Part shown: piece by piece, positions 1 to 64,000 of the stretch
How the letters are laid out: the number at the start of each line of letters is the position of its first letter
How positions within the stretch are numbered: position 1 is the stretch's first letter
Assembly: GCA_003483065.1 (NCBI GenBank)
Contig: DMWY01000008.1
Coordinates: 2,177 to 66,176, forward strand
Source: Candidatus Moraniibacteriota bacterium
GTDB lineage: Bacteria; Patescibacteriota; Minisyncoccia; Moranbacterales; UBA2206
Direction of reading: 5' to 3'
Length of the DNA stretch: 64,000 nt
The notes under the pieces: generated by a model
Database searches by the model: none
The model's input: only the letters and a program-made list of their open reading frames with translations
What the model was told of the DNA's origin: nothing
Position numbers and translations under genes: made by a program

Positions 1-167
1 GCCAATTGATCCAACAGTTTCTTCGACTAATGGAACGGGGTACTACATCACAAAAAGTGCCAATGGTCGCATAACTGTGTGCGCTCCAAGCGCGGAACAG
101 GGTGCTACAATAACCGTGACTCGATAGCGAAAAAATAGAAGCTTAAGTTGCAGGCGCTAACCTGTAT

Positions 168-1529
168 ATGAAAAACAAAAAACAAAAAATAAATAAGGAG
201 GAAAGCAAAAAGGCTGATGATTCATCAGCCTCTTTTGGCTTTAATGATTCGATAAAAAAAATAAAAAGGAGCCACGCTAAGACAATAAAAACAGAAAAAG
301 AATTTTTCTTGCAGAATGAAATTATAGAAAATATGCCAGAGGGAATCTATTTCGTTCGTTTGAAAGATGGGATTATTGTTTATGCAAACGCTAAATTTGA
401 AAAAATATTTGGTTATAACGCGGGTGAAATGATTGGAAAGCACGCATCAATTGTCAACGCCCCAACTACTAAAAAGCCAAAAGAAACAGCTCGCGAAATA
501 ATGAATATCATGAAAAAAACTGGCGAGTGGCTTGGAGAAATAAATAACATCAAAAAAGACGGCACTTCCTTTTGGTGTTATGCGAGTTGTTTTTTGTTTG
601 ATCATCCGGAGCACGGCAAGATTATTGTGGCAATGCATACTGATATTACCAAGAGAAAGCAAGCAGAAGAATCCCTCAAGATTAAGAATTTTATCTTCGA
701 CCATTCTTTTTCCGCTAACAGTATTTCAAATGCCAATGCTATTGTCACTGAAGTAAATCAAAGTTTTTTGGATAATTGGGGTTTTTTGGATAAAAAAGAA
801 ATTGTAGGAAAATCTTTCTCTGTATGTTTTAATGATCCCAAAGAAGCTATGATTGCGCATAATGCATTGGATAAGAATGGAAAATGGAGCGGAGAGTTTG
901 TCGCCAAAAGAAAAGACGGCTCAACTTTCATTGCCTATGGGCCGGCAACAAAATTAATTGATGAAAAAGGCAAACTAATTGGCTATCAATCTACTTTGTT
1001 TGATATTACTGAAAGAAAAAAAGCTAAAGAGACAATTATCTTGGATGAAGAAAAATTTGAAGAAATATTTAACTATTCTCCCATTGCTATTGAACTCTAT
1101 AATGCCAAAGGAGAGTTGGAAAAAGTCAACAAAGCAACGCTTCAAATGTTTGGTGTGAAAAATGAAAAAGAGATAGTGGACTTCAAACTTTTTGATGATC
1201 CAAATGTTCCAGATAGCGCTAAGAAAGTTCTAAAAAATGGAAATTTGGTGGAATATGAAAATGTTTTTGATTTTGAAAAGGTGCAAAAATTTAACTTATA
1301 TAATACGATAAAAAGTGGGATTATCCACCTAAGTACAGTAATAACTCCTCTTAAAAAAGGATCATCGGGGTATTTGGCGATGATCGAAGATGCCACTGAC
1401 AGTAAAAATTCGCAAATTAAACTACGAGAAAAATTGGACGAAATGGAAAAAATGAACAAGCTAATGGTGGGCAGAGAGTTAAAAATGATTGAGTTAAAGG
1501 ATAAAATAGATAAATTAACAAAAAAATGA
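168..1529 (+). CDS. Cytoplasmic sensor protein with three PAS domains and a C-terminal coiled coil; no output domain
   Basis: Three PAS-like blocks (e.g. GIYFVRLKDGIIVYANAKFEKIFGYNAGEMIGKH; DITKRK/DITERK PAC-like ends). The C-terminus is a coiled coil, ELEKMNKLMVGRELKMIELKDKIDKL. No HisKA or HATPase motifs. Confidence 0.7.
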   Translation: MKNKKQKINKEESKKADDSSASFGFNDSIKKIKRSHAKTIKTEKEFFLQNEIIENMPEGIYFVRLKDGIIVYANAKFEKIFGYNAGEMIGKHASIVNAPTTKKPKETAREIMNIMKKTGEWLGEINNIKKDGTSFWCYASCFLFDHPEHGKIIVAMHTDITKRKQAEESLKIKNFIFDHSFSANSISNANAIVTEVNQSFLDNWGFLDKKEIVGKSFSVCFNDPKEAMIAHNALDKNGKWSGEFVAKRKDGSTFIAYGPATKLIDEKGKLIGYQSTLFDITERKKAKETIILDEEKFEEIFNYSPIAIELYNAKGELEKVNKATLQMFGVKNEKEIVDFKLFDDPNVPDSAKKVLKNGNLVEYENVFDFEKVQKFNLYNTIKSGIIHLSTVITPLKKGSSGYLAMIEDATDSKNSQIKLREKLDEMEKMNKLMVGRELKMIELKDKIDKLTKK

Positions 1530-2818
1530 TGAGAATGGGGTTGAAAAATAAAATATTAGTGAGTTTATTTCTAGTAGTTTTTCTTTGTGGCATTATTGCT
1601 TCTTATTTTATCTACACTCAATCTAAAAAGAATTTAAGTGAATATAAAAAAGATAGCTTGGAAACATTGATTTTGGAACGAAAAAATCGAGTAGCGGATT
1701 TTTTTGGAAATTCTCTTTCTTTGGCAGAAAAAATTTCCAAAAGACAAGAGATTATAAATTATATTGAAAACGAAGGGGAAATTCAAGAGGCAAGCATTCT
1801 TTTGATTCTTCAAAATTATAATATTGGAGAAAAATATTCGGCTATGTATATCATGAATAAAAATGGTCAAACTATGGTTTCGACCGATGAATCATTCATC
1901 GGGAAAGATTATAGTTTTAGAGAATATTTCCAAAGAGCGGTTTCAGGAGAACCTTGGGCGGATATGGCGATCGGTTCAACTAGCAATATTCCCGGATACT
2001 ATGTTTCTTATCCAATCAAAAATAGAGAAAAGGTCATTGGCGTGACAGTGCTTAAAATTATTCCAGAACATCTCAATAAGATATTCACCAAAGAAAGTAT
2101 TGGAGGTAACAACGACACTGATTTTATTTTTGTTGATGTTAATGGCGTAGTGATTTATTCCAGCGATGAGAAAAAAAATTATCATAGTCTGGGTAATTTG
2201 ACAGAAGAAAAGAAAAGAGAGATTTTTGAGAGTAAAAAATTTGCTTCAAAGGAGATATTACCCTTAGATTATGATGAAATTCAAAAAGAAATAGACAAAA
2301 TCTCAACTATCCCATCAAGCTATAGCTTAAATGATGAAGCTGATGGCGCTCAAGAATTATTAATGGCAATTAAGGTGGAAAATTTTCCATTTTTTGTTAT
2401 AGCAGAAGCGAATTTAGACAAGATGCTTGCTTCCATTAGGGATATCTCATTATGGTTAGTGGCTTTATTTTTGATGGTTATTGTAATTGGCGGATTTACT
2501 GCTTCTTTTTTTATCACTAGATTTTTGCGTCCACTTAGAGAGTTGAAAAATATTGCAGATGATGTTTCTAGAGGAAAGTATGAAAAATTGAAAATCATAA
2601 AAACAAATGATGAAATTGAAGAATTGAGTTGGGGGCTAAAAAAAATGGCCGATAGCCTAATTAAGCTGAAGAAGGGGGCTGAAGAAAAGGTAGTAGAACG
2701 TTCTAGGGAGTTGGAAAAAATGAACAGCTATATGACTGGTAGAGAGATAAAAATGATTGAGCTTAAAAAGAAAATAGAGGAATTAGAAAAAAGTAAAAAT
2801 ATAAAAAATGATAAATAA
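1526..2818 (+). CDS. Membrane sensor with a periplasmic Cache-like domain and HAMP; no kinase domain
   Basis: N-terminal TM, an extracytoplasmic domain of about 270 aa, a second TM, then a HAMP-like segment (RPLRELKNIADDVSRGKYEKLK...). The C-terminal helix ELEKMNSYMTGREIKMIELKKKIEEL matches the end of the upstream PAS protein. Its start overlaps the upstream stop. Confidence 0.6.
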   Translation: MMRMGLKNKILVSLFLVVFLCGIIASYFIYTQSKKNLSEYKKDSLETLILERKNRVADFFGNSLSLAEKISKRQEIINYIENEGEIQEASILLILQNYNIGEKYSAMYIMNKNGQTMVSTDESFIGKDYSFREYFQRAVSGEPWADMAIGSTSNIPGYYVSYPIKNREKVIGVTVLKIIPEHLNKIFTKESIGGNNDTDFIFVDVNGVVIYSSDEKKNYHSLGNLTEEKKREIFESKKFASKEILPLDYDEIQKEIDKISTIPSSYSLNDEADGAQELLMAIKVENFPFFVIAEANLDKMLASIRDISLWLVALFLMVIVIGGFTASFFITRFLRPLRELKNIADDVSRGKYEKLKIIKTNDEIEELSWGLKKMADSLIKLKKGAEEKVVERSRELEKMNSYMTGREIKMIELKKKIEELEKSKNIKNDK

Positions 2819-5800
2819 TCTCTACATAATTATCTATGTGATGACGGTATTAGTCTGTTTGGCTATGCTATATTTTCTTTTGAAGCAAGCCAAGAAAACA
2901 GCTTCTTCAAGAGCGTTAGTTTGGTTAATTTTCATTACTACTATTTGGACTGTGGTGGAAATTTTAGCCTCAATAGGATTTATTGTTAACGAAATAATCC
3001 ATCTGTATCTTTGGCGATCTGCTTTTTTTCTTGGTGGCATAACAACCTATTCTCTTTTGTGTTTCATTTTGACATTTTTTGAAATATGCAAGAAAATAAA
3101 TTTTAAAATAAAATTAATTACTGGCCTTGTCTTAGGTATCCTTTCTTTTTATTTGACGATAATATCCTCCGGAACGGTTAAGAATATTTTGACGAATCGG
3201 GCAATCTGGGAAATTGGATACGAAACAGGTCAGCTATTTCCGCTCACGGTTATGGTCGTTGGCTTTCCGATGTTGGCATCTCTTTTATTCACACTTTGGA
3301 AATATTTTACTGCAAAAAATGAAAAAAATAAAAAACAGTATGGGCTTATGACGATGGGTATTTTTTCTCCAGCCATCGGAGGAGTGTTAACAAATCTAAT
3401 TTTACCGCTACTGGGTATTGTCCATTTTCCTCGCTTGGCTAATTTTTCTTCAGTTATTTTGATTGGGGTATTGTTCTATGTGATATATGAGTTGAATGCT
3501 TTCAAGGGAGAGATAAAAAGATATTCCATTCGTTTTAGATTGGTTATTATGGTGGTCGCCATAACTTTTTTTGGAAGTCTAATTGGATTTTTTGTTTATT
3601 ATTCGAACTCAATGAATGTTTTGAATCAAGAGGTATATAGGAATTTTGATTCAATCACTCAAATAAAATCATATGAGTTGCAAAACTTTCTAAACTTTCA
3701 AAAATCTAAATTGGATCTGACGATAAAAAGCTCAATCGTAATTGGTGAATTATTCAATAAGGTGGAGCAGGATGAAGAATATTTTGCCATAATGGAAAAA
3801 GTAAAAAATAAATTAAACTTGATTTCTGATAAAGAAATTAGAGAAATCATTCTTTTGGACAAGAATGGACGAATTGTGGCTGTTTCGAAAAATAGTTCAG
3901 AAGAAGGGAAGGATTATAGTCAAAAAGAAGAATATAAGAATGCACTGAATAGGGATTTTATCAGTGATATTAGAAAAGAAGAAAATTTGGAAAAATATTA
4001 TTTCACCATTTCCGTCCCATATTTTGAGTCTCAAAGTAATAAATTTCAAGGAATGATTATTGGAAAAATTGATGCCCAAGTTATTGAAAATTTGCTGGCA
4101 GAAAAAATAGATTTGGGGGATACGGGTGAAATATTTTTACTCAACAGGGAAAAAAAGCTTATTACTGCTACAAAATATTTAGGACGGGAGGAAATACTCA
4201 ACAAAAAAATTGAAACCATAAGCTCAACAGAATGTTTTACTGAAAAAAATAAAGAATATTCTGATCATAAAGCGGTGAATAAATTTTTAGACTATCGTAA
4301 TATTGAAGTTATCGGAACGCATGCCTATATCGCGCAAATGAATTGGTGTCTGGTTTCCAAAATTGATCAAAAAGAAATTACAGATAAATATGAAAAAGGT
4401 TTGTCAATTATTTTCTTCCTTTCTTTGATAATAATAATAATTGTATCTTCTTTAGTGGCATATTTTTATTCTCTCACTATTTCTCGACCAATTGCTGATT
4501 TGCAAGATGGAGCACAAGAATTATCCCGAGGAAACTTGGATTATAAGGTAGAAATTGATTCAAGAGATGAATTTGGACAATTAGCCGGAGTGTTTAATTT
4601 TATGGGGCAAAAACTCAAGGAAACATACTCTTCACTAGAAAAAAAGGTTAAAGAAAGAACAAGAGAATTGGAAAAATCAATCACAGAAATGGATAATTCT
4701 CGAAAGGCCATGCTTAATATTTTGGAAGATGTGGATGAAGAGAAAAATAAAACTCAAGAAGAAAAAGAAAAGATTAGTGCAATCTTGCATAGTATTGGGG
4801 ATGGAGTTTTTGTGGTAGATGATCAGGCTAAAATAATTATGATTAATCAAGTGACTTCAGATATTTCAGGTTTCAGTCAAGAGGAGTTAATTGGAAAGAG
4901 ATATGATAAAATTTTGCATTTTGTTCAAGATTCTCAAACAGAAAAGATAATTTATGATTTCGTTGGTGAAGCCATAGCAAGTGGAAAAACTAGAGAAATG
5001 CCGATTCATACTATGCTTGTGCGTAAGGATGGTGAAAAAATTCCCGTATCTGATAGTGCCGCTCCTTTGAAAAATGAAAAAAACAAAGTTGTTGGTTGTG
5101 TAGTAGTTTTTCGTGATATAGCCAAGGAATATCAAGTAGACAAGGCGAAAACAGAATTTGTTTCCTTAGCATCTCATCAATTACGCACTCCACTTTCAGC
5201 GATTAATTGGTATACAGAGATGCTTTTAGCAGGGGATGCTGGTGAGCTCAATAAGGAACAAAGAAGTTTTATGGATGAAATATACAATGGCAATCAAAGG
5301 ATGGTGGAGTTAGTAAACTCACTGCTGAATGTTTCCAGAATCGAGCTTGGCACTTTGGCGATTGAACCAAGGCCGACTGATTTCGCAAAAATTTCAAATA
5401 ATGTAGTAAAAGAATTGATTAATGAGATAAAAATCAAACAATTAAAAGTTAAAGAAAATTATGCCAAAAACATACCACTCATCAATGCTGATCCAAATTT
5501 AACTCGAATTATCTTTCAAAATATCATAACCAACGCAGTTAAATATACACCAGAAAAAGGAAAAATTGATATTATTCTTGAAAAAGAAAGCAAAAATTTA
5601 CTCATCAAGATTTCCGATACTGGTTATGGAATCCCAGATAATCAAAAAGATAGAATTTTCCAAAAACTTTTCCGCGCGGACAATGTTCGAGAAAAAGATA
5701 CGAATGGTAGCGGATTGGGGCTATATTTAGTAAAATCAATTGTGGAGCAGTCAGAAGGAGAGATTTGGTTTGAATCAAAAGAAAACAAGGGCACAACTTT

Positions 5801-5861
5801 TTTTGTACGCATTCCACTTTCTGGAATGAAGAAAAAAGAAGGCTCTAAAACATTAAATTAA
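2808..5861 (+). CDS. Large multidomain sensor histidine kinase (polytopic N-terminus, Cache-like, HAMP, PAS, HisKA, HATPase_c)
   Basis: About 7 N-terminal TM helices. H-box SLASHQLRTPLSAINWYTEML. HATPase G-boxes DTGYGIP and GSGLGLYLVKSIVE. Signalling helix ERTRELEKSITEMDNSRKAMLNILED lies between HAMP and PAS. Confidence 0.85.
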   Translation: MINNLYIIIYVMTVLVCLAMLYFLLKQAKKTASSRALVWLIFITTIWTVVEILASIGFIVNEIIHLYLWRSAFFLGGITTYSLLCFILTFFEICKKINFKIKLITGLVLGILSFYLTIISSGTVKNILTNRAIWEIGYETGQLFPLTVMVVGFPMLASLLFTLWKYFTAKNEKNKKQYGLMTMGIFSPAIGGVLTNLILPLLGIVHFPRLANFSSVILIGVLFYVIYELNAFKGEIKRYSIRFRLVIMVVAITFFGSLIGFFVYYSNSMNVLNQEVYRNFDSITQIKSYELQNFLNFQKSKLDLTIKSSIVIGELFNKVEQDEEYFAIMEKVKNKLNLISDKEIREIILLDKNGRIVAVSKNSSEEGKDYSQKEEYKNALNRDFISDIRKEENLEKYYFTISVPYFESQSNKFQGMIIGKIDAQVIENLLAEKIDLGDTGEIFLLNREKKLITATKYLGREEILNKKIETISSTECFTEKNKEYSDHKAVNKFLDYRNIEVIGTHAYIAQMNWCLVSKIDQKEITDKYEKGLSIIFFLSLIIIIIVSSLVAYFYSLTISRPIADLQDGAQELSRGNLDYKVEIDSRDEFGQLAGVFNFMGQKLKETYSSLEKKVKERTRELEKSITEMDNSRKAMLNILEDVDEEKNKTQEEKEKISAILHSIGDGVFVVDDQAKIIMINQVTSDISGFSQEELIGKRYDKILHFVQDSQTEKIIYDFVGEAIASGKTREMPIHTMLVRKDGEKIPVSDSAAPLKNEKNKVVGCVVVFRDIAKEYQVDKAKTEFVSLASHQLRTPLSAINWYTEMLLAGDAGELNKEQRSFMDEIYNGNQRMVELVNSLLNVSRIELGTLAIEPRPTDFAKISNNVVKELINEIKIKQLKVKENYAKNIPLINADPNLTRIIFQNIITNAVKYTPEKGKIDIILEKESKNLLIKISDTGYGIPDNQKDRIFQKLFRADNVREKDTNGSGLGLYLVKSIVEQSEGEIWFESKENKGTTFFVRIPLSGMKKKEGSKTLN

Positions 5862-5866
5862 AAAAA

Positions 5867-6256
5867 ATGAATAAAAAAAATCCAGTCGTATTAGTAGTTG
5901 AAGATGAAAAACCACTTCAGGAGGCGATAAAAATTAAATTGGAGTTAAATGGCTTCGATACTGTGACAGCTAGATCAGTAGAACAAGCAATTAATTTTTT
6001 GAGAGACATTAAAAATGTGGATGCTATTTGGTTGGATCACTATCTTTTAGGTAAAGAAAATGGGCTGGATTTTGTGGCTAAGTTAAAGGAGAAAAAAGAG
6101 TGGAAAAAAATTCCGATTTTTATAGTTTCTAATACTGCTAGTCAAGAAAAGGTAAAATCCTATATGAGCCTCGGAGTAGAAAAATATTATGTGAAAGCCA
6201 ATTATAGGTTGGATGATATTATAAAAGACATAAAGAGTAGTTTAAAATTAAAATAA
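5867..6256 (+). CDS. Single-domain response regulator (CheY-like receiver)
   Basis: Receiver motifs VVLVVEDE, WLDHYL (phospho-accepting Asp), IFIVS and K near the C-terminus. No output domain. Confidence 0.8.
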   Translation: MNKKNPVVLVVEDEKPLQEAIKIKLELNGFDTVTARSVEQAINFLRDIKNVDAIWLDHYLLGKENGLDFVAKLKEKKEWKKIPIFIVSNTASQEKVKSYMSLGVEKYYVKANYRLDDIIKDIKSSLKLK

Positions 6257-6260
6257 TTTT

Positions 6261-6629
6261 ATGAACAAAAAAATTATTATCATTGAGGACGAATTATCTT
6301 TGCGAAGTGTTTTGGCAGAAAAATTAAAATCTGATGGTTTTGAAGTTTTGGAAGCTAAGAATGGCCAAGAGGGCTTGGAAATTTCAATCAGCCAAAAACC
6401 TGATTTAATTCTTTTGGATATAGTGATGCCTAAAATGGATGGCCTAACAATGCTAGAAAAACTTAGAGAGGATAGTTGGGGAAAGAAAGTGCCAGTCATT
6501 ATTCTTACTAATCTAAGTTCCGGGGCGGAAATGTCAAGATCGGCCGAAGGCGGAGTTTCTGGCTATCTAGTCAAGACAGACTGGAAATTGGATGATGTAG
6601 TCAAAAAGATAAAAGAGACACTAAAATAA
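6261..6629 (+). CDS. Single-domain response regulator (CheY-like receiver)
   Basis: KIIIIEDE, LILLDIVMPKMDG, VPVIILTN and GYLVK motifs. Paralogous to the receiver at 33812. Confidence 0.85.
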   Translation: MNKKIIIIEDELSLRSVLAEKLKSDGFEVLEAKNGQEGLEISISQKPDLILLDIVMPKMDGLTMLEKLREDSWGKKVPVIILTNLSSGAEMSRSAEGGVSGYLVKTDWKLDDVVKKIKETLK

Positions 6630-6679
6630 TCTTTTTGCAATTTTTTGCCTATTTCTCTGTATTATAGTACGATTGGAGT

Positions 6680-8536
6680 ATGAATAACGATATAGAGGAG
6701 ATAAAATCAAAGCTCAATATAGTGGATATTTTGGGCGAATATATTCGTTTGGACAAGGCAGGGGCGAACTGGCGAGCTCTCTGTCCTTTTCATAACGAGA
6801 AATCACCATCTTTTATGGTGAATGAAGAAAAACAATTTTGGCATTGTTTTGGTTGTCAAAAATCAGGTGATATCTTTGCTTTTGTGATGGAAATGGAAGG
6901 CGTGGAATTTCGAGAAGCGCTGAATTCACTTGCAGAAAAAGCGGGAGTAAAATTGCAATCCTATAGTCCAGAAAAATCCCAGGAAAAAAATCGGACATTG
7001 GAAATTTTGGAATTAGCCACGAAATTTTATGAAGTGCAACTCTGGAAGGGGGAGGGTAAGGAAAAAATTATAAACTATCTTCATGAAAGAGGACTCAAAG
7101 ATGAAACAATTAAGGAATTTCGGTTGGGTTACGTACCGTCTGGTTGGCGAAATGTTCTAGATTTTTTAGTTAAAAGGGGATATAAAATTGAAGAAATAAA
7201 TAAGACAGGGCTTTTGGTGCAGAAAAACAATGCGCAACCTTCTGACCTCACCCCCAGCCCCTCTCCTTATCAAGGAGAGGGGGGTAATCGATTTTATGAT
7301 CGCTTTCGTGATCGAATTATTTTTCCAATCAGTGATTATTCAGGAAAAGTGTTGGGCTATACAGCGCGGGTGACTCCCGGAAGTGATGAATCGCAAGCTA
7401 AATATGTCAATTCTCCAGAAACCGAAATGTATCACAAAAGCCGAATTCTTTATGGTTTAGACAGAGCTAAATCAGAGATAAAAAAGCAGGACTTTGTTCT
7501 CCTGGTGGAAGGTCAAATGGATGTAATCGCTTCGCATCAAGCGGGAATAAAAAACACTGTTGCAGTGAGTGGTACAGCGCTTACGCTCGAGCAAATTGCC
7601 ATAATAAAAAGATACACCAAAAACATTCAAATGTTTTTTGATATGGATAGCGCTGGTGAAAATGCCACCAAAAAAAGTGTGAAATTATGTCTAGCCAGTG
7701 GCATGGCGGTGCGCATTGTGAGTTTGGAACGAGGGAAAGACGCAGCTGATATGGCTAAGGAAAACCCAGAAGAGCTTGCGAAAAGCGTGGCGCAATCTTT
7801 ACCAGCGGTGGAATATTTTTTCCAAAAGACATTTGGAAAGTTTGATAGAAATAAGGTGGAGGATAAGAAAAAAATAACCTCAGAACTACTGGATATTATT
7901 TTGGATCTAGAGAATGAAGTGGAAAAAAATTATTGGATAAAAAAATTAGCCGAAGGATTAGGTGTTTCAGAATCAGCATTGACGGATGAGCTCAAAAAGA
8001 CTAGTCTTAAAGATAAGAATACTAAAGATAGTGGCCAGAAAGAAGACATAAAAAAAATCGGACCAACCACAAAAAAAGAAATGCTTATTTGGGAAATGAT
8101 TGGCCTAATGTTGGTTTCAAGTTTTGTTTGGAAAAAAGCGTGTGAAGAGGAAAAAACAAGAAAAATTTTCTTGTCGGACAATCTTTTGCAACTAATGCTG
8201 GAAAAAGGAGAACAAGTTAATTTTAATTTCGATACTTTTTTGAATGAAATTGTGGATGATCGAGAGCTTAGCGAAAAAGCGCGAAAATTATTTATTCAAA
8301 AAAAATATCAACTCGATTTAAATAATAATCAAGAAGAGATAATAATCGAAGACCCATGGAAAGAATTTCAAGCTTGTGAGAGGGAAATGGAAAGAGAAGA
8401 AAAAAAAGAAGAATTAAATCGCATAGGCAATGATTTGAAACTGGCCGAAGAAAGAAAGGATGAAACAGCAAAGAAATTTTTGCGAGAGCAGTCGGACAAA
8501 ATTTCCAAAGAATTAGCAAAGTTAATGGAGTTATAA
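6680..8536 (+). CDS. dnaG: DNA primase DnaG
   Basis: Zinc-ribbon CPFHNEKSPSF...WHCFGCQKSGD. TOPRIM motif LLVEGQMDV...DSAG. Contains a low-complexity insert, LTPSPSPYQGEGGN. Confidence 0.9.
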   Translation: MNNDIEEIKSKLNIVDILGEYIRLDKAGANWRALCPFHNEKSPSFMVNEEKQFWHCFGCQKSGDIFAFVMEMEGVEFREALNSLAEKAGVKLQSYSPEKSQEKNRTLEILELATKFYEVQLWKGEGKEKIINYLHERGLKDETIKEFRLGYVPSGWRNVLDFLVKRGYKIEEINKTGLLVQKNNAQPSDLTPSPSPYQGEGGNRFYDRFRDRIIFPISDYSGKVLGYTARVTPGSDESQAKYVNSPETEMYHKSRILYGLDRAKSEIKKQDFVLLVEGQMDVIASHQAGIKNTVAVSGTALTLEQIAIIKRYTKNIQMFFDMDSAGENATKKSVKLCLASGMAVRIVSLERGKDAADMAKENPEELAKSVAQSLPAVEYFFQKTFGKFDRNKVEDKKKITSELLDIILDLENEVEKNYWIKKLAEGLGVSESALTDELKKTSLKDKNTKDSGQKEDIKKIGPTTKKEMLIWEMIGLMLVSSFVWKKACEEEKTRKIFLSDNLLQLMLEKGEQVNFNFDTFLNEIVDDRELSEKARKLFIQKKYQLDLNNNQEEIIIEDPWKEFQACEREMEREEKKEELNRIGNDLKLAEERKDETAKKFLREQSDKISKELAKLMEL

Positions 8537-8548
8537 TAATATTATTAT

Positions 8549-8689
8549 GACTTCCGCATTTCCCTTCGAATCTATTGTTCGCTGAAATTACTTTAAAATT
8601 CAATTAAGATTATAGATAGAAATTATTGTTTATAAATCCTGCCATTGCACTGGCTACATAAATAGATTCTCAGAAAAATGCGTAAGTCC
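8549..8689 (+). repeat. MITE-like intergenic element copy 1 (141 bp) immediately upstream of rpoD
   Basis: Termini GACTTCCGCATTT ... AAATGCGTAAGTCC are inverted repeats. Internal 9-bp inverted repeat GAATCTATT/AATAGATTC. About 88% identical to the copy at 33650-33790. Confidence 0.6.
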
Positions 8690-8708
8690 TAATTATATCT
8701 AAACATTT

Positions 8709-10046
8709 ATGGTCAAAGTTAAAAAAAATAAGAAAAAAATCTTGAAAAATAAAAAAACGCCGAAAAAAATCAAAGCTGTTCAAAAAAAGAGCAACAAAAA
8801 GATTGTTTCTAAGAAGAAAATTGTGCCTAAAAAGCCTAAAAATAAGGCTAAAATAGCGCCAAAAAAGAAGATTGAGAAAAAGAAACCAATCAAGAAAAAA
8901 GTCGTCAAGCAGATTTCCAAAAGAATGGAGGAAAAAAATTCTCAAAGACGCGGAGATATTGATGAACTGGTCTATCGTGGAAAGCAAAGAGGTTTCATCA
9001 CAGAGGATGAAATTTTGCATGTCATTCCGGATGCGGAAAAGGATATTGAAAAATTGGAAGAACTTTATGAAAAACTCGAAAAGAAAAATATTCGGGTGGT
9101 AAATTCTGATGAAATGATTCGCATGGAAACAGACAAGGTTTCTGAGGATTTTGACAAACAAAAAACTGGCAAGAAAAAAACCAGAAAAGAAACAATGGAC
9201 GTGGGTCCGGAAGAAGCTTCTTCCGATTTGGTTCAGATGTATTTACGAGAAATTGGTCGCGTGGATCTTCTCAGCACCGAAGAAGAAATAAACCTGGCGA
9301 AAAGAATTGAAAAAGGAGATACGATGGCCAAACAAAGACTCACCGAAGCTAATCTTCGACTTGTGGTGAGTATCGCCAAAAAATATGTGGGTCGCTCACA
9401 TAACCTTTCTCTTTTAGATTTGATTCAAGAAGGCAACATCGGACTTTTCCGCGCCGTGGAAAAATTTGACTATCGAAAAGGCTACAAATTTTCCACATAT
9501 GCTACTTGGTGGATTCGCCAAGCTGTGACACGCGCGCTAGCTGACCAATCAAGAACGATTCGTATTCCGGTGCATATGGTAGAAACGATTAATAAATATA
9601 CGCAAATTACCCGAAGACTCGTGCAAGATCTTGGACGCGAACCACTTCCAGAAGAAATTGCGGTGGAAATGGGAATTGAGGTGGACAAAATTCGCCACAT
9701 CCAAAAAATTTCCCAAGAAACAGTTTCTTTGGAAACTTCAGTGGGGGACTCAGATGACGACAGCGTGCTTGGAGATTTCATTGAGGATACTGAAACTGTG
9801 ATGCCAAATCAAATTGCTAGCCGAAAAATGCTCAAGGAACATGTGACGGAAATTTTGAAGGATCTCACTCCACGCGAACAAAAAATTCTGAAAATTCGTT
9901 TCGGTTTGGAAGACGGCGTGACGCATACCTTGGAAGAAGTGGGACAGGAATTTGGCGTCACTCGCGAACGAATTCGACAGATTGAAGCCAAGGCTTTGGA
10001 AAAAATTCGCGATCATAAAACTATCAAGAAACTTCGAGATTACTAA
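8709..10046 (+). CDS. rpoD: Primary RNA polymerase sigma factor (sigma-70/RpoD) with a lysine-rich N-terminal extension
   Basis: Region 1.2/2 [16 protein letters not shown] and [37 protein letters not shown]. Region 4 near the C-terminus. The first ~70 aa are about 50% Lys. Follows dnaG as in the macromolecular-synthesis operon. Confidence 0.95.
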
Positions 10047-10173
10047 AAATGATGCTAATCTACGAATACCTGCCTGCCGGCAGGCAGGAATGCTAATCTG
10101 CTAATTGCGAATAATACGAAGTTATCCACAGCCTTGGATTTGACAAAAAAAATAGATGTGCTAAATTAAATTC

Positions 10174-10272
10174 ATGAAAAACATGCAAACTAAAATATCA
10201 TTTATATTGTCTGTGATTATTTTGTTGGTCTTTGAGACCGGCCTTGGTTTGCGTGAAATGAAAAAAGCATAA
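10174..10272 (+). CDS. Small ORF (32 aa, hydrophobic single-helix peptide) inside a promoter-terminator sRNA-like module; may be non-coding
   Basis: TTGACA (10140-10145), 16-nt spacer, TAAATT. ORF MKNMQTKISFILSVIILLVFETGLGLREMKKA. Followed by a stem and T-run at 10300-10329. Paralogous module at 11038-11235. Confidence 0.3.
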   Translation: MKNMQTKISFILSVIILLVFETGLGLREMKKA

Positions 10273-10440
10273 GGAAGAAAATCATTTCAAATAAATCAAG
10301 ACCGATCTCTTCAAAAAGACCGGTTTTTTAGTTCTTTAAAACAAAGCTAGCAGTCAAAACAATGATTTTGCGGGAACTCGAAATTATTGATTTGACTGTT
10401 AGATGAATATTTAATTAATCTCAACGCAACGGAGGTATGC

Positions 10441-10866
10441 ATGAGAATAAATACACAGATATCCATTATCGCTTTAAGGAAAGATGGAAAAATAATAGTC
10501 CCGCCGGGGGATTATAATTTAATAGGTGCTTTTCTAGAGCCTGATATGATAGATGGATTTTTATTTCTGGATCAAGAAATATTTATCGGAAACTTACTAT
10601 TTGATTTGCTAAAAAAAAGTAAATTAATTAAAACATTGGATGAACAGGAGGTAATGATGGGTAAAAAAGGCATCAATAATAAGAGAAGAAAAAAAACGGA
10701 TAACTTGGCACCCATTATTCTCTCGCAGAGAATCCTTGAAGGGGCAAAAGTCGTTGGAATTGCGGGGCTGTTAGGAGGGATGGATATTCATGAGAAATAT
10801 TTCAGTGAAAATATCCGCGGAGTAGTCAATATGGCTGGTAGAATAGGAGGAAAGCCGTTTTTCTAA
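10441..10866 (+). CDS. Hypothetical protein
   Basis: 141-aa ORF downstream of the small-ORF module; no recognisable motif. Confidence 0.4.
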   Translation: MRINTQISIIALRKDGKIIVPPGDYNLIGAFLEPDMIDGFLFLDQEIFIGNLLFDLLKKSKLIKTLDEQEVMMGKKGINNKRRKKTDNLAPIILSQRILEGAKVVGIAGLLGGMDIHEKYFSENIRGVVNMAGRIGGKPFF

Positions 10867-11080
10867 AAAAAATAAAACGAAAGATACCCTCTCAAAAAAA
10901 ATATGGGGAGCATAAGTGCTCACAAGGCGCTTAAGCTTAAGAAGGACTTAACCATAGTCCCTCCCGATAAAACAGGAGAAGGGTGTAACCGCACCTTTCT
11001 CCTGAATCTAAAAAATAAAGTCAGTTTTTTTATATAGTTGACAAAAAAATAGGAAGTTGCTAAGATGAAAAAGTAAAAAT

Positions 11081-11176
11081 ATGTCAAAACAACCTAGTCA
11101 AAAATTTTATAGCTTTTCTTACTTTTATTTCTGGTTTAGCCAGATCGGTTTTGTTTTGCATAAAATGAAAGCATAA
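11081..11176 (+). CDS. Small ORF (31 aa, aromatic/hydrophobic peptide), paralogous module to 10174; may be non-coding
   Basis: TTGACA (11038-11043), 17-nt spacer, TAAGAT. ORF MSKQPSQKFYSFSYFYFWFSQIGFVLHKMKA. Followed by an imperfect hairpin CCGATCTCACGCGAGACCGG and T7 at 11203-11236. Confidence 0.3.
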   Translation: MSKQPSQKFYSFSYFYFWFSQIGFVLHKMKA

Positions 11177-11379
11177 AAGACATATTCATTTTAAACAGAC
11201 CAAAGCCGATCTCACGCGAGACCGGTTTTTTTGTTCTTTAAAACTGTTTTTTGGAGTTTTGATGGTTAAAATAAGAAGTTCATTTTGTCATTGCGAGCAT
11301 ATCGAAGCAATCTAGAATTTTTATTTTAACTATCAACACTAACCAATAAACAAAAAACAAGCAAGAAAGGAGTTGTAAG

Positions 11380-11775
11380 ATGAAAAGCTTAAGTAACCGA
11401 AAAGGTCTTCCTGTTGATTTTTCCACAATGAGTATAAGTGACCTCACTCTCATTATTCAGATTATTGAGGCACTTATATTAAAAGCCGAAAAAAAAGACG
11501 GGAAGCTTGTGGGGAGTGATGAAGACATTGCAAGGATTACTGTCCCACTCAGACGTCTGGCTGAAGTTTTCCATATTGATTATTTCATAAATATCAGGAT
11601 GGAAGTAATTAATAAAACCGTTAATGAAATTAAAAGATCTCTCGGAGCTCTTTCTGCTTTGGAAGCTGATTTCTTTTTACTGATAAAAGAAAAAAATAAA
11701 GATTCCCAAAAAGAAAAAAAGAACCTGCCTGGCCTGAGAGTGGCAACCTCTAGCGGTGTTTACAAAACCGCCTAG
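11380..11775 (+). CDS. Hypothetical protein
   Basis: 131-aa ORF; no recognisable motif. Confidence 0.4.
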   Translation: MKSLSNRKGLPVDFSTMSISDLTLIIQIIEALILKAEKKDGKLVGSDEDIARITVPLRRLAEVFHIDYFINIRMEVINKTVNEIKRSLGALSALEADFFLLIKEKNKDSQKEKKNLPGLRVATSSGVYKTA

Positions 11776-11876
11776 TAAACTCCGAAAAAAGCAATGGTGG
11801 ACGACGCTTCGTCCACCATTGCCCCAAACTATTAAAATTGGTAAACTTTAAATATTACTAAAAATAAATCAAACTT

Positions 11877-12452
11877 ATGTCTCAAAAAATCAAAATCGGC
11901 GTTTCGGGTAATCGAGGAAGTTTTTCGGAAGAAGCCGCTAACTATTATTGCGGAAAAAATAGCATAACTGAATATGAGCTTTCCTATCTAACTAGCGTGG
12001 AAAATGTTCTCTCGGCGCTGGATGAAGGAAAAATTAACAAAGGAGTTTTCCCAATTGAAAATTCCAATGGTGGAATTGTGATTGAAGCGGTCAATGCTAT
12101 GTCAAAACATATTTTCAATATTGAGAAAATGTTTGAAATTGACATTCGAATGAATTTGATGGCGAAAAAAGGCACAAAATTAGAGGATATAAAGAAGATA
12201 ACTTCTCATCAACAAGCCCTTCGGCAATGTCGAATGTATCTCAAGCGAAAGTGGCCAGAAGCAGAACTTTCGGAATATTGCGACACGGCTAGCGCAGCCA
12301 AAGATTTGAGCGAGGGAGTTTTGCCAGAAAATTCGGCGGTTATCGCTCCGAGAATTTGCGCCGAGTTATATAATCTCGATCTATTAGAAGAGAGTATACA
12401 GGATTTGAAGTTTAATTTTACAACTTTTATTGTGGCTGTTAAAGTTAAATAA
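11877..12452 (+). CDS. pheA: Prephenate dehydratase catalytic (PDT) domain protein; no ACT regulatory domain
   Basis: IENSNGGIV and C-terminal FNFTTFIV (TRF-like) motifs of the PDT domain. At 191 aa it is shorter than typical PheA. Confidence 0.7.
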   Translation: MSQKIKIGVSGNRGSFSEEAANYYCGKNSITEYELSYLTSVENVLSALDEGKINKGVFPIENSNGGIVIEAVNAMSKHIFNIEKMFEIDIRMNLMAKKGTKLEDIKKITSHQQALRQCRMYLKRKWPEAELSEYCDTASAAKDLSEGVLPENSAVIAPRICAELYNLDLLEESIQDLKFNFTTFIVAVKVK

Positions 12453-12477
12453 AAGATTAAAAAATTTAATACTTATA

Positions 12478-12626
12478 GGACTTACGCATTTGCTTACGTC
12501 AAGATATGCTTGTCGCAAAAGCAACTATAAAATGCAACAATTCGCCAGTAATTAAAAACTGTTTAGGAAAAATATTTTTCTGGCGACTGCGTTAATATCT
12601 TTTCCGCAATCAAACGCGTAAATCCT
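12478..12626 (+). repeat. MITE-like element copy 2 (149 bp; shares only the termini) immediately upstream of tyrA
   Basis: GGACTTACGCATTT at the left end and AAACGCGTAAATCC at the right end. Interior unrelated to copies 1 and 3. Confidence 0.45.
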
Positions 12627-12639
12627 GAATTATATTTTT

Positions 12640-13665
12640 ATGAAATCAAAGAAGAAAATTTGCATAGTTGGTTTAGGGCGTTTTGGAACGCTCATTGCTT
12701 CAATTTTGAAAAAAGATTTTGAAGTTTCTGTGATGGTCAGTGACGCAAAAAAATATTTTGAAAAAGCAGAAAAGTTAGGAATAAAGATCATAGACAAAGA
12801 AGATTTGAAAATTTTTGATATCGTTATTCTTTGCCCACCAATTTCAAAAACTGAGCAAATAATCAAAGAAATCGGACCATTTCTAAAGGAAAAATCATTG
12901 CTGGTTGATACTTGTTCGGTAAAAACTTTGCCTTGCCAGTGGATGAAAAAACATGCGCCAAAAAATGTTGAAATTTTAGGAACTCATCCAATGTTTGGGC
13001 CGGTGACGACAAAATTTAATCTTGAAAAACAAACCTGGAAACTAGATGGGCTTCAAATTGTTCTTTGCCCCTTGAGAATAAATCAAAAAAAATTAGAAAA
13101 GATAAGGAAATTTTTGAAAAAACTAAAACTAAAAGTAATTGAAACGACCCCGCAGGAGCATGATCGGCAAAACGCCAAAACTTTGGCTCTAGTTCATTTC
13201 CTAGGCCGAGCCTTAGTAACCTCGGGTGTTAAGGAGCAAGAAATTTTCACTCCCGGATACGCTGATCTTTTGAAAATTATCCCTCACACTGCTAGCGACA
13301 ATTGGCAATTGTTTTTTGACATGAATAATTTCAATCCATTTTCCGAGAAGATTAGAAAAGATTTTTTGAGAAGTTGTCATAATTTGGATTTCAAGATTGC
13401 ATTTTCAAAAGGAAAGGATGATTTGGAGTCATCTAGAAATATAATTGATTCAGTTGATGAGAAGGTATTTGAGCTTCTTAAGATTCGTTTTGGAGAAGTT
13501 AGAAAAATTGGGAAAACAAAAAAGAAAATCGGAAAAAATGTTCGAGACACAAAAAGAGAAGAGAGAATTATTGAAAATAAAGTTAGAAAATTTAAAATGG
13601 ATAAAGAATTGGTAGAAAATATCTACAAGGCTATTTTTAATCATTCATATAAAATTCAAAAATGA
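12640..13665 (+). CDS. tyrA: Prephenate/arogenate dehydrogenase (TyrA) with a C-terminal chorismate-mutase-like helical segment
   Basis: N-terminal Rossmann motif KICIVGLGRFG. C-terminal about 80 aa (VDEKVFELLKIRFGEVRKIGKTKK...ERIIENKVRKF...LVENIYKAIF) resembles AroQ chorismate-mutase helices. Confidence 0.7.
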   Translation: MKSKKKICIVGLGRFGTLIASILKKDFEVSVMVSDAKKYFEKAEKLGIKIIDKEDLKIFDIVILCPPISKTEQIIKEIGPFLKEKSLLVDTCSVKTLPCQWMKKHAPKNVEILGTHPMFGPVTTKFNLEKQTWKLDGLQIVLCPLRINQKKLEKIRKFLKKLKLKVIETTPQEHDRQNAKTLALVHFLGRALVTSGVKEQEIFTPGYADLLKIIPHTASDNWQLFFDMNNFNPFSEKIRKDFLRSCHNLDFKIAFSKGKDDLESSRNIIDSVDEKVFELLKIRFGEVRKIGKTKKKIGKNVRDTKREERIIENKVRKFKMDKELVENIYKAIFNHSYKIQK

Positions 13666-14765
13666 TACTCTCAAAAAGAATTCAAAAAATTGAAAGCTCG
13701 GGCATCCGGAAGGTTTTTGATTTAGCTGCCAAAAATAAAGGAAAATATGTGAATTTTTCTATTGGTCAACCACATTTTGATGCGCCGAAAAAACTCAAGA
13801 TTTCAGCGCAAAAAGCTATTTCGGATAATTGCAATTCATATACTCCAACCAAAGGAATTTTGAAACTGCGAGAGGAAATTTCCAAAAATCTTAGAGAAAC
13901 TAGGAAAATAAAAACTAACCCAGATAATATTATTGTCACTGCCGGAACTTCCGGGGCAATTTTTTTGCTTTTTTCTTCAATTTTTGATCCAGGAGAAGAA
14001 GTGATTTTGCCAGATCCATATTTCGTGATGTATCAGCAAGTGTTGAATTTTTTGGGAGTGAAGATAAAATATTTGGACACCTATCCGGATTTTCATATCA
14101 ATCCAGAAAAATTGGAAAAACTAATCACTCAAAAAACCAAGGCGATAATTCTCAATTCTCCCAACAATCCGACGGGGGCAGTTTATGCCAAAAAAGAAAT
14201 AGAAGTAGTGGTTAGAATTGCCAAGAAAAACAATCTATTGATTGTCTCTGATGAAATTTATGACGCATATGATTATGATCAGAATTTTTTCTCGCCCGCA
14301 TCAATTTATGAAAAAACAATTCTGCTTAGTGGTTTTTCCAAAAGTCATTCCATCACTGGTTGGCGAATTGGCTATGCTTATGGACCAAATGAAATTATCG
14401 AAGCGATGAATAAGTTGCAACAATATACTTTCGTCTGCGCGCCTTCCTTTGCGCAATTTGCAATGCTGGGTAATATTGATTCAATTCCAAAAAACGAAAT
14501 TGCAAATTACAAGAAGAAAAGAGATTTTGTTTATGAAAATCTCAAAGATTTATATGAGCTTAACATTCCTGAAGGCGCTTTCTATGCTTTCATAAAAATT
14601 CCAAAAGATCAGAAAAATTTCATCGAAAAACTTTTGAAAAATAATCTGCTGGTTGTGCCAGGAGAAGTGTTTTCTCAGAAAAAAGGCTATTTCAGAATTT
14701 CTTTTGCCGTGCCGGATGATGAGTTGAAAAAAGGGATAGAAATTCTTAAAAAAGCAATCGCCTAA
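13662..14765 (+). CDS. PLP-dependent class I/II aminotransferase (aromatic/aspartate type)
   Basis: PLP-lysine region SGFSKSHSITGWRIGYAYGP. NSPNNPTG motif. Operon with pheA and tyrA. Confidence 0.85.
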   Translation: MILSKRIQKIESSGIRKVFDLAAKNKGKYVNFSIGQPHFDAPKKLKISAQKAISDNCNSYTPTKGILKLREEISKNLRETRKIKTNPDNIIVTAGTSGAIFLLFSSIFDPGEEVILPDPYFVMYQQVLNFLGVKIKYLDTYPDFHINPEKLEKLITQKTKAIILNSPNNPTGAVYAKKEIEVVVRIAKKNNLLIVSDEIYDAYDYDQNFFSPASIYEKTILLSGFSKSHSITGWRIGYAYGPNEIIEAMNKLQQYTFVCAPSFAQFAMLGNIDSIPKNEIANYKKKRDFVYENLKDLYELNIPEGAFYAFIKIPKDQKNFIEKLLKNNLLVVPGEVFSQKKGYFRISFAVPDDELKKGIEILKKAIA

Positions 14766-14837
14766 TCTTTGTTGAAATTTACACACTTAAAAATATTAAA
14801 CGTTAAAATAAAACCTTCTTGTTGGAGGTTTTATTTT

Positions 14838-14962
14838 TTAAAAATTGTCATTCTGAGCGAAGCTGAAGAATCTACTAAATAATAATTCTAGTAATAATAA
14901 ACAGCAGATCCTTCGACTACATTCTGACGTTAAAACGCCATCACTCCGCTCAGGATGACAAT
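14838..14962. repeat. About 125-bp element bounded by 15-bp inverted repeats (TTGTCATTCTGAGCG / CGCTCAGGATGACAA)
   Basis: Terminal inverted repeats with one mismatch. The left end resembles the motifs at 11284 and 24458 (TGTCAT-hairpin-ATCTA). Confidence 0.45.
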
Positions 14963-14980
14963 TATGGGAGATTGAAATAT

Positions 14981-15027
14981 TTGACAACTTTTGCAAGTAG
15001 TATATGATGTACCTAGGGGGGAGGTAC
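14981..15027 (+). promoter_or_regulatory. Promoter of the csoR-copper operon with a candidate CsoR operator
   Basis: TTGACA (14981-14986), 16 nt, TATGAT (15003-15008), followed directly by the inverted repeat GTACCTAGGGGGGAGGTAC (15009-15027). The GTA-C...G-run...G-TAC shape matches what I recall of CsoR operators from other species. Confidence 0.55.
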
Positions 15028-15093
15028 TTAAAAGTAGAAAGTAGTAAGTATAAAGTAGTAAAAAAGTTTAAATAATAATTAAAAAATAAATCT

Positions 15094-15360
15094 ATGGAAG
15101 AGAATAAAAACACAATAACAGCCTTGAAAAAGGCGCATAGTCATTTGGGTAATGTGATTAAAATGGCGGAAAACAAAGAGTATTGCATTGATATTTTGCA
15201 ACAGAATTTGGCAGTGATTGGACTTTTGAAATCAGCTAACTCCAAAATTTTGGAAGGACATTTGAATAGCTGTTTTCAAAATGCTATGCGGGGGACTAAT
15301 GAAAAAAGAAAAAAAGAAATGATTCATGAAATATTGATGATTAATAAACTTTCAAAATAA
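15094..15360 (+). CDS. csoR: CsoR/RcnR-family metal-sensing transcriptional repressor
   Basis: 88-aa helical protein with the CsoR Cys/His ligand pattern (EYCIDIL ... EGHLNSC), directly upstream of copper-handling genes. Confidence 0.75.
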   Translation: MEENKNTITALKKAHSHLGNVIKMAENKEYCIDILQQNLAVIGLLKSANSKILEGHLNSCFQNAMRGTNEKRKKEMIHEILMINKLSK

Positions 15361-15361
15361 A

Positions 15362-16720
15362 ATGAAAAAGAAAATATACATCAAGGGCATGCATTGTGTA
15401 GCTTGTGAAAAAATTCTGGAGGATGAGCTTATGCATGTCCCTTTCGTGAAAGAAGTGAAGGCCGACAGAAAAAAGGGCGAAGTGGAAATTCGTTATGGTG
15501 ACAAAGAGCCTAACACTCTGGCCATCAAAGAAATAGTGAAAAAAATTGGTTATGAGGCTTTTGAAGAGAAACCAGGGGAAGATAACAGCAGGGAAGAAAA
15601 AACAACTTTTATGCAGTGGCTAAAAGCCATTATAATTGTGGCAATAATCTTAGTTGTATTTAGAATTTTTCAGGATGCTGGGATAGTGGACAACATAAAC
15701 ATCAAGGGCGTGGAAGTCTCGCTCGGAATTTCTTTTCTAGTGGGAATAGTAGCTTCACTCTCATCGTGTCTCATTATCGTTGGGGGAGTGATAATCGCTT
15801 TTGGAGAAAAATATAAAGGCGAAGGAAAAGATTTTTTTTCTCGAGCAGTTAAGCCAAATCTAATATTTCACCTTGGAAGACTTACGACTTTTTTTGTACT
15901 GGGTGGATTCCTAGGACTTTTGGGCGGACAGATAAATATCAGTGGGAATTTTGTCGCTGTTTTTTCGATAGCAATCGCACTTATTATGGGATGGCTGGGA
16001 CTAAATATCTTGGGTATAGTTCCTTCAATTTCTAATTTAGGTTTAGGATTACCTAAAAGCCTTACTAGACATTGGGATTTCTTGAAAAGTTCGGAGCATA
16101 AGGCCGCTCCATTTTTACTTGGAGTCTCAAGTTTCTTTTTGCCTTGTGGCTTTACTCAAAGCATGCAAATTTTCGCTCTAACTTCGGGTAGTTTTTGGAC
16201 AGGGGGATTGAGTCTGCTTCTTTTTGCCCTAGGTACTGTGCCATCGCTTTTGATTTTAGGTATCACAGCTTCTTGGTCAAGCAGTAGAAAAATGGTGGTG
16301 TTTCAAAAAGTAGCTGGGATATTAGTTGTGTTATTCGCTTTTTTTACTTTGCAATCCGGTTTGGCCTTGAGGGGAGTAACGACAAATGTCATTAGCACTA
16401 ATGATACAAAACAAACAACTCCTTCATCTTCTACTGAGAAAAAAATTGATGATAAAAATGTGCAAATTGTAGAAATGCGTGTGACGAGCTCAGGTTTTCA
16501 ACCAGCCGTGCTTAAAATCAAAAAAGATATTCCGGTTAAGTGGATTGTGAAAGGCGATCAACTTAGCGGTTGTACTAATAAAATAATTGTTCCAAGTCTG
16601 GAAATTTCCAAGGCATTGGTGTCAGGAGATAATATAATAAATTTCACACCTAAAACTACCGGAACGATTCCTTTTAGTTGTTGGATGGGAATGGTGAAAG
16701 GAAAGTTTATCGTTGAATAA
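15362..16720 (+). CDS. Fusion protein: N-terminal HMA metal-binding domain, polytopic membrane domain and C-terminal cupredoxin-like domain
   Basis: GMHCVAC (MxCxxC) HMA motif. About 8 TM helices (TauE/SafE-like topology). C-terminal beta-rich domain with Cys/Met ligand candidates (SGCTNK...PFSCWMGM). Confidence 0.6.
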   Translation: MKKKIYIKGMHCVACEKILEDELMHVPFVKEVKADRKKGEVEIRYGDKEPNTLAIKEIVKKIGYEAFEEKPGEDNSREEKTTFMQWLKAIIIVAIILVVFRIFQDAGIVDNINIKGVEVSLGISFLVGIVASLSSCLIIVGGVIIAFGEKYKGEGKDFFSRAVKPNLIFHLGRLTTFFVLGGFLGLLGGQINISGNFVAVFSIAIALIMGWLGLNILGIVPSISNLGLGLPKSLTRHWDFLKSSEHKAAPFLLGVSSFFLPCGFTQSMQIFALTSGSFWTGGLSLLLFALGTVPSLLILGITASWSSSRKMVVFQKVAGILVVLFAFFTLQSGLALRGVTTNVISTNDTKQTTPSSSTEKKIDDKNVQIVEMRVTSSGFQPAVLKIKKDIPVKWIVKGDQLSGCTNKIIVPSLEISKALVSGDNIINFTPKTTGTIPFSCWMGMVKGKFIVE

Positions 16721-16761
16721 AAGTATGCGAATAGCGCTGACTCGGGCTATGCCCTCGTCAA

Positions 16762-18963
16762 ATGCGAATGCGCACACGCGAATATAAAATTATGAGTAGA
16801 AAAAAAATAATCCTAAAAATCTCCGGCATGACCTGTGCAAGCTGTGCGCTGAGCAATGAAAAAGAATTGATCAAATCTAAAGGAATAATTTCTGCTTCAG
16901 TTAATTTTGCTTCAAAAAATGCGCAAGTGGAATATGAACCGGAAATCATTGACGAAAGCCAAGTCAAAAAAATCATCAAAGATAATGGCTATAATATTGA
17001 AGAGCATGGCGAGCATCATCATGAGATGGAAAGTATAACTAAAAATTGGAACAGTTTTATATGGTCAGCAGTTTTAAGTGCGCCGTTAATTTTGGAAATG
17101 TTTTATAAGTTTAGATTAGATCGAAATATTTTCAATATTGATTTAGTTATGTGGGCCCATCTTCTCTTAGCGACAATTGTTGTTTTTGTTTTTGGTTGGC
17201 GTTTTCATCGCACAATGCTTCTTAAACTAAAAAAGTTTGAAGCTAATATGGACACCTTAGTTTCAATTGGAACTCTAGTGGCCTATTTTTATAGCTTATG
17301 GGCATTTTTTGTCGGTCAGGATGGTTATTTGGAATCAGCGGTAGCCATTATCACACTGATTCTTCTGGGTAAATATTTTGAAAGTCTAAGCATGGGACGA
17401 GCAGGAGAAGCGATGAGGAAACTCATGGAGTTTGGGGTAAAATATGCTCGGGTGATCGATGCAAAAAACAAAGAAGAAATGATTGAAATTGACAAGGTAA
17501 AAATTGGCGACATACTTCTGGTAAAGCCGAGTGAAAAAATTCCACTCGACGGAGAAATAATTTTGGGTGTTTCTAGTGTGGACGAATCAATGCTCACAGG
17601 TGAATCCTTGCCAGTAGAAAAAAAGATAGGTGCAAAAGTGTATGGTGCGACAATCAATCAGGATGGAGTGATAAGAATTAAGGTGAGTCAGATTGGCGAT
17701 GGTACAGTGCTTGCGCAAATAATCAAGACTGTGGAAGAGGCGCAAATGTCCAAGGCGCCCATTCAAAAATTAGCTGACAAGATATCAGGAATTTTTGTTC
17801 CAATTATCATAATAATAGCTTTCGGAACTTTCTTCCTTTGGAATTTATTTTCGGGTAATCTTTCTCTTTCTATCATCAACGCGGTGGCAGTTTTAGTTAT
17901 CGCGTGTCCGTGCGCTCTTGGACTGGCTACGCCGACGGCCATTATGGTAGGAACAGGACGCGCTTCAAAGAGGGGTATACTTTTCAAAACGGGGGAAAGT
18001 TTTGAAAGAGCCGAGAAAATTTCCACCGTAGTTTTTGACAAAACTGGTACACTCACGCAGGGGAAGCCGGAAGTCAAAAAAATCATAATAAACCCGCAGG
18101 ATAATTTTTCGAGCGAGTCAGTTTTGAAAATTGCCGCGTCTCTTTCGAATAATTCCGAGCATCCAATTTCCAGCGCGATTAACAACTATGCCAAAGATAA
18201 AAATATTATTCTAGCGCATTTGGAAGAAATTAAAGAAGAAAAAGGCAAGGGGATCTCGGCAATTTGCGAGGAGCACAAAACCAAACTTCTCTTGGGGAAT
18301 AAGAAACTACTAGAAGATTATGGCGTGGATTTGGCTTGGGTGGAAAGTATTTTAAATGAAGAAAATCAAACGGGTGGTTCATATCTTTTTGTTGCTCACG
18401 GTGAAAAAGTAATCGGTGCAATTTTAGTGGCAGACAAAGCTAGGGTCGAAGCAAGGAAGGTTATTGAAAAAATCAAGAAAATGAAAATTACCGTGGCGAT
18501 GATAACCGGGGATAATAAAAAAACAGCGGAAATAATTGGGAAGGAATTAGGCATAGAAAAAATAATTGCCGAAGTTTTGCCGGAGGGAAAAGCTAGGGAG
18601 ATAAAAAAACTTCAAGAAAATGGCGAAGGAGTGATTTTTGTGGGAGACGGAATAAATGATGCGCCAAGTCTTGTTCAAGCTAATTTGGGAATCGCGATGG
18701 GGAGCGGTACTGATATTGCCAAAGAAGCCGGGCAAATAATTCTGCTGGAAAACAATTTAGAAAAAGTGGTGGAAGCGATTGAAATTTCCAAAATTACTTT
18801 TCGCACCATCAAGCAAAATTTATTTTGGGCTTTTTTCTATAACATTGTGGCTATTCCGCTAGCTGCTTTCGGATTCTTATCTCCCGCCATCGCCGCCGGC
18901 GCGATGTCGCTTAGCTCAGTGTCGGTCGTGCTAAATAGTCTTCGAATTTATAGGAAAAAGTAG
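16762..18963 (+). CDS. copA: Copper-translocating P1B-type ATPase (CopA-like)
   Basis: HMA motif GMTCASC, CPC motif [18 protein letters not shown] phosphorylation site, GDGINDAP hinge. The true start may be the ATG at 16792 (MSRKK...). Confidence 0.9.
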
Positions 18964-18991
18964 AATATTATAATTTTCATAAATAAAAAAA

Positions 18992-19019
18992 TACTCCAGT
19001 ATTCTAGAATACTGGAGTA
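18992..19019. terminator. Bidirectional terminator between copA (+) and the convergent minus-strand gene
   Basis: TACTCCAGTATTC TAGAATACTGGAGTA is a perfect palindrome flanked by A/T runs. Confidence 0.65.
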
Positions 19020-19041
19020 AAATATTTATAAAAGTTTTTGT

Positions 19042-19644
19042 TTATTGGTAAACCTTATTATAATAAATTCCAACATCGGCGATCCATTTGTCAACGCTTT
19101 CTGAACTGTGCCCTGCGCAGTTCCAACCACATTTCCAAACAATCATTTCTTCTGGGGTGGATAGATTAGAATCATTAATAAGAGTGCTTATTCTTTTGCC
19201 GACAATATCGACTGCTTGTTTTGGACTGTCAAAACAAGTGTAGCCACTAGGTGTCACATTTTCACCTTGTCCGCGGTAGCCCCAATAATTGAAACAATCT
19301 TTTCCATTAAGCTTGGGAGAATATTTTCCCCAATTACTTTCTTTTTTGGCAATACCAATTAGAAAGGCGGCGGTTCTTTTTTCTTTGGCAGAAATATAGG
19401 GTGCCATTTTTTCCATTGGATAACCAGCCACTAAACTATTGATATTTTTTTCTAGCGGAGTTGTGATTTTTGTTTTGATTGTATTTTCAGCAACAGGAAG
19501 TGATTTGGCATATCCTAAAATCAGTATGTCATAAAAGAGAGCCAACGCGACCATAAAAAGAAGAATGGCTTTTTTGTTCAAAACTTCCTCTGGTGAGGGG
19601 ATAACGAACTTTTTAGAGAGTAATTTTTTGATGTATTTTTTCAT
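19042..19644 (-). CDS. Membrane-anchored putative cell-wall hydrolase (glucosaminidase/GH73-like)
   Basis: N-terminal TM anchor. IAKKESNWG resembles the ESGWG catalytic motif of the glucosaminidase family. Confidence 0.45.
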   Translation of the reverse strand: MKKYIKKLLSKKFVIPSPEEVLNKKAILLFMVALALFYDILILGYAKSLPVAENTIKTKITTPLEKNINSLVAGYPMEKMAPYISAKEKRTAAFLIGIAKKESNWGKYSPKLNGKDCFNYWGYRGQGENVTPSGYTCFDSPKQAVDIVGKRISTLINDSNLSTPEEMIVWKCGWNCAGHSSESVDKWIADVGIYYNKVYQ

Positions 19645-19741
19645 TGTAGTGGCTTATTAAAAGCAAAAAACGGGACTTCACCCGTTTTTATATTTTCCTA
19701 CTCACAACTTCATTATAGCACAGTTTAGGCTAAAATGCAAG

Positions 19742-20683
19742 CTAAAAATTACACTGTGTTCCACCACCGGTGCAACCGGAAACATTAAGCTGGTTTTGGT
19801 CGCGGATGATATCTTTTTGGGTGCTGATCTTGTAGCGGTAGGTAGCAGAAGGATAATTCACATTGGAATTATTAGTGGTGGAATTATTATTAGAAGTATT
19901 TTGATTATTAGGGGGGATTATGTTGGCATTGTTCGATGAAACAACTTGATTGTTAGTTATTGTCAAAATGGAAGTTCCATTTTGGGCTTCATAGGTGAAA
20001 CTTGAGCCGTCCTCAGAAAAGGAAAAACTAATCACATCGTCATAGCCTTGGCTTTTTTGACCATTGACGACTACATAGATTTTATCATTTTCTTTGATCA
20101 CATAAGCAAGCTTGCTTCCGTCATCGCTCATGATAATGGCGGAAGAATTGCCATCACCATCTTTAGCGATAGCAATTTCTTTGAAGGATTTACTTTCTTT
20201 TAGAGTGGCAGTGATATTTAGAATTTCAGCGCTAATCACAGCATATTCGTTGTCTCCTTTGGTGGCAACAAAGGCAATGGTCTTGCCGTTTTTGCTAAAA
20301 GTGATGTAGTTGGATTTTTGGTAAGCATTGATTTCTTGAGAGTTGTTGACCACTACATAGGCTTGTCCACCGATTTCTGCGTTATAGGCAATTTGACTGC
20401 CGTCGGCGCTGAAGACTGGGTTGGAAACAAAGTCATATGTTTTTCCTTCGTTACCATTCCAAATCACTGACCATTGGTCACCCTTTTTTATTTTGTAAAC
20501 TGTATTTTTACCATTGGAAGCGAAAAAGATATCCGGATTTTCTTGCGCTGGTTTAGTAGCCACCACGGGCGCAGTATTTTCTGCCGGCTTGTCTTTCCTT
20601 AGCCAGACTACAGAGAGAATAATGAGAACTGAAAAAAGGACAACAAGAAGAATGGGTAATATTTTTTGTTTTTCGTTTGGCAT
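19742..20683 (-). CDS. Membrane-anchored repeat protein (beta-propeller-like repeats)
   Basis: N-terminal TM. Repeated about 40-aa units with G-x-YD / FSFS-DGS / AY patterns. Asn-rich C-terminus ending CTGGGTQC. Confidence 0.4.
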   Translation of the reverse strand: MPNEKQKILPILLVVLFSVLIILSVVWLRKDKPAENTAPVVATKPAQENPDIFFASNGKNTVYKIKKGDQWSVIWNGNEGKTYDFVSNPVFSADGSQIAYNAEIGGQAYVVVNNSQEINAYQKSNYITFSKNGKTIAFVATKGDNEYAVISAEILNITATLKESKSFKEIAIAKDGDGNSSAIIMSDDGSKLAYVIKENDKIYVVVNGQKSQGYDDVISFSFSEDGSSFTYEAQNGTSILTITNNQVVSSNNANIIPPNNQNTSNNNSTTNNSNVNYPSATYRYKISTQKDIIRDQNQLNVSGCTGGGTQCNF

Positions 20684-20794
20684 TTTGTTTTTTTAATAAT
20701 TAAAGCTACGAAAGAATTAAAAATTTTTAATTCCACGGTAGCTTAATAATCAATATGGTTATGATAGCACAAAAAAAAGGTTAAATAAATTAGC

Positions 20795-21544
20795 TTAAGC
20801 TTCGATTTTGGAAAAAAGATAACTGCCGAGGAGAATGAAAAAGAGAGCGGTGGACAAAAGTACGGAGATATTGAGAAGCATTCCAAAATGGGAAGTGTTG
20901 ATCAAAAAAGATCGCATCGCGTCAATGCCATAGGAGAGGGGATTGAAACGCGCAATAGTGACAAGCACCTTAGGAGATTCATTGTTCAAAGGAAAGATTG
21001 CGCCAGAAAGAAAAAAGACTGGCATAATGAGAAAATTTACGATTAGTTGAAAGCCTTGCATATCTTCTAGTTGAGTGGCGATAGCGGTGCCGATGGCGGT
21101 GAAAAGCAGTGCAATGAGAAACATCACGAGAATTGCAGGAAAAATTAGAAAAAAATTCGTAGGGCGAAAGCCAGCAATGAGAGAAATTAGAAAAACTATG
21201 ATGCCTTGAAAAGTAGCAACAGTAGCGCCGCCAATAGTGCGTCCTAGCATAATATTGAAACGGGATACTGGCGCAACCATAGTTTCTTTCAAAAAACCAA
21301 ATTGACGATCCCAAATTAGTTCTATACCAGAAAAAACAGAAGTGAAAATTATACTCATGCCAATTATTCCTGGCGCCAAAAATTGCAGATAGTTACCTTC
21401 GCCAGCTTTTTGGAAAACTGGTCCAAGTCCATAGCCAAGAGCAATAAGAAAAAGAATTGGTTGACCAAGTGCGCCAAAAATTCTTGATTTAGATCTTAGG
21501 TATCTTTTTATTTGGCGAAGCCAAAGGATATAAATAGTCTTCAT
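20795..21544 (-). CDS. ABC-2 type transporter permease
   Basis: Six TM helices with ABC-2 family topology, adjacent to an ABC ATPase. Confidence 0.75.
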   Translation of the reverse strand: MKTIYILWLRQIKRYLRSKSRIFGALGQPILFLIALGYGLGPVFQKAGEGNYLQFLAPGIIGMSIIFTSVFSGIELIWDRQFGFLKETMVAPVSRFNIMLGRTIGGATVATFQGIIVFLISLIAGFRPTNFFLIFPAILVMFLIALLFTAIGTAIATQLEDMQGFQLIVNFLIMPVFFLSGAIFPLNNESPKVLVTIARFNPLSYGIDAMRSFLINTSHFGMLLNISVLLSTALFFILLGSYLFSKIEA

Positions 21545-21557
21545 ATATTTATTAGAA

Positions 21558-22352
21558 TTATTTTTTGCCCCACATTTTTCTCATCGATCGCAGATTATCA
21601 ATTCCTGAGCCAGATTCTTCGCGTATAGTTTTTCCGGTAAGCGCGAGGAAAGCATCTTCGAGCGAATTAGTCTGAGTTTGGTTTTTTAGCTCTTGCGAAG
21701 TTCCTGCTGCAACAATTTTTCCGTGATCAATTATCACAATGCGCTTAGCGATGCGGTCAGCTTCTTCCATATAGTGCGTGGTCAAGAAAATAGTAGTGCC
21801 TTCTTTTTTGTTGAGTTCTTGGAGGTAATTCCACATATGATTTCTCGTTTGTGGGTCGAGACCGATAGTTGGTTCGTCAAGAAACAAAACTTTCGGGTGA
21901 TGAAGCAGTCCGCGCGCGATTTCCAATCTTCTTTTCATCCCGCCGGAAAATTCCTTGACTAAACTATTTTTTCGATCGGACAATTCAACAAATTTCAAAA
22001 GTTCAGCAATTCTTTCTCGGCGAATTTTTTTAGGCAAATCATAAAGGATGCCATGAAATTCCATATTCTCATAGGCAGTGAGTTCATCATCAAGACTAGG
22101 ATCTTGAAAAACAATGCCGAAGGAACAACGCACAGCGTCTGAATCCAAGAGGGTGTTGTGATCATTAAGCATAATTTCTCCAGAGTCTTGGCGAAGTAGC
22201 GTAGTGAGCATTTTTATGGTAGTTGATTTTCCAGCGCCATTTGGCCCGAGAAAAGCAAAAATTTCTCCTTTTTTCACTTCAAAAGAGATGTTGTCCACGG
22301 CGGTAAAATCGTCAAATTTTTTGGTGAGATTTTTTACTTGAATGATATTCAT
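21558..22352 (-). CDS. ABC transporter ATP-binding protein
   Basis: Walker A GPNGAGKST, signature LSGGMKRRLEIA, Walker B LFLDEPTIGLD. Confidence 0.9.
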   Translation of the reverse strand: MNIIQVKNLTKKFDDFTAVDNISFEVKKGEIFAFLGPNGAGKSTTIKMLTTLLRQDSGEIMLNDHNTLLDSDAVRCSFGIVFQDPSLDDELTAYENMEFHGILYDLPKKIRRERIAELLKFVELSDRKNSLVKEFSGGMKRRLEIARGLLHHPKVLFLDEPTIGLDPQTRNHMWNYLQELNKKEGTTIFLTTHYMEEADRIAKRIVIIDHGKIVAAGTSQELKNQTQTNSLEDAFLALTGKTIREESGSGIDNLRSMRKMWGKK

Positions 22353-22356
22353 AAAA

Positions 22357-23544
22357 TTATTGGAGTGTTATTACTACAATCTCCGGCGTGTTTCCAACTC
22401 GCATAGTCGGCCCCCAAGTGCCAGCGCCGTTAGAAGTATGAAGGGTATAGTCGTCCATTTCAAATAGACCATAATCATAACCGCGGTAAACTAGTTTGGT
22501 GATTAGATTAAAAGGAAAAAACTGACCTTTATGTGTATGCCCGCAAAGTTCCAGATTGATGCCTTGATTTTTTATTTCTGAAATATTGGTTGGTGTGTGG
22601 TAGAGTAAAATATTTGGTTTTCCAAGATAATCTTTTTTGAGTGATTCTAAGATCGCAACAACATCCTTTTTTTTATTGCGCTCAGGATAACTAATGCCGA
22701 TTAGTTTTAGTCCCTTGGCATCAATTACTTCATCGCGGATAATTTTTAGTTGGCTGTTTTTCAATGTTGTGAAAGTATTTTCCAAGCCCAGATAAGTCTC
22801 ATGGTTGCCAGTGACGAAAAACACGCCTTGTTTAGTTTGGATGTCTTCCAAGGGTTTTATTATAGGAGCTAAATTGCCGTCCATTCCGTCAAAAAGATCG
22901 CCCGTGATAAGGACCATTTCCGGTTTTTCGTTGTTTAATTTTTCCACGATCCTTTTTATATATTTTTCTCGATAGATGTGGCCAAGATGAACGTCGGAAA
23001 GCTGGATGATTTTTTTGCCTTTCCAAACTTCGGGTAAATTAGGAATTGAAACGGAAATATTTTTTATCTCAGGATTGAGTGCATTCCAAACGCCATAGAT
23101 GGAAAGAAAAAAAGCGATGACAAAAATGGGGGAGGCGAGGATTGCTGGATTTAAATTTAAATTGAAAAATCTTTCGATGAGAATAATGAGCCAAATTAGA
23201 ATGGCAGCTAAAACAAAATTATTGAGAATTCCAAGCCAAACGCCAGAAAGAAAATAGTAGGCGCGAGTGAAAACATTGTCGTTCCAGTGAGACAAAATAG
23301 AAGAAAGGATAAAACTTATTCCCAAAAAAATCAAAAAGCCGATGAGAATTTTTTGCGAGCTTCCGCTGAGGCTGAAAAAATTGATAAAGGAAAAATATAA
23401 AAACCAATGCGCGCCCAAAAGAATAGTGATAAGCAGAGAAAGGAAAAAAATTGGAAGTAGGATATTCATAATACTAATGATAGTACAAAAAAAGGGAAAA
23501 GAGAAGTTTAATTTTTTAGATAATAAAAAGCGGGCAATCCACAA
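22357..23544 (-). CDS. Membrane-anchored calcineurin-like metallophosphoesterase
   Basis: N-terminal TM helices followed by MPP motifs DVHLGH, GDLFDG, GNHE and CGHTHKG. Confidence 0.8.
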   Translation of the reverse strand: MWIARFLLSKKLNFSFPFFCTIISIMNILLPIFFLSLLITILLGAHWFLYFSFINFFSLSGSSQKILIGFLIFLGISFILSSILSHWNDNVFTRAYYFLSGVWLGILNNFVLAAILIWLIILIERFFNLNLNPAILASPIFVIAFFLSIYGVWNALNPEIKNISVSIPNLPEVWKGKKIIQLSDVHLGHIYREKYIKRIVEKLNNEKPEMVLITGDLFDGMDGNLAPIIKPLEDIQTKQGVFFVTGNHETYLGLENTFTTLKNSQLKIIRDEVIDAKGLKLIGISYPERNKKKDVVAILESLKKDYLGKPNILLYHTPTNISEIKNQGINLELCGHTHKGQFFPFNLITKLVYRGYDYGLFEMDDYTLHTSNGAGTWGPTMRVGNTPEIVVITLQ

Positions 23545-23573
23545 GAGGATTGCCCGTGTTGCTCTGTCAGATA

Positions 23574-24320
23574 TTAGAAGGAATATTTTACACCAAAAGA
23601 ATAGGTGTGTTCATTTTTTCTTCCATCCGTTGTTTTGGTTAATTTCCAAAGGGGCGTTATCCCTCCGAAAAGAGCTAGATCAGACAGCGCCTTGTATTCC
23701 GCCCCATAGTATTGTCTCAGAAAAATCCCATGGGGATCATCAGCGCCAAAACCATCATCCCACACAATCAAGTTGTTAAATAATAGCGCCAATCTTTCGA
23801 AACCGAAAGGTTCCTTATAGATATAAGGCAGATTTATCGTTAAAACTGTAGCGCCATCGCGAAAGTGGCTAATGGGTGACATCCATTCAGCCCAGAGTTC
23901 GCATTTCAAACTGGGATTAATTTCTTTCCCAAATTTTGTGGTCAGAATCCACGGATTTGAATCCCAATTGTTGAAATGAATGTTATACAAAGTTGCAGAC
24001 AATTCAGCGTAGAATTTATCAAGTGGTTTTTTCCAACCGATTGTAGGCTCAAATTCATTTCCGCGTTCGCTATCAAAACTTCCGCGGAAACTTTCGCTCC
24101 ACCAAAAATTAGTGAACAATCCACTTGACTGGTGATTAAGGTTAAGATTTCCCCAGAGCATAGGGAAATCGTAAACATTTTTGGAAGTTTTTATCGCAAT
24201 ATATCTTTGCTGATACATCATGGAAAAACTTCCGCCCCATTCTTTTTTTGTTTCGGCCTGTACCTGAACCGAATTACAAAAAAGAATCAGCCAGGTAAAT
24301 ATTATCAGTGCGGTTTTCAT
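23574..24320 (-). CDS. Secreted protein with outer-membrane beta-barrel-like features (signal peptide, aromatic-rich, C-terminal Phe)
   Basis: Signal peptide MKTALIIFTWLILFCNSVQVQA. C-terminus FGVKYSF. GGGAGG SD upstream. Function unknown. Confidence 0.4.
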   Translation of the reverse strand: MKTALIIFTWLILFCNSVQVQAETKKEWGGSFSMMYQQRYIAIKTSKNVYDFPMLWGNLNLNHQSSGLFTNFWWSESFRGSFDSERGNEFEPTIGWKKPLDKFYAELSATLYNIHFNNWDSNPWILTTKFGKEINPSLKCELWAEWMSPISHFRDGATVLTINLPYIYKEPFGFERLALLFNNLIVWDDGFGADDPHGIFLRQYYGAEYKALSDLALFGGITPLWKLTKTTDGRKNEHTYSFGVKYSF

Positions 24321-24495
24321 TGCAGAACCTCCCTATTCTTATTTTGTTATAATTTTTTAAACAACTTTGCCAAACGCCAATCATTTGACAATTAATGGAA
24401 TATACTATAATATCCAATATATGTAAATATGTTGTCGTCATCTGACAACTGGCTACTGTCATCCCCGCGAAGGCGGGGATCTAGTCGATAAACTC

Positions 24496-25281
24496 ATGGA
24501 CATTATCAAGCTTCTCGAAAAGATTAATTGCACGGACTTTGAAGCTAGAACATTTCTGGCGCTTTTAGAAGAGTCAAAGGGTGTGAGTGTTTTAAGTTTG
24601 AGCAAAAAACTTAACTTGCCCCGTCCGACAATCTATGGCCACATAGAATCATTGATTGAAAAGGGGTTGGCAAAAAAAGGCGTGGGAGAAACCGGGGCGG
24701 TTTTTTATGCAGAAGATAGGGAAAATATTTTGAGTATTTATAGTGAAAAAATTGAAGAAATGAAAAAGGCGCGAGAAAGTTTTTCTGAGGCACTTAACAA
24801 TAAAAAGTTCGAAGCCACTTATCAGCCAAAATTTATCCACTATTCAACTAAAGACGCGGCTAAATCAATTCTTCGCGATGTTTTGCGTTCTCGAGAAAAT
24901 CAAACCTATTGGTTTTGGCCGATCAGAGAAATGGTAAAAATTATTCCAGAATTAGTTTTGCAAAACTTTAATGAAGAAAGAGTAAGAAGAAATATTTGGA
25001 TAAATGTTCTTTGGCCATCGAAAAGAAAAATAGATACTAAAAAATATCCCTTGCTCGGTCCATGGGATGAGGAAAAATCTTTGCGCAGGATAAAAATTTT
25101 GCCGGAAAATATCGACCAAACTTTGGGTTATGCAATTTATGGCGACAAAGTAGCTTTCATTTCTTCTGATAGGGAAAACTATGGCATGATTATTGATAGT
25201 CGAGAATTGGCTCAAACACTGAAAGCCCAGTTTGATTATTTTTGGAAAATTTCTAAAGTTATGAAGCAAAAAAATAATTAA
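24496..25281 (+). CDS. TrmB-family transcriptional regulator
   Basis: N-terminal wHTH (ARTFLALLEESKGVSVLSLSKKLNLPRPTIYGHIESLIEKGL) plus a C-terminal effector domain. Divergent from the secreted-protein gene. Confidence 0.65.
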   Translation: MDIIKLLEKINCTDFEARTFLALLEESKGVSVLSLSKKLNLPRPTIYGHIESLIEKGLAKKGVGETGAVFYAEDRENILSIYSEKIEEMKKARESFSEALNNKKFEATYQPKFIHYSTKDAAKSILRDVLRSRENQTYWFWPIREMVKIIPELVLQNFNEERVRRNIWINVLWPSKRKIDTKKYPLLGPWDEEKSLRRIKILPENIDQTLGYAIYGDKVAFISSDRENYGMIIDSRELAQTLKAQFDYFWKISKVMKQKNN

Positions 25282-25319
25282 ATTTATAGTTGACTTTGTG
25301 CGCTAAAGAATGATAGATT

Positions 25320-26000
25320 GTGAGGATGGATAGGAAAAATTTCAAATATTTTGATGTGATAATGGCTGTCTTTGTGGCAGTGCTTTTGATTTCCAACATT
25401 GCTTCGACAAAAATTTTGGTCTTTTGGAAATTTACCTTTGACGGCGGGACGCTACTTTTTCCTTTGAGCTATATTTTCGGAGATATTCTCACGGAAGTGT
25501 ATGGCTATAAACGGTCAAGAAAAGTTATTTGGACCGGATTTTTTTGTGCGGGGCTGATGTCTTTGGTTCTTTTTGTTGTGAACATTTTGCCACCAGCCAG
25601 TGACTGGCCATATCAAGAAGCGTTTAACAATATTTTGGGACTAGCGCCACGAATTGTCTTGGCCAGCCTCATTGCCTATTTTGCTGGCGAGTTTTCCAAT
25701 TCATATATCTTGGCGAAGATAAAAATATGGATGGCGGGAAAAAAATTGTGGATTCGGACAATTCTTTCAACTTTGGTGGGGGAGTTGGTGGACACTTCAT
25801 TTTTCATCCTCATTGCTTTCTATGGTACTTTGCCAAATGAACTTTTGCTCACAATTTTTGTTTCAAATTATGTTTTCAAATGCGGTGTAGAAATATTATT
25901 CACACCGATCACATATAGGGCGGTTAATTTTTTGAAGAAAAATGAAAACGAAGATTTTTATGATTATGACACTAATTTTAACCCATTTTCGCTGAAATAG
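25320..26000 (+). CDS. Queuosine-precursor transporter family membrane protein (YhhQ/DUF165)
   Basis: Family hallmark LLFPLSYIFGDILTEVYGYKRSR, with about 6 TM helices. Confidence 0.7.
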   Translation: MRMDRKNFKYFDVIMAVFVAVLLISNIASTKILVFWKFTFDGGTLLFPLSYIFGDILTEVYGYKRSRKVIWTGFFCAGLMSLVLFVVNILPPASDWPYQEAFNNILGLAPRIVLASLIAYFAGEFSNSYILAKIKIWMAGKKLWIRTILSTLVGELVDTSFFILIAFYGTLPNELLLTIFVSNYVFKCGVEILFTPITYRAVNFLKKNENEDFYDYDTNFNPFSLK

Positions 26001-26185
26001 TCCACAATCTTGACAAAAAGTATGTTTTAGCGTATAGTTCAATGTTATGCAATAGTTCCTTAAAAATTTACTTTAGTTCTTTTATTTCCTTCGCATCTTG
26101 AATATGGAAACTTTTCTTGATTCAAGTGGCGAAAGAAAAATTCTTTTTTTAAAAAACAATAAAACATCTTAAGGAGAAAATTACG

Positions 26186-26650
26186 ATGAGTAAAATAACC
26201 CTGATGTTGGCTTTTGTGTTGTTGATAGCTTCTCATGCTCACGCTACTCGGTGGGTGGATGTTGAAAAAAATGTTGAAGAAAATATTCAAAATATCCAAT
26301 GTGACTGCGCAAAAGCGCAGGAAATAAAAAAAGGATTTACTAAAAAAGAAGATAAGGAGATCGACAAAGTAATGAAAAATGGCTCAGAGAAAGATCTGAG
26401 TGATTTAATTGGAAAATACAATAAAAAATCCTCAGAAAATTATACCGGTGGGAATATTTTTGGAGGTTTATTTTTTGAAAGTATTTCTATGATATTACAA
26501 AAAACTTGCATTTCAAGATTTCCAGGTAAGTTTTTTGAGGATATCTCCTTAAGCCCGAAGTTTATTTTTTTGGAGGAAAAGATTCAAGTAAAATTGGATC
26601 TATTGAGGAAGCTCGAGGAACAATGCTGTTCCGAAACTTCCGAAAAATAA
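26186..26650 (+). CDS. Hypothetical secreted protein
   Basis: Signal peptide. AAGGAG SD 8 nt upstream. Rho-independent terminator at 26672-26712. Confidence 0.4.
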   Translation: MSKITLMLAFVLLIASHAHATRWVDVEKNVEENIQNIQCDCAKAQEIKKGFTKKEDKEIDKVMKNGSEKDLSDLIGKYNKKSSENYTGGNIFGGLFFESISMILQKTCISRFPGKFFEDISLSPKFIFLEEKIQVKLDLLRKLEEQCCSETSEK

Positions 26651-26671
26651 CTTCTAACCTTTTACCGAAAG

Positions 26672-26712
26672 ACCGTCCAGCGCATGCAACGCGCGCTTGG
26701 ACGGTTTTTTTT
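26672..26712 (+). terminator. Rho-independent terminator
   Basis: ACCGTCCAGCGC atgcaac GCGCGCTTGGACGGT followed by T8. Confidence 0.7.
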
Positions 26713-26842
26713 ATTTTGCTTTCCTTAGTGGTTTTTGATAGTATGGTATATAGAATTTATGCACTTGTCTCAAGGCTACTAAAGCATAATTTTCACATAT
26801 AAATTAGGCGACATATTTTTGAAAAAAGGGTATAATTAGAAT

Positions 26843-27802
26843 ATGAAATTTATAGATTTATTTGCTGGTATAGGCGGAATAAAAATAGGCTTTGAAAACG
26901 CTGGTTTTCAGTGTGTCTTTTCTAATGATTTTGATGAAAATGCAAAAATAACTTTTGATCTTAATTTTTCTGAAATATTTGAAACAGAAAAACAAATGGT
27001 ATTGGGCGATATTCACAATATTACTGCTTCTAAAATTCCTGATTTCGATATCTTGTGTGGGGGTTTTCCATGTCAGCCTTTTTCTATTGCAGGATATAAA
27101 CAAGGATTTAAAGATGAAAACGGCAGAGGAAATTTATTTTTTGATATTGTACGAATTCTAAAAGCCAAAAAACCAACGGCTTTTCTGCTTGAAAATGTAA
27201 AAAACATTAAGACGCACGATAAGGGCAACACAATAAAAGTTATTCTTGAAAAATTAGAAAAAGAACTTGGCTATTTTGTTAAAGTAAAAGTTTTAAATAC
27301 CATGGAATATGGCAATCTCCCACAAAATAGAGAAAGAATTTATATTGTCGGTTTTTTGGATAAAAAAGCACATGATAAATTTTATTTTCCTGAAAAAGTA
27401 AAACTAACCAAAACAATTCACGACTGTCTTGAAAAAAAGGAGGTTGATGATAAATATTATTACAACAGTAAGCCACTTTACGAAGCATTGAAAAAGGAAG
27501 TTAAAAAACGAGATACTATTTATCAATGGCGAAGAAAATATGTAAGAGAAAATAAAAATAACGTTTGTCCAACTCTAACTGCAAATATGGGAATGGGTGG
27601 TCATAATGTCCCATTGGTTTTAAACGGAAAAGGTATCAGAAAATTAACACCCAGAGAATGTGCTAATTTTCAAGGATTTCCAAAGAATTATAAACTTCCC
27701 AATATTGCCGATTCTCATTTATACAAACAATTTGGAAATTCTGTTTCAATACCAGTTATTCAAAAAATTGCCCAAAATATGAATAAAGCTTTAAATAAAT
27801 AA
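26843..27802 (+). CDS. DNA (cytosine-5)-methyltransferase
   Basis: Motif I FAGIGG, motif IV GFPCQPFS, motif VI ENV and motif VIII QNRER in the canonical order. Confidence 0.9.
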   Translation: MKFIDLFAGIGGIKIGFENAGFQCVFSNDFDENAKITFDLNFSEIFETEKQMVLGDIHNITASKIPDFDILCGGFPCQPFSIAGYKQGFKDENGRGNLFFDIVRILKAKKPTAFLLENVKNIKTHDKGNTIKVILEKLEKELGYFVKVKVLNTMEYGNLPQNRERIYIVGFLDKKAHDKFYFPEKVKLTKTIHDCLEKKEVDDKYYYNSKPLYEALKKEVKKRDTIYQWRRKYVRENKNNVCPTLTANMGMGGHNVPLVLNGKGIRKLTPRECANFQGFPKNYKLPNIADSHLYKQFGNSVSIPVIQKIAQNMNKALNK

Positions 27803-27805
27803 ATT

Positions 27806-28930
27806 ATGTTTTTTCAAACTCAAAAACCCGAATTAAAAAAAGAATACGAGCATTTTCTAAGAATTGTCGGTTGCCTTTCTAATCTTTTTTCTGAATCAGA
27901 TATTCCCTACTTATATTATCGAGTCGCAGAAAAAGTTTTTTGTCGTGCCTTTGAAGCAGAAGATTTATCAAGAAGTGATGTTTCAGCTGATGCTAAAAAA
28001 GACGCTTTAGGCATCGGATTAAAAACTTTTCTCGCAAACAACAATAAAACTTTTCAAAAAATTGCTGAATTTAATAATGACAGAAGACTTTATGAAAATT
28101 TATCTCCTGAAAATTTAATCAGAAAAGTTTCAGAACTAAGAAATGCCAGAATTGAATTTACAGAGAACGCCCACGCTCTTGAAAATTCAATTTATCACTG
28201 CGTAATAAGAAATAAGGGAAAGTTTTTAATTTTCGAGGAAGCAATGGATAAAGTTGATATTTCTAATATCAAAAACATAAAAGAAAGAAAAGGCTCAATC
28301 GCTTTTAATGATGGCAAACACGAGTATTCATTTTTAGTTTCTAAAAGTACACTTACGAAAAGATTTATAACTGAACCGATTGCTTATGAGTTCAATGTTG
28401 ATATCTTGAAAGATCCACTTTTAGAATTGAAAAAATTGCTTGAAAAAACAGATTTGCATTTTGAAAAAGCATCAAAAATAAAACAAACAATTTATTTGCC
28501 GTTGTATGGAAAAAATCAAACAGTTTTTGAAAAAAGCGGTTTAAATCAATGGAATGCAGGCGGAAGAGATCGCCATCCTAATGAGGTTTATATTCCAATT
28601 CCAGCAGAAATTCACAAAAATTTTCCAAATTTTTTCCCCGGTCGAGAAACACCCTTTGGTTTAAGGCTGCCAAATGGGAATATAATGCAATCAAAAGTTT
28701 GCCAAGATGGCGGAAAAGCGCTTATGTCATATTCAAATCGTGAGCTAGGGCAATGGATATTAAGAGATGTTTTGAAGCTAAAAGAAGGAGAACTTTTGAC
28801 CTATGAAAGATTGCAAATTCTGGGAATCGATTCAGTAAGAATTGATAGAATGGATAATTCTGATTTTGTAATAAACTTTGCCAGAATTGGAAGTTATGAG
28901 CAGTTTAAAAATATGGATGAGAAAGAATAA
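27806..28930 (+). CDS. Putative type II restriction endonuclease (cognate of the adjacent C5-methyltransferase)
   Basis: Begins 4 nt after the methyltransferase stop. No recognisable housekeeping domain. Assignment is by context only. Confidence 0.4.
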   Translation: MFFQTQKPELKKEYEHFLRIVGCLSNLFSESDIPYLYYRVAEKVFCRAFEAEDLSRSDVSADAKKDALGIGLKTFLANNNKTFQKIAEFNNDRRLYENLSPENLIRKVSELRNARIEFTENAHALENSIYHCVIRNKGKFLIFEEAMDKVDISNIKNIKERKGSIAFNDGKHEYSFLVSKSTLTKRFITEPIAYEFNVDILKDPLLELKKLLEKTDLHFEKASKIKQTIYLPLYGKNQTVFEKSGLNQWNAGGRDRHPNEVYIPIPAEIHKNFPNFFPGRETPFGLRLPNGNIMQSKVCQDGGKALMSYSNRELGQWILRDVLKLKEGELLTYERLQILGIDSVRIDRMDNSDFVINFARIGSYEQFKNMDEKE

Positions 28931-29006
28931 GTAGTTTTGAAAAATTTAATTCATTCCTAGTCCTCTTTTGTGTGAATCCTAATATAAAAAATATAAAAAA
29001 AATCTT

Positions 29007-29771
29007 ATGCCGAATTTTTTTCAAGTGATAATTTTAGGAATAGTGGAGGGGATAACGGAATTCTTGCCGATTTCGTCGACGGCGCATTTGATTTTGACGG
29101 CGGATATTTTGAAACTAACGCAAACAGAATTTTTGAAAAGTTTTGAAATCATCATTCAATTTGGCGCGATTTTGGCGGTGGTAGTTCTATATTGGAAAAC
29201 GCTTTGGAAAATGGAAGTGATCAAAAAACTCGTGGTCGCTTTTATCCCGACGGGAATTTTGGGATTGGTTTTTTATAAAATAATTAAAACTTATCTTTTA
29301 GGAAGTGTGAGTGTAGTTCTTTGGACAATGTTTTTGGGTGGAATATTTCTGATTATTTTTGAAAAATGGCACACAGAAAAAGAAAGTGCACTAGAAGACA
29401 TTTCCAATATTTCCTATAAACAATGTTTGTATATCGGACTTTTTCAATCAATCGCGATGATTCCCGGGGTTTCGCGTAGCGCCGCCACAATTCTTGGGGG
29501 ACTAGCGCTTGGACTCAAAAGAAAAATAATCGTGGAATTTTCTTTTCTCTTGGCCGTGCCAACAATGCTCGCTGCCACTGGTTTGGATTTGATGAAAAAT
29601 TATAAAAGTTTTTCACTATCTGAAAGTCACCTCTTGGCTGTTGGCTTTTTAGTTTCTTTTGTGATGGCAATTTTGGGAATAAAATTTCTTCTTTCTTATA
29701 TCCAAAAAAGAACATTTACGGCTTTTGGATTCTACCGCATCTTAGTATCGATTTTGTTTTGGTTGAAATGA
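29007..29771 (+). CDS. uppP: Undecaprenyl-diphosphatase (UppP/BacA)
   Basis: N-terminal signature GIVEGITEFLPISSTAHLIL and an 8-TM profile. Confidence 0.85.
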   Translation: MPNFFQVIILGIVEGITEFLPISSTAHLILTADILKLTQTEFLKSFEIIIQFGAILAVVVLYWKTLWKMEVIKKLVVAFIPTGILGLVFYKIIKTYLLGSVSVVLWTMFLGGIFLIIFEKWHTEKESALEDISNISYKQCLYIGLFQSIAMIPGVSRSAATILGGLALGLKRKIIVEFSFLLAVPTMLAATGLDLMKNYKSFSLSESHLLAVGFLVSFVMAILGIKFLLSYIQKRTFTAFGFYRILVSILFWLK

Positions 29772-29830
29772 AAAAGCAGACATCTTAATAAGCCTGTCTG
29801 CTCCTCGTTTTTTTGTGAAACTTCATTTTT

Positions 29831-30828
29831 TTAAAGAAGGCTGGGGTCGATTGCCCTGTTCGCAATGTCCGTCCTATTAAACAGGTTGGTACATCGGATC
29901 CTGCCAACAGCCCGATAGGCGTTATTTTTGGCATTAAGAGTATCAATGCCCAAAGCCGTCACACCCAAGACTCTTCCCCCATCCGTAATCAACTCACCGC
30001 TATCATCAAATTTGGTTCCGGCATGGAAAACGACGGTATTGATATTTTCTGTTCCATAGGTAATTGCGATAGGGAATCCTTTCGCATACTTATCCGGATA
30101 TCCCTTGGACGCCATAACCACGCACACCGCTGGTCGGGGATCCCATTTGATTTTTTGCTGATCAAGCGTTCCGTTAATGGCTGATTCAATGATTTCCATC
30201 AAATCGGTTTCCAACCGCATAACAATGGGTTGGATTTCCGGATCGCCAAACCTGGCATTGAATTCCAGGACGTACGGATCTCCTTTTTTGTCTATCATCA
30301 ACCCGACATAAATGACCCCGGCAGAGAGCATTGATTCTGCTCTTAATGCCTCAATCAACGGATTAATTATCCTTTCTGTGATTTTTTTCTCAACTTCAGT
30401 GGATATGATGGGTGCCGGTGAATAGGCACCCATTCCACCAGTGTTGGGTCCTTCATCCTTATCAAAAACTGCTTTATGATCCTGCGCTGTGGCCATAGGA
30501 AGGACGGAACCATTTTTATCAGTGATATAAATGCAGGACGCCTCTTCGCCAAAAATACAATTCTCCATGACGATTCGACTGGCGGCTTCTTCAAATTTAC
30601 CGCTGTCAATTACACCAAGGAAATCCTCCACTTCTTGACGATTTTTGCAAACCCGCACGCCTTTGCCAGCGGCTAGTCCGTCTACTTTCAGAACAATCGG
30701 GAAATAGTTATCTTCGAATTCATGGAAGTTCATGTTTTTGCGTATTTCGTCTGTACTGTCGAAAATAATAAATGGCGCAGTTGGGATGTCGTATCTTTCC
30801 ATTAATTCCTTGGCAAAGACCTTCGACC

Positions 30829-30844
<16 letters not shown>
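29831..30844 (-). pseudogene. purD: Phosphoribosylamine-glycine ligase (purD) C-terminal fragment (ATP-grasp and C domains), separated from its N-terminal part by an IS insertion
   Basis: AQFEGSKVFAKELM aligns to the PurD segment following the N domain. GGMGAYSPAP and downstream PurD motifs are present. The N-terminal domain is encoded separately at 32083-32496. Confidence 0.8.
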
Positions 30845-32511
<1,667 letters not shown>

Positions 32512-32668
32512 TTATAAAAAAGGGTCCATCTAACGACCCTAAGGTTTTTAAAGGAACAGATTCTCCTTATAAGTAAGGGTATAGGATAGACGCTAAAAGT
32601 CAAGCAATTTTCCCTAGCGGGAAGTTCTTTTTTCTGATATAATAATAGAAGGAAATAAAAACAAAAAA

Positions 32669-33643
32669 ATGGAATTTTGCAAAAACAAACTAAAATTAAA
32701 AATAGAGCTTATAAATGATTTTGATCTTAGAAAACAAGCGAAGGACTTGGGAGTCAAGATTTGGCAAACGCCCAGTTTTCTTTTTATAATTTTCGGAGTT
32801 GCAGCAACAATTATCATGGCTGCCACTTATTTTATTTCGAAAAATTATGAAAATCCGGCCGTCTTGGTAATTTCAGAATGCTTGGTCGTAGTTGTTATCT
32901 TTGTTTTGGAAATGTTAGTGACTAGATTTGTTGAGCAAATGACTAGACTCAACAGAATGAAAAGTGAATTTGTCTCCATTGCTTCACATCAACTCAGAAC
33001 TCCACTTTCTGCAATTAAATGGGAAACAGAATTGATGCTAAAAAAATTCAAGAAAGGCTTGAATAAAAAGCAGGTTAAAAATATAGAAAATATCTATGCG
33101 ATAAATCAACGAATGATTCATTTAGTAAATGATCTTTTAAATGTGGCAAGAATTGATCAAAATCGGTTAATTCTCAAAAAACAAAAATTTGATTTTGTTG
33201 AAATGGTCAAAGAAGTAGTTGCGGAAATTATTCCTAAGGCTAAGCCGAGAAACATCAAAATTGATATAAACGCAAAAAAAGAAGTGCCCTTTGTTTTGGG
33301 GGACGCTGAAAAGATAAGATTGGTTATGGATAATCTTTTGGATAATGCGGTTAAGTATACCAACAGTGGCGGGAAAATAAAGATAAGTATTTTTAAGTCA
33401 GGGAATTTTTTGATTTTTGAAATAAGGGATAATGGCGTGGGCATTCCCGAAGAACAAACGGGTCGTGTTTTTGAAAAATTTTTCCGCTCTGACAATGCTT
33501 CGAAATATCAAACAGATGGCACTGGTCTAGGACTATATATCGCCAAAAATATCGTGGAACAATTAGGGGGGGAAATTTGGTTTCAGTCCATTGAAAATGT
33601 TGGATCGGTTTTTAGTTTTTCTTTACCGATTAGCAGATTGTAA
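32669..33643 (+). CDS. Sensor histidine kinase (TM, HisKA, HATPase_c)
   Basis: H-box FVSIASHQLRTPLSAIKWETE. N-box LLDNAVKYT. G-boxes DNGVGIP and GTGLGLYIAKNIVE. Confidence 0.85.
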   Translation: MEFCKNKLKLKIELINDFDLRKQAKDLGVKIWQTPSFLFIIFGVAATIIMAATYFISKNYENPAVLVISECLVVVVIFVLEMLVTRFVEQMTRLNRMKSEFVSIASHQLRTPLSAIKWETELMLKKFKKGLNKKQVKNIENIYAINQRMIHLVNDLLNVARIDQNRLILKKQKFDFVEMVKEVVAEIIPKAKPRNIKIDINAKKEVPFVLGDAEKIRLVMDNLLDNAVKYTNSGGKIKISIFKSGNFLIFEIRDNGVGIPEEQTGRVFEKFFRSDNASKYQTDGTGLGLYIAKNIVEQLGGEIWFQSIENVGSVFSFSLPISRL

Positions 33644-33649
33644 ATGATA

Positions 33650-33790
33650 GAACTTCCCCATTTCCCTTCGAATCTATTGTTCACTGAAATTACAAAAAAA
33701 TAAAACTAAGATTATAGATAGAAAATATTGATTGTAATCCTGCTATTGTCCTGGCTACATAAATAGATTCTCATTGAAATGCGTAAGTTC
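33650..33790 (+). repeat. MITE-like element copy 3 (141 bp) immediately upstream of the response regulator at 33812
   Basis: GAACTTCCCCATTT ... AAATGCGTAAGTTC. Collinear with and near-identical to copy 1. Confidence 0.6.
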
Positions 33791-33811
33791 TAATAATTAA
33801 TTTTTTAAAAT

Positions 33812-34183
33812 ATGGCTAACAAAAAAATACTCATAATTGAAGATGAAGAGACATTGCAAAGAGCGCTCACGCAATATTTGGAAGAAGAAAATTTTGAAGT
33901 TTTTGGGGCAATGGATGGAGAGAAGGGAGTTGAAATGGTCAAAAAAGAAAAGCCTGACCTGGTTCTTTTGGACATAATTTTGCCAAAAAAAGACGGCTTT
34001 AAGGTGTTAGAAGAGATAAAACAAGATGAAACTACGAAAAATATTCCCGTGATACTTTTGACAAATCTGGAAAGCATAGATGATATTCAAAAAGCTTTCG
34101 ACAAAGGCGCTACGACATATCTAGTTAAATCAGAGTATAAATTGGAAGACGTGGTTAAAAAAATTAATGAAACGCTCAAATAA
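33812..34183 (+). CDS. Single-domain response regulator (CheY-like receiver) adjacent to the type IV pilus genes
   Basis: KILIIEDEE, LVLLDIILPKKDG, IPVILLTN and TYLVK motifs. Its stop overlaps the pilB start. Confidence 0.85.
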   Translation: MANKKILIIEDEETLQRALTQYLEEENFEVFGAMDGEKGVEMVKKEKPDLVLLDIILPKKDGFKVLEEIKQDETTKNIPVILLTNLESIDDIQKAFDKGATTYLVKSEYKLEDVVKKINETLK

Positions 34184-35934
34184 TGCGCATAGAAAATGAA
34201 CAACTTAAGGAATTTATAAAAGATGCTGGAATGGTTGAAGATGGAGAACTGGAAGCATCTTTTAAGGAAGCTCAGGATGGCAAGAAAAAATTGGGTGAAA
34301 TTCTTTTGGCCAAAAAACTCATTGATGAGTTGAAACTCAGAAAACTTTATGCCTATATTTTAGGTGTGCCTTTTGTGGATATTTCCAAGGAAATGATTCC
34401 GCCGGAAATTTTGCAAATAGTTCCTGAACCAATCGCCAAGAAATATAAAATTGTTGCCTTTGAAAAAAATGGCCAAGAGCTGAAAGTGGCCATGATCAAT
34501 CCAGAAGATATGCAGACGATTGATTTTATCCGAAAAAAAACTGGGCTTAAAATTGTTTCTTGTCTCACAACTGAAGAAAGTATCGAAGCAGTCTTGAAAC
34601 AATATAGTCAAAGTTTGAAAGCAGAGTTCGGGGATATTATTGATAAGAATGCTTCAATGATATCGGAGGAAAAAGGAGAAGAAGATGATTTGGAAAAAAT
34701 TGCTCAAGGACTGCCGATTATCCGGATTGTAGATACTTTGATCAAACATGCAATTTTGCAAGAAGCTAGTGATATCCACATTGAACCGGATGAAAAAGAA
34801 GTGCGCATTAGATATCGAATTGACGGAATTTTGCATGAGGCGATGACATTGCCCAAGCAAGTTAGAGACGGAATTATTGCTAGGATAAAAGTCTTGTCTA
34901 ATCTGAAATTAGATGAACATCGCGTTCCGCAGGACGGCCGATTTAAAATGGAAAAAGATGGAGCCAAAATTTCTTTCCGGGTAAGTATCTTGCCAATTTT
35001 TGACGGAGAAAAAATTGTGATGCGACTTCTCAATGAAACATCCAAAGGATTGACGCTAGAAGCGATGGGTCTGATGGGACAAGCTTTGGAAGTTATTCAC
35101 AAAGAAATCAAGCGTCCTAATGGAATGATTTTAGTGACGGGGCCAACTGGATCCGGAAAAACCACTACGCTGTATACGATCATGGATATTCTAAATACTC
35201 CTGAAGTAAATATCAGCACCGTGGAAGATCCAGTGGAATACCGTATGATACGGATAAACCAAACGCAAATCCATCCTAAGGTTGGTCTTACTTTTGCGGC
35301 GGGACTGCGCTCGCTTTTGCGTCAAGATCCGGATATTATAATGGTAGGGGAAATTAGAGATAAGGAAACGATGGAAATGGCAGTGCAAGCTGCGATGACA
35401 GGGCATCTTGTTCTTTCAACTTTGCATACTAACAGTGCCGCGGGAACTTTGCCACGACTTATTGATATGGGAGCCGAACCGTTTTTGGTGGCATCCACCG
35501 CTAATGTGATCATCGCACAAAGACTTATCCGAAAATTATGCAATGAATGTAAGGAAGAATATATCCTAGAAAAAAAAGAATTAGAAACTTTGAGGAGTAA
35601 TTATGAGATGGATAGCATCTTGGAAGTTTTGAAAAAAAATGCAGCCACTAAGGATAAGATAAACTCTGAAGATAAATGGGAGAATATAAAATTCTATAAG
35701 CCTAAGGGTTGCAGTCAATGCGGCAAGGAAGGTTATCATGGACGGAACGGCATCTTTGAAGTTTTGGAAATAGATGAAGAAATCAGAAAAATGATTTCGC
35801 AGAATTCACCAGCGGAAGAGTTGGAGAGAAAGGCCAAAGAAAAAGGTATGCTCTCGATGATTGAAGATGGTTTCTCCAAAGCCATTTTGGGCATAACTTC
35901 AATTGAAGAAATATTGAGGGTAACAAAGGAATAG
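34183..35934 (+). CDS. pilB: Type IV pilus assembly ATPase PilB (GspE family)
   Basis: T2SSE N-domain. Walker A GPTGSGKTTT. Asp/His boxes. Tetracysteine C-terminal motif CNEC...CSQCG. Confidence 0.9.
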   Translation: MRIENEQLKEFIKDAGMVEDGELEASFKEAQDGKKKLGEILLAKKLIDELKLRKLYAYILGVPFVDISKEMIPPEILQIVPEPIAKKYKIVAFEKNGQELKVAMINPEDMQTIDFIRKKTGLKIVSCLTTEESIEAVLKQYSQSLKAEFGDIIDKNASMISEEKGEEDDLEKIAQGLPIIRIVDTLIKHAILQEASDIHIEPDEKEVRIRYRIDGILHEAMTLPKQVRDGIIARIKVLSNLKLDEHRVPQDGRFKMEKDGAKISFRVSILPIFDGEKIVMRLLNETSKGLTLEAMGLMGQALEVIHKEIKRPNGMILVTGPTGSGKTTTLYTIMDILNTPEVNISTVEDPVEYRMIRINQTQIHPKVGLTFAAGLRSLLRQDPDIIMVGEIRDKETMEMAVQAAMTGHLVLSTLHTNSAAGTLPRLIDMGAEPFLVASTANVIIAQRLIRKLCNECKEEYILEKKELETLRSNYEMDSILEVLKKNAATKDKINSEDKWENIKFYKPKGCSQCGKEGYHGRNGIFEVLEIDEEIRKMISQNSPAEELERKAKEKGMLSMIEDGFSKAILGITSIEEILRVTKE

Positions 35935-36092
35935 GAATGTCCCGCACAAAATTCCAAAAAAGATTCAGATAATTTAAAGTTTTATGTGCGTGGCTCGCCT
36001 GACGGCTAGTTTAGAAATAATTTAAAATTTTTAGAGTGAATTTTTACGGGATGCTCATTTTTGTAGCTTCTCGCTATCATTCAAAGACAAAA

Positions 36093-37316
36093 ATGGCAAA
36101 AATATTTTACAGTGCAAAAAATTATAATGGCGAAACAAAGCAGGGAGAGTTGGATGTGAAAAATGAACGAGAATTAGCCACGGAGCTTAGAGCGGATGGA
36201 TTTATTTTGACTTCTTTCAAAGAAATTATAGTCAGCGAAAGAGAAAAAGCCCAAGTTAATTTTTTGAATCGTTTTATCCGAATTTCCCTTACGGACAAAT
36301 TGATGTTTGCTAGAAATTTGAGTGTGATGATTGCTTCAGGCCTTCCTCTTTCTCGAGCGATAAAAAACATTTCTCTGCAAACTGAAAAAAAGAAATTTGC
36401 TCAAATTCTAATGGAGATTTATGAAGAAATTCAAGCCGGAAATGCTTTCGCGGATGCGCTGGCAAAATACCCTGGAATTTTTGACGACCTATTTGTGAAT
36501 ATGATTAGAGTGGGGGAAGTCAGTGGAAACTTGGAAGAAGTTTTGAATATCTTAGCGCTTCAATTGGAAAAAGAACATGAGTTGATGAGCAAAGTCAAAG
36601 GCGCTCTGACATATCCGGCCGTTATTTTGGTGGTGATGATTGGAATTGGAATTGTGATGCTCACTTATGTTTTGCCAAAATTGATGGGTGTTTTTAGGGA
36701 TATGGATGTGGTGCTCCCAGCTTCTACTAGATTTATTATCGCGCTTAGCGATATTTTCCAGAAACATGGAATCTTAGTGGCTCTGTTTTTTATTTCTATC
36801 ATTGTATTTTTGAGATTTTTTATGATGATGGAAGCTGGCAAAAAAACACTAGGATTTTTATTGATTAATATGCCGGCAATTAAAAATATTGTGATCAAAG
36901 TGAATTGTTCTCGTTTTGCCAGAATTTATAGCTCACTTTTGAAAAGTGGAGTTTCTTCGGTGGAGTCATTGAAAATTCTTTCTGAAACACTCACAAATTA
37001 TTACTATCAAAATGCCATGAAGGATTGCGTAGTTAAGATTCAGAAAGGTATTGCGCTAAGCGCAATTGTCAGCAAATATCCAAAAATATTCCCAGTGTTG
37101 GTTTGTCAAATGATTCAAGTGGGCGAAGAGACTGGAAAAACTGAAACGGTACTTTTGAAACTAGCTGAATTCTATGAAGATGAAGTATCACAAATTACAA
37201 AAAATATGTCATCTATCATCGAACCAATTCTAATGGTTTTTATCGGTGCGGCAGTGGGATTTTTTGCAATCTCGATGCTCCAGCCGATGTATTCGATAAT
37301 GGACAACATAAAGTAA
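36093..37316 (+). CDS. pilC: Type IV pilus platform protein PilC (GspF family)
   Basis: Two T2SSF repeats and three TM segments. The start at MAKIFYSAKNY (36093) fits the family N-terminus better than the upstream GTG at 36036. Confidence 0.85.
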   Translation: MAKIFYSAKNYNGETKQGELDVKNERELATELRADGFILTSFKEIIVSEREKAQVNFLNRFIRISLTDKLMFARNLSVMIASGLPLSRAIKNISLQTEKKKFAQILMEIYEEIQAGNAFADALAKYPGIFDDLFVNMIRVGEVSGNLEEVLNILALQLEKEHELMSKVKGALTYPAVILVVMIGIGIVMLTYVLPKLMGVFRDMDVVLPASTRFIIALSDIFQKHGILVALFFISIIVFLRFFMMMEAGKKTLGFLLINMPAIKNIVIKVNCSRFARIYSSLLKSGVSSVESLKILSETLTNYYYQNAMKDCVVKIQKGIALSAIVSKYPKIFPVLVCQMIQVGEETGKTETVLLKLAEFYEDEVSQITKNMSSIIEPILMVFIGAAVGFFAISMLQPMYSIMDNIK

Positions 37317-37328
37317 TTCGTAAAGAAT

Positions 37329-38693
37329 ATGAAAAAAACAAAAAACAATTTAGGCTTTACGCTCATCGAAGCGTTGGTTTTGTTGTTTATTTTTTCTTTG
37401 ATAACCATTACTTTCTATCAAGTCATCAGCGTCGGAACAAGATATATTATTTTTTCCAAAAATCGTTTAGGGGCAATTGCTTTGGCTAATGAAAAAATGG
37501 AAACTGCTAGAAATCTGAAATATGATGATGTGGGAATTCAAAATGGTGCTTGTATGGGAAACATACCGCAAGACGAGGATGTGGCAGAAAATGGCAGAAG
37601 CTATCACGTGCATACCTTAGCTGCTTATATAGACGATCCATTTGATGGAACTTTGGGTGGTAGTCCTAATGATACGGCTTATAAGGATTATAAAATAGTA
37701 AAAATTACTGTTTCTTGGGGTGGTAGCGGTATTGATGCTGGGAGTATATTTTTGCTTTCTCGTTTTGTCCCACCAGGACTCGAGGCAGCGACTTCGGGCG
37801 ATGGAATATTATCGATAAATATTTTCAGCGATCAAGCTGGAGGTGCAGGGGTTTCAGGAGCGACAGTTAAAATTACTAATTCTGATTTAGGTTTTAGTGA
37901 AACTCGACAAACAGATAGCATGGGTAATGTGATGATAGTTGGTGCAAAAGAATCAATTCAAAAATATGAAATAGAAGTTTCCAAATCAGGGTATGAAACA
38001 GTGGAAACTTATCCTGTTTATCCAGATAGTACTTATAATCCAGTCGATACCCATGCTTCAGTCGTCGCCGGATCAATGAATGTCACTAATATTGCCCTAA
38101 ATAAAACGGTGGATTTGAAAATAATTACTCAAAATTATTTTGGTAGCGCTATTTCTGATATTAATTTTGTCTTGGAAGGCGGAAGAAAACTTGGAACAGA
38201 AGTGGCTAATCCATATACGCCCGTCTATGCGATAGATGAAACTAGTCAAACCAATTCTTCTGGAGAAAAAGAATATAATTCAATTAGTCCTGGGCAATAT
38301 ACTTTTGAATTTACTAATCCAATAGCGGATTATGTGCAAATCGGAACAGATCCAGCGCCTCCGCTCGTACTTTCTTCGGAAAATAATTTAGATTTCAAGG
38401 TGGTATTGGCTTCGAAAAATGTGACATCAATTCTGGTAAAAATAAATGCAACAGGGAGTACCAACCCATTTGCTGGCGCGACAGTTGAGTTGAGTAATAC
38501 TACGGGATATAACGAAAATACAATAACAGATGGAAACGGGACAGCTTTTTTTCCAAAGACGGAAAGTGTACCACTGGAAGAGGGTGCATACAATTTGAAA
38601 GTTACAGCCGAGGGCTATCAAGAAATTTCTAAAGAGATCAATATAGACGAGAATAATCTTAGCTTGGAATCAATTGAATTGGTGGCTAATTAA
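37329..38693 (+). CDS. Large pilin-like protein with prepilin N-terminal methylation motif and C-terminal Ig-like/carboxypeptidase-regulatory-like repeats
   Basis: Class III signal GFTLIEALVLLFIFSLITITF. Repeated beta-sandwich-like units (SGATVKITNSD...; AGATVELSNTTGY...). Confidence 0.7.
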   Translation: MKKTKNNLGFTLIEALVLLFIFSLITITFYQVISVGTRYIIFSKNRLGAIALANEKMETARNLKYDDVGIQNGACMGNIPQDEDVAENGRSYHVHTLAAYIDDPFDGTLGGSPNDTAYKDYKIVKITVSWGGSGIDAGSIFLLSRFVPPGLEAATSGDGILSINIFSDQAGGAGVSGATVKITNSDLGFSETRQTDSMGNVMIVGAKESIQKYEIEVSKSGYETVETYPVYPDSTYNPVDTHASVVAGSMNVTNIALNKTVDLKIITQNYFGSAISDINFVLEGGRKLGTEVANPYTPVYAIDETSQTNSSGEKEYNSISPGQYTFEFTNPIADYVQIGTDPAPPLVLSSENNLDFKVVLASKNVTSILVKINATGSTNPFAGATVELSNTTGYNENTITDGNGTAFFPKTESVPLEEGAYNLKVTAEGYQEISKEINIDENNLSLESIELVAN

Positions 38694-38704
38694 TTTGCGA
38701 TTAA

Positions 38705-39349
38705 ATGAAAAAAAATATACGAAAAAAAATGAATGGACTCACGCTAATCGAAATGATGATGTCAATCACTATTTTTTCTATGGGCATTGCTGGTTTTACT
38801 ATGTTATTTTCCAAAACTTGGAAAACTAATTCCTATGTTCTAGAAATGGGTCAATCTTCAATGAATGCCTCACAAGGAGTGAATAAAATTGTAGATTATA
38901 TCAGAAGAGTCAAGCAAGCTGATGATGGAGCTTATCCAGTGAAATCAGCTGATAGCAATGACTTGGTACTTTTTTCTGATTATGATAAGGATGGCGCTAC
39001 AGAAAGATTGCATTTTTATAAATCCGGTTCGAATATTCTAATGGGAGTTACTAATCCAACAACTACATTACCAAAAACTTATCCGACCAATGATCAAGAA
39101 ATAATCACCTTAGTTTCCAATGTCGTCAATGAGATAGACGAACCAATTTTTTATTATTACAACAAAGATTATCCGGGGGATACAACCAATAATCCACTGA
39201 CTATGCCAGTGACGAATCATCTAGCAGATATTCGTCTTATGAAAATATTTTTACAAGTAAATACGAATCCAAATAAATTTCCAAGTAATATAAAAATACA
39301 ATCATTTGTGGAAATGAGGAATTTGAATGATTATGATCGGGTACAATAA
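38705..39349 (+). CDS. Pilin-like protein (prepilin-type N-terminal cleavage/methylation domain)
   Basis: GLTLIEMMMSITIFSMGIAGF class III signal. Confidence 0.7.
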   Translation: MKKNIRKKMNGLTLIEMMMSITIFSMGIAGFTMLFSKTWKTNSYVLEMGQSSMNASQGVNKIVDYIRRVKQADDGAYPVKSADSNDLVLFSDYDKDGATERLHFYKSGSNILMGVTNPTTTLPKTYPTNDQEIITLVSNVVNEIDEPIFYYYNKDYPGDTTNNPLTMPVTNHLADIRLMKIFLQVNTNPNKFPSNIKIQSFVEMRNLNDYDRVQ

Positions 39350-39388
39350 AAAAGTAGAAAGTATTAAGTATAGAGTAGAAAGCTAAAT

Positions 39389-40966
39389 ATGGAAATAAAA
39401 AATAAAAAACTAAAAGCTTCGGCTTTGGCTTATGCGCTTATAATCATGGCAATCGTGATGATTATTTTGACTTCAATGCTTGGCTACATCACTAGTCAAA
39501 TTAAGTTTAGTGCTAACAGGGCCCAAAAAGAAGAAGCTTTTCAAATCGCTGAAGCGGGAATATATTTTTATCGTTGGTACCTTGCTCATCAAACAGCTGG
39601 AAAAACTGCACGGGAAGTGGATGATTTTTGGCAGGGTAGTAGTCCCTTGGGTGTTGATTCCCCCTATCAAAAAACTTTTAGTGATCCCGAAGGTGGAGTG
39701 ATTGGATCATATTCCATTGAAGCGGAGCGCCCAATGTCTGGTTCAACTATTGTAGTGGTTAAATCAACTGGATGGACAAATAAGGAGCCAAATCTTAAAA
39801 GAACAGTGCGAGTGAGATTCCGTCGTCCCTCTTGGAGTGAGTACGCAGTATTAGCTAATGATTTTATGCGTTTTGGTCAAGGCACGGAAGTTTTTGGTAA
39901 GATTCATTCTAATAAAGGAATTCGTTTTGACGGACTGGCTCATAATATCGTTTCAAGTCTGATGACGACATTTGATGACCCCGATCATAGTGGGGGCAAT
40001 GAATTTGGAGTACATACTCATGTGAATACTCCACCAACTACAGGAGTGAATAATAATTATCGACCACTTGAAGCACCTCCCAATCCAGTTCAAACTCGAA
40101 GTGATGTTTTTGCAATTGGTCGGGAATTTCCAGTGTCAGAAGTTAGTTTCGCTGGAGTTTCTTCAGACTTAGCTTTTATGAGAACTCAAGCACAAAGTGG
40201 CAGTGGGAGATATTTTAACAATTCTGGTTGTGGGAGAACAATAAGCTTAACTAATGGAACATTCAATATTTGCACGGTGAATTCTTATAACTCTGATTCT
40301 TATTCTATATCTGATTATCAAGGGATAGTTACTGGAGCGACAGGAGGTTATAGTGGAAGTAATGGTACAAGTTGCACAACCTCCGCCTGTTGTTTATATA
40401 GTGATTGTGGATGGATTAGTTCAAGTCGTCATAGTAGGGGTAAGTGTGTGAGTATGGCTAATTATGATATTCCTAATAATGGGATTATTTTTGTGGATGA
40501 TAATGCTTGGGTGGAGGGAACAATTAATGATAAAAAAGTTACCATAGTAGCAACGTATAATTCAGTTATTGGGGATAATTCTTGCAGTACTAATACTTCT
40601 CGTGATATCTATATCGGTATGAATAATTTACTTTATACTAATTTTGATGGTCGAGATGTGATTGGGCTTATTGCTCAAAATAATATTAGTGTAGTTGCCA
40701 ATAGCTTAAATAACCTAACAATTGACGGTGCACTTTTAGCCCAATCAGGTAGGGTGGGAAGAAATCACTACAGTTCTTCTTATGACAAAAGCACCATTAC
40801 AGTCAATGGTTCAATGGCCACTAATATTCGTTATGGCTTTGCTTATACTGATGGAACAGGTTATGATAATCGAATTTTAAATTTTGATAATAATTTGCTC
40901 TATTATCCACCACCATATTTTCCCACAGGTTCGCAATACTCAATTGATTTATGGGAAGAAATATAA
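39389..40966 (+). CDS. Pilus-associated protein with PilX-like hydrophobic N-terminus and Cys-rich C-terminal domain
   Basis: N-terminus KLKASALAYALIIMAIVMIILTSMLGYI (PilX_N-like). C-terminal region rich in Cys/Ser/Gly/Asn. Sits between pilin genes and pilM. Confidence 0.4.
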   Translation: MEIKNKKLKASALAYALIIMAIVMIILTSMLGYITSQIKFSANRAQKEEAFQIAEAGIYFYRWYLAHQTAGKTAREVDDFWQGSSPLGVDSPYQKTFSDPEGGVIGSYSIEAERPMSGSTIVVVKSTGWTNKEPNLKRTVRVRFRRPSWSEYAVLANDFMRFGQGTEVFGKIHSNKGIRFDGLAHNIVSSLMTTFDDPDHSGGNEFGVHTHVNTPPTTGVNNNYRPLEAPPNPVQTRSDVFAIGREFPVSEVSFAGVSSDLAFMRTQAQSGSGRYFNNSGCGRTISLTNGTFNICTVNSYNSDSYSISDYQGIVTGATGGYSGSNGTSCTTSACCLYSDCGWISSSRHSRGKCVSMANYDIPNNGIIFVDDNAWVEGTINDKKVTIVATYNSVIGDNSCSTNTSRDIYIGMNNLLYTNFDGRDVIGLIAQNNISVVANSLNNLTIDGALLAQSGRVGRNHYSSSYDKSTITVNGSMATNIRYGFAYTDGTGYDNRILNFDNNLLYYPPPYFPTGSQYSIDLWEEI

Positions 40967-40999
40967 TAGAATAGAAGATGTAAAACAAAACAAAAAATT

Positions 41000-42076
41000 A
41001 TGGCTTTTTGGAATAAGGAAATAATTAGCTTGAATGAAAAATATTTTAGCTTAGACATCAGTGATCTTTCAGTGAAAGTTTTTCAATTAGAAAAAAAAGG
41101 AGGAAAAGATGAGATTAGAAGTTTTGGAGTGAGTGAAATTCCACTGGGATGTATTGAAAACGGAGAGATAATTAATCGCGAAAAAGTCGTTGAAGTAATC
41201 AAAAAGCTTTTGACCACAGCTGGTCCCAAAAAAATCAACACTAAGAAAGTGATTTGTTCTTTGCCAGAATCGAAAGTATTTTTGCGGGCTGTCACTATTC
41301 CTGAGATGAGCAAGGATGAGGCAGCTGAAGCGATAAAATGGGAAATTGAAGCTAGTACTCCGCTAGCGTTGGAACAGGTTTATTACGACTGGCAATTTTT
41401 GGATAAATTTGAAGGAAAGCAGAATGTTTTAACGGCAGCTGTAGGCAAGGATTTCGTGGATAAGCTTTCAGAAATTCTGACAGATTGTGGCTTGGAAGTT
41501 TGTGGTATGGAAGTAGAATCAGTAGCATCGACTCGAAGTTTGATTGCCAAGGATGCCAAGGCAGAAAATATTTTTCTAATTGTAGATATTGGTTCAAGCA
41601 AAACTAGTTTCACTGTCACCGAAGGAAACATTCCATATTTTACTTCTAGCATTCCTTTTTCTTCTTCTGGCATCACAGAAGAAATTTCCAGTAGGATGAA
41701 TTTCCAAAAAGAGGAAGCGGAAAAAATAAAAATTACCCAAGGGATAGAAAATTCTGCTGGGAACAATTCTGTTTTGAATTCGATTGGTTCTCTTTTGGAA
41801 AATCTGGCGGTAGAAATTGAGAGGACAATGGATTTCTATCAGAATATGTCCAAAAGTCATCCGGAAATAGAAAAAATTATTTTGACTGGCGGTGGCTCCA
41901 ATCTCAAAGGTCTTTTGACTTATTTGAAAACAAAAATTTCCACCGAAATAGTTTTGGGAGATCCTTGGATAAATTTAAATTTAGCTAATAAATTGCCCAA
42001 GATAAGCCAAGAGGATGCAATGCGCTATGTTGTGTCTATTGGATTAGCTATGCGAGAAACTGATTATGGAGATTAA
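41000..42076 (+). CDS. pilM: Type IV pilus assembly protein PilM (actin-like ATPase fold)
   Basis: Length and pattern typical of PilM (FSLDISDLSVKVFQL..., IVDIGSSKTSF, ILTGGGSNLKGL). Confidence 0.8.
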   Translation: MAFWNKEIISLNEKYFSLDISDLSVKVFQLEKKGGKDEIRSFGVSEIPLGCIENGEIINREKVVEVIKKLLTTAGPKKINTKKVICSLPESKVFLRAVTIPEMSKDEAAEAIKWEIEASTPLALEQVYYDWQFLDKFEGKQNVLTAAVGKDFVDKLSEILTDCGLEVCGMEVESVASTRSLIAKDAKAENIFLIVDIGSSKTSFTVTEGNIPYFTSSIPFSSSGITEEISSRMNFQKEEAEKIKITQGIENSAGNNSVLNSIGSLLENLAVEIERTMDFYQNMSKSHPEIEKIILTGGGSNLKGLLTYLKTKISTEIVLGDPWINLNLANKLPKISQEDAMRYVVSIGLAMRETDYGD

Positions 42077-42617
42077 ACTTAACTTAATATCGCCGGAAAA
42101 AAAAGAAGAAATTTCCAAAAAGAATCAATTGACGGCGACTATCCGAATAGAAATCTTTCTGACAGTCATTCTGGCAGTTTTCTTGGGTATGCTTTTGATT
42201 TTTAGCTATATTTTAAATCTAAATTTAAATTCAACCTTAACGGCGGAAAAGAAAAGTGAGAACAGTGGGAAATATGACAAAATTAAGGAACTGGACGCAA
42301 ATTTCAGCCAAGCTAATCGAAATTTAACTGATGTTATTTCCATAAAAAACAGCCAACTGCATTGGTCAAAAATGTTTGTAAAAATAAATAGTTTGGTTTT
42401 TCCGGGGATAAAAATAATCTCAGTAGTCACAAATGACTATTCGGTTAGTCTCGGAGGGATTTCTGATACGCGTGATAATCTGATGTTATTTAAGGATAAG
42501 TTGAACAGTGAAAAATGTTTTACGAATGTCAATTTACCACTGGCTGATTTGGTGGGAAAAAGTGATATTGTTTTTCAAATAGATCTAAGTATTGATAAAA
42601 ATTGTCTAAAAAACTAA
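42066..42617 (+). CDS. pilN: PilN-like bitopic membrane protein
   Basis: Single N-terminal TM after a short cytoplasmic tail, immediately downstream of and overlapping pilM. Confidence 0.5.
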   Translation: MEIKLNLISPEKKEEISKKNQLTATIRIEIFLTVILAVFLGMLLIFSYILNLNLNSTLTAEKKSENSGKYDKIKELDANFSQANRNLTDVISIKNSQLHWSKMFVKINSLVFPGIKIISVVTNDYSVSLGGISDTRDNLMLFKDKLNSEKCFTNVNLPLADLVGKSDIVFQIDLSIDKNCLKN

Positions 42618-43282
42618 TGAAAGAAATTTGGAAGAAAAATAAATTAACGTTCATTATCTTGGGCTACGTGGTGGTTTTTTCAGTCGTGGTATATTTTTTG
42701 GTGCTTCCTTTGATTTCTAAAACTAAATCAATTTCAACTCAAATCCAAGAAAAAATAGTCGATCAAAAAATTGAGGAAACCAAGCTTAGAAATTTGCCTC
42801 AAATGAACAAAGACTGGGAAGATTTCAAAGCGCAAAAAAACTCAGTAGATGTAATTCTTAGTCCTGGTAGTGAGATAAGTTTCATAGAAAGCATTGATTC
42901 GATTGCGCAAAAGTCCGGCAATATAATTGATTTGAAAATTGGTGATCAGGTTGATCCAAAAGAGGTGGAAAAAATAAAAGCTAGCGCCAAGAAAAATAAG
43001 GAACAAAAAGGCGTAATGGATGACATTTCCTATACTAGTTATTTTCCTATGCAAATTAATCTAAAAGGGGATTATCAAAGCTTACTTAATTTTGTTCATA
43101 TGCTGGAGAATGGACATTTCTATGTAAATATAATTTCGATAAATTCCAAAAAACAAACAGTGGAAAATTCATCGTCGAACCAAAGTATGTTTTCTAGCGA
43201 AGAAGAAAAAGAGAAGAATAAAAATAATGCCAAAGAAACTATTGTAAGCGCTATAAACGCTATAGTTTATACGCAAAGATAA
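42602..43282 (+). CDS. pilO: PilO-like bitopic membrane protein
   Basis: N-terminal TM, coiled-coil periplasmic region, position after pilN. Confidence 0.45.
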   Translation: MSKKLMKEIWKKNKLTFIILGYVVVFSVVVYFLVLPLISKTKSISTQIQEKIVDQKIEETKLRNLPQMNKDWEDFKAQKNSVDVILSPGSEISFIESIDSIAQKSGNIIDLKIGDQVDPKEVEKIKASAKKNKEQKGVMDDISYTSYFPMQINLKGDYQSLLNFVHMLENGHFYVNIISINSKKQTVENSSSNQSMFSSEEEKEKNKNNAKETIVSAINAIVYTQR

Positions 43283-43287
43283 AAATT

Positions 43288-43635
43288 ATGAAAATGGATT
43301 TGAAAATTGATTTGAAAGATTTGCAGAAATATTTGAATGTATCAACAATGCGTCGAAGCGCAGGAATTTTCTTTTTCAAAAAAGCGCAATTTTTTCTACT
43401 TTTGATTCTATTTTTCTCTGCAATTTACCTAGTTTTTATTTGGTACACCTATATATTTAATTCGCAGTGGAATGATGTGCGCGTCAAAGAATATATGACA
43501 GCGAAACAAAGCAAAAGCGAAACTGTTTTTAATCGGGAAAATTTTCAAAAAGTCATCGATGAATCAAATGCCAGAAGCGCCGAATTTGAAAAGCCCTTGG
43601 AGAATGTGGAGGATATTTTTCGGTTGAATAAATAA
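43288..43635 (+). CDS. Hypothetical bitopic membrane protein, last gene of the pilus operon
   Basis: Single TM (FFLLLILFFSAIYLVFIWYTYIF). Followed by a terminator at 43652-43677. Confidence 0.3.
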   Translation: MKMDLKIDLKDLQKYLNVSTMRRSAGIFFFKKAQFFLLLILFFSAIYLVFIWYTYIFNSQWNDVRVKEYMTAKQSKSETVFNRENFQKVIDESNARSAEFEKPLENVEDIFRLNK

Positions 43636-43651
43636 AAGAATTAGAAAACAA

Positions 43652-43677
43652 AAACACTGCGATGAGCAGTGTTTTTT
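43652..43677. terminator. Bidirectional Rho-independent terminator between the pilus operon (+) and the tRNA operon (-)
   Basis: AAAACACTGC gatgag GCAGTGTTTT perfect 10-bp stem with A/T runs on both sides. Confidence 0.7.
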
Positions 43678-43683
43678 ATTTTG

Positions 43684-43756
43684 TGCGCCGGGCAGGAATC
43701 GAACCTGCGACCAATAGCTTAGAAGGCTACTGCTCTATCCACTGAGCTACCGGCGC
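43684..43756 (-). tRNA. tRNA-Arg (anticodon TCT)
   Basis: Reverse complement GCGCCGGTAGCTCAGTGGATAGAGCAGTAGCCTTCTAAGCTATTGGTCGCAGGTTCGATTCCTGCCCGGCGCA folds as a cloverleaf with anticodon loop CTTCTAA. CCA not encoded. Confidence 0.85.
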
Positions 43757-43837
43757 ATCTTTGTTTTATTGTTGAGTAATGGGGGAGAAGGGGAGATAGA
43801 ATTTTATTCTGCCTCACGCCTTCTCCATTTTTTCTCC

Positions 43838-44071
43838 CTATATCCAGTTCCATAGGGGAAAAGGGATTTTCCCAAGCCAGTTTTCCCACCAGCTTAAGTT
43901 TCTTTCTATTTTTATTCTCCCCTCCCTTTTTTTCCAGGTGAAAATAACTTCTTCATACCCACAATTTGGACATTTAAAACAAAATATCCCTGGCTCTTGT
44001 TCCACGAACATCCATACTGCTTCCCAGACTGCCGTACATTTTGGCGCCGGGCAAGGTTTTTTTTGTGCCAT
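43838..44071 (-). CDS. Small zinc-ribbon protein (CxxxxC...CxxC) encoded inside the tRNA operon; C-terminal extent uncertain
   Basis: Strong SD (AAAGGAGGTG, 4-nt spacer) before ATG at 44071. MAQKKPCPAPKCTAVWEAV...CFKCPNCG. The 3' half reads through a purine/pyrimidine-tract region and may not be real coding sequence. Confidence 0.45.
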   Translation of the reverse strand: MAQKKPCPAPKCTAVWEAVWMFVEQEPGIFCFKCPNCGYEEVIFTWKKREGRIKIERNLSWWENWLGKIPFPLWNWI

Positions 44072-44113
44072 TTGGCACCTCCTTTTTTTAAATCGTTTTT
44101 ATTATTTCTCCTG

Positions 44114-44185
44114 GGCGGTCACTGGGAATCGAACCCAAATTCTCGGTACCACAAACCGATGTCTTAGCCACTAGACGATGACCGC
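44114..44185 (-). tRNA. tRNA-His (anticodon GTG) with encoded G-1
   Basis: Reverse complement gGCGGTCATCGTCTAGTGGCTAAGACATCGGTTTGTGGTACCGAGAATTTGGGTTCGATTCCCAGTGACCGCC c. Anticodon loop TTGTGGT. Extra 5' G pairs with the discriminator C, as in bacterial tRNA-His. Confidence 0.8.
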
Positions 44186-44201
44186 CATATATTATTTTTT
44201 T

Positions 44202-44274
44202 GTGCACCCACCGGGACTCGAACCTGGGACCATATCCTTAAGAGGGATCTGCTCTACCAACTGAGCTATGGGTG
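44202..44274 (-). tRNA. tRNA-Lys (anticodon CTT)
   Basis: Reverse complement GCACCCATAGCTCAGTTGGTAGAGCAGATCCCTCTTAAGGATATGGTCCCAGGTTCGAGTCCCGGTGGGTGCA. Anticodon loop CTCTTAA. Confidence 0.85.
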
Positions 44275-44290
44275 CGTCGTCGCTATTTCT

Positions 44291-44363
44291 TGAAATTTTG
44301 TGCGCCCGGCAGGAATCGGACCTACAACCCCTTGGTTCGAAGCCAAGTACTCTATCCATTGAG
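44291..44363 (-). tRNA. tRNA-Arg (anticodon TCG)
   Basis: Reverse complement GCGCCCGTAGCTCAATGGATAGAGTACTTGGCTTCGAACCAAGGGGTTGTAGGTCCGATTCCTGCCGGGCGCA. Anticodon loop CTTCGAA. Confidence 0.85.
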
Positions 44364-44407
44364 CTACGGGCGCGTCGTCGTTATCAATCCTCTTTACAAC
44401 ATATAAA

Positions 44408-44436
44408 ATACTAGCTTAAATAAATGGCCTAGTCAA
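44408..44436 (-). promoter_or_regulatory. Sigma-70-type promoter of the minus-strand tRNA operon
   Basis: On the minus strand TTGACT, 17 nt, TAGTAT, about 40 nt upstream of tRNA-Arg(TCG). Confidence 0.6.
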
Positions 44437-44442
44437 CTGATT

Positions 44443-45780
44443 CTACATGTTGTGTTCACTTTTGTACCTTCTCCATTCTTTGTCTGACCAATCCTTTGGT
44501 TTTTCAGTGAGGGTATTTTCGGCGCCTGGGTGAGGATATTTATTGGGAGAATCATAGGCGCTATTAAAAACATCCTCCCGAATAAGTTTCTCATTTTTAT
44601 CAAAAACTTGCTGAGTGAAAGTGGTTTTTAGCGAGCCGTCGGGTTTTTTTTCTAAAACAGTCGGGCCGATAACATTCGTTTTTCTTCCGTCATTTGTTCC
44701 GTAGAAATTGAAAATTAATTCTTTGCCTTCGATTTTTGTTTCGATAAGAATGTGTCCAGGAGTGTTGTTTTTAAAACGCAAATCTGGAAGAGGAACGTAA
44801 ACAGTAGCATCCATTCCTTGCGGATTATAATAACTCACTGGATAAGCGTGGTTTCTTCTGGCAGTTATTTCAAGCCCGGAATTTATCGCAGCACGAAAAG
44901 CGGTGGTAGAAACTTGGCAAATTCCTCCGCCAAATTCTGGTTCAGTCTTATCATGTTTAATGACTAGTTCTGGAAGATAACCATGCTCGCCGTCTACTTC
45001 TCCGAGAATTTTCACGAAAGAAAATTCTTCTTCAGACTTAATGAGAACTCCATTGAATCTTTTGGTGGCTACATTGATATTGAATATCCTATTTTTTGGC
45101 GAACCGGCAAAATTTGATTTTCCAGTTCCAATGAGACTGGTAATGCCTAAATTATTTTGTGAATCGGAAGAAATTTCCGGTTGGATTTTTTGTGTTGGCA
45201 GATCAAGCGAAGCTGAAAAATTTTGTGCTAATAGAAAGTCCCTAAGAATTTGGACGCTTTTTTCTTCATCAAGCTTTATCCCTGGGCTGGAAAGAGCAAA
45301 AACAGAAACCCTTCCGTCAGTTATTTCAAATTTTGCATCCAAGGGATCCTTGTTGGTTTTTCTAGCTAAGTCTCTGGTAAAATTTTCAATTGCATCGGTA
45401 TTAATACTAAGGGTATATTTTTTCTTGATATGTTTTTGATTTTCATAGGGAAAGGAAAGTCGACATTCGAGAGATTTTTCATATTGGCAAAAATTGATAT
45501 TTTCTATTTCAGAAAAATATTTAGAGTCAAAAGCAAGGTAATTTTTTTCTTTTAACCAAGTGGAAATTTCTGACTTCGTCAAGGAGTAGGGGGCGCCATT
45601 TACAATTAAATTTAAATCAGTCGGAATTTTTTCTAATATTTCAGCTGGCAAAATCTGGGCAGAAATATTCCCTGGCCAAAAAGCCAGAGTGAAAAAATAG
45701 GCGATTAAGATGTATTTTCTAGTTTGCATAGCTTTAATATACCATAAATAGAAAGAAAAACACAGAATCATCTGTGTCAT
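44443..45780 (-). CDS. VanW-domain protein (membrane-anchored)
   Basis: VanW signature FGGGICQVSTTAFRAAINSGLEITARRNHAYPVSYY. N-terminal TM. The likely true start is the internal Met (MQTRKY, about 45729). Confidence 0.7.
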   Translation of the reverse strand: MTQMILCFSFYLWYIKAMQTRKYILIAYFFTLAFWPGNISAQILPAEILEKIPTDLNLIVNGAPYSLTKSEISTWLKEKNYLAFDSKYFSEIENINFCQYEKSLECRLSFPYENQKHIKKKYTLSINTDAIENFTRDLARKTNKDPLDAKFEITDGRVSVFALSSPGIKLDEEKSVQILRDFLLAQNFSASLDLPTQKIQPEISSDSQNNLGITSLIGTGKSNFAGSPKNRIFNINVATKRFNGVLIKSEEEFSFVKILGEVDGEHGYLPELVIKHDKTEPEFGGGICQVSTTAFRAAINSGLEITARRNHAYPVSYYNPQGMDATVYVPLPDLRFKNNTPGHILIETKIEGKELIFNFYGTNDGRKTNVIGPTVLEKKPDGSLKTTFTQQVFDKNEKLIREDVFNSAYDSPNKYPHPGAENTLTEKPKDWSDKEWRRYKSEHNM

Positions 45781-45811
45781 TCTGTTGAGTCTGGCGTGTC
45801 TGATTTTTTAT

Positions 45812-46351
45812 TTAGAATCCTCTAACTTGAATTTTTTTGGTTTTAGTATTGTCGGCCTTTGGCAGACGAATTGTCAAAATTCCATTTTTCATGGATGCTT
45901 CTATTTTATCAGCCAACACATCTACTGGCAGAATAACAGAACGGGAAAAGCTCCCCCAATAACATTCTTGGTAATAATAATTTTCTTCGGAAACTTCTTC
46001 GTCTTTTCTTCTTTCACCACGGATGGTGATCATATCATTGTTGATGCTCACATCCAAATCTTCCGGTTTCACACCAGCGATAGTGGAGCGAATCACCACA
46101 TCATTGTCAGTTTGGTAAACATCGATAGTGAGTTGTCCTTCACCGTCTTCTTGAATAGGGGCTGAGTGCATTTCTTCTCGTTCCATCATACGAGGAGATG
46201 AATTGATGATCATTTCTGCTTCAGCAGTGTCTTCGGAGTAGATATTAGAGATATTCATCGGACGTTCTCTTTCAAAAGATCCGCCTTCACTACTGTCAAT
46301 TGATCGGGAACCGGTTAATTTTTCAAAAAAAGATTTTTTTACTTTAGTCAT
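45812..46351 (-). CDS. Hsp20/alpha-crystallin family small heat-shock protein
   Basis: Alpha-crystallin domain (LTIDVYQTDNDVVIRSTIAGVKPEDLDVSINNDMITIRGERR ... GSFSRSVILP ... NGILTIRLPK). Confidence 0.9.
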   Translation of the reverse strand: MTKVKKSFFEKLTGSRSIDSSEGGSFERERPMNISNIYSEDTAEAEMIINSSPRMMEREEMHSAPIQEDGEGQLTIDVYQTDNDVVIRSTIAGVKPEDLDVSINNDMITIRGERRKDEEVSEENYYYQECYWGSFSRSVILPVDVLADKIEASMKNGILTIRLPKADNTKTKKIQVRGF

Positions 46352-46416
46352 ATTTGTGTATTATTTATTTATCCTTATTTAATTCTAATTTAATTCTGGT
46401 TTTTTGGCAAGAAAAG

Positions 46417-46956
46417 TTATTTCTTGCTATTTTTACTCACAAAAAAAGCTAGAAAAATGAGGATACCTAATCCACCATTAAGTGTGAGATAGCCGATTGA
46501 AATAAGAATAAAAAAATTGAAAAGAAAATGCAAGAAATAGCCAAGGGCAAAAATAGCCAAAGTGCTCCAAATCGCCAGGTTTTCTTTTCTAGCCAGATAG
46601 AGACCGTAGATTGAGGAAGTGAAAATATGAATCAAAAATAACCCAAGGTAAGAGAAGAATAATTCAAGATTGAAAGGGTTGTTATTTAGAACATTGAGAA
46701 ATATTTCCGCAGTAGCAAATCCGCTACCCAAAATAATCGAAGACCAAAAAATATTTTTTACACTTTTTGAAATTTTCCATAAAAGGCCGAGCTTGATAAA
46801 TTCTTCAATGAAAATTGCCAAAAGCATGAAATAGCCAATCTTTTCCGAAACGGCAGAATTTTCTAAGGCAGGGAAGATGATTGTTAGAATTGTCTGAATA
46901 ATCAAAGCACTAAGGGCGGCCGCTATTCCAAAAGAGAAAATTAGAATTTTATTCAT
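46417..46956 (-). CDS. PrsW-like intramembrane metalloprotease family membrane protein
   Basis: EExxK (IEEFIKL), FxxxE (FATAE) and HxxxN (HFLFN) motifs in successive TM helices. Confidence 0.5.
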   Translation of the reverse strand: MNKILIFSFGIAAALSALIIQTILTIIFPALENSAVSEKIGYFMLLAIFIEEFIKLGLLWKISKSVKNIFWSSIILGSGFATAEIFLNVLNNNPFNLELFFSYLGLFLIHIFTSSIYGLYLARKENLAIWSTLAIFALGYFLHFLFNFFILISIGYLTLNGGLGILIFLAFFVSKNSKK

Positions 46957-46957
46957 A

Positions 46958-48061
46958 TTAGTTTAATTTTAAATTAGCGTTTGTTTCTAAATTTTTCCAA
47001 TTATTTTTCAATTTATGAGTGCCTTTTTTGAACTTATAACGGAAAGAGGCAGCGATAGCAATCATTGCGGCATTGTCTATGCTATATTTAGTCTCTGGTA
47101 TGCGATAAGCAGTATCCGGCAAATCTTTTTTGATCGCTTCACCAAGTTGTCGGCGCAGTTCAGAATTTGCAGACACGCCACCGGCTAGCATAATAGTTTT
47201 GGGATTATATTTCTTTGCTGCGCGTATGGTTTTGGAAATCAAGACATCGCAAACAGCTTGTTGGAATTCCTGGCAAACTGCACTTACAAAATCTTTATTC
47301 TTCAATAATTTTTCATTTTTTTTGGCTAAATATAAAACAGCAGTTTTGAGTCCAGAAAAAGAAAAATTAAAATTGTCGCTCTTGATCATTGGACGAGGGA
47401 GGGGAGCTTCTAGTTTATATTTTTTAACTCCTGTTGCTTCCTTCGCTACTGCCGGTCCACCAGGATAACCAAGCCCCAAAATTCTTGCGACCTTGTCAAA
47501 AGCTTCGCCCACAGCATCATCTTGAGTTTCGCCGATAATTTCATAAGTCAGATGTTTTTTCATAATAACGAGTTGAGTGTGCCCGCCGGAGACTACCAAA
47601 CAAAGAATAGGAAAACAATGATCAGTGAACAATGAACAAGAATTTATTTTTTCTTGATTCTTGATTCTTGACTCCTGTTCACTGTTAATAAAGTTAGCAT
47701 AGATATGTCCTTCAATATGATGAATTCCAATCAAGGGTTTTTTCCAAAGGTAGGATAATGTTTTGGCGGTTTCCACTCCGATAAGCAGTGCCGGTATTAG
47801 TCCTGGGCCATTAGTGACAGCGATGAGATCAACATCCTTCGAAGTCAAGCGGGCTTTTTTCAAGGCTTCGTCGATAACGGGCATAATATTTTTCAAATGT
47901 TCTCTGGCCGCCAAATTTGGGACTACTCCACCCCAAGTGGCATGAAGAGCTATTTGTGAAGAGACAATATTGGCTAAAACCGAAAAATCACCATTTTTTT
48001 CTTCCAAAATAGCGCAGGCAGTTTCATCGCAAGATGTTTCAAGGCTCAATATTATTTGCAT
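46958..48061 (-). CDS. tsaD: tRNA N6-adenosine threonylcarbamoyltransferase TsaD (Kae1/Gcp family)
   Basis: N-terminus LSLETSCDETACAIL, HHIEGH metal site, VSGGHTQL, GGVSAN. Carries an about 20-aa low-complexity insert encoded by a 7-bp tandem repeat. Confidence 0.9.
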   Translation of the reverse strand: MQIILSLETSCDETACAILEEKNGDFSVLANIVSSQIALHATWGGVVPNLAAREHLKNIMPVIDEALKKARLTSKDVDLIAVTNGPGLIPALLIGVETAKTLSYLWKKPLIGIHHIEGHIYANFINSEQESRIKNQEKINSCSLFTDHCFPILCLVVSGGHTQLVIMKKHLTYEIIGETQDDAVGEAFDKVARILGLGYPGGPAVAKEATGVKKYKLEAPLPRPMIKSDNFNFSFSGLKTAVLYLAKKNEKLLKNKDFVSAVCQEFQQAVCDVLISKTIRAAKKYNPKTIMLAGGVSANSELRRQLGEAIKKDLPDTAYRIPETKYSIDNAAMIAIAASFRYKFKKGTHKLKNNWKNLETNANLKLN

Positions 48062-48147
48062 AAGTCGTTTTTTTGTGCTATAATTAATATATTACAGTAT
48101 TTTAGCATAGTTTTCAAATAGTACTAATAATTAATAAAATAAAAAAT

Positions 48148-48765
48148 ATGAACAGTGCAGAAGAAAATAAACCCGAGCCACAACAAGAGGATGAAAATAT
48201 AATAGAAGCTTCAGTAGTAGAAGAAGGGACTGAGGGTTCAGAAAGAAAAAGTCTTCAAGAGATAGGTAATGAAAGAAAATCTGCTTTATTCAATAAGGGA
48301 AAAGAAGTATTTGGAAAAACAAAAAATGGAATACTTGAGGGATTGAGTTGGCTTAAGAAAAAAGCTGGCGCAACCGTGGACTATGCTTTTGCTGCTCCAG
48401 AAGCAATCCAAAGAGGAGCAGAAGCAACAAAAGAGGGTGCTGTAAAAGGAATTAACGCAACAGTAGACGCTGGAAAATTTGTTGGTGGTAAAATGAAAGA
48501 GGGTGTGGAGCATACAACGAGAATTGCTACAGAAAAATTTGATGCCCTAATGGCAAGAGGGAAACAAACTGGTGAAAATTTGAAATCAAGGGGCAGAGAA
48601 GCTAAAAGTAAGTTTGATAATTGGCGCAACGAAAGGAGTTTGGGAAAATTGCGACAACAAGAAGGTTCTCTTTGGGAACAAATTAATCCGTTAGTTCAGG
48701 AATACCAAAAAATCAGGGAAATGAGAATTAACATGGAAAGAAAAATGGCTGGCCAAGCTATTTAA
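48148..48765 (+). CDS. Hypothetical protein (helical, Lys/Glu-rich)
   Basis: No recognisable catalytic motif. Confidence 0.35.
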   Translation: MNSAEENKPEPQQEDENIIEASVVEEGTEGSERKSLQEIGNERKSALFNKGKEVFGKTKNGILEGLSWLKKKAGATVDYAFAAPEAIQRGAEATKEGAVKGINATVDAGKFVGGKMKEGVEHTTRIATEKFDALMARGKQTGENLKSRGREAKSKFDNWRNERSLGKLRQQEGSLWEQINPLVQEYQKIREMRINMERKMAGQAI

Positions 48766-48796
48766 TTAGGATTTAATAAAAATAAAAAATAAAATT

Positions 48797-49171
48797 ATGA
48801 CTAAAGAAGAATTAATAAAATATATAAACGAAAATACTTTTCTGGAAAGTAATTCGAAAAATAAATATCTATCCATGCTAAATGAGGAAGAAATAGATGA
48901 TTCAAAAATATTAGACGTGCTTAATTTAATAGAAGATGAAATTCAAGGAAAAATTGATGCTAAATTCAAAGAAGCTGGTGTTGAACTGGATGAAAATGAT
49001 CCTGAATATAAAGCAAAGCACGCAGAAATGATGAATGAAATGCAAGCGGCTGAAGATGAATTCAATGTGGAAATGGGAAAAATTGACAAGGAAGTTTCCG
49101 AGGTGCAAAAAGAAGCTTCGCAGCAATTAGATGATATAAAGGCGCAAGCGGTGAGATCATCTATGGAATAA
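48797..49171 (+). CDS. Hypothetical acidic coiled-coil protein
   Basis: Terminator at 49190-49219 (ATACCGGC tataat GCCGGTAT then T8). Confidence 0.35.
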   Translation: MTKEELIKYINENTFLESNSKNKYLSMLNEEEIDDSKILDVLNLIEDEIQGKIDAKFKEAGVELDENDPEYKAKHAEMMNEMQAAEDEFNVEMGKIDKEVSEVQKEASQQLDDIKAQAVRSSME

Positions 49172-49302
49172 TTTGGCTATAAAATAGGAATACCGGCTAT
49201 AATGCCGGTATTTTTTTTGTGATGAAAGCTCATATGCTAAATAGCAGTAGTGTAGTATAATTATTATTGCGAAATATAAAGTAAAAAATTCAAGTATTAT
49301 AA

Positions 49303-49905
49303 ATGCTAGAAGATAAGTCAAAAAATGAATTAACTGACAGCGAGCTGGTGGAAATTGTGCGAAACTCGGATCAGGAAAGATATGGCGAAATCATTGAAAG
49401 ATATCAAGGAAAATTATTCGCCTATCTTTTTCGTTTGATTGGTTCACGGGATGAAGCACAAGATATTTTGCAAGATGTTTTTCTCAAGGCCTATCGAAAT
49501 TTGCAAAGTTATGACACGGCGCGAAAATTTTCTTCCTGGATCTATCGCATCGCGCACAACGAAGCAGTCAACTTTATCAAGAGAAGAGCGCTTAAGAGAT
49601 TTATCCCCTGGGAAGATATCGCCGCGACCAAAGACAAATTGGAAATGATGAGTTTTGAAGAGGGGGCAGACAAGGCGTGGCTTCGAAAGGAAATTGGCAA
49701 AGAGGTAAATGTGGCGCTCGACAAAATGCCATTTAAGTATAAGCAAGTTTTGGTGCTCCGCTATTTTTCTGACAAATCATATGAAGAGATAAGTGAAATT
49801 TTGGGAAAGCCGATGAATACTGTGGGCACACTAATCAGTCGCGCCAAGCAAAAACTTTCCGAAGAATTGAAAGGGCAAGATTTGCCATTTGATAATGATA
49901 AATAA
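49303..49905 (+). CDS. ECF-family RNA polymerase sigma factor
   Basis: Region 2 (DILQDVFLKAYRNL...FSSWIYRIAHNEAVNFIKRR) and region 4 HTH (YEEISEILGKPMNTVGTLISRAKQKL). Confidence 0.85.
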   Translation: MLEDKSKNELTDSELVEIVRNSDQERYGEIIERYQGKLFAYLFRLIGSRDEAQDILQDVFLKAYRNLQSYDTARKFSSWIYRIAHNEAVNFIKRRALKRFIPWEDIAATKDKLEMMSFEEGADKAWLRKEIGKEVNVALDKMPFKYKQVLVLRYFSDKSYEEISEILGKPMNTVGTLISRAKQKLSEELKGQDLPFDNDK

Positions 49906-49919
49906 TTTTTGAAATATTT

Positions 49920-50588
49920 ATGGAAGAAAAAAAAGATATAATAAAAGAAAAGGTAATGCAGGCGATAAAAAGCAAGAAAGTGAAAATGCGCAGTCATTTG
50001 GTTTTTATGGCGGAAAAATTGGGACTGGAAAGCGCGCTGGCTGGCGCGATAATTTTCGGGTCGCTTCTAGTGAGTGTCATTTTCTATTTATTGAAAAAAA
50101 CCGGCGCGCTAAAATTTTTGAGTTTGGGAATACCAGGACTCAAAATTTTTCTTCTGACTTTGCCCTATGACTATATCGCGCTATTTATCTTTTTTGTGAT
50201 CTTGGCAATTTATTTCGCCAATCAAATTGAATTATTTTGTGGAAAATGTACGCGGACAGATTCTTTCGCTGTATATTTTTTTGTGGGATCTCTGATTTTG
50301 GGAACTATTTTTGGCATCATTGGAGTGGGGGATTTTCTTCATAGTTGGTCGGGAAAAAATATTCCTCGGGAGAGTGCGATTTATGGTAAGGTGAAAAGTT
50401 TCTCGCAAGAAGAAGTTTTAATTGAAGATGAGAATGGAAAAATGATCAGAGTTTCCATTGAAAAACCGCAAAATGCGATAATCGACAAATACGAAAAAGA
50501 CAAATTTTTGCGCGCGATCGGTTCACGCGACGCCAAGGATAACAGTCTGTTCCACGCGCAAGTTGTGAGGTGTTGTGATGAGGATTAG
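49920..50588 (+). CDS. Putative membrane anti-sigma factor (by position after the ECF sigma)
   Basis: Short cytoplasmic N-terminus, 3-4 TM helices, C-terminal domain. Context-based call. Confidence 0.4.
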   Translation: MEEKKDIIKEKVMQAIKSKKVKMRSHLVFMAEKLGLESALAGAIIFGSLLVSVIFYLLKKTGALKFLSLGIPGLKIFLLTLPYDYIALFIFFVILAIYFANQIELFCGKCTRTDSFAVYFFVGSLILGTIFGIIGVGDFLHSWSGKNIPRESAIYGKVKSFSQEEVLIEDENGKMIRVSIEKPQNAIIDKYEKDKFLRAIGSRDAKDNSLFHAQVVRCCDED

Positions 50589-50742
50589 AAATAGTTGATT
50601 TATTTTTAAATATATGATAATATCTTTCTATCATTGAAAGGTGCCCTGCTAAGGCATTTTTTATTGAACTATATGCCGCGTTCGTCCCCGCCTCGCGTCG
50701 ACGAGCGGTCGCCTCCGCGAGTCGAGGCGGGTAGCCCAATTT

Positions 50743-51003
50743 ATGAATAACTATTTTATATATTTATTAATAAGTCAGGATAAGCAGAGAACGTATACGG
50801 GATTTACTGATAATATAGAAAATAGGATAAAAAAACATAAAACCAAAGGCGTTAGAACAACAAAAAATTTCGGTGATTTCGGTTATATAATATTAGAAAA
50901 AGTTTTGCCTGACGAAAGACTTGCAAGAGAAGCTGAAAAATATTGGAAGTCTGCCTCTGGTAGGAGAAGGATAAAAGAAATATTAAAAAATAAAGAAGAT
51001 TAA
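50743..51003 (+). CDS. GIY-YIG nuclease family small protein
   Basis: YIYLLISQDKQRTYTGFTDNIENRIKKH matches the GIY...YIG core with a conserved Arg and a C-terminal Glu (EAEKYWK). Confidence 0.8.
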   Translation: MNNYFIYLLISQDKQRTYTGFTDNIENRIKKHKTKGVRTTKNFGDFGYIILEKVLPDERLAREAEKYWKSASGRRRIKEILKNKED

Positions 51004-51007
51004 TTAT

Positions 51008-51085
51008 GCCGCGTTCGTCTAGCCCGGTCAGGACGCCAGGTTTTCATCCTGGAAATCATGGGTTCGAATCCCATACGCGGTACCA
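51008..51085 (+). tRNA. tRNA-Glu (anticodon TTC)
   Basis: GCCGCGTTCGTCTAGCCCGGTCAGGACGCCAGGTTTTCATCCTGGAAATCATGGGTTCGAATCCCATACGCGGTACCA. Cloverleaf with anticodon loop TTTTCAT. CCA encoded. Terminator hairpin at 51092-51117. Confidence 0.8.
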
Positions 51086-51114
51086 AACTTGAAAACAGCC
51101 CTTGATGGCTGTTT

Positions 51115-51143
51115 TTGATTTATCGGAGGAAGGGGGGTAGAAT
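51115..51143 (+). promoter_or_regulatory. Conserved island promoter module, copy 1 (TTGATT, 17 nt, TAGAAT)
   Basis: TTGATT tatcggaggaagggggg TAGAAT GGAAGTGTTCAGT. The G-rich spacer and the first transcribed nucleotides are conserved in copies at 53095 and 53498. A second promoter (TTGCCT, 17 nt, TATAAT at 51195-51223) follows in the same leader. Confidence 0.6.
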
Positions 51144-51249
51144 GGAAGTGTTCAGTGAGGATTGGAAAAAATAAAGTTATCCACAGCTCAAAAGTTGCCT
51201 AAAATATCACAGAGTGATATAATATCATCATAACAAACTAAATAAAGTT

Positions 51250-51582
51250 ATGAAAAACAAATATAGTTCACTCGTCATTTTTGAAGATTTTAGGATTCGT
51301 CGTCACTACGACGAAAAAACGGAAACCTGGTATTTCTCGGTAATTGATATTGTTGCCGCTTTGATAGAGCAAACAGAATATAATAAGGCAAAAACATATT
51401 GGACTACTCTCAAGAATCGTTTGAAAAACGAAAAAAGTGAAGTGGTCACAAAATGTGACCAGTTGAAAATGCTGGCTAAAGATGGAAAAATGAGAGATCG
51501 GGATAATGAAATGTCTCAATCGTTTCCATTTTGGGAACAGTTGAATTTGTCAGCAAAAGAAAAAAGATATCAAAAAATTTAA
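51250..51582 (+). CDS. Bro-N domain protein (phage antirepressor-like N-terminal domain)
   Basis: VIFEDFRIRRHYDEKTETWYFSVIDIVAAL follows the Bro-N pattern (F-x-F...iR...g..wF.a.Dva..L). Confidence 0.55.
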   Translation: MKNKYSSLVIFEDFRIRRHYDEKTETWYFSVIDIVAALIEQTEYNKAKTYWTTLKNRLKNEKSEVVTKCDQLKMLAKDGKMRDRDNEMSQSFPFWEQLNLSAKEKRYQKI

Positions 51583-51590
51583 ATTAAATT

Positions 51591-52412
51591 ATGAAAAAAA
51601 TAAACACACAAGGGCTACAAATATATACTTTTCAAAAGAATGAGGGTGACTATATCTCGCTTACTGATATGGCTAAATATAAAGATCCTGAAAGGACAGA
51701 CTATATCATTCAAAACTGGATGAGAAATTATTCTACGATAGAATTTTTAGGTATTTGGGAGAGAATAAATAACCCTAATTTTAACCCCATCGAATTCGAC
51801 GGGTTTAAAAATAAAGCAGGTTCTAATAGTTTTTCGTTGACACCGACCAGATGGATCAGCGCTGTAAATGCAATTGGAATGATAACAAAATCAGGACGCT
51901 ATGGCGGAGGCACTTTTGCCCATAAAGATATTGCTTTTGAATTCGCAACTTGGATATCAGCCGAGTTTAAACTATATTTAATCAAGGAATTCCAAAGATT
52001 AAAAATAGAGGAAACCGAAAGACTAACTCTTGGTTGGGATGCAAAAAGAGCTTTGACCAAAATCAATTATCGCATACACACCGATTCTATCAAGGAAAAC
52101 ATCGTATTGCCACAGCAACTTTCAAAAAAAGATGCAGACATCACCTATGCCAATGAAGCGGATATTTTAAACAAGGCATTGTTTGGGATGACTGCATTGG
52201 AATGGAGAATAAAAAATAAAGGTAAAGAAGGAAACATTCGAGATTACTCCGATGTATATCAACTTATTTGTCTGGCTAATCTTGAAACATTAAATTCGGA
52301 ATTTATAAAAATGGGAATGAGTCAGAAAGAGAGACTGCTCAAATTAAATGAAATAGCTATTGTTCAAATGAGGTCACTTTTGAACAATCCAACTGTGAAA
52401 AAATTGAATTAA
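51591..52412 (+). CDS. KilA-N domain protein
   Basis: N-terminal YISLTDMAKYKDPERTDYIIQNWMRNYSTIEFLGIWE resembles the KilA-N DNA-binding domain; about 150-aa C-terminal domain unknown. Confidence 0.55.
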   Translation: MKKINTQGLQIYTFQKNEGDYISLTDMAKYKDPERTDYIIQNWMRNYSTIEFLGIWERINNPNFNPIEFDGFKNKAGSNSFSLTPTRWISAVNAIGMITKSGRYGGGTFAHKDIAFEFATWISAEFKLYLIKEFQRLKIEETERLTLGWDAKRALTKINYRIHTDSIKENIVLPQQLSKKDADITYANEADILNKALFGMTALEWRIKNKGKEGNIRDYSDVYQLICLANLETLNSEFIKMGMSQKERLLKLNEIAIVQMRSLLNNPTVKKLN

Positions 52413-52416
52413 ATTT

Positions 52417-52926
52417 ATGGAAAAAGAAAATAATCTTGCCTTTATTGATGGACAAAATCTTTATATGGGAACAAGAAAAATAAAAGAACGACCATGGAAA
52501 GTTAATTTGAAGAAATTTAGAATTTTTTTGAAGGATAAATATCATATTCAGACAGCCTACTATTTTCTTGGATTTGTGAATGAGAAGAATCAAGATCTCT
52601 ATACTGAGATACAAGAAGCGGGATTTGTTTTGATTTTTAGAGAACATAATGCTGCTATGATTGGAAAGAAAAAGGGGAACGTAGATTCTGATATTGTTTT
52701 TTCTATTATGAAAAAACTATATAAAAAAGAGGTTTTTGAAAAGGTAGTATTGGTATCTGGCGATGGGGACTATAAGCAATTAGTCGATTTTCTTATCGAG
52801 GAAAAAAGATTTAAAAAAGCTTTATTTCCAAATAGAAAATTCGCTTCGTCATTATATAAAAAACTTGGGTCAGAGTTCTTTGATTTTTTAGATAGTGAGG
52901 CTATAAAAGCGAAGATTATGAAATAA
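52417..52926 (+). CDS. NYN-domain (PIN-like) putative RNase
   Basis: AFIDGQNLY ... DSDIVFSIM ... VVLVSGDGDYKQLVDFL: the three acidic clusters typical of NYN/LabA nucleases. Confidence 0.7.
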   Translation: MEKENNLAFIDGQNLYMGTRKIKERPWKVNLKKFRIFLKDKYHIQTAYYFLGFVNEKNQDLYTEIQEAGFVLIFREHNAAMIGKKKGNVDSDIVFSIMKKLYKKEVFEKVVLVSGDGDYKQLVDFLIEEKRFKKALFPNRKFASSLYKKLGSEFFDFLDSEAIKAKIMK

Positions 52927-53094
52927 AAAAAGGCTCCTTAGGCACCAACACCTTTCGGATCCTTTTCGTCTTTATGCATAAAATATACACCCAAATCAGC
53001 GAAATGTCAACAGTGCTTGAATAAACAATATTTAAACCTATTCATAATACACTTATTTAGACCAAATATTCCACAAAATTTATGAACATATTTG

Positions 53095-53123
53095 TTGGCT
53101 TATTGGGGGAAAGGGGGTAGAAT
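53095..53123 (+). promoter_or_regulatory. Conserved island promoter module, copy 2
   Basis: TTGGCT tattgggggaaaggggg TAGAAT AGAAGTGTTGA. Confidence 0.55.
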
Positions 53124-53200
53124 AGAAGTGTTGAATAATATCGAGAAAACAGAGAGTTTGCACCATTAATTGCGTAGCATAATTAATTTAAAATAAATTT

Positions 53201-53464
53201 ATGGAAAGCATGGAAAATCAAAATAAAATTTGGAAAGGTACGAATTTTTGGAAGGAAGAGATAAAAAAGGCGGGAGTTCTTGACAAGCTTAAATTTTTTA
53301 GCGACGTTATTACTGAAAATAGAGCGCCTCTTAGTTATGGCGATCCGGTTATCACGGATGTTGTGCTTGATGGAGTTGTATGTGATATATATCACACTGA
53401 CAAAAAACCAAATGACACAGGTTGCAGAATATTTATTCACAAAAAAGAGAGTACTGAAAATTAG
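53201..53464 (+). CDS. Hypothetical small protein
   Basis: 87 aa, own promoter and terminator (53475-53497). Confidence 0.35.
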   Translation: MESMENQNKIWKGTNFWKEEIKKAGVLDKLKFFSDVITENRAPLSYGDPVITDVVLDGVVCDIYHTDKKPNDTGCRIFIHKKESTEN

Positions 53465-53497
53465 AAAAATTCACAAAACCGCTATCACTGGCGGTTT

Positions 53498-53526
53498 TTG
53501 ATTTATTGGAGGAAAGGGGGTAGAAT
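53498..53526 (+). promoter_or_regulatory. Conserved island promoter module, copy 3
   Basis: TTGATT tattggaggaaaggggg TAGAAT GGAAGTGTTCAGT. The -35 is fused to the T-run of the upstream terminator, as in copy 1. Confidence 0.6.
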
Positions 53527-53564
53527 GGAAGTGTTCAGTAATTAGTTAAGTAACATACAAAAAT

Positions 53565-54083
53565 ATGAAAATTGGAATTATTTCTGACGTCCATGACAAT
53601 GGACTAAATCTTCTAAAAGCGATAGATATTTTCAAGAAAAAAGAAGTTGAGATTATAATTCATTGTGGTGATTGGGGTTCGCCTGGAGCAGCTTGGCTTT
53701 TCATGAATAATTGTGACATCAGAACAATTTCGGTTTTTGGTAATAATGACAAGGATATGTATCGTTTTTTTACTTATAAAGAAAAGTATAATTGGGATAA
53801 GTTAGAATATCATGGTGAATTTGCAAATTTAGAATTGGAAGGAAAAAAGATTGCGGTTTATCATGGAAATGTTGGCGAGATAACAGAGGCATTGATGCTT
53901 TCTGGAAAGTGGGAAACAGTAATTTCAGGCCATGATCATGTGTCAAAGATAGAATCTGTAAATGGCGTCTTACATATTAATCCAGGAACAATTAATTGTT
54001 TGAAAGCTGGGAAAATCGAGAATAATTTTACGGTTGCGATTTATGATTTAGGAGAAAATAAGGCAGAGATTATTAAGTTGTAA
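53565..54083 (+). CDS. Small metallophosphoesterase (YfcE/MJ0936-like)
   Basis: MKIGIISDVHDN, GDWGSPG, GNND, VYHGN and GHDHV motifs. Confidence 0.8.
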   Translation: MKIGIISDVHDNGLNLLKAIDIFKKKEVEIIIHCGDWGSPGAAWLFMNNCDIRTISVFGNNDKDMYRFFTYKEKYNWDKLEYHGEFANLELEGKKIAVYHGNVGEITEALMLSGKWETVISGHDHVSKIESVNGVLHINPGTINCLKAGKIENNFTVAIYDLGENKAEIIKL

Positions 54084-54189
54084 AAAAGATAGCGATAGTG
54101 ATTAAAATAAATATAAAAATATGACAACAAGAAAAAGTGAAGAAAAAAATACTTGCCCTGTTAAATAATTTTAAATTTTTTAATAGTCT

Positions 54190-54444
54190 ATGTATTACAC
54201 ATATATTTTAAGGAGTGAAAAGGATAATAAAAATTATGTAGGTTATACTAAAAATTTAAAATTAAGATTTGAGGAGCATCAAAAAGGAAAAGTTGAATCA
54301 ACTAAAGATAGAAGGCCATTGAAATTGATATATTATGAAGCATATCTAAATCAGCAGGATGCGACACATAGAGAAAAATATTTAAAAACATATCATGGTA
54401 AGATGTTTCTAAAAAATCGCCTCAAATCTTATTTAACAGGGTGA
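54190..54444 (+). CDS. GIY-YIG nuclease family small protein (second copy)
   Basis: YYTYILRSEKDNKNYVGYTKNLKLRFEEHQKGK ... the GIY-YIG core with conserved R and E. Confidence 0.8.
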   Translation: MYYTYILRSEKDNKNYVGYTKNLKLRFEEHQKGKVESTKDRRPLKLIYYEAYLNQQDATHREKYLKTYHGKMFLKNRLKSYLTG

Positions 54445-54590
54445 ATAAAATCACGAGAGTAGGAAAAACCAGCTTAGCTGTCACTATTCCAATTGAGATG
54501 TATAAAGAATTAGGCTGGAAAGAAAAACAGAAGGTGGTTGTGAAAAGAGTTAGGGGTGGGGTTGAGATTAAGGATTGGAAAAAGATATAA
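54441..54590 (+). CDS. AbrB/MazE/SpoVT-like small DNA-binding protein (49 aa, GTG start overlapping the upstream stop)
   Basis: VNKITRVGKTSLAVTIPIEMYKELGWKEKQKVVVKRVRGGVEIKDWKKI matches the swapped-hairpin AbrB pattern (vrkiGnSlgvtIP.e....l....g..v). Not in the ORF track because it is under 60 aa. Confidence 0.5.
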   Translation: MNKITRVGKTSLAVTIPIEMYKELGWKEKQKVVVKRVRGGVEIKDWKKI

Positions 54591-55375
54591 GGTTATTTAA
54601 AATGGACTTATCTTTCAATATAAAATTAGCTGACAATTATACTAGCTCATCTCAAAAGATAAGAGTTTTGACTGAGGATTGGGTTGATAGGCAAGTTTAT
54701 TGTCCAAACTGCGGGAAGTTAAGTATCGACAGATATGGAAATAATAAACCAGTTGCAGATTTTTATTGTGAAAATTGTAAGGAAGAATATGAATTGAAAA
54801 GCAAGAAGGATAGTATGGGCAAGAAAATTGTTGATGGCGCGTATAGTAAAATGATTGAAAGGCTGGATAGTGTTAATAATCCGAATTTTTTCTTTTTGAA
54901 TTATAGTTTACAAAGTTACAAGGTAGAAAATTTTGTAGTTATTCCGAAACATTTTTTTGTTCCTGAAATTATTGAAAAAAGAAAACCTCTCTCGGAAGAC
55001 GCAAGACGAGCAGGTTGGGTTGGATGCAATATTTTACTTCAAAATATTCCGCAAAGTGGAAAAATATTTTATGTAAAAGACGGAAATTTTGAAAATAAAG
55101 AAGATGTTTTGAAAAATTGGCAGAGAACACTTTTCTTGAGAGAAGAAAAAGAAATTAGTGCGAAAGGTTGGCTTTTGGATGTTATGAGTTGTATTGAGAG
55201 AATAAAAAAACAAAATTTTTCCCTAGATGAAGTTTATGCTTTTGAAAAAGAATTAAAAATAAAACATCCAGACAATAATTTTATTAAGGATAAGATGCGA
55301 CAAAAATTACAGGTTTTAAGAGATAATAATTACATTGAATTTATTAGTCCTGGTAAGTATAAATTAGTCATTTGA
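54575..55375 (+). CDS. DpnI-like methyl-directed (type IIM) restriction endonuclease
   Basis: Collinear with my recollection of the DpnI family: N-terminal catalytic domain with SSQKIRVLTEDWVDRQVYCPNCG ... PVADFYCENCKEEYELKSKK ... NPNFFFLNY ... RKPLSEDARRAGWVGCNI, and a C-terminal winged-helix-like end LQVLRDNNYIEFISPGKYKL. Needs a database search to confirm. Confidence 0.5.
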   Translation: MEKDIRLFKMDLSFNIKLADNYTSSSQKIRVLTEDWVDRQVYCPNCGKLSIDRYGNNKPVADFYCENCKEEYELKSKKDSMGKKIVDGAYSKMIERLDSVNNPNFFFLNYSLQSYKVENFVVIPKHFFVPEIIEKRKPLSEDARRAGWVGCNILLQNIPQSGKIFYVKDGNFENKEDVLKNWQRTLFLREEKEISAKGWLLDVMSCIERIKKQNFSLDEVYAFEKELKIKHPDNNFIKDKMRQKLQVLRDNNYIEFISPGKYKLVI

Positions 55376-55436
55376 CAATTATCGTGAATCGATCAAAAAT
55401 TGATCAGAAATAAAAATTAATTTTCTGTTCAATTAT

Positions 55437-55871
55437 ATGAAAATTTCAAGAGAGTTGGCGATAAGAATATTAAAATATTTAGATGAGCATAAGAATTTTT
55501 ATTTTCCATTTCTAGTTATGTGCAAAGAGCACGCTGAAGGGGATGATGATTTTATAGAAATTGAACCTGAAGAATGGGAAATGATTCAGGAAGATGATAA
55601 GTATCAAACTTTTGAGTTGTGGGAAAATCTGCAAAATTTAGATGAAGAAACGCTTAAACTTTTGGCGAAAGGATTTTTAGAGAAAATTACCAGTGAATCT
55701 TTGGAGAAAAAAATAGAAAAATTAGCGAAAAAATACAGAAAAGAATGGAAAGTGGAATTGTGGGAAAGTGAAGATATTGAAGAGTTTGGGTATAATGAAT
55801 TTATAGGCGGAAAAGCAGAAGGGTGTGAGGAATGCTTGGAGTCGATAAAAAAATATGGAAAAATAGAGTAA
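55437..55871 (+). CDS. Hypothetical acidic protein
   Basis: 144 aa, Glu/Asp-rich, no motif. Sits between the DpnI-like and KAP NTPase genes. Confidence 0.35.
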   Translation: MKISRELAIRILKYLDEHKNFYFPFLVMCKEHAEGDDDFIEIEPEEWEMIQEDDKYQTFELWENLQNLDEETLKLLAKGFLEKITSESLEKKIEKLAKKYRKEWKVELWESEDIEEFGYNEFIGGKAEGCEECLESIKKYGKIE

Positions 55872-55888
55872 ATTAAAAACGATTTAGT

Positions 55889-57163
55889 ATGGCAGATGGA
55901 TTTGTAAAAAATTATAAATTATTAGAAGAAAACAGCAAGGCTGATGATCTTTTGAATATTGGTGATTTTTGCGAAAAATTTACTAAAAAACTCAATTCAT
56001 TACCTAACTCATCGATTATTGCTTTGGTTGGAAAATTTGGTAGTGGTAAAAGTACAATGTTGCATAAAATAGCAACTAATTATTTGGCCACTTACGTATG
56101 GTTTGAATTTGATGCATGGAAATATCCGGACAGAGAAAATCTCTGGGAGGGATTTATTTTGGATTGTGTTGAAAAGATCAATCCAAATCATTTTTTAAGT
56201 GCGAAAAAAGAGATTGAAGGGAAGTCTAATGATGATAAAAAAACTTTGATTAATGTCTTATCTAAAATACCGGGGTTAGCAGTATTAGAAGGGTTTAATC
56301 ACTTTCTTGAAACATCTCCAGCAAAGCGTGTAAATGATGTACAGAGGATATTTAGAGAACAGCTCGATAATATAAAAAAAGATATTTTCGTTATCATTGA
56401 AGATATAGACAGGTCAGGCGATTCAGGCGCATTCTTTTTAGAGACGCTTAAACAATTTTTAAAATCATCTAATCTCTTAAATAAAGTTGTAATAATCGTT
56501 CCAATAGCTAATGAAAATTATTACAAAAATATCGATTCATATCTAAAGTGTATTGATTATTTTGATTTTTTTGAGCAAAAAAATATAAAATTAGATAAGT
56601 TTGTGGGCGAAGTTATAGATAACTCATTGCTCAGTGGGCAATTAAATAGAAAAGGCGATAATAAATTGATTTGGAGTGGACCAAGTAGAAAAGGGCAAAC
56701 GATTAGTTTTTTAGAAAAGCTTTTTGATGAAATGCCAGAGATGAATATGCGGTTACTTAAGTTAATATTGAGAAAAGCAAATCTGGCCTATAAAAATCAG
56801 ACTTCAGATGGACACGACCCAGATTTTCGGGTTACTTTATGCATAGAAGCATCGAAATATTTCAAAATTAATGGAAAGGAGGAATTGAGTTATTTTGATG
56901 ATTTTAGAGAAAGGGGTGTTATAATCAGAGGTAACATATTTTCCTCATTCTTAATTGCAATGTTAAATAATAAAGATTCTATTGTAGGTATTGATTATAC
57001 CAACGGAAGAGAAATCAAGAGATTATTGACATCGCCCTATGATTTTAAATTTATAAAAAGGGAGGACAATGACAAAATCCAATGGCCATCATATCCCTGG
57101 AGTTATGGCAGATTTAGTGGCGACTCTGGTTTTGGTGTGGCAAGTTTTTATTGCGAATATTAA
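55889..57163 (+). CDS. KAP-family P-loop NTPase
   Basis: IALVGKFGSGKST Walker A immediately followed by FEFDAWKYPD (the KAP F-x-x-W-x-Y motif). Walker B IFVIIEDIDRS. Confidence 0.6.
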   Translation: MADGFVKNYKLLEENSKADDLLNIGDFCEKFTKKLNSLPNSSIIALVGKFGSGKSTMLHKIATNYLATYVWFEFDAWKYPDRENLWEGFILDCVEKINPNHFLSAKKEIEGKSNDDKKTLINVLSKIPGLAVLEGFNHFLETSPAKRVNDVQRIFREQLDNIKKDIFVIIEDIDRSGDSGAFFLETLKQFLKSSNLLNKVVIIVPIANENYYKNIDSYLKCIDYFDFFEQKNIKLDKFVGEVIDNSLLSGQLNRKGDNKLIWSGPSRKGQTISFLEKLFDEMPEMNMRLLKLILRKANLAYKNQTSDGHDPDFRVTLCIEASKYFKINGKEELSYFDDFRERGVIIRGNIFSSFLIAMLNNKDSIVGIDYTNGREIKRLLTSPYDFKFIKREDNDKIQWPSYPWSYGRFSGDSGFGVASFYCEY

Positions 57164-57599
57164 TTTTCTATTGAAGAAATAAAATGTATTAATCTATGGC
57201 ATATAAAGTTATGGAAAAATTTCTAAAGCAAGGATTTAAATTGAAAGAAGATATAATAAAAAAACAACATAACTGCCAAGCAACTGGATTTTGGGTGAAT
57301 CGATCTAAGGAAAGTAATTTTCTTTTGATTATGCACGAACATCTTTTTGTGTTTCAGAAATAATTCAATACATATTCTAATACGTATTAAAATACTTACC
57401 TAAATTAGTTACTTACTTTAAGTGTAAGATTAGCGCCGGAGCGCTGTAGTATCTGTATAAATAAGTGGGTGAAGTTATGAACAAACTAACCGCCGAAGAA
57501 AAAAGAGTTATTTTGGAAAAGGTAATTTAAAATTAACAAGAAAAATATGTTTATAAAACTCTATCTCATTGCCTTGCCGGTTTTTTGCTTCAGTTTTAA

Positions 57600-58130
57600 T
57601 TGTTACATAATACAATGAAAAAAATTGAAGTTGTCGTTAATGACAAAATGCAAAAAAACTATGCTTATACTATCACAGAAAAATCTGGGGAAAATTTTGC
57701 ACCCGAATTTAAGCCGGAGTTGACCCCCAAAGAAATGCTTAAGCTTGGAATTTTTGGAGGGAGATATATACGAGATTGCAAAAAAGAATTTCCCAAAGAT
57801 TGGTTTTCAAAGGCTAAACTTTTTCCGGATGGTCTCTCTGGGCATGACAAAAATTTAAATTATTTCAAAGTAGATGCATCTCAACCCCTTTCGGTTTGGA
57901 GAAAAAAAGGATGGATTCACTCCGATGATCCAAGAGGCTGGTTTCAATGGTATTGTCGATATTATATAGGCAGAAGGCATGAGGATGATGCTCGTCAAAT
58001 TCGTCGCTGGAAAGCTTTTAGGCGTCACGTTACCCAAATTCAAAAAAATTGTTGGCAAGGAGATTTGAATTGTCGCTCAAGACAGCACCAAGCTGTGCTC
58101 CACTGGGCCTATGATAGTAGAAAATTGTAA
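57600..58130 (+). CDS. Hypothetical protein with Arg/His/Trp-rich C-terminus
   Basis: GIFGGRYIRD segment. Two Rx6H arrangements (RYYIGRRH, RWKAFRRH). No confident family assignment. Confidence 0.35.
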   Translation: MLHNTMKKIEVVVNDKMQKNYAYTITEKSGENFAPEFKPELTPKEMLKLGIFGGRYIRDCKKEFPKDWFSKAKLFPDGLSGHDKNLNYFKVDASQPLSVWRKKGWIHSDDPRGWFQWYCRYYIGRRHEDDARQIRRWKAFRRHVTQIQKNCWQGDLNCRSRQHQAVLHWAYDSRKL

Positions 58131-58278
58131 ATATAATTTTTGTTCAGTAACCCGCCTCTCATCGGCGGAAAGGCATACTAAGTAACACCAACAGCCTTCA
58201 GGGGCTGTTTTTCTGTGGGGGATTGACGAGTGAAATAGAGATGATATAATATCACCATAACAAATAAATATTAAAAAT

Positions 58279-59068
58279 ATGAACAATAATGTTTTTGAAG
58301 AAATAAAAAGAATTAATGAATATCAAAGTGAATATTGGTCGTCTCGTGATTTGGCTAAAGTGTTGGGTTATTCCAGCTACGATAAATTCCTAAATGTTAT
58401 TAATAAAGCCAAAGAAGCATGTGAAAATAGTGGTCAAGTTATCCACAACCATTTTTCCCATATGGACGAAATGGTTGAAATAGGTTCAGGCGCAAAAAGA
58501 GCAATTGATACAGTATATTTATCTCGTTATGCGTGTTATTTGATTATCCAAAATTCCGATCCATCCAAAGAAGTGGTTGCTTTGGGTCAAACATATTTCG
58601 CGATTCAAACTCGAAGACAAGAAAAATCAGATCAGTTAATAGAGGATAATAAAAGATTACATTTGCGTAGTGAAATAAAAACTCACAACACATCCTTAGC
58701 TGAAGCCGCGGAAAATGCGGGAGTTAGCAATTATGGAAAATTTCAAAATTATGGATATAGGGGATTGTATGGGGGGGCTGGACGCAAATGATATTCACAA
58801 AAAGAAAGGTTTAAAAAAATCTCAAAAAATACTTGATCATATGGGGAGCGAAGAATTGGCAGCTAACTTATTTCGCGCCACTCAAGCTGATGCAAAATTA
58901 CGCAGAGAAAAAATCCAAGGCGAAATTAACGCAAATTTGACGCATTTTCATGTCGGGCAAAAAGTTCGGCGTACAATTGAAGAATTGGGCGGAACAATGC
59001 CTGAAGAACTACCATCAGCAGATGGAATATCTGAGGCGAGGACTAGAATAAAAAAGATTAAAAATTAA
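58279..59068 (+). pseudogene. dinD: DinD-like (DNA-damage-inducible protein D / Bro-N family) gene disrupted by a frameshift at a G7 tract
   Basis: N-terminal frame (58279-58791) FEEIKRINEYQSEYWSSRDLAKVLGY ... GDPSKEVVALGQTYFAIQTR and C-terminal frame (58715-59068) ...GSEELAANLFRATQADAKLRREKIQGE... are two halves of one DinD-like protein. Deleting one G in GGGGGGG (58771-58777) joins them. Confidence 0.65.
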
Positions 59069-59114
59069 AAATTCTAAACCCATCAAATTCGACGGGTTTA
59101 ATAAAAATAATTTT

Positions 59115-59726
59115 TCATTCCTCCCACTCCAGCATTTTTCCAATTCTTGATTCCATGCGGTCGGCTTTTTGGAGATACATTATTTGCTTGCGATTCAAAA
59201 TAGGGGAGTGCTTAACGTCGGCCAGATATTCGGGGATATAGAAGATTTCTTCCTCGGTGGTCATCCAATCAAGATGATCAAAACGTTTCAAATTTATCGG
59301 AGCGGAAAAACTGCGCAGACTTTTTCGACCAGTAGTGTCAAAATATTCATGGAAATAGCTCATGGCCAATTCGCGAATGGAAGAATAGACCGGTTCGCGA
59401 TAGCGTAGAAAAACATGATTAGTTTTGGAAATGGCACCCCATTTGCCATATTTTTTGAAAACCGCCACGACATGATCAAAATCAGTTTTACTGGCCATAA
59501 GATCCAAAAGTAGGGGAGGTTGGCCATTGATGCGAAGAGCCAGCGCGGCCAGTGTGGCGCCTTCGATGCAGTGACAAACTTTTTTGTCGAGAACTGTCAT
59601 CGGCGAAAAACAAGTGTCGCCAGATTTTTCTAAATTCATTGGCATTGAATTCAAAAAAAGCTGAATCTTTTTGGGATCATCGAGGGCTTTCAAGATTTTC
59701 AATTTTTCTTTAGGAATGCCAAACAT
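59115..59726 (-). CDS. Hypothetical protein with possible Cys/His/Asp catalytic residues
   Basis: CHCIEGATLAALALR ... FDHVVAV pattern; family unassigned. Confidence 0.3.
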   Translation of the reverse strand: MFGIPKEKLKILKALDDPKKIQLFLNSMPMNLEKSGDTCFSPMTVLDKKVCHCIEGATLAALALRINGQPPLLLDLMASKTDFDHVVAVFKKYGKWGAISKTNHVFLRYREPVYSSIRELAMSYFHEYFDTTGRKSLRSFSAPINLKRFDHLDWMTTEEEIFYIPEYLADVKHSPILNRKQIMYLQKADRMESRIGKMLEWEE

Positions 59727-59728
59727 TT

Positions 59729-60685
59729 TTATTTAGCTAAAATAAAATTAAAAAGATAGCCAGTGAAAATTATTCCTGTGCCAACGACAGAGGCAAAAAT
59801 TAAAATTAATTTTATTTTCATTACTTTTCTAAGAATCATAAACTCAGGAAATGACAATCCGGTGACAGCCATCATAAAAGCCAGGCTCGTGCCAATGCTC
59901 ACACCTTTTTCGCTGAGTACGCCAACTAGTGGAATCACGCCAGCCGCGTTGGAATAGAGGGGAATTCCTAAAAGTACAGCCAAAGGCACGGCGTACCACT
60001 GGTTAGCGCCGGCGTATTGCGCGAGAAAATCCGTGGGCACATAGCCATGAATGATGGCTCCAATCCCAACGCCGATAATTATATAAACCCAAATGTTTTT
60101 TATAATCCCAAAAGTATAATTTTTGGCATAAACGGTTCTTTGTTTCCAAGAAAGCTCTGATAATTTTATCTGATTGGCAGTTTTATTTTTCTCCCCAAAA
60201 TTTTTCAATAAATTTTCTACTTTTAGTTTGCCAATAATAATTCCGGAAAAAATTGCAATGAGAAGTCCGCTTGTGACATAAAGCAGAGCAATTTTCCAAC
60301 CAAACATCCCGAGAAGCATTATCAGTGCCACTTCATTTATCATGGGTGAGGCGACTAAAAAAGAAAAAGTGGTGCCCAGTGGCACGCCGGCTTCCAAAAA
60401 ACCAAGGAACAGCGGAATGGCTGAACAAGTGCAAAAAGGAGTAATGATGCCAAAAAGTGATGCCAAGATATTGCCAAAATATTTTTTCTCTTGCGAGAGA
60501 ATCTTTCTGATTTTTTCCGGCGGGAGATATGAGCGCAGAAGAGACACGAAAAAAATAATGACGATTAATAACAAAAATATTTTAATTGTGTCATAAATGA
60601 AAAAATTAACCGCTTCAGCAAGAAGTGTTTCCGGGGTAATCTTAAAGATTGAATAAGTGAGCCAATCAGCAAAAATTTTTAGCAT
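59729..60685 (-). CDS. Putative permease of the DUF318/YraQ-like family
   Basis: Polytopic membrane protein with the conserved ITPFCTCSAIPLFLGF motif typical of this family. Confidence 0.6.
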   Translation of the reverse strand: MLKIFADWLTYSIFKITPETLLAEAVNFFIYDTIKIFLLLIVIIFFVSLLRSYLPPEKIRKILSQEKKYFGNILASLFGIITPFCTCSAIPLFLGFLEAGVPLGTTFSFLVASPMINEVALIMLLGMFGWKIALLYVTSGLLIAIFSGIIIGKLKVENLLKNFGEKNKTANQIKLSELSWKQRTVYAKNYTFGIIKNIWVYIIIGVGIGAIIHGYVPTDFLAQYAGANQWYAVPLAVLLGIPLYSNAAGVIPLVGVLSEKGVSIGTSLAFMMAVTGLSFPEFMILRKVMKIKLILIFASVVGTGIIFTGYLFNFILAK

Positions 60686-60689
60686 AAAA

Positions 60690-61967
60690 TTATTTTAATA
60701 ATTCAGCGAAATTATTTTTAGTTTCTTCAAAAAGTTTAATTTGCTCTCCGACGATTGGTTCGCCTTTAGGCAAGTCGAGTTTTAGGGGATTAACAGGGGA
60801 GCCATTGAGTTTTACTCCATAATCCAGATGCGGTCCAGTCGACCAACCGGTCGAACCAACATAGCCAATGATTTGCCCGCGACTAACATGCATACCTGAA
60901 CGCAAACCCTTGGCATAGGCGCTCAAATGTCCATAGTGGGAAGTATAGCCATTGTCGTGAATCAAGCGAATGATATTGCCCCAGCCATTTTCCCATCCAG
61001 CGCTGGCGACTGTGCCGTTGGCGGAGGCGACCACAGGTGTACCAGTCGGCGCGGCGTAGTCAATTTGATAGTGGGCGGAAACTTTTCGGGTGATTGGATG
61101 CATGCGCGCTCCCGTAAAGCCGGAAGAGATATGGCGATAGCTCAGTGGAGCTTTCAGAAATTGTCGCTCAAGTAGCCGACCTTCGGCGTCATAGTATCCA
61201 CCTTTGCCACCATTATCAAAATAGTAGGCGAAATAGCTAGTGCCGGAGTTAATAAATTTTGCGCCCAAAACTTTTCCGTCGGGCGCAACATCCCCGTCTC
61301 TCAATCGTTTCTCATAAACAATTACAAACTCATCATCTTTTTGAATTTCAGTGGTAAAGTCAATGTCGAAAGAAAAAATATCACCTACTTCCAAAACAGT
61401 GGCTTCTTGCAATCCCGCCTCCATGGCGTCGACATAAAAAAAGTTTTCAATTTTTCCTCGCGCAATACTTTGAGAAATTTCATAGGAAATTTTTTCTTCA
61501 CGCGCGCTAAACTCATCGTCTTTTCGTTCCACAATAATTAGTGCTTCATTATTTCTGTCATATTCAATGCGCTTAGTTTTTTCCTCCTCACCAAAATAGA
61601 AACGCAGTTTTTGGCCAATCTTAATATTGGTGAAATTATAAACATCTTTAGAGGCATCTAAAAGTGACACCACATCATTGGCATCCAGCTTTCCGTTTGA
61701 CTGGAAAACTTCAGCTGGAATGTCGCCAGTCGAGACTGTATATTCCACCACGCGATCAGTGTTTTTTTTCGTCTCAGCCTGCGTGGGTATCTCAGTTTGT
61801 GTAGAAATTTCTTTAGCCGATTCTTTTTCAACGAAGATGATGTTTTTTAGCCAGACGGTTCCTTTGAAAAGCACAAAAATAATAAGCAAAAAAAACAAGC
61901 CCACAAAAAGTTTTCTTCGGGTGCTATATTTTTTTACTCGCAAGTTTTGTCGCTCTCGTATTTCCAT
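60690..61967 (-). CDS. Membrane-anchored M23-family peptidoglycan endopeptidase
   Basis: M23/LytM motifs HYQIDYAAPTGTPV ... GWGNIIRLIH ... SHYGHLS ... GYVGSTGWSTGPHLDY. N-terminal TM. Confidence 0.85.
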   Translation of the reverse strand: MEIRERQNLRVKKYSTRRKLFVGLFFLLIIFVLFKGTVWLKNIIFVEKESAKEISTQTEIPTQAETKKNTDRVVEYTVSTGDIPAEVFQSNGKLDANDVVSLLDASKDVYNFTNIKIGQKLRFYFGEEEKTKRIEYDRNNEALIIVERKDDEFSAREEKISYEISQSIARGKIENFFYVDAMEAGLQEATVLEVGDIFSFDIDFTTEIQKDDEFVIVYEKRLRDGDVAPDGKVLGAKFINSGTSYFAYYFDNGGKGGYYDAEGRLLERQFLKAPLSYRHISSGFTGARMHPITRKVSAHYQIDYAAPTGTPVVASANGTVASAGWENGWGNIIRLIHDNGYTSHYGHLSAYAKGLRSGMHVSRGQIIGYVGSTGWSTGPHLDYGVKLNGSPVNPLKLDLPKGEPIVGEQIKLFEETKNNFAELLK

Positions 61968-62038
61968 AAATCTAATTATATCATAGCCACAAAAAAACCG
62001 CCCCTTGCAGGGCGGTTTAGTTTAAATACTAAAAAGTA

Positions 62039-62239
62039 TTAGATCTTTGATACGTTGACAGCGCATGGTCCTTTTGGGCTTTCGCTTACTTCGAACTGTA
62101 CCTTGTCACCTTCTCGCAGTTCTTCAAAGGTTACACCTTGAAGTTCTTTTGAATGAAAGAAAAGATCTTTGTCATTTCCTTCTCGGGAAATGAATCCAAA
62201 TCCTCGATCAGTCAATTTTTTGATTGTTCCTTGTTCCAT
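62039..62239 (-). CDS. cspA: Cold-shock protein (CspA family)
   Basis: RNP-1 KGFGFI (here RGFGFIS) and RNP-2-like FFHSKEL motifs; 66 aa. Terminator at 61995-62018 on the minus strand. Confidence 0.9.
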   Translation of the reverse strand: MEQGTIKKLTDRGFGFISREGNDKDLFFHSKELQGVTFEELREGDKVQFEVSESPKGPCAVNVSKI

Positions 62240-62362
62240 TGTGATAGAGATATAGGTTATTTAAATTGTTCCACTAGAGGCTTTGCAAAAAAGTTCGACG
62301 ATTCTTCTAACTGCAGGCTTATTGGGACTTGTAGACTAGTATACGCCTCTTTTTTGATTTTG

Positions 62363-63622
62363 TCAATGGCTGTGGGAACTGGATTTTCCAGCTGAATATC
62401 CCGTAGTCCAAGCGATTTGGAGGTTGTATCCGCCGGTTGGTCCGTCGAGATCCAATACTTCTCCAGCGATAAATAAATTAGAAATAATTTTTGAGCGCAT
62501 AGTTTTGTTTTCTACTTCCTTGAGGCTCACTCCGCCGGAAGTTATCATGGCTGATTCAAAATCCAAAAGTGAATCGACACTCAGACGAATGTTTTTCAAA
62601 AGCTTAGCTAAGTTATTGCGATGAGTTTTGCCAAGAGAATAAATTTTTCGGTCGGTTTCAAGCTTAGAAAGTTCTAAAATTGTGAGAGCTAATTTTTGCG
62701 AAAAATATTCAGCCAGATAATTTTTCAAATCTTTTTTCTTATATTCTTCAAAATCTATTTTCAATTTTTCTTCTAGTACATTTTGTGTGAAAGTGGGGAA
62801 GAGGTCAAGTTCCAAAAAGATTTCACCTTTGGAAATATTTTGACTAACATATTTGCTGGCGTTAATAACGGCTGGTCCGGAAAGGCCAAAATGAGTGAAA
62901 AGAATTTCTCCAGTTATTTCGAATATTTTTTTGTCTTGTTGTAATATTTTTATCCCGACATTTGGAAGGCTCACTCCCGGCAACTCCTTGACCCAGCGTT
63001 CTTTTATTTTTATAGGCGTTAGTGCCGGAGCAGGAGAAATGATAGTGTGTCCCATTTTTTCAAGCCATGCATATCCATCGCCAATCGAACCAGTGGTGGG
63101 AAAAGATTTTCCGCCAGTAGAAAGAATGAAATTTTTGGCATAGATTTTTCGCTCAGCTGTTTTGACGTAGACTATTTTTGCATTCTCAAGTTCAAAATCC
63201 AAAACATTTTGATTGAGTTTCACTACCACTCCATTTTTTTTCAAACTTTTTTTCAAGGCATCTAGCACATCTTGCGCTTTGTCGCTCTCGGGGAAAACTC
63301 GGCCGTCTTTTTCAGTTTTTAGTTTGAGCTCCAATCTCGCAAAAAATTCTTGCGTTTCGCGCGGACCAAAAATAGCCAAACCAGAAAAAAGAAACTTACC
63401 ACTTTTGCCAAGTTTTTCCACAAACTCTCGATTGGAAAAATTAGCCTGCGTGAGGTTGCACCGGCCATTGCCAGTCAAAAGCAATTTTTTCCCTATCGTA
63501 GAATTCTTCTCAATGATGGCTACTTTTTCGCCATTTTCGCTCGCCAGAATCCCCGCCATCATCCCAGACGCTCCACCTCCAATAATTACAACATCAAATT
63601 TTTCTTCTTTTAGATTATTCAT
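62363..63622 (-). CDS. FAD-dependent flavoprotein of the HI0933/BaiN-like family
   Basis: N-terminal dinucleotide fold FDVVIIGGGASGMMAGILA. Family-typical length and C-terminal GGYNLQIAWTTGYSAG. Confidence 0.8.
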   Translation of the reverse strand: MNNLKEEKFDVVIIGGGASGMMAGILASENGEKVAIIEKNSTIGKKLLLTGNGRCNLTQANFSNREFVEKLGKSGKFLFSGLAIFGPRETQEFFARLELKLKTEKDGRVFPESDKAQDVLDALKKSLKKNGVVVKLNQNVLDFELENAKIVYVKTAERKIYAKNFILSTGGKSFPTTGSIGDGYAWLEKMGHTIISPAPALTPIKIKERWVKELPGVSLPNVGIKILQQDKKIFEITGEILFTHFGLSGPAVINASKYVSQNISKGEIFLELDLFPTFTQNVLEEKLKIDFEEYKKKDLKNYLAEYFSQKLALTILELSKLETDRKIYSLGKTHRNNLAKLLKNIRLSVDSLLDFESAMITSGGVSLKEVENKTMRSKIISNLFIAGEVLDLDGPTGGYNLQIAWTTGYSAGKSSSHSH

Positions 63623-63696
63623 AATAATTTCATCCTAGCATTGTTTGGAATTTTTTCCTATGCTTTTGATTTATTGAGAAAAAAAGAATGCTGAAT

Positions 63697-64000
63697 TCAA
63701 GCTACTAACGCAAATTTCTGATTATTAATTAGTTCGTAAAATTTTTCAGCAGGCGTATAATACCCCAAAGTTTTTCTAGGCCTAGCATTTAGTTTGTTTT
63801 CAACTTCTTTAATTCTTTTAACACTTACTTCTTTGAAATCAGTTCCTTTAGGAAAATATTGACGAATTAATCCGTTAGTATTTTCATTGGTGCCTCTCTG
63901 CCAAGGACTATGCGGATCAGCAAAGAAAACTTTGATTTTAGTTTCTTTGGTAAAAAGTTTATGCTGAGACATTTCACTACCACGATCATAAGTTAAGCTT
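63697..64000 (-). mobile_element. Partial IS30-family transposase gene (C-terminal portion; continues beyond the window edge)
   Basis: ADPHSPWQRGTNENTNGLIRQYFPKGTDF is the IS30 DDE-domain C-terminal signature. The ORF runs off the right end of the window. Confidence 0.7.

What the first reader, a model, noticed from the sequence alone, without database searches (positions are those of the whole stretch)
10140..11236. Two paralogous promoter-small-ORF-terminator modules (candidate sRNAs or micro-proteins)
The segments 10140-10329 and 11038-11236 each carry a consensus TTGACA promoter, then a 31/32-codon ORF encoding a hydrophobic single-helix peptide, then a conserved tail (AAAAGACCGGTTTTTT-type stem and T-run). 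Both peptides end ...(E/K)MKKA / ...KMKA. The two downstream halves are clearly homologous at the DNA level. Each sits upstream of an unrelated hypothetical gene (141 aa and 131 aa). They could be type I toxin-like micro-proteins, leader peptides, or about 150-nt sRNAs.
Basis: seen in the sequence. Interest (0 to 1): 0.6.

Follow-up and report, generated by a model that had tools for sequence, protein, structure and literature searches.

The report
Two amino-acid-sensing leader-peptide attenuators
The two small promoter–ORF–terminator modules are real, but they are most likely classical leader-peptide transcription attenuators, one tuned to branched-chain and one to aromatic amino acids, in a Candidate Phyla Radiation bacterium where such switches have not been described.

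Summary
Both modules exist as described. Each has a near-consensus promoter, a 32- or 31-codon ORF starting at or about 8 nt from the predicted transcript start, and a hairpin plus T-run. Their 3' halves are homologous.

I found 55 distinct copies in 45 related Moranbacteria/Patescibacteria loci, and the ORF is intact in every copy.

The shared 'C-terminal peptide motif' is conserved as RNA, not as protein (pN/pS 1.09, low pS). It forms the 5' arm of a long, covarying hairpin, and that hairpin's 3' arm is also the 5' arm of the terminator.

Codons 14-19 are V-I-I-L-L-V in module A and Y-F-Y-F-W-F in module B. The aromatic run in B is under strong amino-acid-level selection (pN/pS 0.18).

Sister modules in relatives carry Leu-Leu-Leu(-Leu), or an Ile/Val-rich peptide directly upstream of cimA/leuA. 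B-type modules lie upstream of prephenate dehydratase or an aminotransferase in three sublineages.

Constraint folding gives:
- ribosome stalled on the run: antiterminator forms;
- ribosome at the stop codon, or no ribosome: terminator forms.

There is no conserved antisense promoter and no Rfam match.

Best reading: ribosome-mediated attenuators (confidence about 0.7). The type I toxin and micro-protein readings are disfavoured.

The parts
10140..10167 (+). Module A promoter: -35 TTGACA (10140-10145), extended -10 TGcTAAATT (10159-10167).
   Evidence: The same design (TTGACA, N16-17, TGnTAnnnT, 6 nt, ATG) recurs in orthologues and in types C, D and E.
10174..10272 (+). Leader ORF A, 32 codons (MKNMQTKISFILSVIILLVFETGLGLREMKKA), predicted leaderless.
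   Evidence: The ORF is intact in all A-type copies and its indels are multiples of 3. It is absent from the 15-billion-protein collection.
10213..10230 (+). Putative sensor codons 14-19 of A: Val-Ile-Ile-Leu-Leu-Val.
   Evidence: The aligned columns hold almost only I, L or V across all A subtypes.
10182..10193 (+). Region 1 of A (CATGCAAACTAA). It pairs with 10244-10255 in the nascent RNA.
   Evidence: z = -3.6 against shuffles of the 5' segment.
10227..10233 (+). Region 1'' of A (GGTCTTT). It pairs with AAAGACC at 10315-10321 and so extends the long hairpin up to the U-run.
10234..10261 (+). Region 2 of A: the 5' arm of the antiterminator hairpin. It is still coding (codons 21-29).
10282..10309 (+). 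Region 3 of A: the 3' arm of the antiterminator. Its last 8 nt, CCGATCTC (10302-10309), are also the 5' arm of the terminator.
10302..10329 (+). Intrinsic terminator of A: CCGATCTC, loop, AAGACCGG, T6.
   Evidence: -8.8 kcal/mol when the ORF is masked.
10330..10342 (+). Conserved motif AGTTCTTTAAAAC directly after the U-run. Function unknown.
   Evidence: It is present after the terminators of types A, B and D.
10347..10402 (+). Second long hairpin (about 24 bp, with G-U pairs) in the read-through leader, upstream of the Shine-Dalgarno sequence of the 141-aa gene.
   Evidence: z = -5.7. Hairpins occupy the same position in other A-type loci with different sequences.
10441..10866 (+). Downstream gene (141 aa, US30_C0003G0013), a member of the 'PGEY' small-protein family. 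Presumed regulated gene of module A.
   Evidence: (pN/pS 0.2).
11038..11066 (+). Module B promoter: -35 TTGACA (11038-11043), extended -10 TGcTAAGAT (11058-11066).
11081..11176 (+). Leader ORF B, 31 codons (MSKQPSQKFYSFSYFYFWFSQIGFVLHKMKA). The leader is about 8 nt here; close relatives are leaderless.
   Evidence: Only one relative was found among 1.84 billion representative proteins.
11105..11137 (+). Putative sensor run of B, codons 9-19 (F Y S F S Y F Y F W F). Nine of 11 are aromatic and codons 14-19 are all aromatic.
   Evidence: P about 4e-8; no comparable stretch in 17,083 codons of the window. (pN/pS 0.18 with pS 0.64).
11133..11140 (+). Region 1'' of B (GGTTTAGC). It pairs with GCGAGACC at 11216-11223.
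11142..11169 (+). Region 2 of B: the 5' arm of the antiterminator (codons 21-30).
11185..11212 (+). Region 3 of B: the 3' arm of the antiterminator. It overlaps the terminator's 5' arm.
11206..11232 (+). Intrinsic terminator of B: CCGATCTC, ACGC, GAGACCGG, T7.
   Evidence: -12.3 kcal/mol when the ORF is masked.
11233..11244 (+). Conserved post-terminator motif GTTCTTTAAAAC.
11245..11352 (+). Second long hairpin in the read-through leader of B. In this genome its loop carries a palindromic insert (11288-11313).
   Evidence: z = -4.3; conserved, with compensatory differences, e.g. in L117 and L036.
11380..11775 (+). Downstream gene (131 aa, US30_C0003G0014), a lineage-restricted hypothetical.
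11877..14765 (+). Cluster of prephenate dehydratase (PDT), prephenate dehydrogenase + chorismate mutase, and a class I/II aminotransferase, downstream of module B.

Best explanation
**What the modules are.** Each module is the 5' leader of the gene(s) downstream of it and works as a ribosome-mediated (leader-peptide) transcription attenuator.

**Proposed sequence of events.**
- A strong sigma-70-type promoter starts transcription at, or a few nucleotides before, the AUG of a 31-32-codon ORF.
- Codons 14-19 (RNA nt 40-57) are a run for one class of amino acids: Val/Ile/Leu in module A and Tyr/Phe/Trp in module B.
- Just downstream, and still within the ORF, lies region 2. It pairs with region 3 in the 3' untranslated part to form a long antiterminator hairpin. 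The ORF stop codon sits in that hairpin's apical loop.
- The last 8 nt of region 3 (CCGAUCUC) can instead pair with region 4 ((G)AGACCGG), which is followed by U6-7. That pairing is the terminator.

**Three predicted states.**
- Ribosome runs to the stop codon: it masks region 2, 3:4 forms, and transcription ends at about 10329 (A) or 11232 (B).
- No ribosome: region 4 pairs with a segment just 5' of region 2 (region 1''). The long hairpin then extends right up to the U-run, and transcription again terminates. In sister type D the classical 1:2 plus 3:4 arrangement forms instead.
- Ribosome stalled on the run for lack of charged tRNA: it covers region 1''. 2:3 forms and region 4 has no partner. 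RNA polymerase reads through into a structured leader (second hairpin) and the downstream gene(s).

**Shown here.**
- The promoter, ORF and terminator anatomy.
- Conservation of the ORF.
- Covariation of 2:3.
- Amino-acid-level selection confined to the run.
- The alternative folds in silico.
- The existence of paralogous modules carrying other amino-acid runs.
- The association with amino-acid genes.

**Inferred, not shown.**
- The transcription start sites.
- Translation of the ORFs.
- Coupling of transcription and translation.
- That read-through depends on amino-acid supply.
For: 1. **Anatomy and alternative pairing.** The 3' arm of the long hairpin is shared with the terminator.
2. **The 2:3 hairpin covaries.** In 37 diverse sequences 94.3% of cells are paired, against at most 57.5% when partners are slid. 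Seven pairs carry double changes (43 cells), and 0 of 500 shuffles reach the observed score. The many G-U pairs place the structure on the + strand RNA.
3. **The shared position in region 3 covaries with both partners** (alignment column 99).
   - With region 2 it forms U-A, C-G or U-G.
   - With region 4 it forms A-U, G-C or G-U, or an A·C mismatch.
4. **The ORF is intact in all 55 distinct copies** and its indels are multiples of 3.
5. **Selection in the B family differs by region**.
   - Aromatic run: pS 0.64, pN 0.12, ratio 0.18.
   - Structured 3' coding part: pS 0.15, pN 0.16, ratio 1.09.
   - Selection therefore acts on which amino acids the run encodes, and acts at the RNA level elsewhere.
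6. **The aromatic run is exceptional.** Nine of 11 codons are aromatic against a 10% background (P about 4e-8), and no 6/6 aromatic stretch occurs in 17,083 codons of the window.
7. **Paralogous modules with the same promoter, leaderless ORF, terminator and post-terminator motif carry other runs.**
   - Type D carries Leu-Leu-Leu(-Leu). It shows a textbook 1:2 / 2:3 / 3:4 topology built from different stem sequences, and its reading frame after the Leu run is not conserved.
   - Type E (7 Ile and 3 Val in 27 aa) lies about 200 nt upstream of a cimA/leuA-like gene.
   - Type C reads the conserved UUUUGGUUU motif in another frame.
8. **Constraint folding gives the three predicted states in all types**.
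9. **B-type modules precede amino-acid genes**.
   - Prephenate dehydratase follows in two sublineages: B1 in window, L101, L123, L128, L138 and L150; B3 in L137, L139, L142, L146 and L147.
   - An aminotransferase follows in a third: B2 in L057, L064 and L149.
10. **Between terminator and downstream gene there is no conserved promoter.** There is a conserved structured leader instead.
11. **Leaderless leader peptides have precedent** in Corynebacterium and Streptomyces attenuators (PMC11857589, PMC8079986).
Against: - The genes immediately downstream (141 aa and 131 aa; the 'PGEY' and other small-protein families) have no known link to amino-acid metabolism. They are lineage-restricted, with 4 homologues each among 5.8 billion proteins.
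- Module A has no clear BCAA-related target in this window.
- Peptide A looks like an ordinary transmembrane helix. Six 6/6 BCAA stretches occur in the window's proteins.
- Type C has no obvious amino-acid run.
- The 5'-proximal 1:2 pairing is not better than shuffles for B1 and A2.
- A weak promoter-like site (TTGACT-N18-TAATCT at 10392) and a hairpin without a U-run after the 131-aa gene leave open whether read-through reaches pheA.
- There are no transcript or translation data, and transcription-translation coupling in CPR bacteria is untested.
Confidence: 0.7

Rival explanations
1. The ORFs are independent genes for functional small membrane proteins. Each has its own strong promoter and terminator, and the hairpin is merely a structured 3' end.
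For: - Peptides A and B have a polar N-terminus, a hydrophobic or aromatic core and a basic tail.
- The ORFs are intact everywhere, and whole-ORF pN/pS is 0.45-0.65 against 0.8-3.3 in shifted frames.
- Both are followed by a bona fide terminator.
Against: - The C-terminal third shows no amino-acid-level selection (ratio 1.09).
- Homologous modules encode polar, non-membrane peptides (types C and D), and type C reads the conserved RNA in a different frame.
- The terminator shares a strand with a covarying alternative hairpin.
- A conserved structured leader without a promoter links each module to the next gene.
- The two paralogues segregate cleanly into BCAA and aromatic runs at the same position.
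Confidence: 0.12
2. The modules are type I toxin-antitoxin loci: a small hydrophobic toxin whose highly structured mRNA is controlled by an antisense or overlapping sRNA.
For: - The peptides are small and hydrophobic.
- The mRNA is very stably folded, with 5'-3' pairing in module A (helix 10176-10182 with 10323-10329).
- The copies are duplicated.
Against: - No conserved promoter on the opposite strand was found near any of about 45 copies. There is one chance-level site in the window only.
- Sister types are not hydrophobic.
- Nothing in Pfam matched the peptides.
- The modules sit at fixed syntenic positions in front of co-oriented genes.
Confidence: 0.03
3. The modules are stand-alone or dual-function small RNAs of about 150 nt. 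Their main role is trans-acting regulation, and the ORF is secondary.
For: - The anatomy (strong promoter plus efficient-looking terminator) would release a transcript of 150-155 nt.
- The structure is conserved.
- Attenuator-derived sRNAs and leader peptides that act in trans are documented: rnTrpL and peTrpL (PMC6614838, PMC7298713).
Against: - The ORF and its codon run are under amino-acid-level selection.
- No conserved unpaired seed region is evident apart from the variable apical loop.
- There is no Rfam match.
- This reading is compatible with, rather than alternative to, an attenuator.
Confidence: 0.08
4. The terminator/antiterminator switch is real but is set by an RNA-binding protein or a small ligand, as in riboswitches or TRAP/PyrR-type control. 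The ORF is then incidental.
For: The mutually exclusive 2:3 and 3:4 pairings covary. The motif after the U-run ((A)GTTCTTTRAAA) and the second hairpin are conserved and could be protein-binding sites.
Against: - The hairpin has only small internal loops, and its apical loop varies in length and sequence, so there is no aptamer-like conserved core.
- No riboswitch or T-box match was found.
- The ORF, its start at the transcript 5' end, its stop inside the 2:3 loop and its class-specific codon run are all conserved.
Confidence: 0.07

Closest known systems
pheA/pheL attenuator of Gammaproteobacteria (Rfam Phe_leader) and the aromatic (aroF) attenuator of Corynebacterium glutamicum
   Same: - A short leader ORF with a dense run of aromatic codons.
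- An antiterminator and a terminator that share a strand.
- A position upstream of prephenate dehydratase.

Sources: PMC3082878; Neshat et al. 2014 as cited in PMC8079986.
   Different: - No sequence or covariance-model similarity.
- The leader is 31-33 codons, against about 15, and mixes Phe, Tyr and Trp.
- The stop codon lies in the apical loop of a 23-28-bp antiterminator.
- Region 4 can also pair with a coding segment (1''), giving one giant terminator hairpin.
- A small ORFan gene and a second hairpin lie between the attenuator and pheA.
ilvGMEDA (IlvL, 32 aa) and ilvBNC multivalent BCAA attenuators (E. coli, from my own knowledge; C. glutamicum, PMC11857589)
   Same: - The leader peptide is rich in Ile, Leu and Val. 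Module A is also 32 codons.
- The design is an alternative hairpin plus an intrinsic terminator.
- In Corynebacterium the leader ORF starts 1 nt from the transcription start, so it is leaderless, as predicted here.
   Different: - Module A is not upstream of ilv or leu genes in this window. It precedes a 141-aa protein of unknown function.
- In relatives it precedes an unknown 321-aa protein plus an M28-like peptidase.
- There is no sequence similarity.
leu operon attenuator (LeuL with four consecutive Leu codons; from my own knowledge) and Streptomyces LeuL1 (PMC8079986)
   Same: - Sister type D modules in relatives (L036, L154, L155, L156) carry three or four consecutive Leu codons in the loop of a 1:2 hairpin. 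They show the classical 1:2 / 2:3 / 3:4 topology.
- They are leaderless, like Streptomyces LeuL1.
   Different: Type D is not present in this window, and it precedes small unknown proteins rather than leuA.
Type I toxin genes (Fst, TisB, Ibs, AapA1 and others; from my own knowledge)
   Same: A peptide of about 30 aa that is hydrophobic or aromatic, a strongly folded mRNA, and more than one copy.
   Different: No antisense RNA gene. Homologues encode non-hydrophobic peptides. The conserved part is an RNA switch, and the module is linked to a co-oriented downstream gene.

Membership tests
Ribosome-mediated (leader-peptide) transcription attenuator | A short translatable ORF lies at the 5' end of the transcript, upstream of and co-oriented with the regulated gene(s). 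| tested here: met
   - The ORFs are 32 and 31 codons. The ATG lies 6 nt (A) or 14 nt (B) after the -10 element.
- The spacing is conserved across types.
- The ORF is intact in all 55 distinct copies.
- Translation itself has not been shown.
Ribosome-mediated (leader-peptide) transcription attenuator | The ORF carries a cluster of codons for the sensed amino acid(s), and that cluster is maintained by selection. | tested here: met
   - B: 9 of 11 codons are aromatic, P about 4e-8, pN/pS 0.18 with pS 0.64.
- A: codons 14-19 are all I, L or V, and the columns are class-conserved. This is weaker evidence, because transmembrane helices look similar.
Ribosome-mediated (leader-peptide) transcription attenuator | An intrinsic terminator lies between the leader ORF and the downstream gene. 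| tested here: met
   A hairpin plus U6-7 ends at 10329 and at 11232. It scores -8.8 and -12.3 kcal/mol when the ORF is masked, and it is invariantly present in homologues.
Ribosome-mediated (leader-peptide) transcription attenuator | An antiterminator is mutually exclusive with the terminator, and the pairing is supported by covariation. | tested here: met
   - 2:3 uses CCGAUCU(C), which is also the terminator's 5' arm.
- 94.3% of cells are paired, 7 pairs carry double changes, and 0 of 500 shuffles reach the score.
- The shared position covaries with both partners.
Ribosome-mediated (leader-peptide) transcription attenuator | Geometry: a ribosome stalled at the run frees the antiterminator strand, while a ribosome at the stop codon masks it. 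| tested here: met
   - The run lies at nt 40-57, region 2 starts at nt 61, and the stop codon sits in the 2:3 loop.
- Constraint folds give the antiterminator without the terminator in the stalled state, and the terminator in the stop-codon state, in all types.
- This is in silico only.
Ribosome-mediated (leader-peptide) transcription attenuator | The regulated genes are functionally linked to the sensed amino acid. | tested here: inconclusive
   - B precedes prephenate dehydratase or an aminotransferase in three sublineages, and type E precedes cimA/leuA.
- The first gene after A and after B in this window has unknown function.
Ribosome-mediated (leader-peptide) transcription attenuator | Read-through depends on amino-acid supply and on translation of the leader. 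| not testable with these tools
   This needs RNA-seq or Term-seq, reporters or in vitro coupled assays.
Rfam amino-acid leader families (Phe_leader, Leu_leader, Thr_leader, His_leader, Trp_leader, leu/phe_leader) | A match to the covariance model at the gathering score. | tested here: not met
   No leader family was hit, even at E up to 10.
Type I toxin-antitoxin | A cis- or divergently encoded antisense sRNA with its own promoter. | tested here: not met
   No conserved minus-strand promoter within 230 nt downstream of any copy. Sites in the window occur at chance level.
Type I toxin-antitoxin | A small hydrophobic, membrane-active peptide is conserved across the family. | tested here: not met
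   Types C and D are polar, and the C-terminal part of B shows pN/pS 1.09.
Riboswitch / T-box | A conserved ligand- or tRNA-binding core: multi-helix junction, conserved unpaired nucleotides, specifier and T-box. | tested here: not met
   A single long hairpin with a variable apical loop. No Rfam match.

The most novel reading that the evidence does not exclude
Moranbacteria-like CPR bacteria carry a tandem battery of leaderless leader-peptide attenuators, each specific for a different amino-acid class: BCAA, Leu, aromatic, Ile/Val, and one unknown. Each gates a member of lineage-specific small-protein families (the 'PGEY', 'YxRxGxYLHL' and Cys-rich families). These proteins would then be a previously unrecognised, amino-acid-resolved starvation response in organisms that depend on hosts for amino acids. 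The abundant terminated leaders and peptides might have trans functions of their own.
Probability: 0.3. Interest if true: 0.75.

Novelty: new variant of a known kind. Interest (0 to 1): 0.6.

Why it matters
**Regulation in CPR bacteria.** Gene regulation in Candidate Phyla Radiation / Patescibacteria is almost unexplored, and these bacteria are thought to be largely auxotrophic. My literature searches found no paper on attenuators in this group.

**What it would show if correct.**
- Classical transcription-translation-coupled attenuation operates in this group.
- It would give a sequence-level read-out of which amino acids these cells monitor: Ile/Leu/Val, Leu, and Phe/Tyr/Trp.
- It would assign a physiological context, induction on starvation for a specific amino acid, to several families of ORFan small proteins and to peptidase, aminotransferase and pheA-tyrA genes.

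**Annotation.** It would add about 55 unannotated leader ORFs and a new RNA family that annotation pipelines and Rfam currently miss.

Tried and rejected
**Searches that found nothing**
- Rfam, at gathering score on the whole window and at E up to 10 on 9900-11900, gave only chance-level hits.
- Pfam on both peptides and on the 141-aa and 131-aa proteins gave nothing above threshold.
- An exact look-up of 10 peptide variants found none in the 15-billion-protein collection.
- An exhaustive phmmer search with peptide B gave a single 32-aa relative.

**Searches of limited use**
- The first genome-wide pattern was too loose. Most of the 119 hits were chance terminators, and only 16 were real. The viral scan gave one irrelevant hit.
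- AlphaFold2 models of the two downstream proteins were too poor for fold searches (pLDDT 31 and 66). I ran no fold search.
- Pfam on the downstream proteins of related loci gave an M28-like peptidase, an M20 peptidase, aminotransferases, CimA/LeuA and one sub-threshold DIT1_PvcA hit. The small proteins stayed unassigned.

**Ideas considered and dropped**
- A DNA-level palindrome or mobile element: rejected because of the G-U pairs and the strand-specific structure.
- A bidirectional terminator with an antisense RNA: there is no T-run or promoter on the minus strand.
- A bacteriocin-plus-immunity pair: sister peptides are polar, and a terminator sits in between.
- A MifM/SecM-like membrane-insertion sensor: types D and E, and the links to pheA and cimA, point to amino-acid sensing instead.
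- A classical 5'-proximal 1:2 hairpin is significant for A1, C3 and type D, but not for B1 or A2.
Full report
**Observation check.** The window comes from a Moranbacteria-type CPR bacterium. The neighbouring proteins are identical to US30_C0003G0013/14 of Candidatus Moranbacteria bacterium GW2011_GWF2_36_839. The same contig recurs in Rifle groundwater assemblies.

The local gene order is as follows:

| Feature | Coordinates |
|---|---|
| dnaG | 6680-8536 |
| rpoD | 8709-10046 |
| module A | 10140-10342 |
| 141-aa gene | 10441-10866 |
| module B | 11038-11244 |
| 131-aa gene | 11380-11775 |
| prephenate dehydratase | 11877-12452 |
| prephenate dehydrogenase/chorismate mutase | 12640-13665 |
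| aminotransferase | 13662-14765 |

- Each has TTGACA, a 16/17-nt spacer with an extended -10 (TGcTAAATT or TGcTAAGAT), a 32- or 31-codon ORF, and a hairpin followed by T6 or T7.
- The two copies align from about codon 20 to 12 nt beyond the T-run. Their upstream coding halves do not align.
- The shared blocks occur twice in 64 kb against 0 expected.
- Both RNAs fold far better than shuffles, z = -4.1 and -3.4.
- Rfam has nothing for them.

**Relatives.** A pattern scan of GTDB genomes was followed by blastn and nhmmer. It recovered both modules in 16 Patescibacteria loci, mostly Moranbacteria and usually in the same A-then-B order. A stricter pattern run on JGI metagenomes added 29 loci. Altogether there are 55 distinct module sequences.

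The ORF is intact in every one and varies from 22 to 38 codons. The ORF length differences within the A and B families are whole codons. None of ten peptide variants is present in a 15-billion-protein collection. Only one 32-aa relative of peptide B exists among 1.84 billion representatives. These ORFs are therefore essentially unannotated.

**What is conserved, and at what level.** RNAalifold and pair counting show a long hairpin. Its 5' arm is the last 9-10 codons of the ORF and its 3' arm lies in the 3' untranslated part. The stop codon sits in the apical loop.
- On 28 sequences, 95.6% of cells are paired, 5 pairs carry compensatory changes, and 0 of 500 shuffles reach the score.
- On 37 more diverse sequences, 94.3% are paired against at most 57.5% for slid partners, 7 pairs carry compensatory changes, and 0 of 500 shuffles reach the score.
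- Frequent G-U pairs place the structure on the + strand RNA.
- The last 8 nt of the 3' arm (CCGAUCUC) are also the 5' arm of the terminator, whose 3' arm is (G)AGACCGG followed by the U-run.
- The position shared by both pairings covaries with both partners. With region 2 it forms U-A, C-G or U-G. With region 4 it forms A-U, G-C or G-U, or an A·C mismatch.

Codon-level analysis of the 22 distinct B-family ORFs splits the ORF in two.
- The aromatic run (codons 9-19) has many synonymous and few non-synonymous differences (pS 0.64, pN 0.12, ratio 0.18).
- The structured 3' coding part has few differences of either kind (pS 0.15, pN 0.16, ratio 1.09).

Selection on the protein-coding reading is concentrated in the run.

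**The codon runs.** In both window modules the six codons at RNA nt 40-57, immediately 5' of the hairpin arm, belong to a single amino-acid class. They read V-I-I-L-L-V in A and Y-F-Y-F-W-F in B. B has 9 aromatic residues in 11 codons. The window's proteins are 10% aromatic (P about 4e-8), and no 6/6 aromatic stretch occurs in 17,083 codons. The A run is less exceptional, since six 6/6 BCAA stretches occur elsewhere. Across all A subtypes, however, the aligned columns hold almost only I, L or V.

**Sister modules.** The related loci contain further modules with the same promoter, the same 6-nt spacing to the ATG, a terminator, and the same (A)GTTCTTTRAAA motif after the U-run. Their peptides differ.
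- **Type D** (L036, L154, L155, L156; located between A and B) encodes, for example, MLKNIQNNLAQLLLQNSPIRRLF, with three or four consecutive Leu codons.
  - Its stems have unrelated sequences (GGCGG/CCGCC).
  - Its unconstrained fold is a textbook 1:2 hairpin with the Leu codons in the loop, plus a separate 3:4 terminator.
  - Masking the 5' part yields 2:3 and no terminator.
  - Its reading frame after the Leu run differs between loci.
- **Type E** (L080, L143) encodes MQKIVKKIIGFISIVIIRRKFFTLVCA, with 7 Ile and 3 Val. It lies about 200 nt upstream of a cimA/leuA-like gene.
- **Type C** encodes polar peptides and reads the conserved UUUUGGUUU segment in a different frame from A and B. I see no amino-acid run in it.

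These relatives show that a hydrophobic peptide is not the common denominator of the family. The switch architecture plus a class-specific codon run is.

**Mechanism.** Constraint folding of representatives of every type gives three states.
- With the ORF masked through the stop codon, the 3:4 terminator forms (-9 to -16 kcal/mol).
- With nt 1-58 masked (ribosome stalled on the run), the 2:3 hairpin forms and no terminator abuts the U-run.
- With no mask, A and B form one giant hairpin. Region 4 pairs with a segment just 5' of region 2 (GGUCUUU, or GGUUU.GC), so a helix again abuts the U-run. Type D instead forms 1:2 plus 3:4.

This is the logic of classical attenuation, with a variant way of ensuring termination in the untranslated state.

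No conserved promoter lies between terminator and downstream gene, and no conserved antisense promoter exists. Each module is instead followed by a second long hairpin (10347-10402, z = -5.7; 11245-11352, z = -4.3). Equivalents occur in relatives despite sequence change. A Shine-Dalgarno sequence and the next gene then follow. All this argues that the downstream gene is expressed by read-through.

**Targets.**
- B-type modules are followed on the same strand by prephenate dehydratase in two sublineages: B1 (window, L101, L123, L128, L138, L150) and B3 (L137, L139, L142, L146, L147).
- B2 modules (L057, L064, L149) are followed by an unknown 277-aa protein plus a class I/II aminotransferase.
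- A-type modules are followed by an unknown 321-aa protein plus an M28-like peptidase in L057, L140, L144 and L149.
- In the window clade the first gene after each module is a small lineage-restricted protein.
  - The 141-aa protein is under purifying selection (pN/pS about 0.2). It belongs to a 'PGEY' family that also follows types D and B3.
  - The 131-aa protein and a 'YxRxGxYLHL' family follow B.
  - Their functions are unknown: Pfam is negative and the structure models are poor.

This is the main gap in the attenuator reading, especially for module A.

**Comparison with known systems.** The closest known systems are:
- the pheL/pheA attenuator (PMC3082878);
- the multivalent ilv attenuators;
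- the leu attenuator;
- the leaderless leader peptides of Corynebacterium ilvBNC (transcription start 1 nt from the start codon; PMC11857589);
- the leaderless leader peptides of Streptomyces (PMC8079986).

The modules meet the structural criteria of that class, but they match no Rfam leader family. They differ in several respects:
- the leader is long;
- the stop codon sits in the antiterminator loop;
- region 4 can pair in two ways;
- there is a conserved post-terminator motif and a second hairpin;
- modules occur in tandem arrays with different specificities;
- the proximal targets are not biosynthetic genes.

Full-text searches found no paper on attenuators in Patescibacteria/CPR.

**Verdict.**
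- The best explanation is a pair of ribosome-mediated attenuators, BCAA-type and aromatic-type (confidence about 0.7).
- Independent small membrane proteins (0.12), sRNA-only (0.08), a protein- or ligand-controlled switch (0.07) and a type I toxin (0.03) are the rivals.
- Novelty: a new variant of a known kind, in a phylum where it has not been described.
- Interest: 0.6.

Noticed in passing
window 8545-8700 and 33647-33800; L137 (reverse strand) about 1950-2125: A conserved element of about 150 nt (two window copies, 87% identical) with a predicted conserved fold. It lies upstream of rpoD and of a response-regulator gene. A third copy lies upstream of pheA in another lineage. There is no Rfam hit.
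   Followed up: partly
window 10347-10402 and 11245-11352: Long hairpins of 20-25 bp, with G-U pairs, lie between each terminator and the Shine-Dalgarno sequence of the next gene. Relatives conserve them in position and structure but not in sequence. They could be RNase III sites or a second regulatory step.
   Followed up: partly
window 10330-10342 and 11233-11244 (and after almost every related terminator): The motif (A)GTTCTTTRAAA directly follows the U-run in types A, B and D. It also follows an unrelated hairpin in L137. Its function is unexplained.
   Followed up: partly
window 11288-11313: A palindromic insert, GTCATTGCGAGCATATCGAAGCAATC, sits in the loop of module B's second hairpin. 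It is present here and in L150 but absent from orthologues L034, L068, L101, L123 and L128, so it behaves like a small REP/MITE-like mobile palindrome.
   Followed up: no
window 10932-11004: A strong 13-bp hairpin (CAGGAGAAGGGTG...CACCTTTCTCCTG) lies in the 170-nt spacer between the 141-aa gene and the module B promoter. The minus strand gives a weak sub-threshold Rfam hit (Ref66, E = 0.033).
   Followed up: no
window 11797-11828: A perfect 14-bp hairpin (GCAATGGTGGACGA/TCGTCCACCATTGC) follows the 131-aa gene with no U-run after it. It is unclear whether it stops transcripts before pheA.
   Followed up: no
window 11877-14765: A cluster of prephenate dehydratase, prephenate dehydrogenase + chorismate mutase, and an aminotransferase. 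This is an unexpected piece of Phe/Tyr biosynthesis for a CPR genome.
   Followed up: partly
L080 4078-4260 (also L143 about 325-500): A leaderless 27-codon ORF rich in Ile and Val (MQKIVKKIIGFISIVIIRRKFFTLVCA), followed by a terminator, lies about 200 nt upstream of a cimA/leuA-like gene. I take it to be a further attenuator type.
   Followed up: partly
L153, L157, L159, L160, L162: Type C modules encode polar peptides and are followed by small Cys-rich proteins (CxxC-rich, 60-145 aa). What they sense is unknown.
   Followed up: partly
window 51092-51156, 53072-53136, 53475-53539: A three-copy repeat: a terminator-like hairpin followed by TTGATTTAT..GGGGGTAGAATGGAAG, which looks like a promoter (family D2).
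   Followed up: no

Follow-up and report, generated by a model that had tools for sequence, protein, structure and literature searches.

A lineage-specific cassette with a putative zinc-ribbon minigene between two tRNA genes of a Moranbacteria operon

The tRNA operon and its cassette

The locus comes from a groundwater Moranbacteria (CPR) bacterium, and was analysed within a window, i.e. the whole stretch of DNA under study, of 64 kb. Four tRNA genes lie on the same strand with a single promoter and a single terminator, the layout of a polycistronic tRNA operon (Table 1). An earlier reading of the window, made from the letters only, had proposed the minus-strand order promoter, tRNA-Arg(TCG), tRNA-Lys, tRNA-His, gap, tRNA-Arg(TCT), and both ARAGORN and Rfam returned the same arrangement. 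The large gap between the last two genes was also correctly recognized, although its size is 356 bp instead of the 360 bp then given. The promoter (GTTGACTAG...GGCTAGTATTT) is found upstream of the first tRNA gene in three relatives as well (L211, L212 and L215), and the operon terminator is kept in two others (L011 and L014). Since tRNA-His(GTG) has no encoded CCA, the gap, hereafter the cassette, begins one base past the discriminator C. No terminator or promoter was called on the minus strand of the cassette except for one weak 9-of-12 match, and tRNA-Arg(TCT), as far as the predicted signals go, can only be transcribed by reading through it. The four tRNA genes and the cassette are predicted to be a single promoter-to-terminator unit with a conserved promoter.

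The cassette has a GC content of 0.40, compared with 0.356 for the window, and is the largest spacer between tRNA-His and tRNA-Arg when set against those of 59 other species (median 24 nt; next largest 278 nt). Searches with blastn and tblastn, covering the window and 80 related loci, detected no further copy, nor were there tandem or direct repeat families within it beyond short chance matches. A transposon, MITE or repeated palindromic element was discarded, the cassette being single copy across these sequences and its junctions showing neither terminal inverted repeats nor a target-site duplication. A classical tRNA-targeting integrative element was also rejected, as no integrase is present and the repeat arrangement does not fit attL/attR: the copy of a tRNA 3' end that the cassette contains sits upstream of the intact tRNA-Arg gene, inside an open reading frame (ORF). 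The identical ORF was recovered on 16 contigs from several samples, and the cassette appears to be fixed within its species. The population contigs carry 0 SNPs within the cassette, their variation being clustered elsewhere.

Table 1. Position of the features of the tRNA operon and of the cassette in the 64-kb window
Feature	Position	Strand	Remarks
Promoter-like site TTGACT-17-TAGTAT	44408-44436	minus	upstream of first tRNA
tRNA-Arg(TCG)	44300-44373	minus	ARAGORN + Rfam, 67.2 bits
tRNA-Lys(CTT)	44202-44275	minus	ARAGORN + Rfam, 63.8 bits
tRNA-His(GTG)	44113-44185	minus	ARAGORN + Rfam, 58.1 bits
Lineage-specific cassette, 356 bp	43757-44112	minus	apparently in place of ancestral ~20-nt His-Arg spacer
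5' junction motif AGGAGAAATAATAAA	44098-44112	minus	counterpart in L016 cassette, (T)AGGAGAATAAATAAA
Shine-Dalgarno AAAGGAGGTG	44076-44085	minus	4 nt before ATG; 6 nt from GGAGG core
Small hairpin GUGCC-AAAU-GGCAC	44065-44078	minus	over Shine-Dalgarno 3' end and start codon
Orphan ORF, 77 codons, ATG start	43838-44071	minus	N-terminal ~45 aa, putative C4 zinc ribbon
Copy of tRNA-Arg(TCT) 3' end + trailer, TGCCCGGCGC-CAAAAT	44037-44053	minus	16/17 bases
Hairpin A (CUUAAGCUGGU/ACUGGCUUGGG)	43871-43898	minus	within ORF tail; -13.3 kcal/mol, z = -6.17
Hairpin B (UUUUCCCCUAUG/AUAUAGGGAGAAAA)	43830-43862	minus	holds ORF stop codon; z = -2.0
Terminal hairpin C (GGAGAAGG..GAGG / CCUC..CCUUCUCC)	43782-43826	minus	
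tRNA-Arg(TCT)	43683-43756	minus	ARAGORN + Rfam, 76.3 bits
Operon terminator	43650-43676	minus	11-bp stem, then T-run

The open reading frame

The 77-codon ORF had been credited with one of the strongest Shine-Dalgarno (SD) sequences in the window, and this proved right: AAAGGAGGTG is the sole AAGGAGG in the 64 kb with an ORF of at least 50 aa after it, and its 9-nt match is the longest among 51 long ORFs, 39 of which are without any SD. Strong SDs are rare in the host genome. The composition of the frame is unusual. Its codon-usage score of 0.124 per codon falls, among real gene chunks (0.31 +/- 0.11), at the 6th percentile and is reached by 27% of spurious ORFs, Trp makes up 10.4% of the residues vs 1.1% genome-wide, and there are no His residues. 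The C-terminal ~30 aa are rich in Trp and overlap hairpins A and B. In addition, the copy of the tRNA-Arg(TCT) 3' end encodes the first Cys knuckle (C7-P-A-P-K-C12). The score of this match was attained by 1 of 500 shuffles, and its exact 10-mer occurs twice in the 64 kb, vs 0.04 occurrences expected.

There are five cysteines, arranged as C7-x4-C12, C31 and C34-x2-C37. The CxxxxC...CxxC pattern described in the sequence-only reading is therefore present, whereas the zinc ribbon deduced from it is not reached at threshold by any profile: the best Pfam C4-ribbon score was that of HVO_2753_ZBP, with 14.9 bits vs a cut-off of 33.2, and the weak best matches were eS27 (E = 0.028) and HVO_2753 (E = 0.024). 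The ORF resembles known C4 ribbons (Topo I-type PF01396, Lar PF14354, HVO_2753-like PF07754 and eS27) in having two Cys pairs, separated by some 20 residues, as well as the pattern ...G-x-F-x-x-x-C-x-N-(x0-2)-C-x-Y; it differs from them in its sub-threshold matches, in the Cx4C spacing of the first knuckle and in a low-confidence model, the AlphaFold single-sequence prediction giving a pLDDT of 50.8. Taken together, a zinc ribbon is a plausible product, judging from the Cys pattern and with no profile attaining its threshold, and nucleic-acid binding would be the default guess for its role. The Trp-rich tail and the Cx4C knuckle are probably secondary and species-specific.

As regards homologues, a word-indexed search of 5.8e9 clusters and an exhaustive phmmer search of 1.84e9 representatives gave the ORF itself and, in addition, a single match (E = 8e-4) to a repeat protein, the repetitive zinc-knuckle protein P0002. 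Neither Pfam, PHROG and NCBIfam nor the PDB sequences contained a significant match, and a tblastn search of phages yielded nothing significant.

RNA structure of the cassette

The G-tract/C-tract inverted repeats reported for the 3' half of the ORF do exist. The 3' 179 nt of the cassette fold with z = -3.41, none of 200 shuffles being as stable, into three hairpins plus a closing stem, while the 5' 177 nt are not significantly structured (z = -1.66); for the whole gap, z = -3.77. Moreover, the small hairpin over the start codon reaches -8.3 kcal/mol (z = -3.84). Hairpin C is followed by CCCAUUACUCAAC, that is, by a run of Cs and ~25 AT-rich nt before the tRNA, with no U-tract.

The locus was scanned with Rfam 15 at E <= 10, and no family (RNase P, tmRNA, SRP, 6S, rtT and riboswitches included) was found over the gap, the best scores being 16-18 bits vs cut-offs of 39-85 (E = 0.95-9). 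This agrees with the failure of the sequence-only reading to find RNase P, tmRNA or SRP motifs there. A further scan at the gathering threshold, covering the window and five relatives (L016, L059, L053, L012 and L056), detected tRNAs and no other family.

A second, diverged cassette

In one more distant Moranbacteria species (L016), a very diverged cassette of 278 bp occupies the identical junction in the same orientation. The two cassettes share the 5' motif, the SD, the start spacing and the terminal purine/pyrimidine hairpin. In L016 the SD AAGGAGGT is followed, after 5 nt, by a GTG start and a 49-codon ORF of the putative C4 zinc-ribbon type, with cysteines as C-x2-C and C-x4-C, and hairpin C has its counterpart in the corresponding position (GGGGAGG/CCUCCCC). 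Hairpins A and B have none, the C-terminal third of the window ORF is not shared either, and the small start-codon hairpin is also missing. Global alignment of the two cassette DNAs gave z = 4.6, while 18 other large spacers did not exceed 2.75. At the protein level, the local alignment score of 46 was reached by 3 of 1000 shuffles, and the first 40 aa hold 13 identities, among them all four aligned Cys. When frames were compared in pairs, that of ORF with ORF scored highest (56; the remaining co-registered frames reached 45 and 44, and off-register ones 20-33). The two cassettes would then be related, a conclusion based on a single second sequence. A perfect AAGGAGGT is retained in both despite near saturation elsewhere, which points to selection for translation.

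The L016 ORF had no match in the protein search. Its profile scores were below the cut-offs (Lar, 21.4 vs 28.6; Zn_ribbon_Top1, 18.1 vs 32), and its weak best matches were Topo I ribbons (E = 0.08) and Lar (E = 3e-4). A metagenome search with the pattern GTGAYCGCCCN{0,1}AGGAGAA was too loose, many matches falling in GC-rich coding sequence; among the matches listed, L131 was the only cassette recovered, with the same sequence as L016. Two scans of viral contigs for further cassettes gave nothing relevant.

Distribution and origin

Of the species compared, the window species and L016 have the cassette, and L011-L015, L212, L017, L216 and about 55 others do not. Among those lacking it, L212 and L216-L218 were obtained through look-ups of VanW homologues. 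Six close relatives (L011-L015 and L212) have a readable His-Arg spacer and are those counted here, the contigs of L211, L214 and L215 ending within the tRNA cluster or ahead of it. In these six the tRNA order is the same, the spacer measures just 17-23 nt and contains no cassette, the VanW neighbour is 81-95% identical, and synteny extends to both sides. L016, for its part, is the outgroup to the clade containing the window species. The trailer motif of the relatives, CTGTAGATTT, was found at 30 of 63 loci, distant ones among them, and is missing from both cassettes, so that simple deletion could not have produced the spacers of the relatives. Both cassettes would have replaced an ancestral spacer, implying at least two gains, and the cassette is accordingly best regarded, on this comparison of loci, as acquired, rather than as belonging to the ancestral operon.

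The lack of conservation of the ORF, which the sequence-only reading had named as evidence against itself, is largely what the relatives appear to show, with the cassette missing in six of them and the searches returning the ORF itself; on the other hand, the diverged cassette of L016 keeps an SD and a C4 ORF.

The same tRNA cluster has received other insertions. In relatives, its spacers carry GIY-YIG (Pfam, 9e-19), HNH (PHROG, 2.5e-17) and HTH/LAGLIDADG-like ORFs as well as truncated tRNA copies, and in L015 a 617-bp AT-rich insert without an ORF. To judge from these genes, the cluster would act, in related species, as a landing pad for selfish genes. A comparable location is known from phage T4, where the free-standing homing endonuclease gene segB lies in a tRNA cluster (PMC2330249).

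Proposed explanation

The reading preferred here, with a probability of about 0.5, is that the cassette is a small accessory and probably mobile minigene, co-transcribed with the tRNAs, excised by tRNA processing and translated. It would have taken the place of the ~20-nt spacer, bringing one gene that has a very strong ribosome-binding site to itself and encodes, as its core, a C4 zinc ribbon of ~45 aa, and it would be transcribed at the levels of the tRNA operon. An RNase Z-type cut past the CCA-less tRNA-His would create the 5' end, and RNase P, acting at the 5' end of tRNA-Arg, the 3' end of an RNA of ~356 nt, following the logic of tRNA punctuation. This RNA would then be translated from the SD, while the terminal purine/pyrimidine hairpin, joined by A and B in the window species, may shield the new 3' end from exonucleases. 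Spread and replacement of the cassette could proceed by homologous recombination, for which the flanking tRNA genes, being highly conserved, would provide the matching sequence. A bolder extension is doubtful in our opinion: here the two cassettes would be the earliest sampled representatives of a family of tiny mobile minigenes that lack a nuclease. These would home into the spacer after tRNA-His in CPR tRNA operons, ride the tRNA promoter and have their mRNA freed by RNase Z and RNase P, and a copied tRNA 3' end would have given rise de novo to the first zinc knuckle.

A protein gene between tRNA genes was rightly called unusual, but there are precedents, such as tpr/rtT in the tyrT operon of E. 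coli, and tufB. The latter is co-transcribed with four tRNAs (thrU-tyrU-glyT-thrT-tufB), and the distal repeats of tyrT include a copy of a tRNA 3' end, just as a 16/17-nt copy of the tRNA-Arg 3' end lies within the cassette. In tyrT, moreover, the tRNA genes share their transcript with a small ORF (tpr) and a processed RNA (rtT) (doi 10.1101/2024.07.17.603846). The cassette likewise joins a small ORF to tRNAs, but it stands between them, whereas the tyrT element is distal; it has no tandem 178-bp repeats and no sequence or Rfam match to rtT, and its ORF, preceded by a strong SD, would encode a ribbon rich in Cys, in contrast to the protamine-like peptide of tpr. In organelles, mRNAs flanked by tRNAs are freed by RNase P and RNase Z (PMC4394434). 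The ORF of the cassette is also flanked by tRNAs, as in this punctuation and in the tufB operon, yet here the processing is deduced and the cargo is an orphan minigene, not a housekeeping gene. Finally, the patchy presence at one precise intergenic site with conserved flanks is that of free-standing homing endonucleases, from which the 77-aa ORF differs by having neither a GIY-YIG, HNH, LAGLIDADG or PD-(D/E)xK domain nor any His, nothing in it pointing to cleavage activity. Defunct homing elements may nonetheless be moved in trans, as is I-TevIII by mobE (PMC2790892).

Alternative explanations

The strongest competitor of the minigene, rated as rather unlikely, is a non-functional relic, either the decaying rest of a larger selfish insertion (e.g. 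a free-standing gene for a homing endonuclease whose DNA-binding module is a zinc finger) or the outcome of local duplications of tRNA fragments. The ORF would be a leftover or a fortuitous frame, the hairpins would stem from slippage in purine/pyrimidine tracts, and the whole would be tolerated because tRNA processing removes it. Such an origin would account for two ORFs without database relatives, for an atypical composition and codon use, for a Trp-rich tail that is simply the sequence of UGG-rich hairpins, for the tRNA 3'-end fragment inside the ORF and for the low AlphaFold confidence, and it fits the truncated tRNA copies and endonuclease genes in the spacers of the relatives and the L015 insert. 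What it does not readily explain is that nearly saturated cassettes still keep a perfect SD, the correct spacing, a start codon and four aligned cysteines, with frames open for 77 and 49 codons in AT-rich DNA; furthermore, no remnant of a nuclease domain was detected in the ORF frame with Pfam, PHROG or NCBIfam.

A structured non-coding RNA, in which RNase Z and RNase P cut the cassette or its 3' half out of the precursor of the tRNAs and the ORF is incidental, is considered improbable. RNAs cut out of tRNA precursors invite comparison with the 'species 1/2' RNAs of phage T4. The location would ensure precise excision by the tRNA-processing enzymes, as expected from established tRNA maturation, the 3' 179 nt are clearly structured (hairpin A alone, z = -6.2), and tyrT/rtT offers a precedent in E. 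coli (doi 10.1101/2024.07.17.603846). Against this stand the lack of any Rfam match even at E <= 10, the unremarkable fold of the 5' half, the fact that of the three hairpins the terminal C is the one with a counterpart in L016, and the nature of the conserved features, which are translational (SD, start codon and Cys codons) and not structural.

A leader-peptide attenuator, whereby translation of the ORF senses charged tRNA-Arg(UCU) and tunes its production or processing through AGG/AGA/AGA codons (49, 52 and 57) situated in a purine tract that could base-pair with the pyrimidine side of hairpin C, is highly improbable: all three Arg codons of the ORF are AGR, decoded by the downstream tRNA, the sole one in the L016 ORF is CGA, decoded by its own downstream tRNA-Arg(UCG) (joint p ~0.02 for backgrounds of 50% AGR and 14-18% CGA, from four codons in n=2 cassettes), alternative purine/pyrimidine pairings exist and the ORF stops within hairpin B, 11 nt ahead of hairpin C, but hairpin C has no U-tract and was not called as a terminator, the CGA of L016 is codon 3, distant from any 3' structure, and the closest relatives express the same tRNA without such a leader.

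Implications

Should the minigene be real, foreign protein genes can be hosted and expressed within bacterial tRNA operons through an organelle-like punctuation, and very small accessory cassettes would use conserved tRNA genes as anchors for recombination in the otherwise streamlined genomes of the CPR. The minigene would also be a further example of small-protein genes that are very young and evolve fast. If the cassette is a relic, it would be another insertion in a tRNA cluster repeatedly invaded, in related species, by homing-endonuclease genes and tRNA-derived repeats. Under either reading no long-standing question depends on the cassette, which is a curiosity of this lineage and not a major discovery.

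The tRNA operon and its cassette

The window species is Candidatus Moranbacteria bacterium GW2011_GWF2_36_839, a groundwater member of the CPR/Patescibacteria, and its minus-strand operon is built as the sequence-only reading had described, all four tRNAs being called by ARAGORN and Rfam alike behind a promoter-like site. The gap between tRNA-His and tRNA-Arg(TCT) also exists, although it measures 356 bp and not the 360 bp claimed; this segment is called the cassette here. Since the promoter-like sequence recurs in the loci L211, L212 and L215 of relatives, and the terminator in L011 and L014, a single transcription unit formed by the four tRNAs and the cassette is well supported. No terminator was found in the cassette interior, and tRNA-Arg(TCT) can be reached only by transcription through it.

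Positions of the features of the tRNA operon in the window
Feature	Position	Strand	Remarks
Promoter-like TTGACT-17-TAGTAT	44436-44408	(-)	
tRNA-Arg(TCG)	44300-44373	(-)	ARAGORN and Rfam agree
tRNA-Lys(CTT)	44202-44275	(-)	ARAGORN and Rfam agree
tRNA-His(GTG)	44113-44185	(-)	ARAGORN and Rfam agree
Cassette	43757-44112	(-)	
ORF, 77 codons	43838-44071	(-)	Within the cassette; ATG start
Hairpin A	43871-43898		
Hairpin B	43830-43862		Contains the ORF stop
Terminal hairpin C	43782-43826		
tRNA-Arg(TCT)	43683-43756	(-)	ARAGORN and Rfam agree
Terminator	43676-43650	(-)	11-bp hairpin and T-run

Distribution and origin of the cassette

Anchored on the neighbouring VanW-family gene, the comparison drew 80 syntenic loci from GTDB species representatives, with eight further loci added through protein look-ups. 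Across the 59 species with His beside Arg, the spacer between the two has a median of 24 nt and a maximum of 278 nt, and the 356 bp of the window exceed every other spacer in the comparison. Conservation of the ORF, which the sequence-only reading had proposed as a check, fails in the close relatives, since L011-L015 and L212 (VanW 81-95% identical, same tRNA order) have a His-Arg(TCT) spacer of 17-23 nt instead, but it finds some support in a diverged cassette in L016, where an SD, a 49-codon ORF and four aligned cysteines are present. Of 63 related loci, 30 (for example L017, L022, L024, L039 and L058) have a conserved trailer motif, (C)CTGTAGATTT(C), immediately 3' of their tRNA-His, distant Moranbacteria included; it is missing from both cassettes. 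Since the window lacks this motif, the cassette must have taken the place of the spacer rather than simply being inserted into it, and the short spacer of the relatives cannot come from cassette deletion.

The ORF was found in 16 contigs, all of one species and one context, with no SNPs within the cassette among them. The population contigs L009 and L010 carry 10-16 clustered SNPs against window positions 44500-44800, in the 3' portion of VanW, and none over the adjoining ~1 kb with tRNA cluster, cassette and terminator, a pattern that may reflect either the edge of a recombined segment or chimeric assembly. The metagenome contigs L211, L214 and L215 end inside or just before the tRNA cluster, as fits repeats or strain variation breaking the assemblies, so cassette-bearing variants may be under-sampled.

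L016, the Patescibacteria MAG RA.bin81 (VanW 76% identical; identical sequence in L131 and L213), has a spacer of 278 bp starting directly after the tRNA-His discriminator, which brings the known cassette members to two.

Corresponding elements of the two cassettes
Element	Window species	L016
5' motif	AGGAGAAATAATAAAAAC	TAGGAGAATAAATAAATAAC
SD, distance to start, start codon	AAAGGAGGTG, 4 nt, ATG	AAGGAGGT, 5 nt, GTG
ORF	77 codons	49 codons (..ECPYCG..EQDNGSFYYHCTNYFCNY..)
Terminal hairpin	GGAGAAGG../..CCUUCUCC, ~25 nt before tRNA-Arg	GGGGAGG/CCUCCCC, ~22 nt before a tRNA-Arg

The global DNA alignment of the two gave z = 4.6, compared with at most 2.75 for 18 other large spacers of the same cluster, and the local protein alignment scored 46, a value that 3 of 1000 composition-preserving shuffles attained. 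The three co-registered pairs of the nine reading-frame combinations scored 56, 45 and 44, with ORF against ORF at the top, and the others 20-33. Judged by these alignments, statistical support is moderate and the two cassettes are likely to be homologous. L016 is an outgroup to the clade that unites the window species with those relatives that have no cassette, and none is present in the additional outgroups L017 and L216; taken with the replacement of the spacer, this means that the cassette was acquired on at least two occasions. The cassette is probably mobile between genomes, or formerly was. It encodes no recombinase, and the simplest route of exchange would be homologous recombination in the tRNA genes on either side, which are nearly invariant.

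Gene, relic or RNA

The very strong SD claimed for the 77-codon ORF was confirmed: it is the sole AAGGAGG preceding an ORF of 50 aa or more in the 64-kb window, where 8 of 58 GGAGG motifs stand upstream of such an ORF, and its GGAGG core lies 6 nt from the ATG. SD use looks low in this genome, 39 of 51 long ORFs having no match of 4 nt or more (first start codon, uncurated). In both cassettes the SD is still perfect and at working distance from a retained start codon, and the frame stays open in AT-rich sequence, although the remaining DNA is near saturation. Furthermore, the MAFFT alignment of the ORFs pairs K5, C7, P8, C12, M21, E24, Q25, G28, F30, C34, N36, C37 and Y39, among them the four cysteines of the putative zinc ribbon. 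We estimate at roughly 0.5 the probability that this zinc-ribbon core is both translated and shaped by selection, whereas the tail of the ORF is probably secondary.

Against a gene stands, first, its orphan status. Nothing significant was found in Pfam, PHROGs, NCBIfam, phage genomes or PDB sequences (top match eS27, E = 0.028); among 5.8 billion protein clusters, a word-indexed search returned the ORF alone, and an exhaustive phmmer search of 1.84 billion representatives added one repetitive zinc-knuckle protein (E = 8e-4). The codon score, 0.124 per codon, is at the 6th percentile for chunks of real genes (0.31 +/- 0.11) and is equalled or exceeded by 27% of spurious ORFs; Trp reaches 10.4%, against 1.1% in the genome; and the last ~25 residues, whose codons lie in hairpins A and B, are not matched in L016. 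The model from AlphaFold cannot be relied on (pLDDT 50.8). Moreover, TGCCCGGCGC-CAAAAT (44053-44037), which codes for the first knuckle, matches in 16 of 17 bases the 3' end and trailer of tRNA-Arg(TCT), 359 bp downstream, a score attained by 1 of 500 shuffles, and an exact 10-mer of this copy occurs only at those two sites in 64 kb (0.04 expected). L016 has TGCCCGTATTGT (C-P-Y-C) at this position. The CPAPKC of the window species may derive from a CxxC that was altered when the nearby tRNA end acted as donor in a short template switch or conversion. The orphan ORF, its unusual composition and the disorder of the same cluster in relatives would suit a decaying relic, a reading that seems rather doubtful given the conserved SD, frame and cysteines.

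The G-tract/C-tract inverted repeats noticed over the 3' half of the ORF are real, and the 3' 179 nt of the gap fold into three hairpins and a closing stem (z = -3.41; 0 of 200 shuffles as good), the 5' half being unremarkable (z = -1.66). These z-scores speak for a processed structured RNA of the rtT kind, which is nevertheless quite unlikely, as L016 shares just one of the hairpins and what the two cassettes conserve is translational. Motifs of RNase P, tmRNA and SRP RNA had already been looked for in the gap and not found, and an Rfam scan at E <= 10 likewise gave noise only; at gathering level, the whole window yielded tRNAs only. An attenuator sensing tRNA-Arg, with its one weak hint in AGG/AGA/AGA before tRNA-Arg(UCU) in the window and CGA before tRNA-Arg(UCG) in L016 (joint p ~0.02), is highly improbable, there being no terminator.

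Proposed working and comparable elements

Because the unit is single and without an internal terminator, tRNA-Arg(TCT) lies behind the cassette, and AGA and AGG make up 50% of the Arg codons in the window's genes, the cassette is probably transcribed strongly, at the level of a needed tRNA. As CCA is encoded by none of the four tRNAs, cleavage by an RNase Z-type enzyme behind the His discriminator and by RNase P at Arg +1, as in established tRNA maturation, would free exactly 356 nt. The SD would drive translation of the freed RNA, and the terminal hairpin, the sole structure common to both cassettes, would protect the new 3' end.

This logic resembles that of the E. coli tyrT operon, where the tpr ORF and rtT RNA accompany the tRNA (doi 10.1101/2024.07.17.603846), of organellar mRNAs punctuated by tRNAs (PMC4394434) and of selfish genes in tRNA clusters, such as the free-standing T4 segB (PMC2330249). 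The cassette belongs to none of these three families; unlike tyrT, it has neither rtT homology nor tandem repeats, and unlike free-standing selfish genes it has no nuclease domain. The selfish genes compared here take in nuclease-dead passengers that are moved in trans (PMC2790892).

The tRNA cluster in relatives

The order Arg(TCG)-Lys-His-Arg(TCT) is found in L011-L015 and L212, while L016, L017, L211, L216 and most others have Arg(TCT)-Lys-His-Arg(TCG), and further orders, Lys first, occur in other species. That the Arg isoacceptors swap places among close relatives and are 80% identical suggests that recombination or conversion is frequent there. Between tRNA-Lys and tRNA-His, the close relative L015 (VanW 80% identical) has an ORF-less insertion of 617 bp and 29% GC (5662-6278), which has no relation to the cassette of the window (z = 2.2).

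Pseudo-units resembling tRNAs, arranged in tandem arrays, were seen in L059 (5740-6237; period 93 nt, 100% identity), L053 (5395-5720), L012 (4855-4950), L056 (5828), L057 (5542) and L037 (7483), partly masked by runs of N in the collection. In every unit, one and the same perfect palindrome of 16 nt, TCCGCCAGCTGGCGGA, takes the place of the anticodon-stem 5' strand; the units are Arg(TCT)-like (L059, L056, L012) or Lys-like (L053), and the VanW of the species concerned has only 54-61% identity to that of the window. In L012 (4850-4950), a partial 3'-half copy directly 3' of the genuine tRNA-Arg(TCT) is split by the GC-rich palindromes TCCGCCAGCTGGCGGA and CCTGCCTGCCGGCAGGCAGG. TCCGCCAGCTGGCGGA is absent from the window, and Rfam and literature searches gave no match for it or the arrays.

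Other spacers of the cluster hold ORFs of homing-endonuclease type in related species: a 79-aa GIY-YIG ORF (L061 5333-5678; Pfam 9e-19) and a 172-aa HNH ORF (L070 5731-6351; PHROG 2.5e-17), and L022 (5447-6242) a 259-aa HTH protein whose LAGLIDADG-like 'LYWAEGNK' motif is confirmed by no profile. Overall, the window holds a real, lineage-specific and probably mobile cassette, which carries an orphan zinc-ribbon minigene together with hairpins peculiar to the species and amounts to a small or foreign ORF-RNA segment within a tRNA operon. Given the ORFs in its relatives, the Moranbacteria tRNA cluster therefore appears to be a recurrent landing pad for selfish genes, as with T4 segB.

Follow-up and report, generated by a model that had tools for sequence, protein, structure and literature searches.

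The window analysed here, a stretch of 64,000 nucleotides from Candidatus Moraniibacteriota, a tiny groundwater bacterium, contains a tRNA-Glu locus followed by a run of genes that ends at the conserved flank gene r203, which begins at 59115 on the minus strand. Unless otherwise indicated, the features described below are on the plus strand. The tRNA-Glu transcription unit is preceded by a promoter-like site (TTGATT-17-TAATAT) at 50595-50623, and over the approximately 80 nucleotides that lead up to the tRNA five species show no differences, as judged from invariant alignment columns. Nested in this unit is a module (50672-51086) in which an old tRNA 5' fragment, a 45-nucleotide GC-rich palindrome, an 86-amino-acid GIY-YIG gene and an intact tRNA follow each other in this order. 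The pseudo-tRNA fragment (50672-50686) consists of TAT plus nucleotides 1-12 of tRNA-Glu and forms a 15-bp direct repeat with 51005-51019. The imperfect palindrome (50687-50731; 80% GC, -27 kcal/mol) is directly followed by TAGCCC (50732-50737), that is, nucleotides 13-18 of the tRNA. The GIY-YIG #1 gene (50743-51003) encodes a stand-alone catalytic domain of the UPF0213/YhbQ-Slx1 type (Pfam E value of 6.6e-14), and its stop codon is only 4 nucleotides from the intact tRNA-Glu(UUC) at 51008-51085, which was identified by ARAGORN and scored 63 bits with Rfam. The tRNA has its terminator hairpin at 51092-51113, after which comes the left edge of the island.

Profile searches of the ORFs agreed with the preliminary description in the identity of the two GIY-YIG genes, tRNA-Glu, KilA-N, NYN, the YfcE phosphoesterase, the AbrB/MazE-like protein, DpnI, the KAP NTPase and a frameshifted DinD/Bro-N gene. 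The first island gene (51250-51582), previously called Bro-N, received no Pfam assignment; it is a truncated N-terminal remnant of 110 amino acids of a PDC-S13/S04-type gene (PADLOC, phrog_15286) in which only the N-terminal 80 residues match the PADLOC families. Its similarity to relatives stops at 51489-51497, and an intact version of 281 amino acids is found in relative L011. It is followed by genes for a KilA-N protein of 273 amino acids (51591-52412; Pfam 1.6e-19, PADLOC PDC-S22 with 415 bits) and a 169-amino-acid NYN-domain nuclease (52417-52926, Pfam), by an orphan ORF of 87 amino acids (o87, 53201-53464) that matched nothing in Pfam, PADLOC, NCBIfam or PHROGs, and by a YfcE-family metallophosphoesterase gene (Metallophos_2 by profile match, 172 amino acids, 53565-54083). 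The second GIY-YIG gene, GIY2 (84 amino acids, 54190-54444, Pfam), has no adjoining tRNA; its stop codon overlaps the GTG start of the 49-amino-acid AbrB/MazE-like ORF (54441-54590; PF04014, 30.1 bits). The next gene (54603-55375) encodes a full-length methyl-directed type IIM restriction endonuclease of the DpnI family, matching Pfam DpnI with 279 bits, DpnI_C with 110 bits and PADLOC mREase_II with 389 bits. An acidic ORF of 144 amino acids (55437-55871), without a family match in Pfam, PADLOC or PHROGs, lies 17 nucleotides upstream of the gene for a 424-amino-acid KAP-family P-loop NTPase (55889-57163; Pfam, 33.8 bits), whose PADLOC matches to QatA and PifA are weak. The 171/176-amino-acid ORF at 57615-58130 belongs to a very large and very conserved unannotated family, and profile searches matched it to no annotated one. 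The last gene, DinD/Bro-N (PDC-S13, 58279-59068), is interrupted by a +1 frameshift within a run of seven G residues (58771-58777); its orthologue in L010 is unbroken and encodes 264 amino acids with Bro-N and NCBIfam DinD (373 bits) matches. The island ends on the right with a bidirectional terminator hairpin (59074-59101).

The region had been described as a series of genes almost all equipped with a promoter and a terminator of their own, in an arrangement other than that of an operon. This proved to be overstated. Approximately seven transcription units were recognized. Of the 14 gene junctions, seven overlap or span at most 32 nucleotides, and only four clear intrinsic terminators were found in the coding-strand orientation (51092, 53475, 58190 and 59074), the first of which was recognized by eye and supported by the repeat search but is missing from the list of the terminator scan. 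The denial of operon organization holds only in part because three sub-operons are present, namely Bro-like/KilA-N/NYN, GIY2/AbrB/DpnI and 144-aa/KAP/55-aa. Promoter-like and terminator-like sites are nonetheless abundant between 48 and 62 kb, with 78 of the former vs 51 +/- 8 in shuffled sequences and 22 of the latter vs 8.3 +/- 3.

Comparison with related genomes showed that 51124-59110, between tRNA-Glu and r203, is a true hypervariable hotspot whose contents are unlike among close relatives. In L007 the site is empty: the alignment jumps from 51123 to 59111, so that anti-sigma and tRNA-Glu are directly followed by r203/ArsP, and the sigma factor is 95% identical. L009, L010 and L011 carry cassettes different from those of the window. 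The L009 island encodes a serine hydrolase, Fic, RadC, an ORC/Cdc6-like ATPase, a PD-(D/E)XK nuclease, NUDIX and a type II restriction-modification pair formed by a MutH/Sau3AI-type restriction enzyme and a C5 methyltransferase, whereas in L010 the DpnI, 144-amino-acid and KAP genes of the window are replaced by PDDEXK_5, a LexA-S24-C5 methyltransferase fusion, PIN_12 and peptidase S51. Even the strain-level contig L127, 99.86% identical over 54109-64000, carries an AntA gene where the window has NYN-o87-YfcE. Thus the gene sets at this locus differ between related genomes, and the earlier proposal of a variable accessory island that adjoins tRNA-Glu, with many nuclease genes, phage-derived genes and candidate defence genes, was upheld by these differences and by the profile matches. 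Variant contigs break near GIY2, at 54109 (L127) and at 54442 (L003). The L003 contig departs from the window at the stop codon of GIY2 and then carries HIT, flavodoxin and Ham1 genes; it could be an assembly chimera.

Some cassettes are much more similar between species than their surroundings. The NYN cassette is shared with L011 at 98.5% nucleotide identity (100% amino acid identity for the NYN protein) and YfcE-GIY2-AbrB with L010 at 97.1% (98.8% amino acid identity for YfcE), so that some cassettes reach 97-98% vs 81-89% for the core flanks. The island is also low in GC, with 32.1% vs 36.1% in the remaining window, and it lies below all other 8-kb windows (mean 35.9, sd 1.1, minimum 33.1). 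In addition, a 42-nucleotide promoter-like repeat is present only in the islands, with three copies in the window, two in L010 and one each in L009 and L011; it was absent from L007 and from all flanks. In the window, copy 1 (TTGATTTATCGGAGGAAGGGGGGTAGAATGGAAGTGTTCAGT) is at 51115-51156, the degenerate copy 2 (53095-53136) bounds the NYN cassette shared with L011 on its right side, and copy 3 is combined with a terminator hairpin at 53475-53539. The low GC content, the near-identical cassettes in diverged species and the island-only repeat are signs of recent exchange. In alignments to relatives, breakpoints 51124, 51152, 53127 and 53466 (the last one in L010) coincide with the repeats, although only about four of ten breakpoints do so.

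The position of the island directly 3' of a tRNA gene, its low GC content, its phage-typical KilA-N and Bro-N/DinD genes (together with AntA in L127) and the presence of one truncated and one frameshifted gene could suggest that a prophage or integrative element once integrated at the tRNA, lost its integrase and att sites and decayed to the present island. The preliminary description offered this as one of two options, the other being a recombination-driven island, and only the latter fits our results. Profile searches detected no integrase in the island, as had been stated, and neither structural nor replication genes are present there. The 3' end of the tRNA is not repeated in the island or at its far boundary, the L007 site is clean, and relatives differ cassette by cassette instead of by a single block. 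The IS30-like rve gene (63697) lies 4.5 kb outside the island, past four conserved genes. We therefore regard a decayed element as highly improbable. An integron-like array, in which a dedicated enzyme would insert cassettes site-specifically at the 42-nucleotide repeat or the terminator hairpins, possibly at initial breaks made by the small resident GIY-YIG nuclease, would account for the repeat at cassette borders, for the breakpoints that fall on it, for the proximity of GIY2 to breakpoints 54109 and 54442 and for compact cassettes with a promoter module each. Yet no IntI-type or other recombinase is present, the repeat reads as a -35/-10 promoter and is neither palindromic nor similar to the attC sites of integrons, some cassettes lack it, and GIY2 is missing from the islands of L009 and L011 (in L011, up to the end of the contig). 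Homologous recombination at shared promoters is the simpler explanation of these data, which makes an integron-like array quite unlikely.

Turnover of the island by recombination probably occurs in two ways: entire cassettes would be replaced through recombination in conserved flanks, and cassettes would also be exchanged at the common 42-nucleotide repeat located 3' of terminator hairpins, with some illegitimate deletions adding to the changes. The DNA was probably taken up from related cells, and no dedicated integrase would be involved. The cargo moved in this way would comprise the methyl-directed restriction enzyme DpnI, nucleases (NYN, GIY-YIG), the KAP NTPase, KilA-N/Bro/DinD-type proteins and several orphans.

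GIY-YIG #1 had been counted among the island cassettes. Its identity as a GIY-YIG protein stands, but it is a separate insertion in the tRNA-Glu gene itself. The segment 50687-51004, flanked by the 15-bp direct repeat, is precisely missing in the sister species L007, L009 and L010, and the tRNA of these empty alleles is identical to the intact tRNA that adjoins GIY-YIG #1. The same architecture was found in nine other relatives (L011, L012, L013, L014, L089, L090, L092, L094 and L096), with the palindrome at tRNA position 12, 22, 24 or 35. In L087 the whole 415-bp unit (92.6% nucleotide identity) is surrounded by unrelated flanks and adjoins a tRNA-Glu(CUC) from which its old tRNA fragment differs. 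Among 26 metagenomic relatives, 23 have a same-strand tRNA within 400 bp; besides Glu, these tRNAs include Gln, Phe and Leu (5' type) and Ser, Cys and Met in a mirror 3' type, where the palindrome and a tRNA 3' fragment are placed after the ORF. The palindrome is 88-100% conserved where ORF identity is just 57-80%, occurs in either orientation and, at a dS of about 1, shows only one change in its 45 positions. We found no description in the literature of such a small GIY-YIG nuclease insertion in a tRNA gene.

Taken together, these sequence comparisons indicate that the module is apparently a free-standing selfish element resembling homing endonucleases. On insertion it would duplicate part of the tRNA gene that it enters, and because of this partial duplication the essential tRNA would survive and be co-transcribed with the nuclease. 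The palindrome would be a conserved cis element and the distal border of the module, probably acting at the DNA level as a nuclease recognition or immunity site; its occurrence in either orientation argues against an RNA-level role. The intact tRNA equals that of the empty alleles, so that a nuclease which targeted nothing but the tRNA sequence would leave its own element without immunity. Unlike known homing endonucleases, which have a DNA-binding domain, the 86-amino-acid GIY-YIG #1 is without one.

The strong purifying selection on the ORF (dN/dS of 0.04-0.33) and its divergence, which is roughly that of the host at the same locus, would also fit a domesticated gene with vertical inheritance and occasional loss. 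GIY-YIG #1 might then be a host nuclease retained beside tRNA genes for a cellular function, for example in nucleic acid processing or repair where tRNA loci are highly transcribed; in this case the palindrome would serve as a hairpin that regulates or stabilises the transcript, and the tRNA fragment would be the scar of an old duplication. Its nearest solved relative (1ZG2, E value of 1e-5 against PDB sequences) is a member of the uncharacterized UPF0213 family, and SLX1 comes next; an RNA role has been suggested for a prokaryotic Slx1-like domain fused to a tRNA methyltransferase (PMC1564403). Evidence against this explanation comes from the precise absence in three sister species, from the recurrence of the architecture at eight kinds of tRNA, where perfect and fresh duplications lie at different junctions, from L096 and L108, in which a single tRNA gene was invaded in tandem and from two sides, and from the L087 unit in unrelated flanks. 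We consider it unlikely.

Probably, then, the locus holds two distinct things, an island (51124-59110) whose contents are exchanged by recombination and a selfish-like GIY-YIG #1 module (50672-51086). A phage-defence role of the cassettes is suggested by family membership and context: PADLOC matched mREase_II, PDC-S22 and PDC-S13/S04, of which the PDC families are only candidate defence genes, while YfcE and the 87-, 144- and 171-amino-acid ORFs have no defence annotation. The island is best read as a recombination-driven defence-island hotspot, already a known kind. For Candidatus Moraniibacteriota, the best explanation is a chromosomal hotspot of accessory genes, mostly defence-type, carried in cassettes that are small transcription units or sub-operons.

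The closest species-level relatives of the window, which were found by means of the flanking sigma factor, belong to Candidatus Moraniibacteriota/Moranbacteria in the Parcubacteria group, and contig DOSI01000002.1 (MAG GCA_003512165.1) as well as several independent metagenome assemblies showed 100% identity to it. The homologous locus was retrieved from related species and its proteins and DNA were compared with those of the window (loci and contigs fetched from related genomes or metagenome assemblies carry L numbers). In L007, whose sigma factor is 95% identical, the alignment crosses the anti-sigma and tRNA-Glu genes, stops at position 51123 and restarts at 59111; the whole island that separates tRNA-Glu from the conserved gene r203 in the window (51124-59110) is missing, and the distance between the two genes is 37 nt. 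In L009 the island contains a serine hydrolase, Fic, an AbrB-like ORF, RadC, an ORC/Cdc6-like ATPase, a MutH/Sau3AI-type restriction enzyme with a C5 methyltransferase, a PD-(D/E)XK nuclease and a NUDIX protein. L010 has in common with the window the set YfcE-GIY2-AbrB (GIY2 being the second GIY-YIG gene) and the right-hand pair formed by a 171-aa ORF and DinD, and in place of the DpnI gene, the 144-aa ORF and KAP it carries a PDDEXK_5 nuclease, a LexA-peptidase-C5 methyltransferase fusion, PIN_12 and a peptidase S51. L011 shows an intact Bro-like gene, then another ORF and then the NYN gene. Even within the species, L127 is 99.86% identical to 54109-64000 and has an AntA-domain gene replacing 52437-54108 (NYN, an 87-aa ORF and YfcE). 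A fixed position between conserved genes, differing content and one empty site are thus found together, as in a hotspot. Of the two alternatives given in the preliminary description, the variable, recombination-driven island agrees with the outcome of the presence/absence comparison suggested there. The GC content of the island (32.1%) is lower than that of the rest of the window (36.1%) and below that of every other 8-kb window, in a genome that is itself AT-rich (36% GC across the window).

Other variable sites were observed in the neighborhood. Between tsaD and the sigma factor, a segment with two ORFs of 205 and 124 aa, charged and coil-like, and a terminator (48056-49252) is a second small indel hotspot, absent from L007, L009, L010 and L011, where the alignments leap from 48055 to ~49250. 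An IS30-like transposase (HTH_38 + rve) is located on the minus strand at 63697-64000, 4.5 kb to the right of the island, and runs off the contig end; the longer assembly L123 continues beyond it into a block that also looks variable and holds genes for a serine hydrolase and a DEAD helicase besides a 110-aa ORF. The metagenome locus L003 (15140-18344, the same as L115; sample ERZ27254733) matches the window without a difference as far as the base that precedes the GIY2 stop (54442) and continues with HIT, flavodoxin, Ham1, a 173-aa ORF and an HD gene, a block that none of the other fetched loci contains. Wherever else a contig encodes the exact GIY2 protein, the context is that of DpnI, and the L003 arrangement may be a genuine rearrangement at GIY2 or a chimera produced by assembly.

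Nearly all earlier gene calls in the island were confirmed by six-frame ORFs and profile searches. An exception was the ORF at 51250, formerly called Bro-N, which had no Pfam match and corresponds to the N-terminal stump of a gene of the PADLOC candidate family type PDC-S13, intact in L011 with 281 aa. It is followed by KilA-N (51591-52412, matched over its full length by PADLOC PDC-S22), NYN (52417-52926), an orphan 87-aa ORF (53201-53464), a YfcE-type phosphoesterase (53565-54083), GIY2 (54190-54444), a 49-aa AbrB/MazE-like ORF that overlaps the GIY2 stop codon (54441-54590), a full-length enzyme of the DpnI type (54603-55375), an acidic 144-aa ORF (55437-55871), a KAP NTPase (55889-57163), an unannotated 171-aa ORF (57615-58130) and a frameshifted DinD/Bro-N gene (58279-59068). 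The latter is split by a +1 in the G7 run at 58771-58777, relative to the intact 264-aa orthologue of L010. The split was identical in all assemblies whose gene table or sequence was inspected, and the G7 tract may be slippage-prone or phase-variable rather than an assembly error. The Bro-like 110-aa ORF and the DinD/Bro-N gene showed no BLASTP similarity and therefore are not duplicates. The 171-aa ORF belongs to a very large family of more than 8000 homologues, about 70% conserved, without annotation or known fold. A hairpin in the KilA-N coding region (51785-51807, AACCCCATCGAATTCGACGGGTT) is similar to the terminator that closes the island on its right side (59077-59099, AAACCCATCAAATTCGACGGGTTT), both being united in a 53-nt repeat family with 77% identity; it may be the relic of an earlier KilA-N cassette, or it may be due to chance.

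Based on PADLOC searches, the candidate defense matches in the window were mREase_II, PDC-S22 and PDC-S13/S04, together with KAP, which gave weak QatA/PifA matches, and those in L009 and L010 were REase_II, MTase_II and SoFic/PDC-S04. By family match, then, the island is enriched in known or candidate defense genes, as in a defense island. The DpnI-like protein, which is the one that gave the mREase_II match, also matched both Pfam domains at full length (279 and 110 bits; profile positions 1-182 of 183 and 2-69 of 70) and is predicted to belong to the DpnI family (type IIM, methyl-directed), with the catalytic and the C-terminal winged-helix domains both of full length. Unlike DpnI, this candidate enzyme is preceded by the overlapping AbrB/MazE-like ORF. 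Small ORFs of this kind recur directly 5' of varied cassette genes, namely DpnI, RadC and PDDEXK_5 (window 54441-54590; L009 8036-8185; L010 12931-13050; L089 5466-5606), and may represent a shared controller or adaptor gene. In the hotspot where the window has the DpnI gene, L009 carries the MutH/Sau3AI-type restriction enzyme and C5 methyltransferase (10431-13128); the two enzyme families are both linked to GATC, in differing methylation states.

The preliminary description had attributed to nearly every gene its own promoter and its own terminator, which is too strong, as seven of the 14 gene junctions are overlapping or no longer than 32 nt and four clear terminators are present on the coding strand. 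It was right in that the genes do not form one operon; however, the close junctions define three sub-operons, and the arrangement is not fully cassette-per-gene. A 42-nt element (TTGATTTATYGGRGGAARGGGGGTARAATGGAAGTGTTCAGT), whose sequence can be read as a -35/-10 promoter in which the spacer is G-rich, has three copies in the 64 kb of the window (51115, 53095 and 53498) and no others. It directly follows a terminator hairpin in all copies except the degenerate one at 53095. The islands of L009, L010 and L011 contain this element too; L007 and all conserved flanks lack it. Four of the ~10 intergenome breakpoints fall on it (51124, 51152, 53127 and 53466). The NYN cassette shows 98.5% nucleotide identity between the window and L011, and YfcE-GIY2-AbrB 97.1% between the window and L010; for these two pairs, the identity of the conserved flanks is 81-89%. 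The mosaic is explained by homologous recombination at the common 42-nt promoter module and in the conserved flanks, along with some illegitimate deletions (at the start codon of NYN, within the Bro-like gene near 51497, and at positions 54109, 54442 and 54583); the route by which the exchanged DNA arrived is one that we infer.

Islands and prophages integrated at tRNA genes are elements with a tyrosine integrase, and the position of the island directly downstream of a tRNA gene, together with its phage-related domains, resembles them. However, no integrase or recombinase domain was found in any island ORF, at either end or elsewhere, in agreement with the earlier account. There is also no tRNA 3'-end repeat at the far border: a short-word BLAST of tRNA-Glu retrieved only a 12-nt 5' fragment at 50675. 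Since both hallmarks are missing in and beside the island, and its content varies piecemeal, a classical tRNA-integrated element is not supported, and neither is the decayed integrative element considered before. The stacked, same-strand and mostly single-gene cassettes, with a short element recurring at their junctions, are reminiscent of integron arrays. Yet IntI, attI and attC are lacking, the junction repeat is a non-palindromic, -35/-10-like element and not a folded recombination site, and units here have their own promoters whereas integrons have a single Pc promoter. The earlier observation is thus confirmed in part, and its interpretation is partly supported as a variable, recombination-driven hotspot of the defense type, neither a decayed integrative element nor a fully cassette-per-gene array.

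Defense islands and hotspots between conserved core genes have been described in Pseudomonas, E. coli and Vibrio. The island shares with them a fixed position, a content that varies among close relatives, low GC, and a wealth of restriction enzymes, nucleases, NTPases and PADLOC candidate families. It differs in its CPR host with a reduced genome, in the absence of any mobile-element hallmark, in the island-specific 42-nt promoter-like repeat at cassette borders and in its great compactness (8 kb, mostly single-gene cassettes). Genomic islands carrying restriction-modification genes have been reported in Patescibacteria (PMC12455944). Judged from its sequence, the island would fit the general picture of defense islands at fixed chromosomal hotspots.

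The region immediately upstream of the island showed a different kind of variation. There, the first GIY-YIG gene (GIY-YIG #1, 50743-51003; Pfam E 6.6e-14) precedes the tRNA-Glu(UUC) gene (51008-51085). In L007, L009 and L010, which are without GIY-YIG #1, the alignment to the window breaks off after 50686 and resumes at 51005, so that 50687-51004 is a precise insertion. It is bordered by a 15-bp direct repeat (TATGCCGCGTTCGTC) composed of three upstream bases and tRNA-Glu positions 1 to 12. The order is the old fragment (tRNA positions 1-12), a 45-nt palindrome (80% GC), TAGCCC (tRNA positions 13-18), five bases, the 86-aa ORF, four bases and the complete tRNA. This architecture recurs in other Moraniibacteriota with varying junctions. 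The palindrome lies after tRNA position 12 in L011 and L089, as in the window, after position 22 in L012, L090, L092 and L094, after position 24 in L013 and after position 35, inside the anticodon, in L014, where a different 30-nt sequence forms the palindrome. An additional and larger insertion is present in L090 after position ~10. In L096 there are two upstream fragments, the second with three palindromes, at positions 12, 22 and 35, and downstream of the tRNA a second GIY-YIG ORF is followed by a 3' fragment with insertions at position 35 and in the T-loop. On the cloverleaf the insertion points correspond to both D-loop borders, the anticodon loop and the T-loop, and in every case the ORF lies between the palindrome and the functional tRNA. 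A dispersed repeat would be expected elsewhere too, but the palindrome occurs once in the 64 kb of the window and, among all fetched loci, only beside ORFs of the GIY-YIG #1 type. It matched no Rfam family.

A metagenome scan with the GIY-YIG #1 alignment yielded 26 loci, 23 of them with a same-strand tRNA within 400 bp; only two other tRNAs were present in the remainder of those loci. Homologues with at least 53% identity are all located just upstream of tRNA-Glu. Of the more distant ones, some immediately precede tRNA-Gln, Phe or Leu and have a palindrome and a 5' fragment, and others immediately follow tRNA-Ser, Cys or Met in the mirror order tRNA, ORF, palindrome and 3' fragment, some of these in tandem. 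A protein word search with GIY-YIG #1 gave only nine close relatives. In L087/L088 the entire 415-bp unit (50672-51086) is present with 92.6% nucleotide and 97% amino acid identity, in unrelated flanks beside tRNA-Glu(CUC). Because the old fragment there (GTCGCCATCGTC) is unlike the adjacent tRNA (GCCGCGTTCGTC), it is suggested that the intact tRNA end arrived with the element. Single tRNA genes flanked on both sides, or tandemly, by several GIY-YIG ORFs were seen in L096 (2880-4100) and L108 (246-1100), accompanied by palindrome-bearing tRNA fragments, which suggests repeated invasions of one tRNA gene. A viral origin was also considered, but neither the GIY-YIG #1 alignment nor the palindrome pattern was found in IMG/VR. 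With GIY2, tblastn against GenBank phages gave weak matches only, in unannotated records.

The GIY-YIG #1 ORF is under purifying selection (dN/dS 0.04-0.33), and residues Y7, Y18, G20, R28, H32 and E65, which form the Tyr, Tyr-x-Gly, Arg, His and Glu catalytic set, are invariant across homologues. The Pfam domain occupies residues 3 to 75 of the 86, and among proteins of solved structure those closest to it are 1ZG2, a single-domain UPF0213 protein, and the structure-specific nuclease Slx1. To our knowledge, known GIY-YIG homing endonucleases also carry a DNA-binding part; none was found here, where 86 aa leave no room for it. The precise empty allele and the presence/absence polymorphism at a homologous site are, for their part, those of a homing endonuclease. 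A single palindrome position separates the window from L089, with synonymous sites near saturation (dS ~0.96), and the palindrome has the opposite orientation in the position-22 lineages; this strong sequence conservation without orientation dependence points to recognition at the DNA level. As the intact tRNAs of filled and empty alleles are identical over positions 1 to 57, any homing model needs the upstream flank in the target, or recognition of structure. A function of the pseudo-tRNA fragment as a maintained guide is unlikely, since it decays in L087, L102 and L106. We regard the module as a candidate homing-endonuclease-like selfish unit, for which cleavage and mobility are what we infer; the partial duplication would preserve the host tRNA as the module inserts, and the palindrome could be its cis element. 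A bolder reading, to which we give rather little credence, is that the GIY-YIG gene, the palindrome and the tRNA piece constitute an undescribed minimal class of selfish element that targets tRNA genes of many specificities through a cloverleaf-like DNA structure and not through sequence, rebuilds the tRNA and uses the palindrome as a cis recognition or immunity site.

A full-text search of one literature collection gave no account of small bacterial GIY-YIG genes that are combined with palindromes and tRNA fragments. Among experimentally studied systems, T4 SegB comes closest to the module; this free-standing GIY-YIG homing endonuclease is encoded within a cluster of tRNA genes, and its recognition site includes a tRNA T-psi-C motif (PMC2330249). 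Both are GIY-YIG nuclease genes among or beside tRNA genes, with presence/absence polymorphism between relatives. Unlike the phage protein, however, the module encodes an 86-aa catalytic domain of the UPF0213/Slx1 type only and resides in a CPR chromosome, and its insertion duplicates part of the tRNA and always has the GC palindrome. Group I introns are known in the tRNA genes of Patescibacteria, in a report that mentions neither tRNA-Glu nor GIY-YIG (PMC13011429). Such an intron does not account for the module, as no Rfam intron match (E <= 1) was obtained over 50672-51085 and the downstream tRNA is complete and uninterrupted. Permissive Rfam thresholds returned from the island region the tRNA and one sub-threshold match only; the sole Intron_gpI match in the scanned region, on the minus strand within the KilA-N gene (51677-51867), was a weak one (18.7 bits, E 0.36).

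Free-standing endonuclease ORFs of organelles, such as that of Allomyces atp6, bring a replacement gene end while the old end stays as a pseudogene, and AT-rich mitochondrial DNA contains mobile GC-rich palindromic clusters. These may be taken as conceptual parallels of the module, which resembles the former in that a duplicated part of the host gene keeps it intact and the displaced piece remains as a fragment, and the latter in having GC-rich palindromes at recombination-prone sites of an AT-rich genome. In contrast to both, the host is a bacterium, the host gene encodes a tRNA instead of a protein, and the palindrome is obligatory, conserved in sequence and placed at cloverleaf loop positions. 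By sequence comparison, the module would be a variant of the free-standing homing-endonuclease insertions whose new parts are the minimal protein, the CPR chromosome, the obligatory palindrome and the partial tRNA duplication.

The genomes of CPR/Patescibacteria are tiny, and these bacteria are commonly described as poor in classical defenses. On the basis of gene families, this Moraniibacteriota lineage appears to keep a dedicated, fast-turning slot for cassettes of restriction enzymes and other nucleases and NTPases. Cassettes would be exchanged there between species without an integrase, and the slot offers a concrete site to study gene acquisition in CPR cells. The module, in turn, appears to represent a compact case of a candidate selfish gene sheltering in an essential tRNA transcription unit, and the pseudo-fragments and tandem copies that it leaves affect the annotation of tRNA genes. 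If the nuclease recognizes DNA structure, this would explain how one small protein family colonizes many tRNA genes, and should the minimal-class reading be true, tRNA genes that had been invaded repeatedly would come to be flanked by fragments riddled with palindromes, as in L096.
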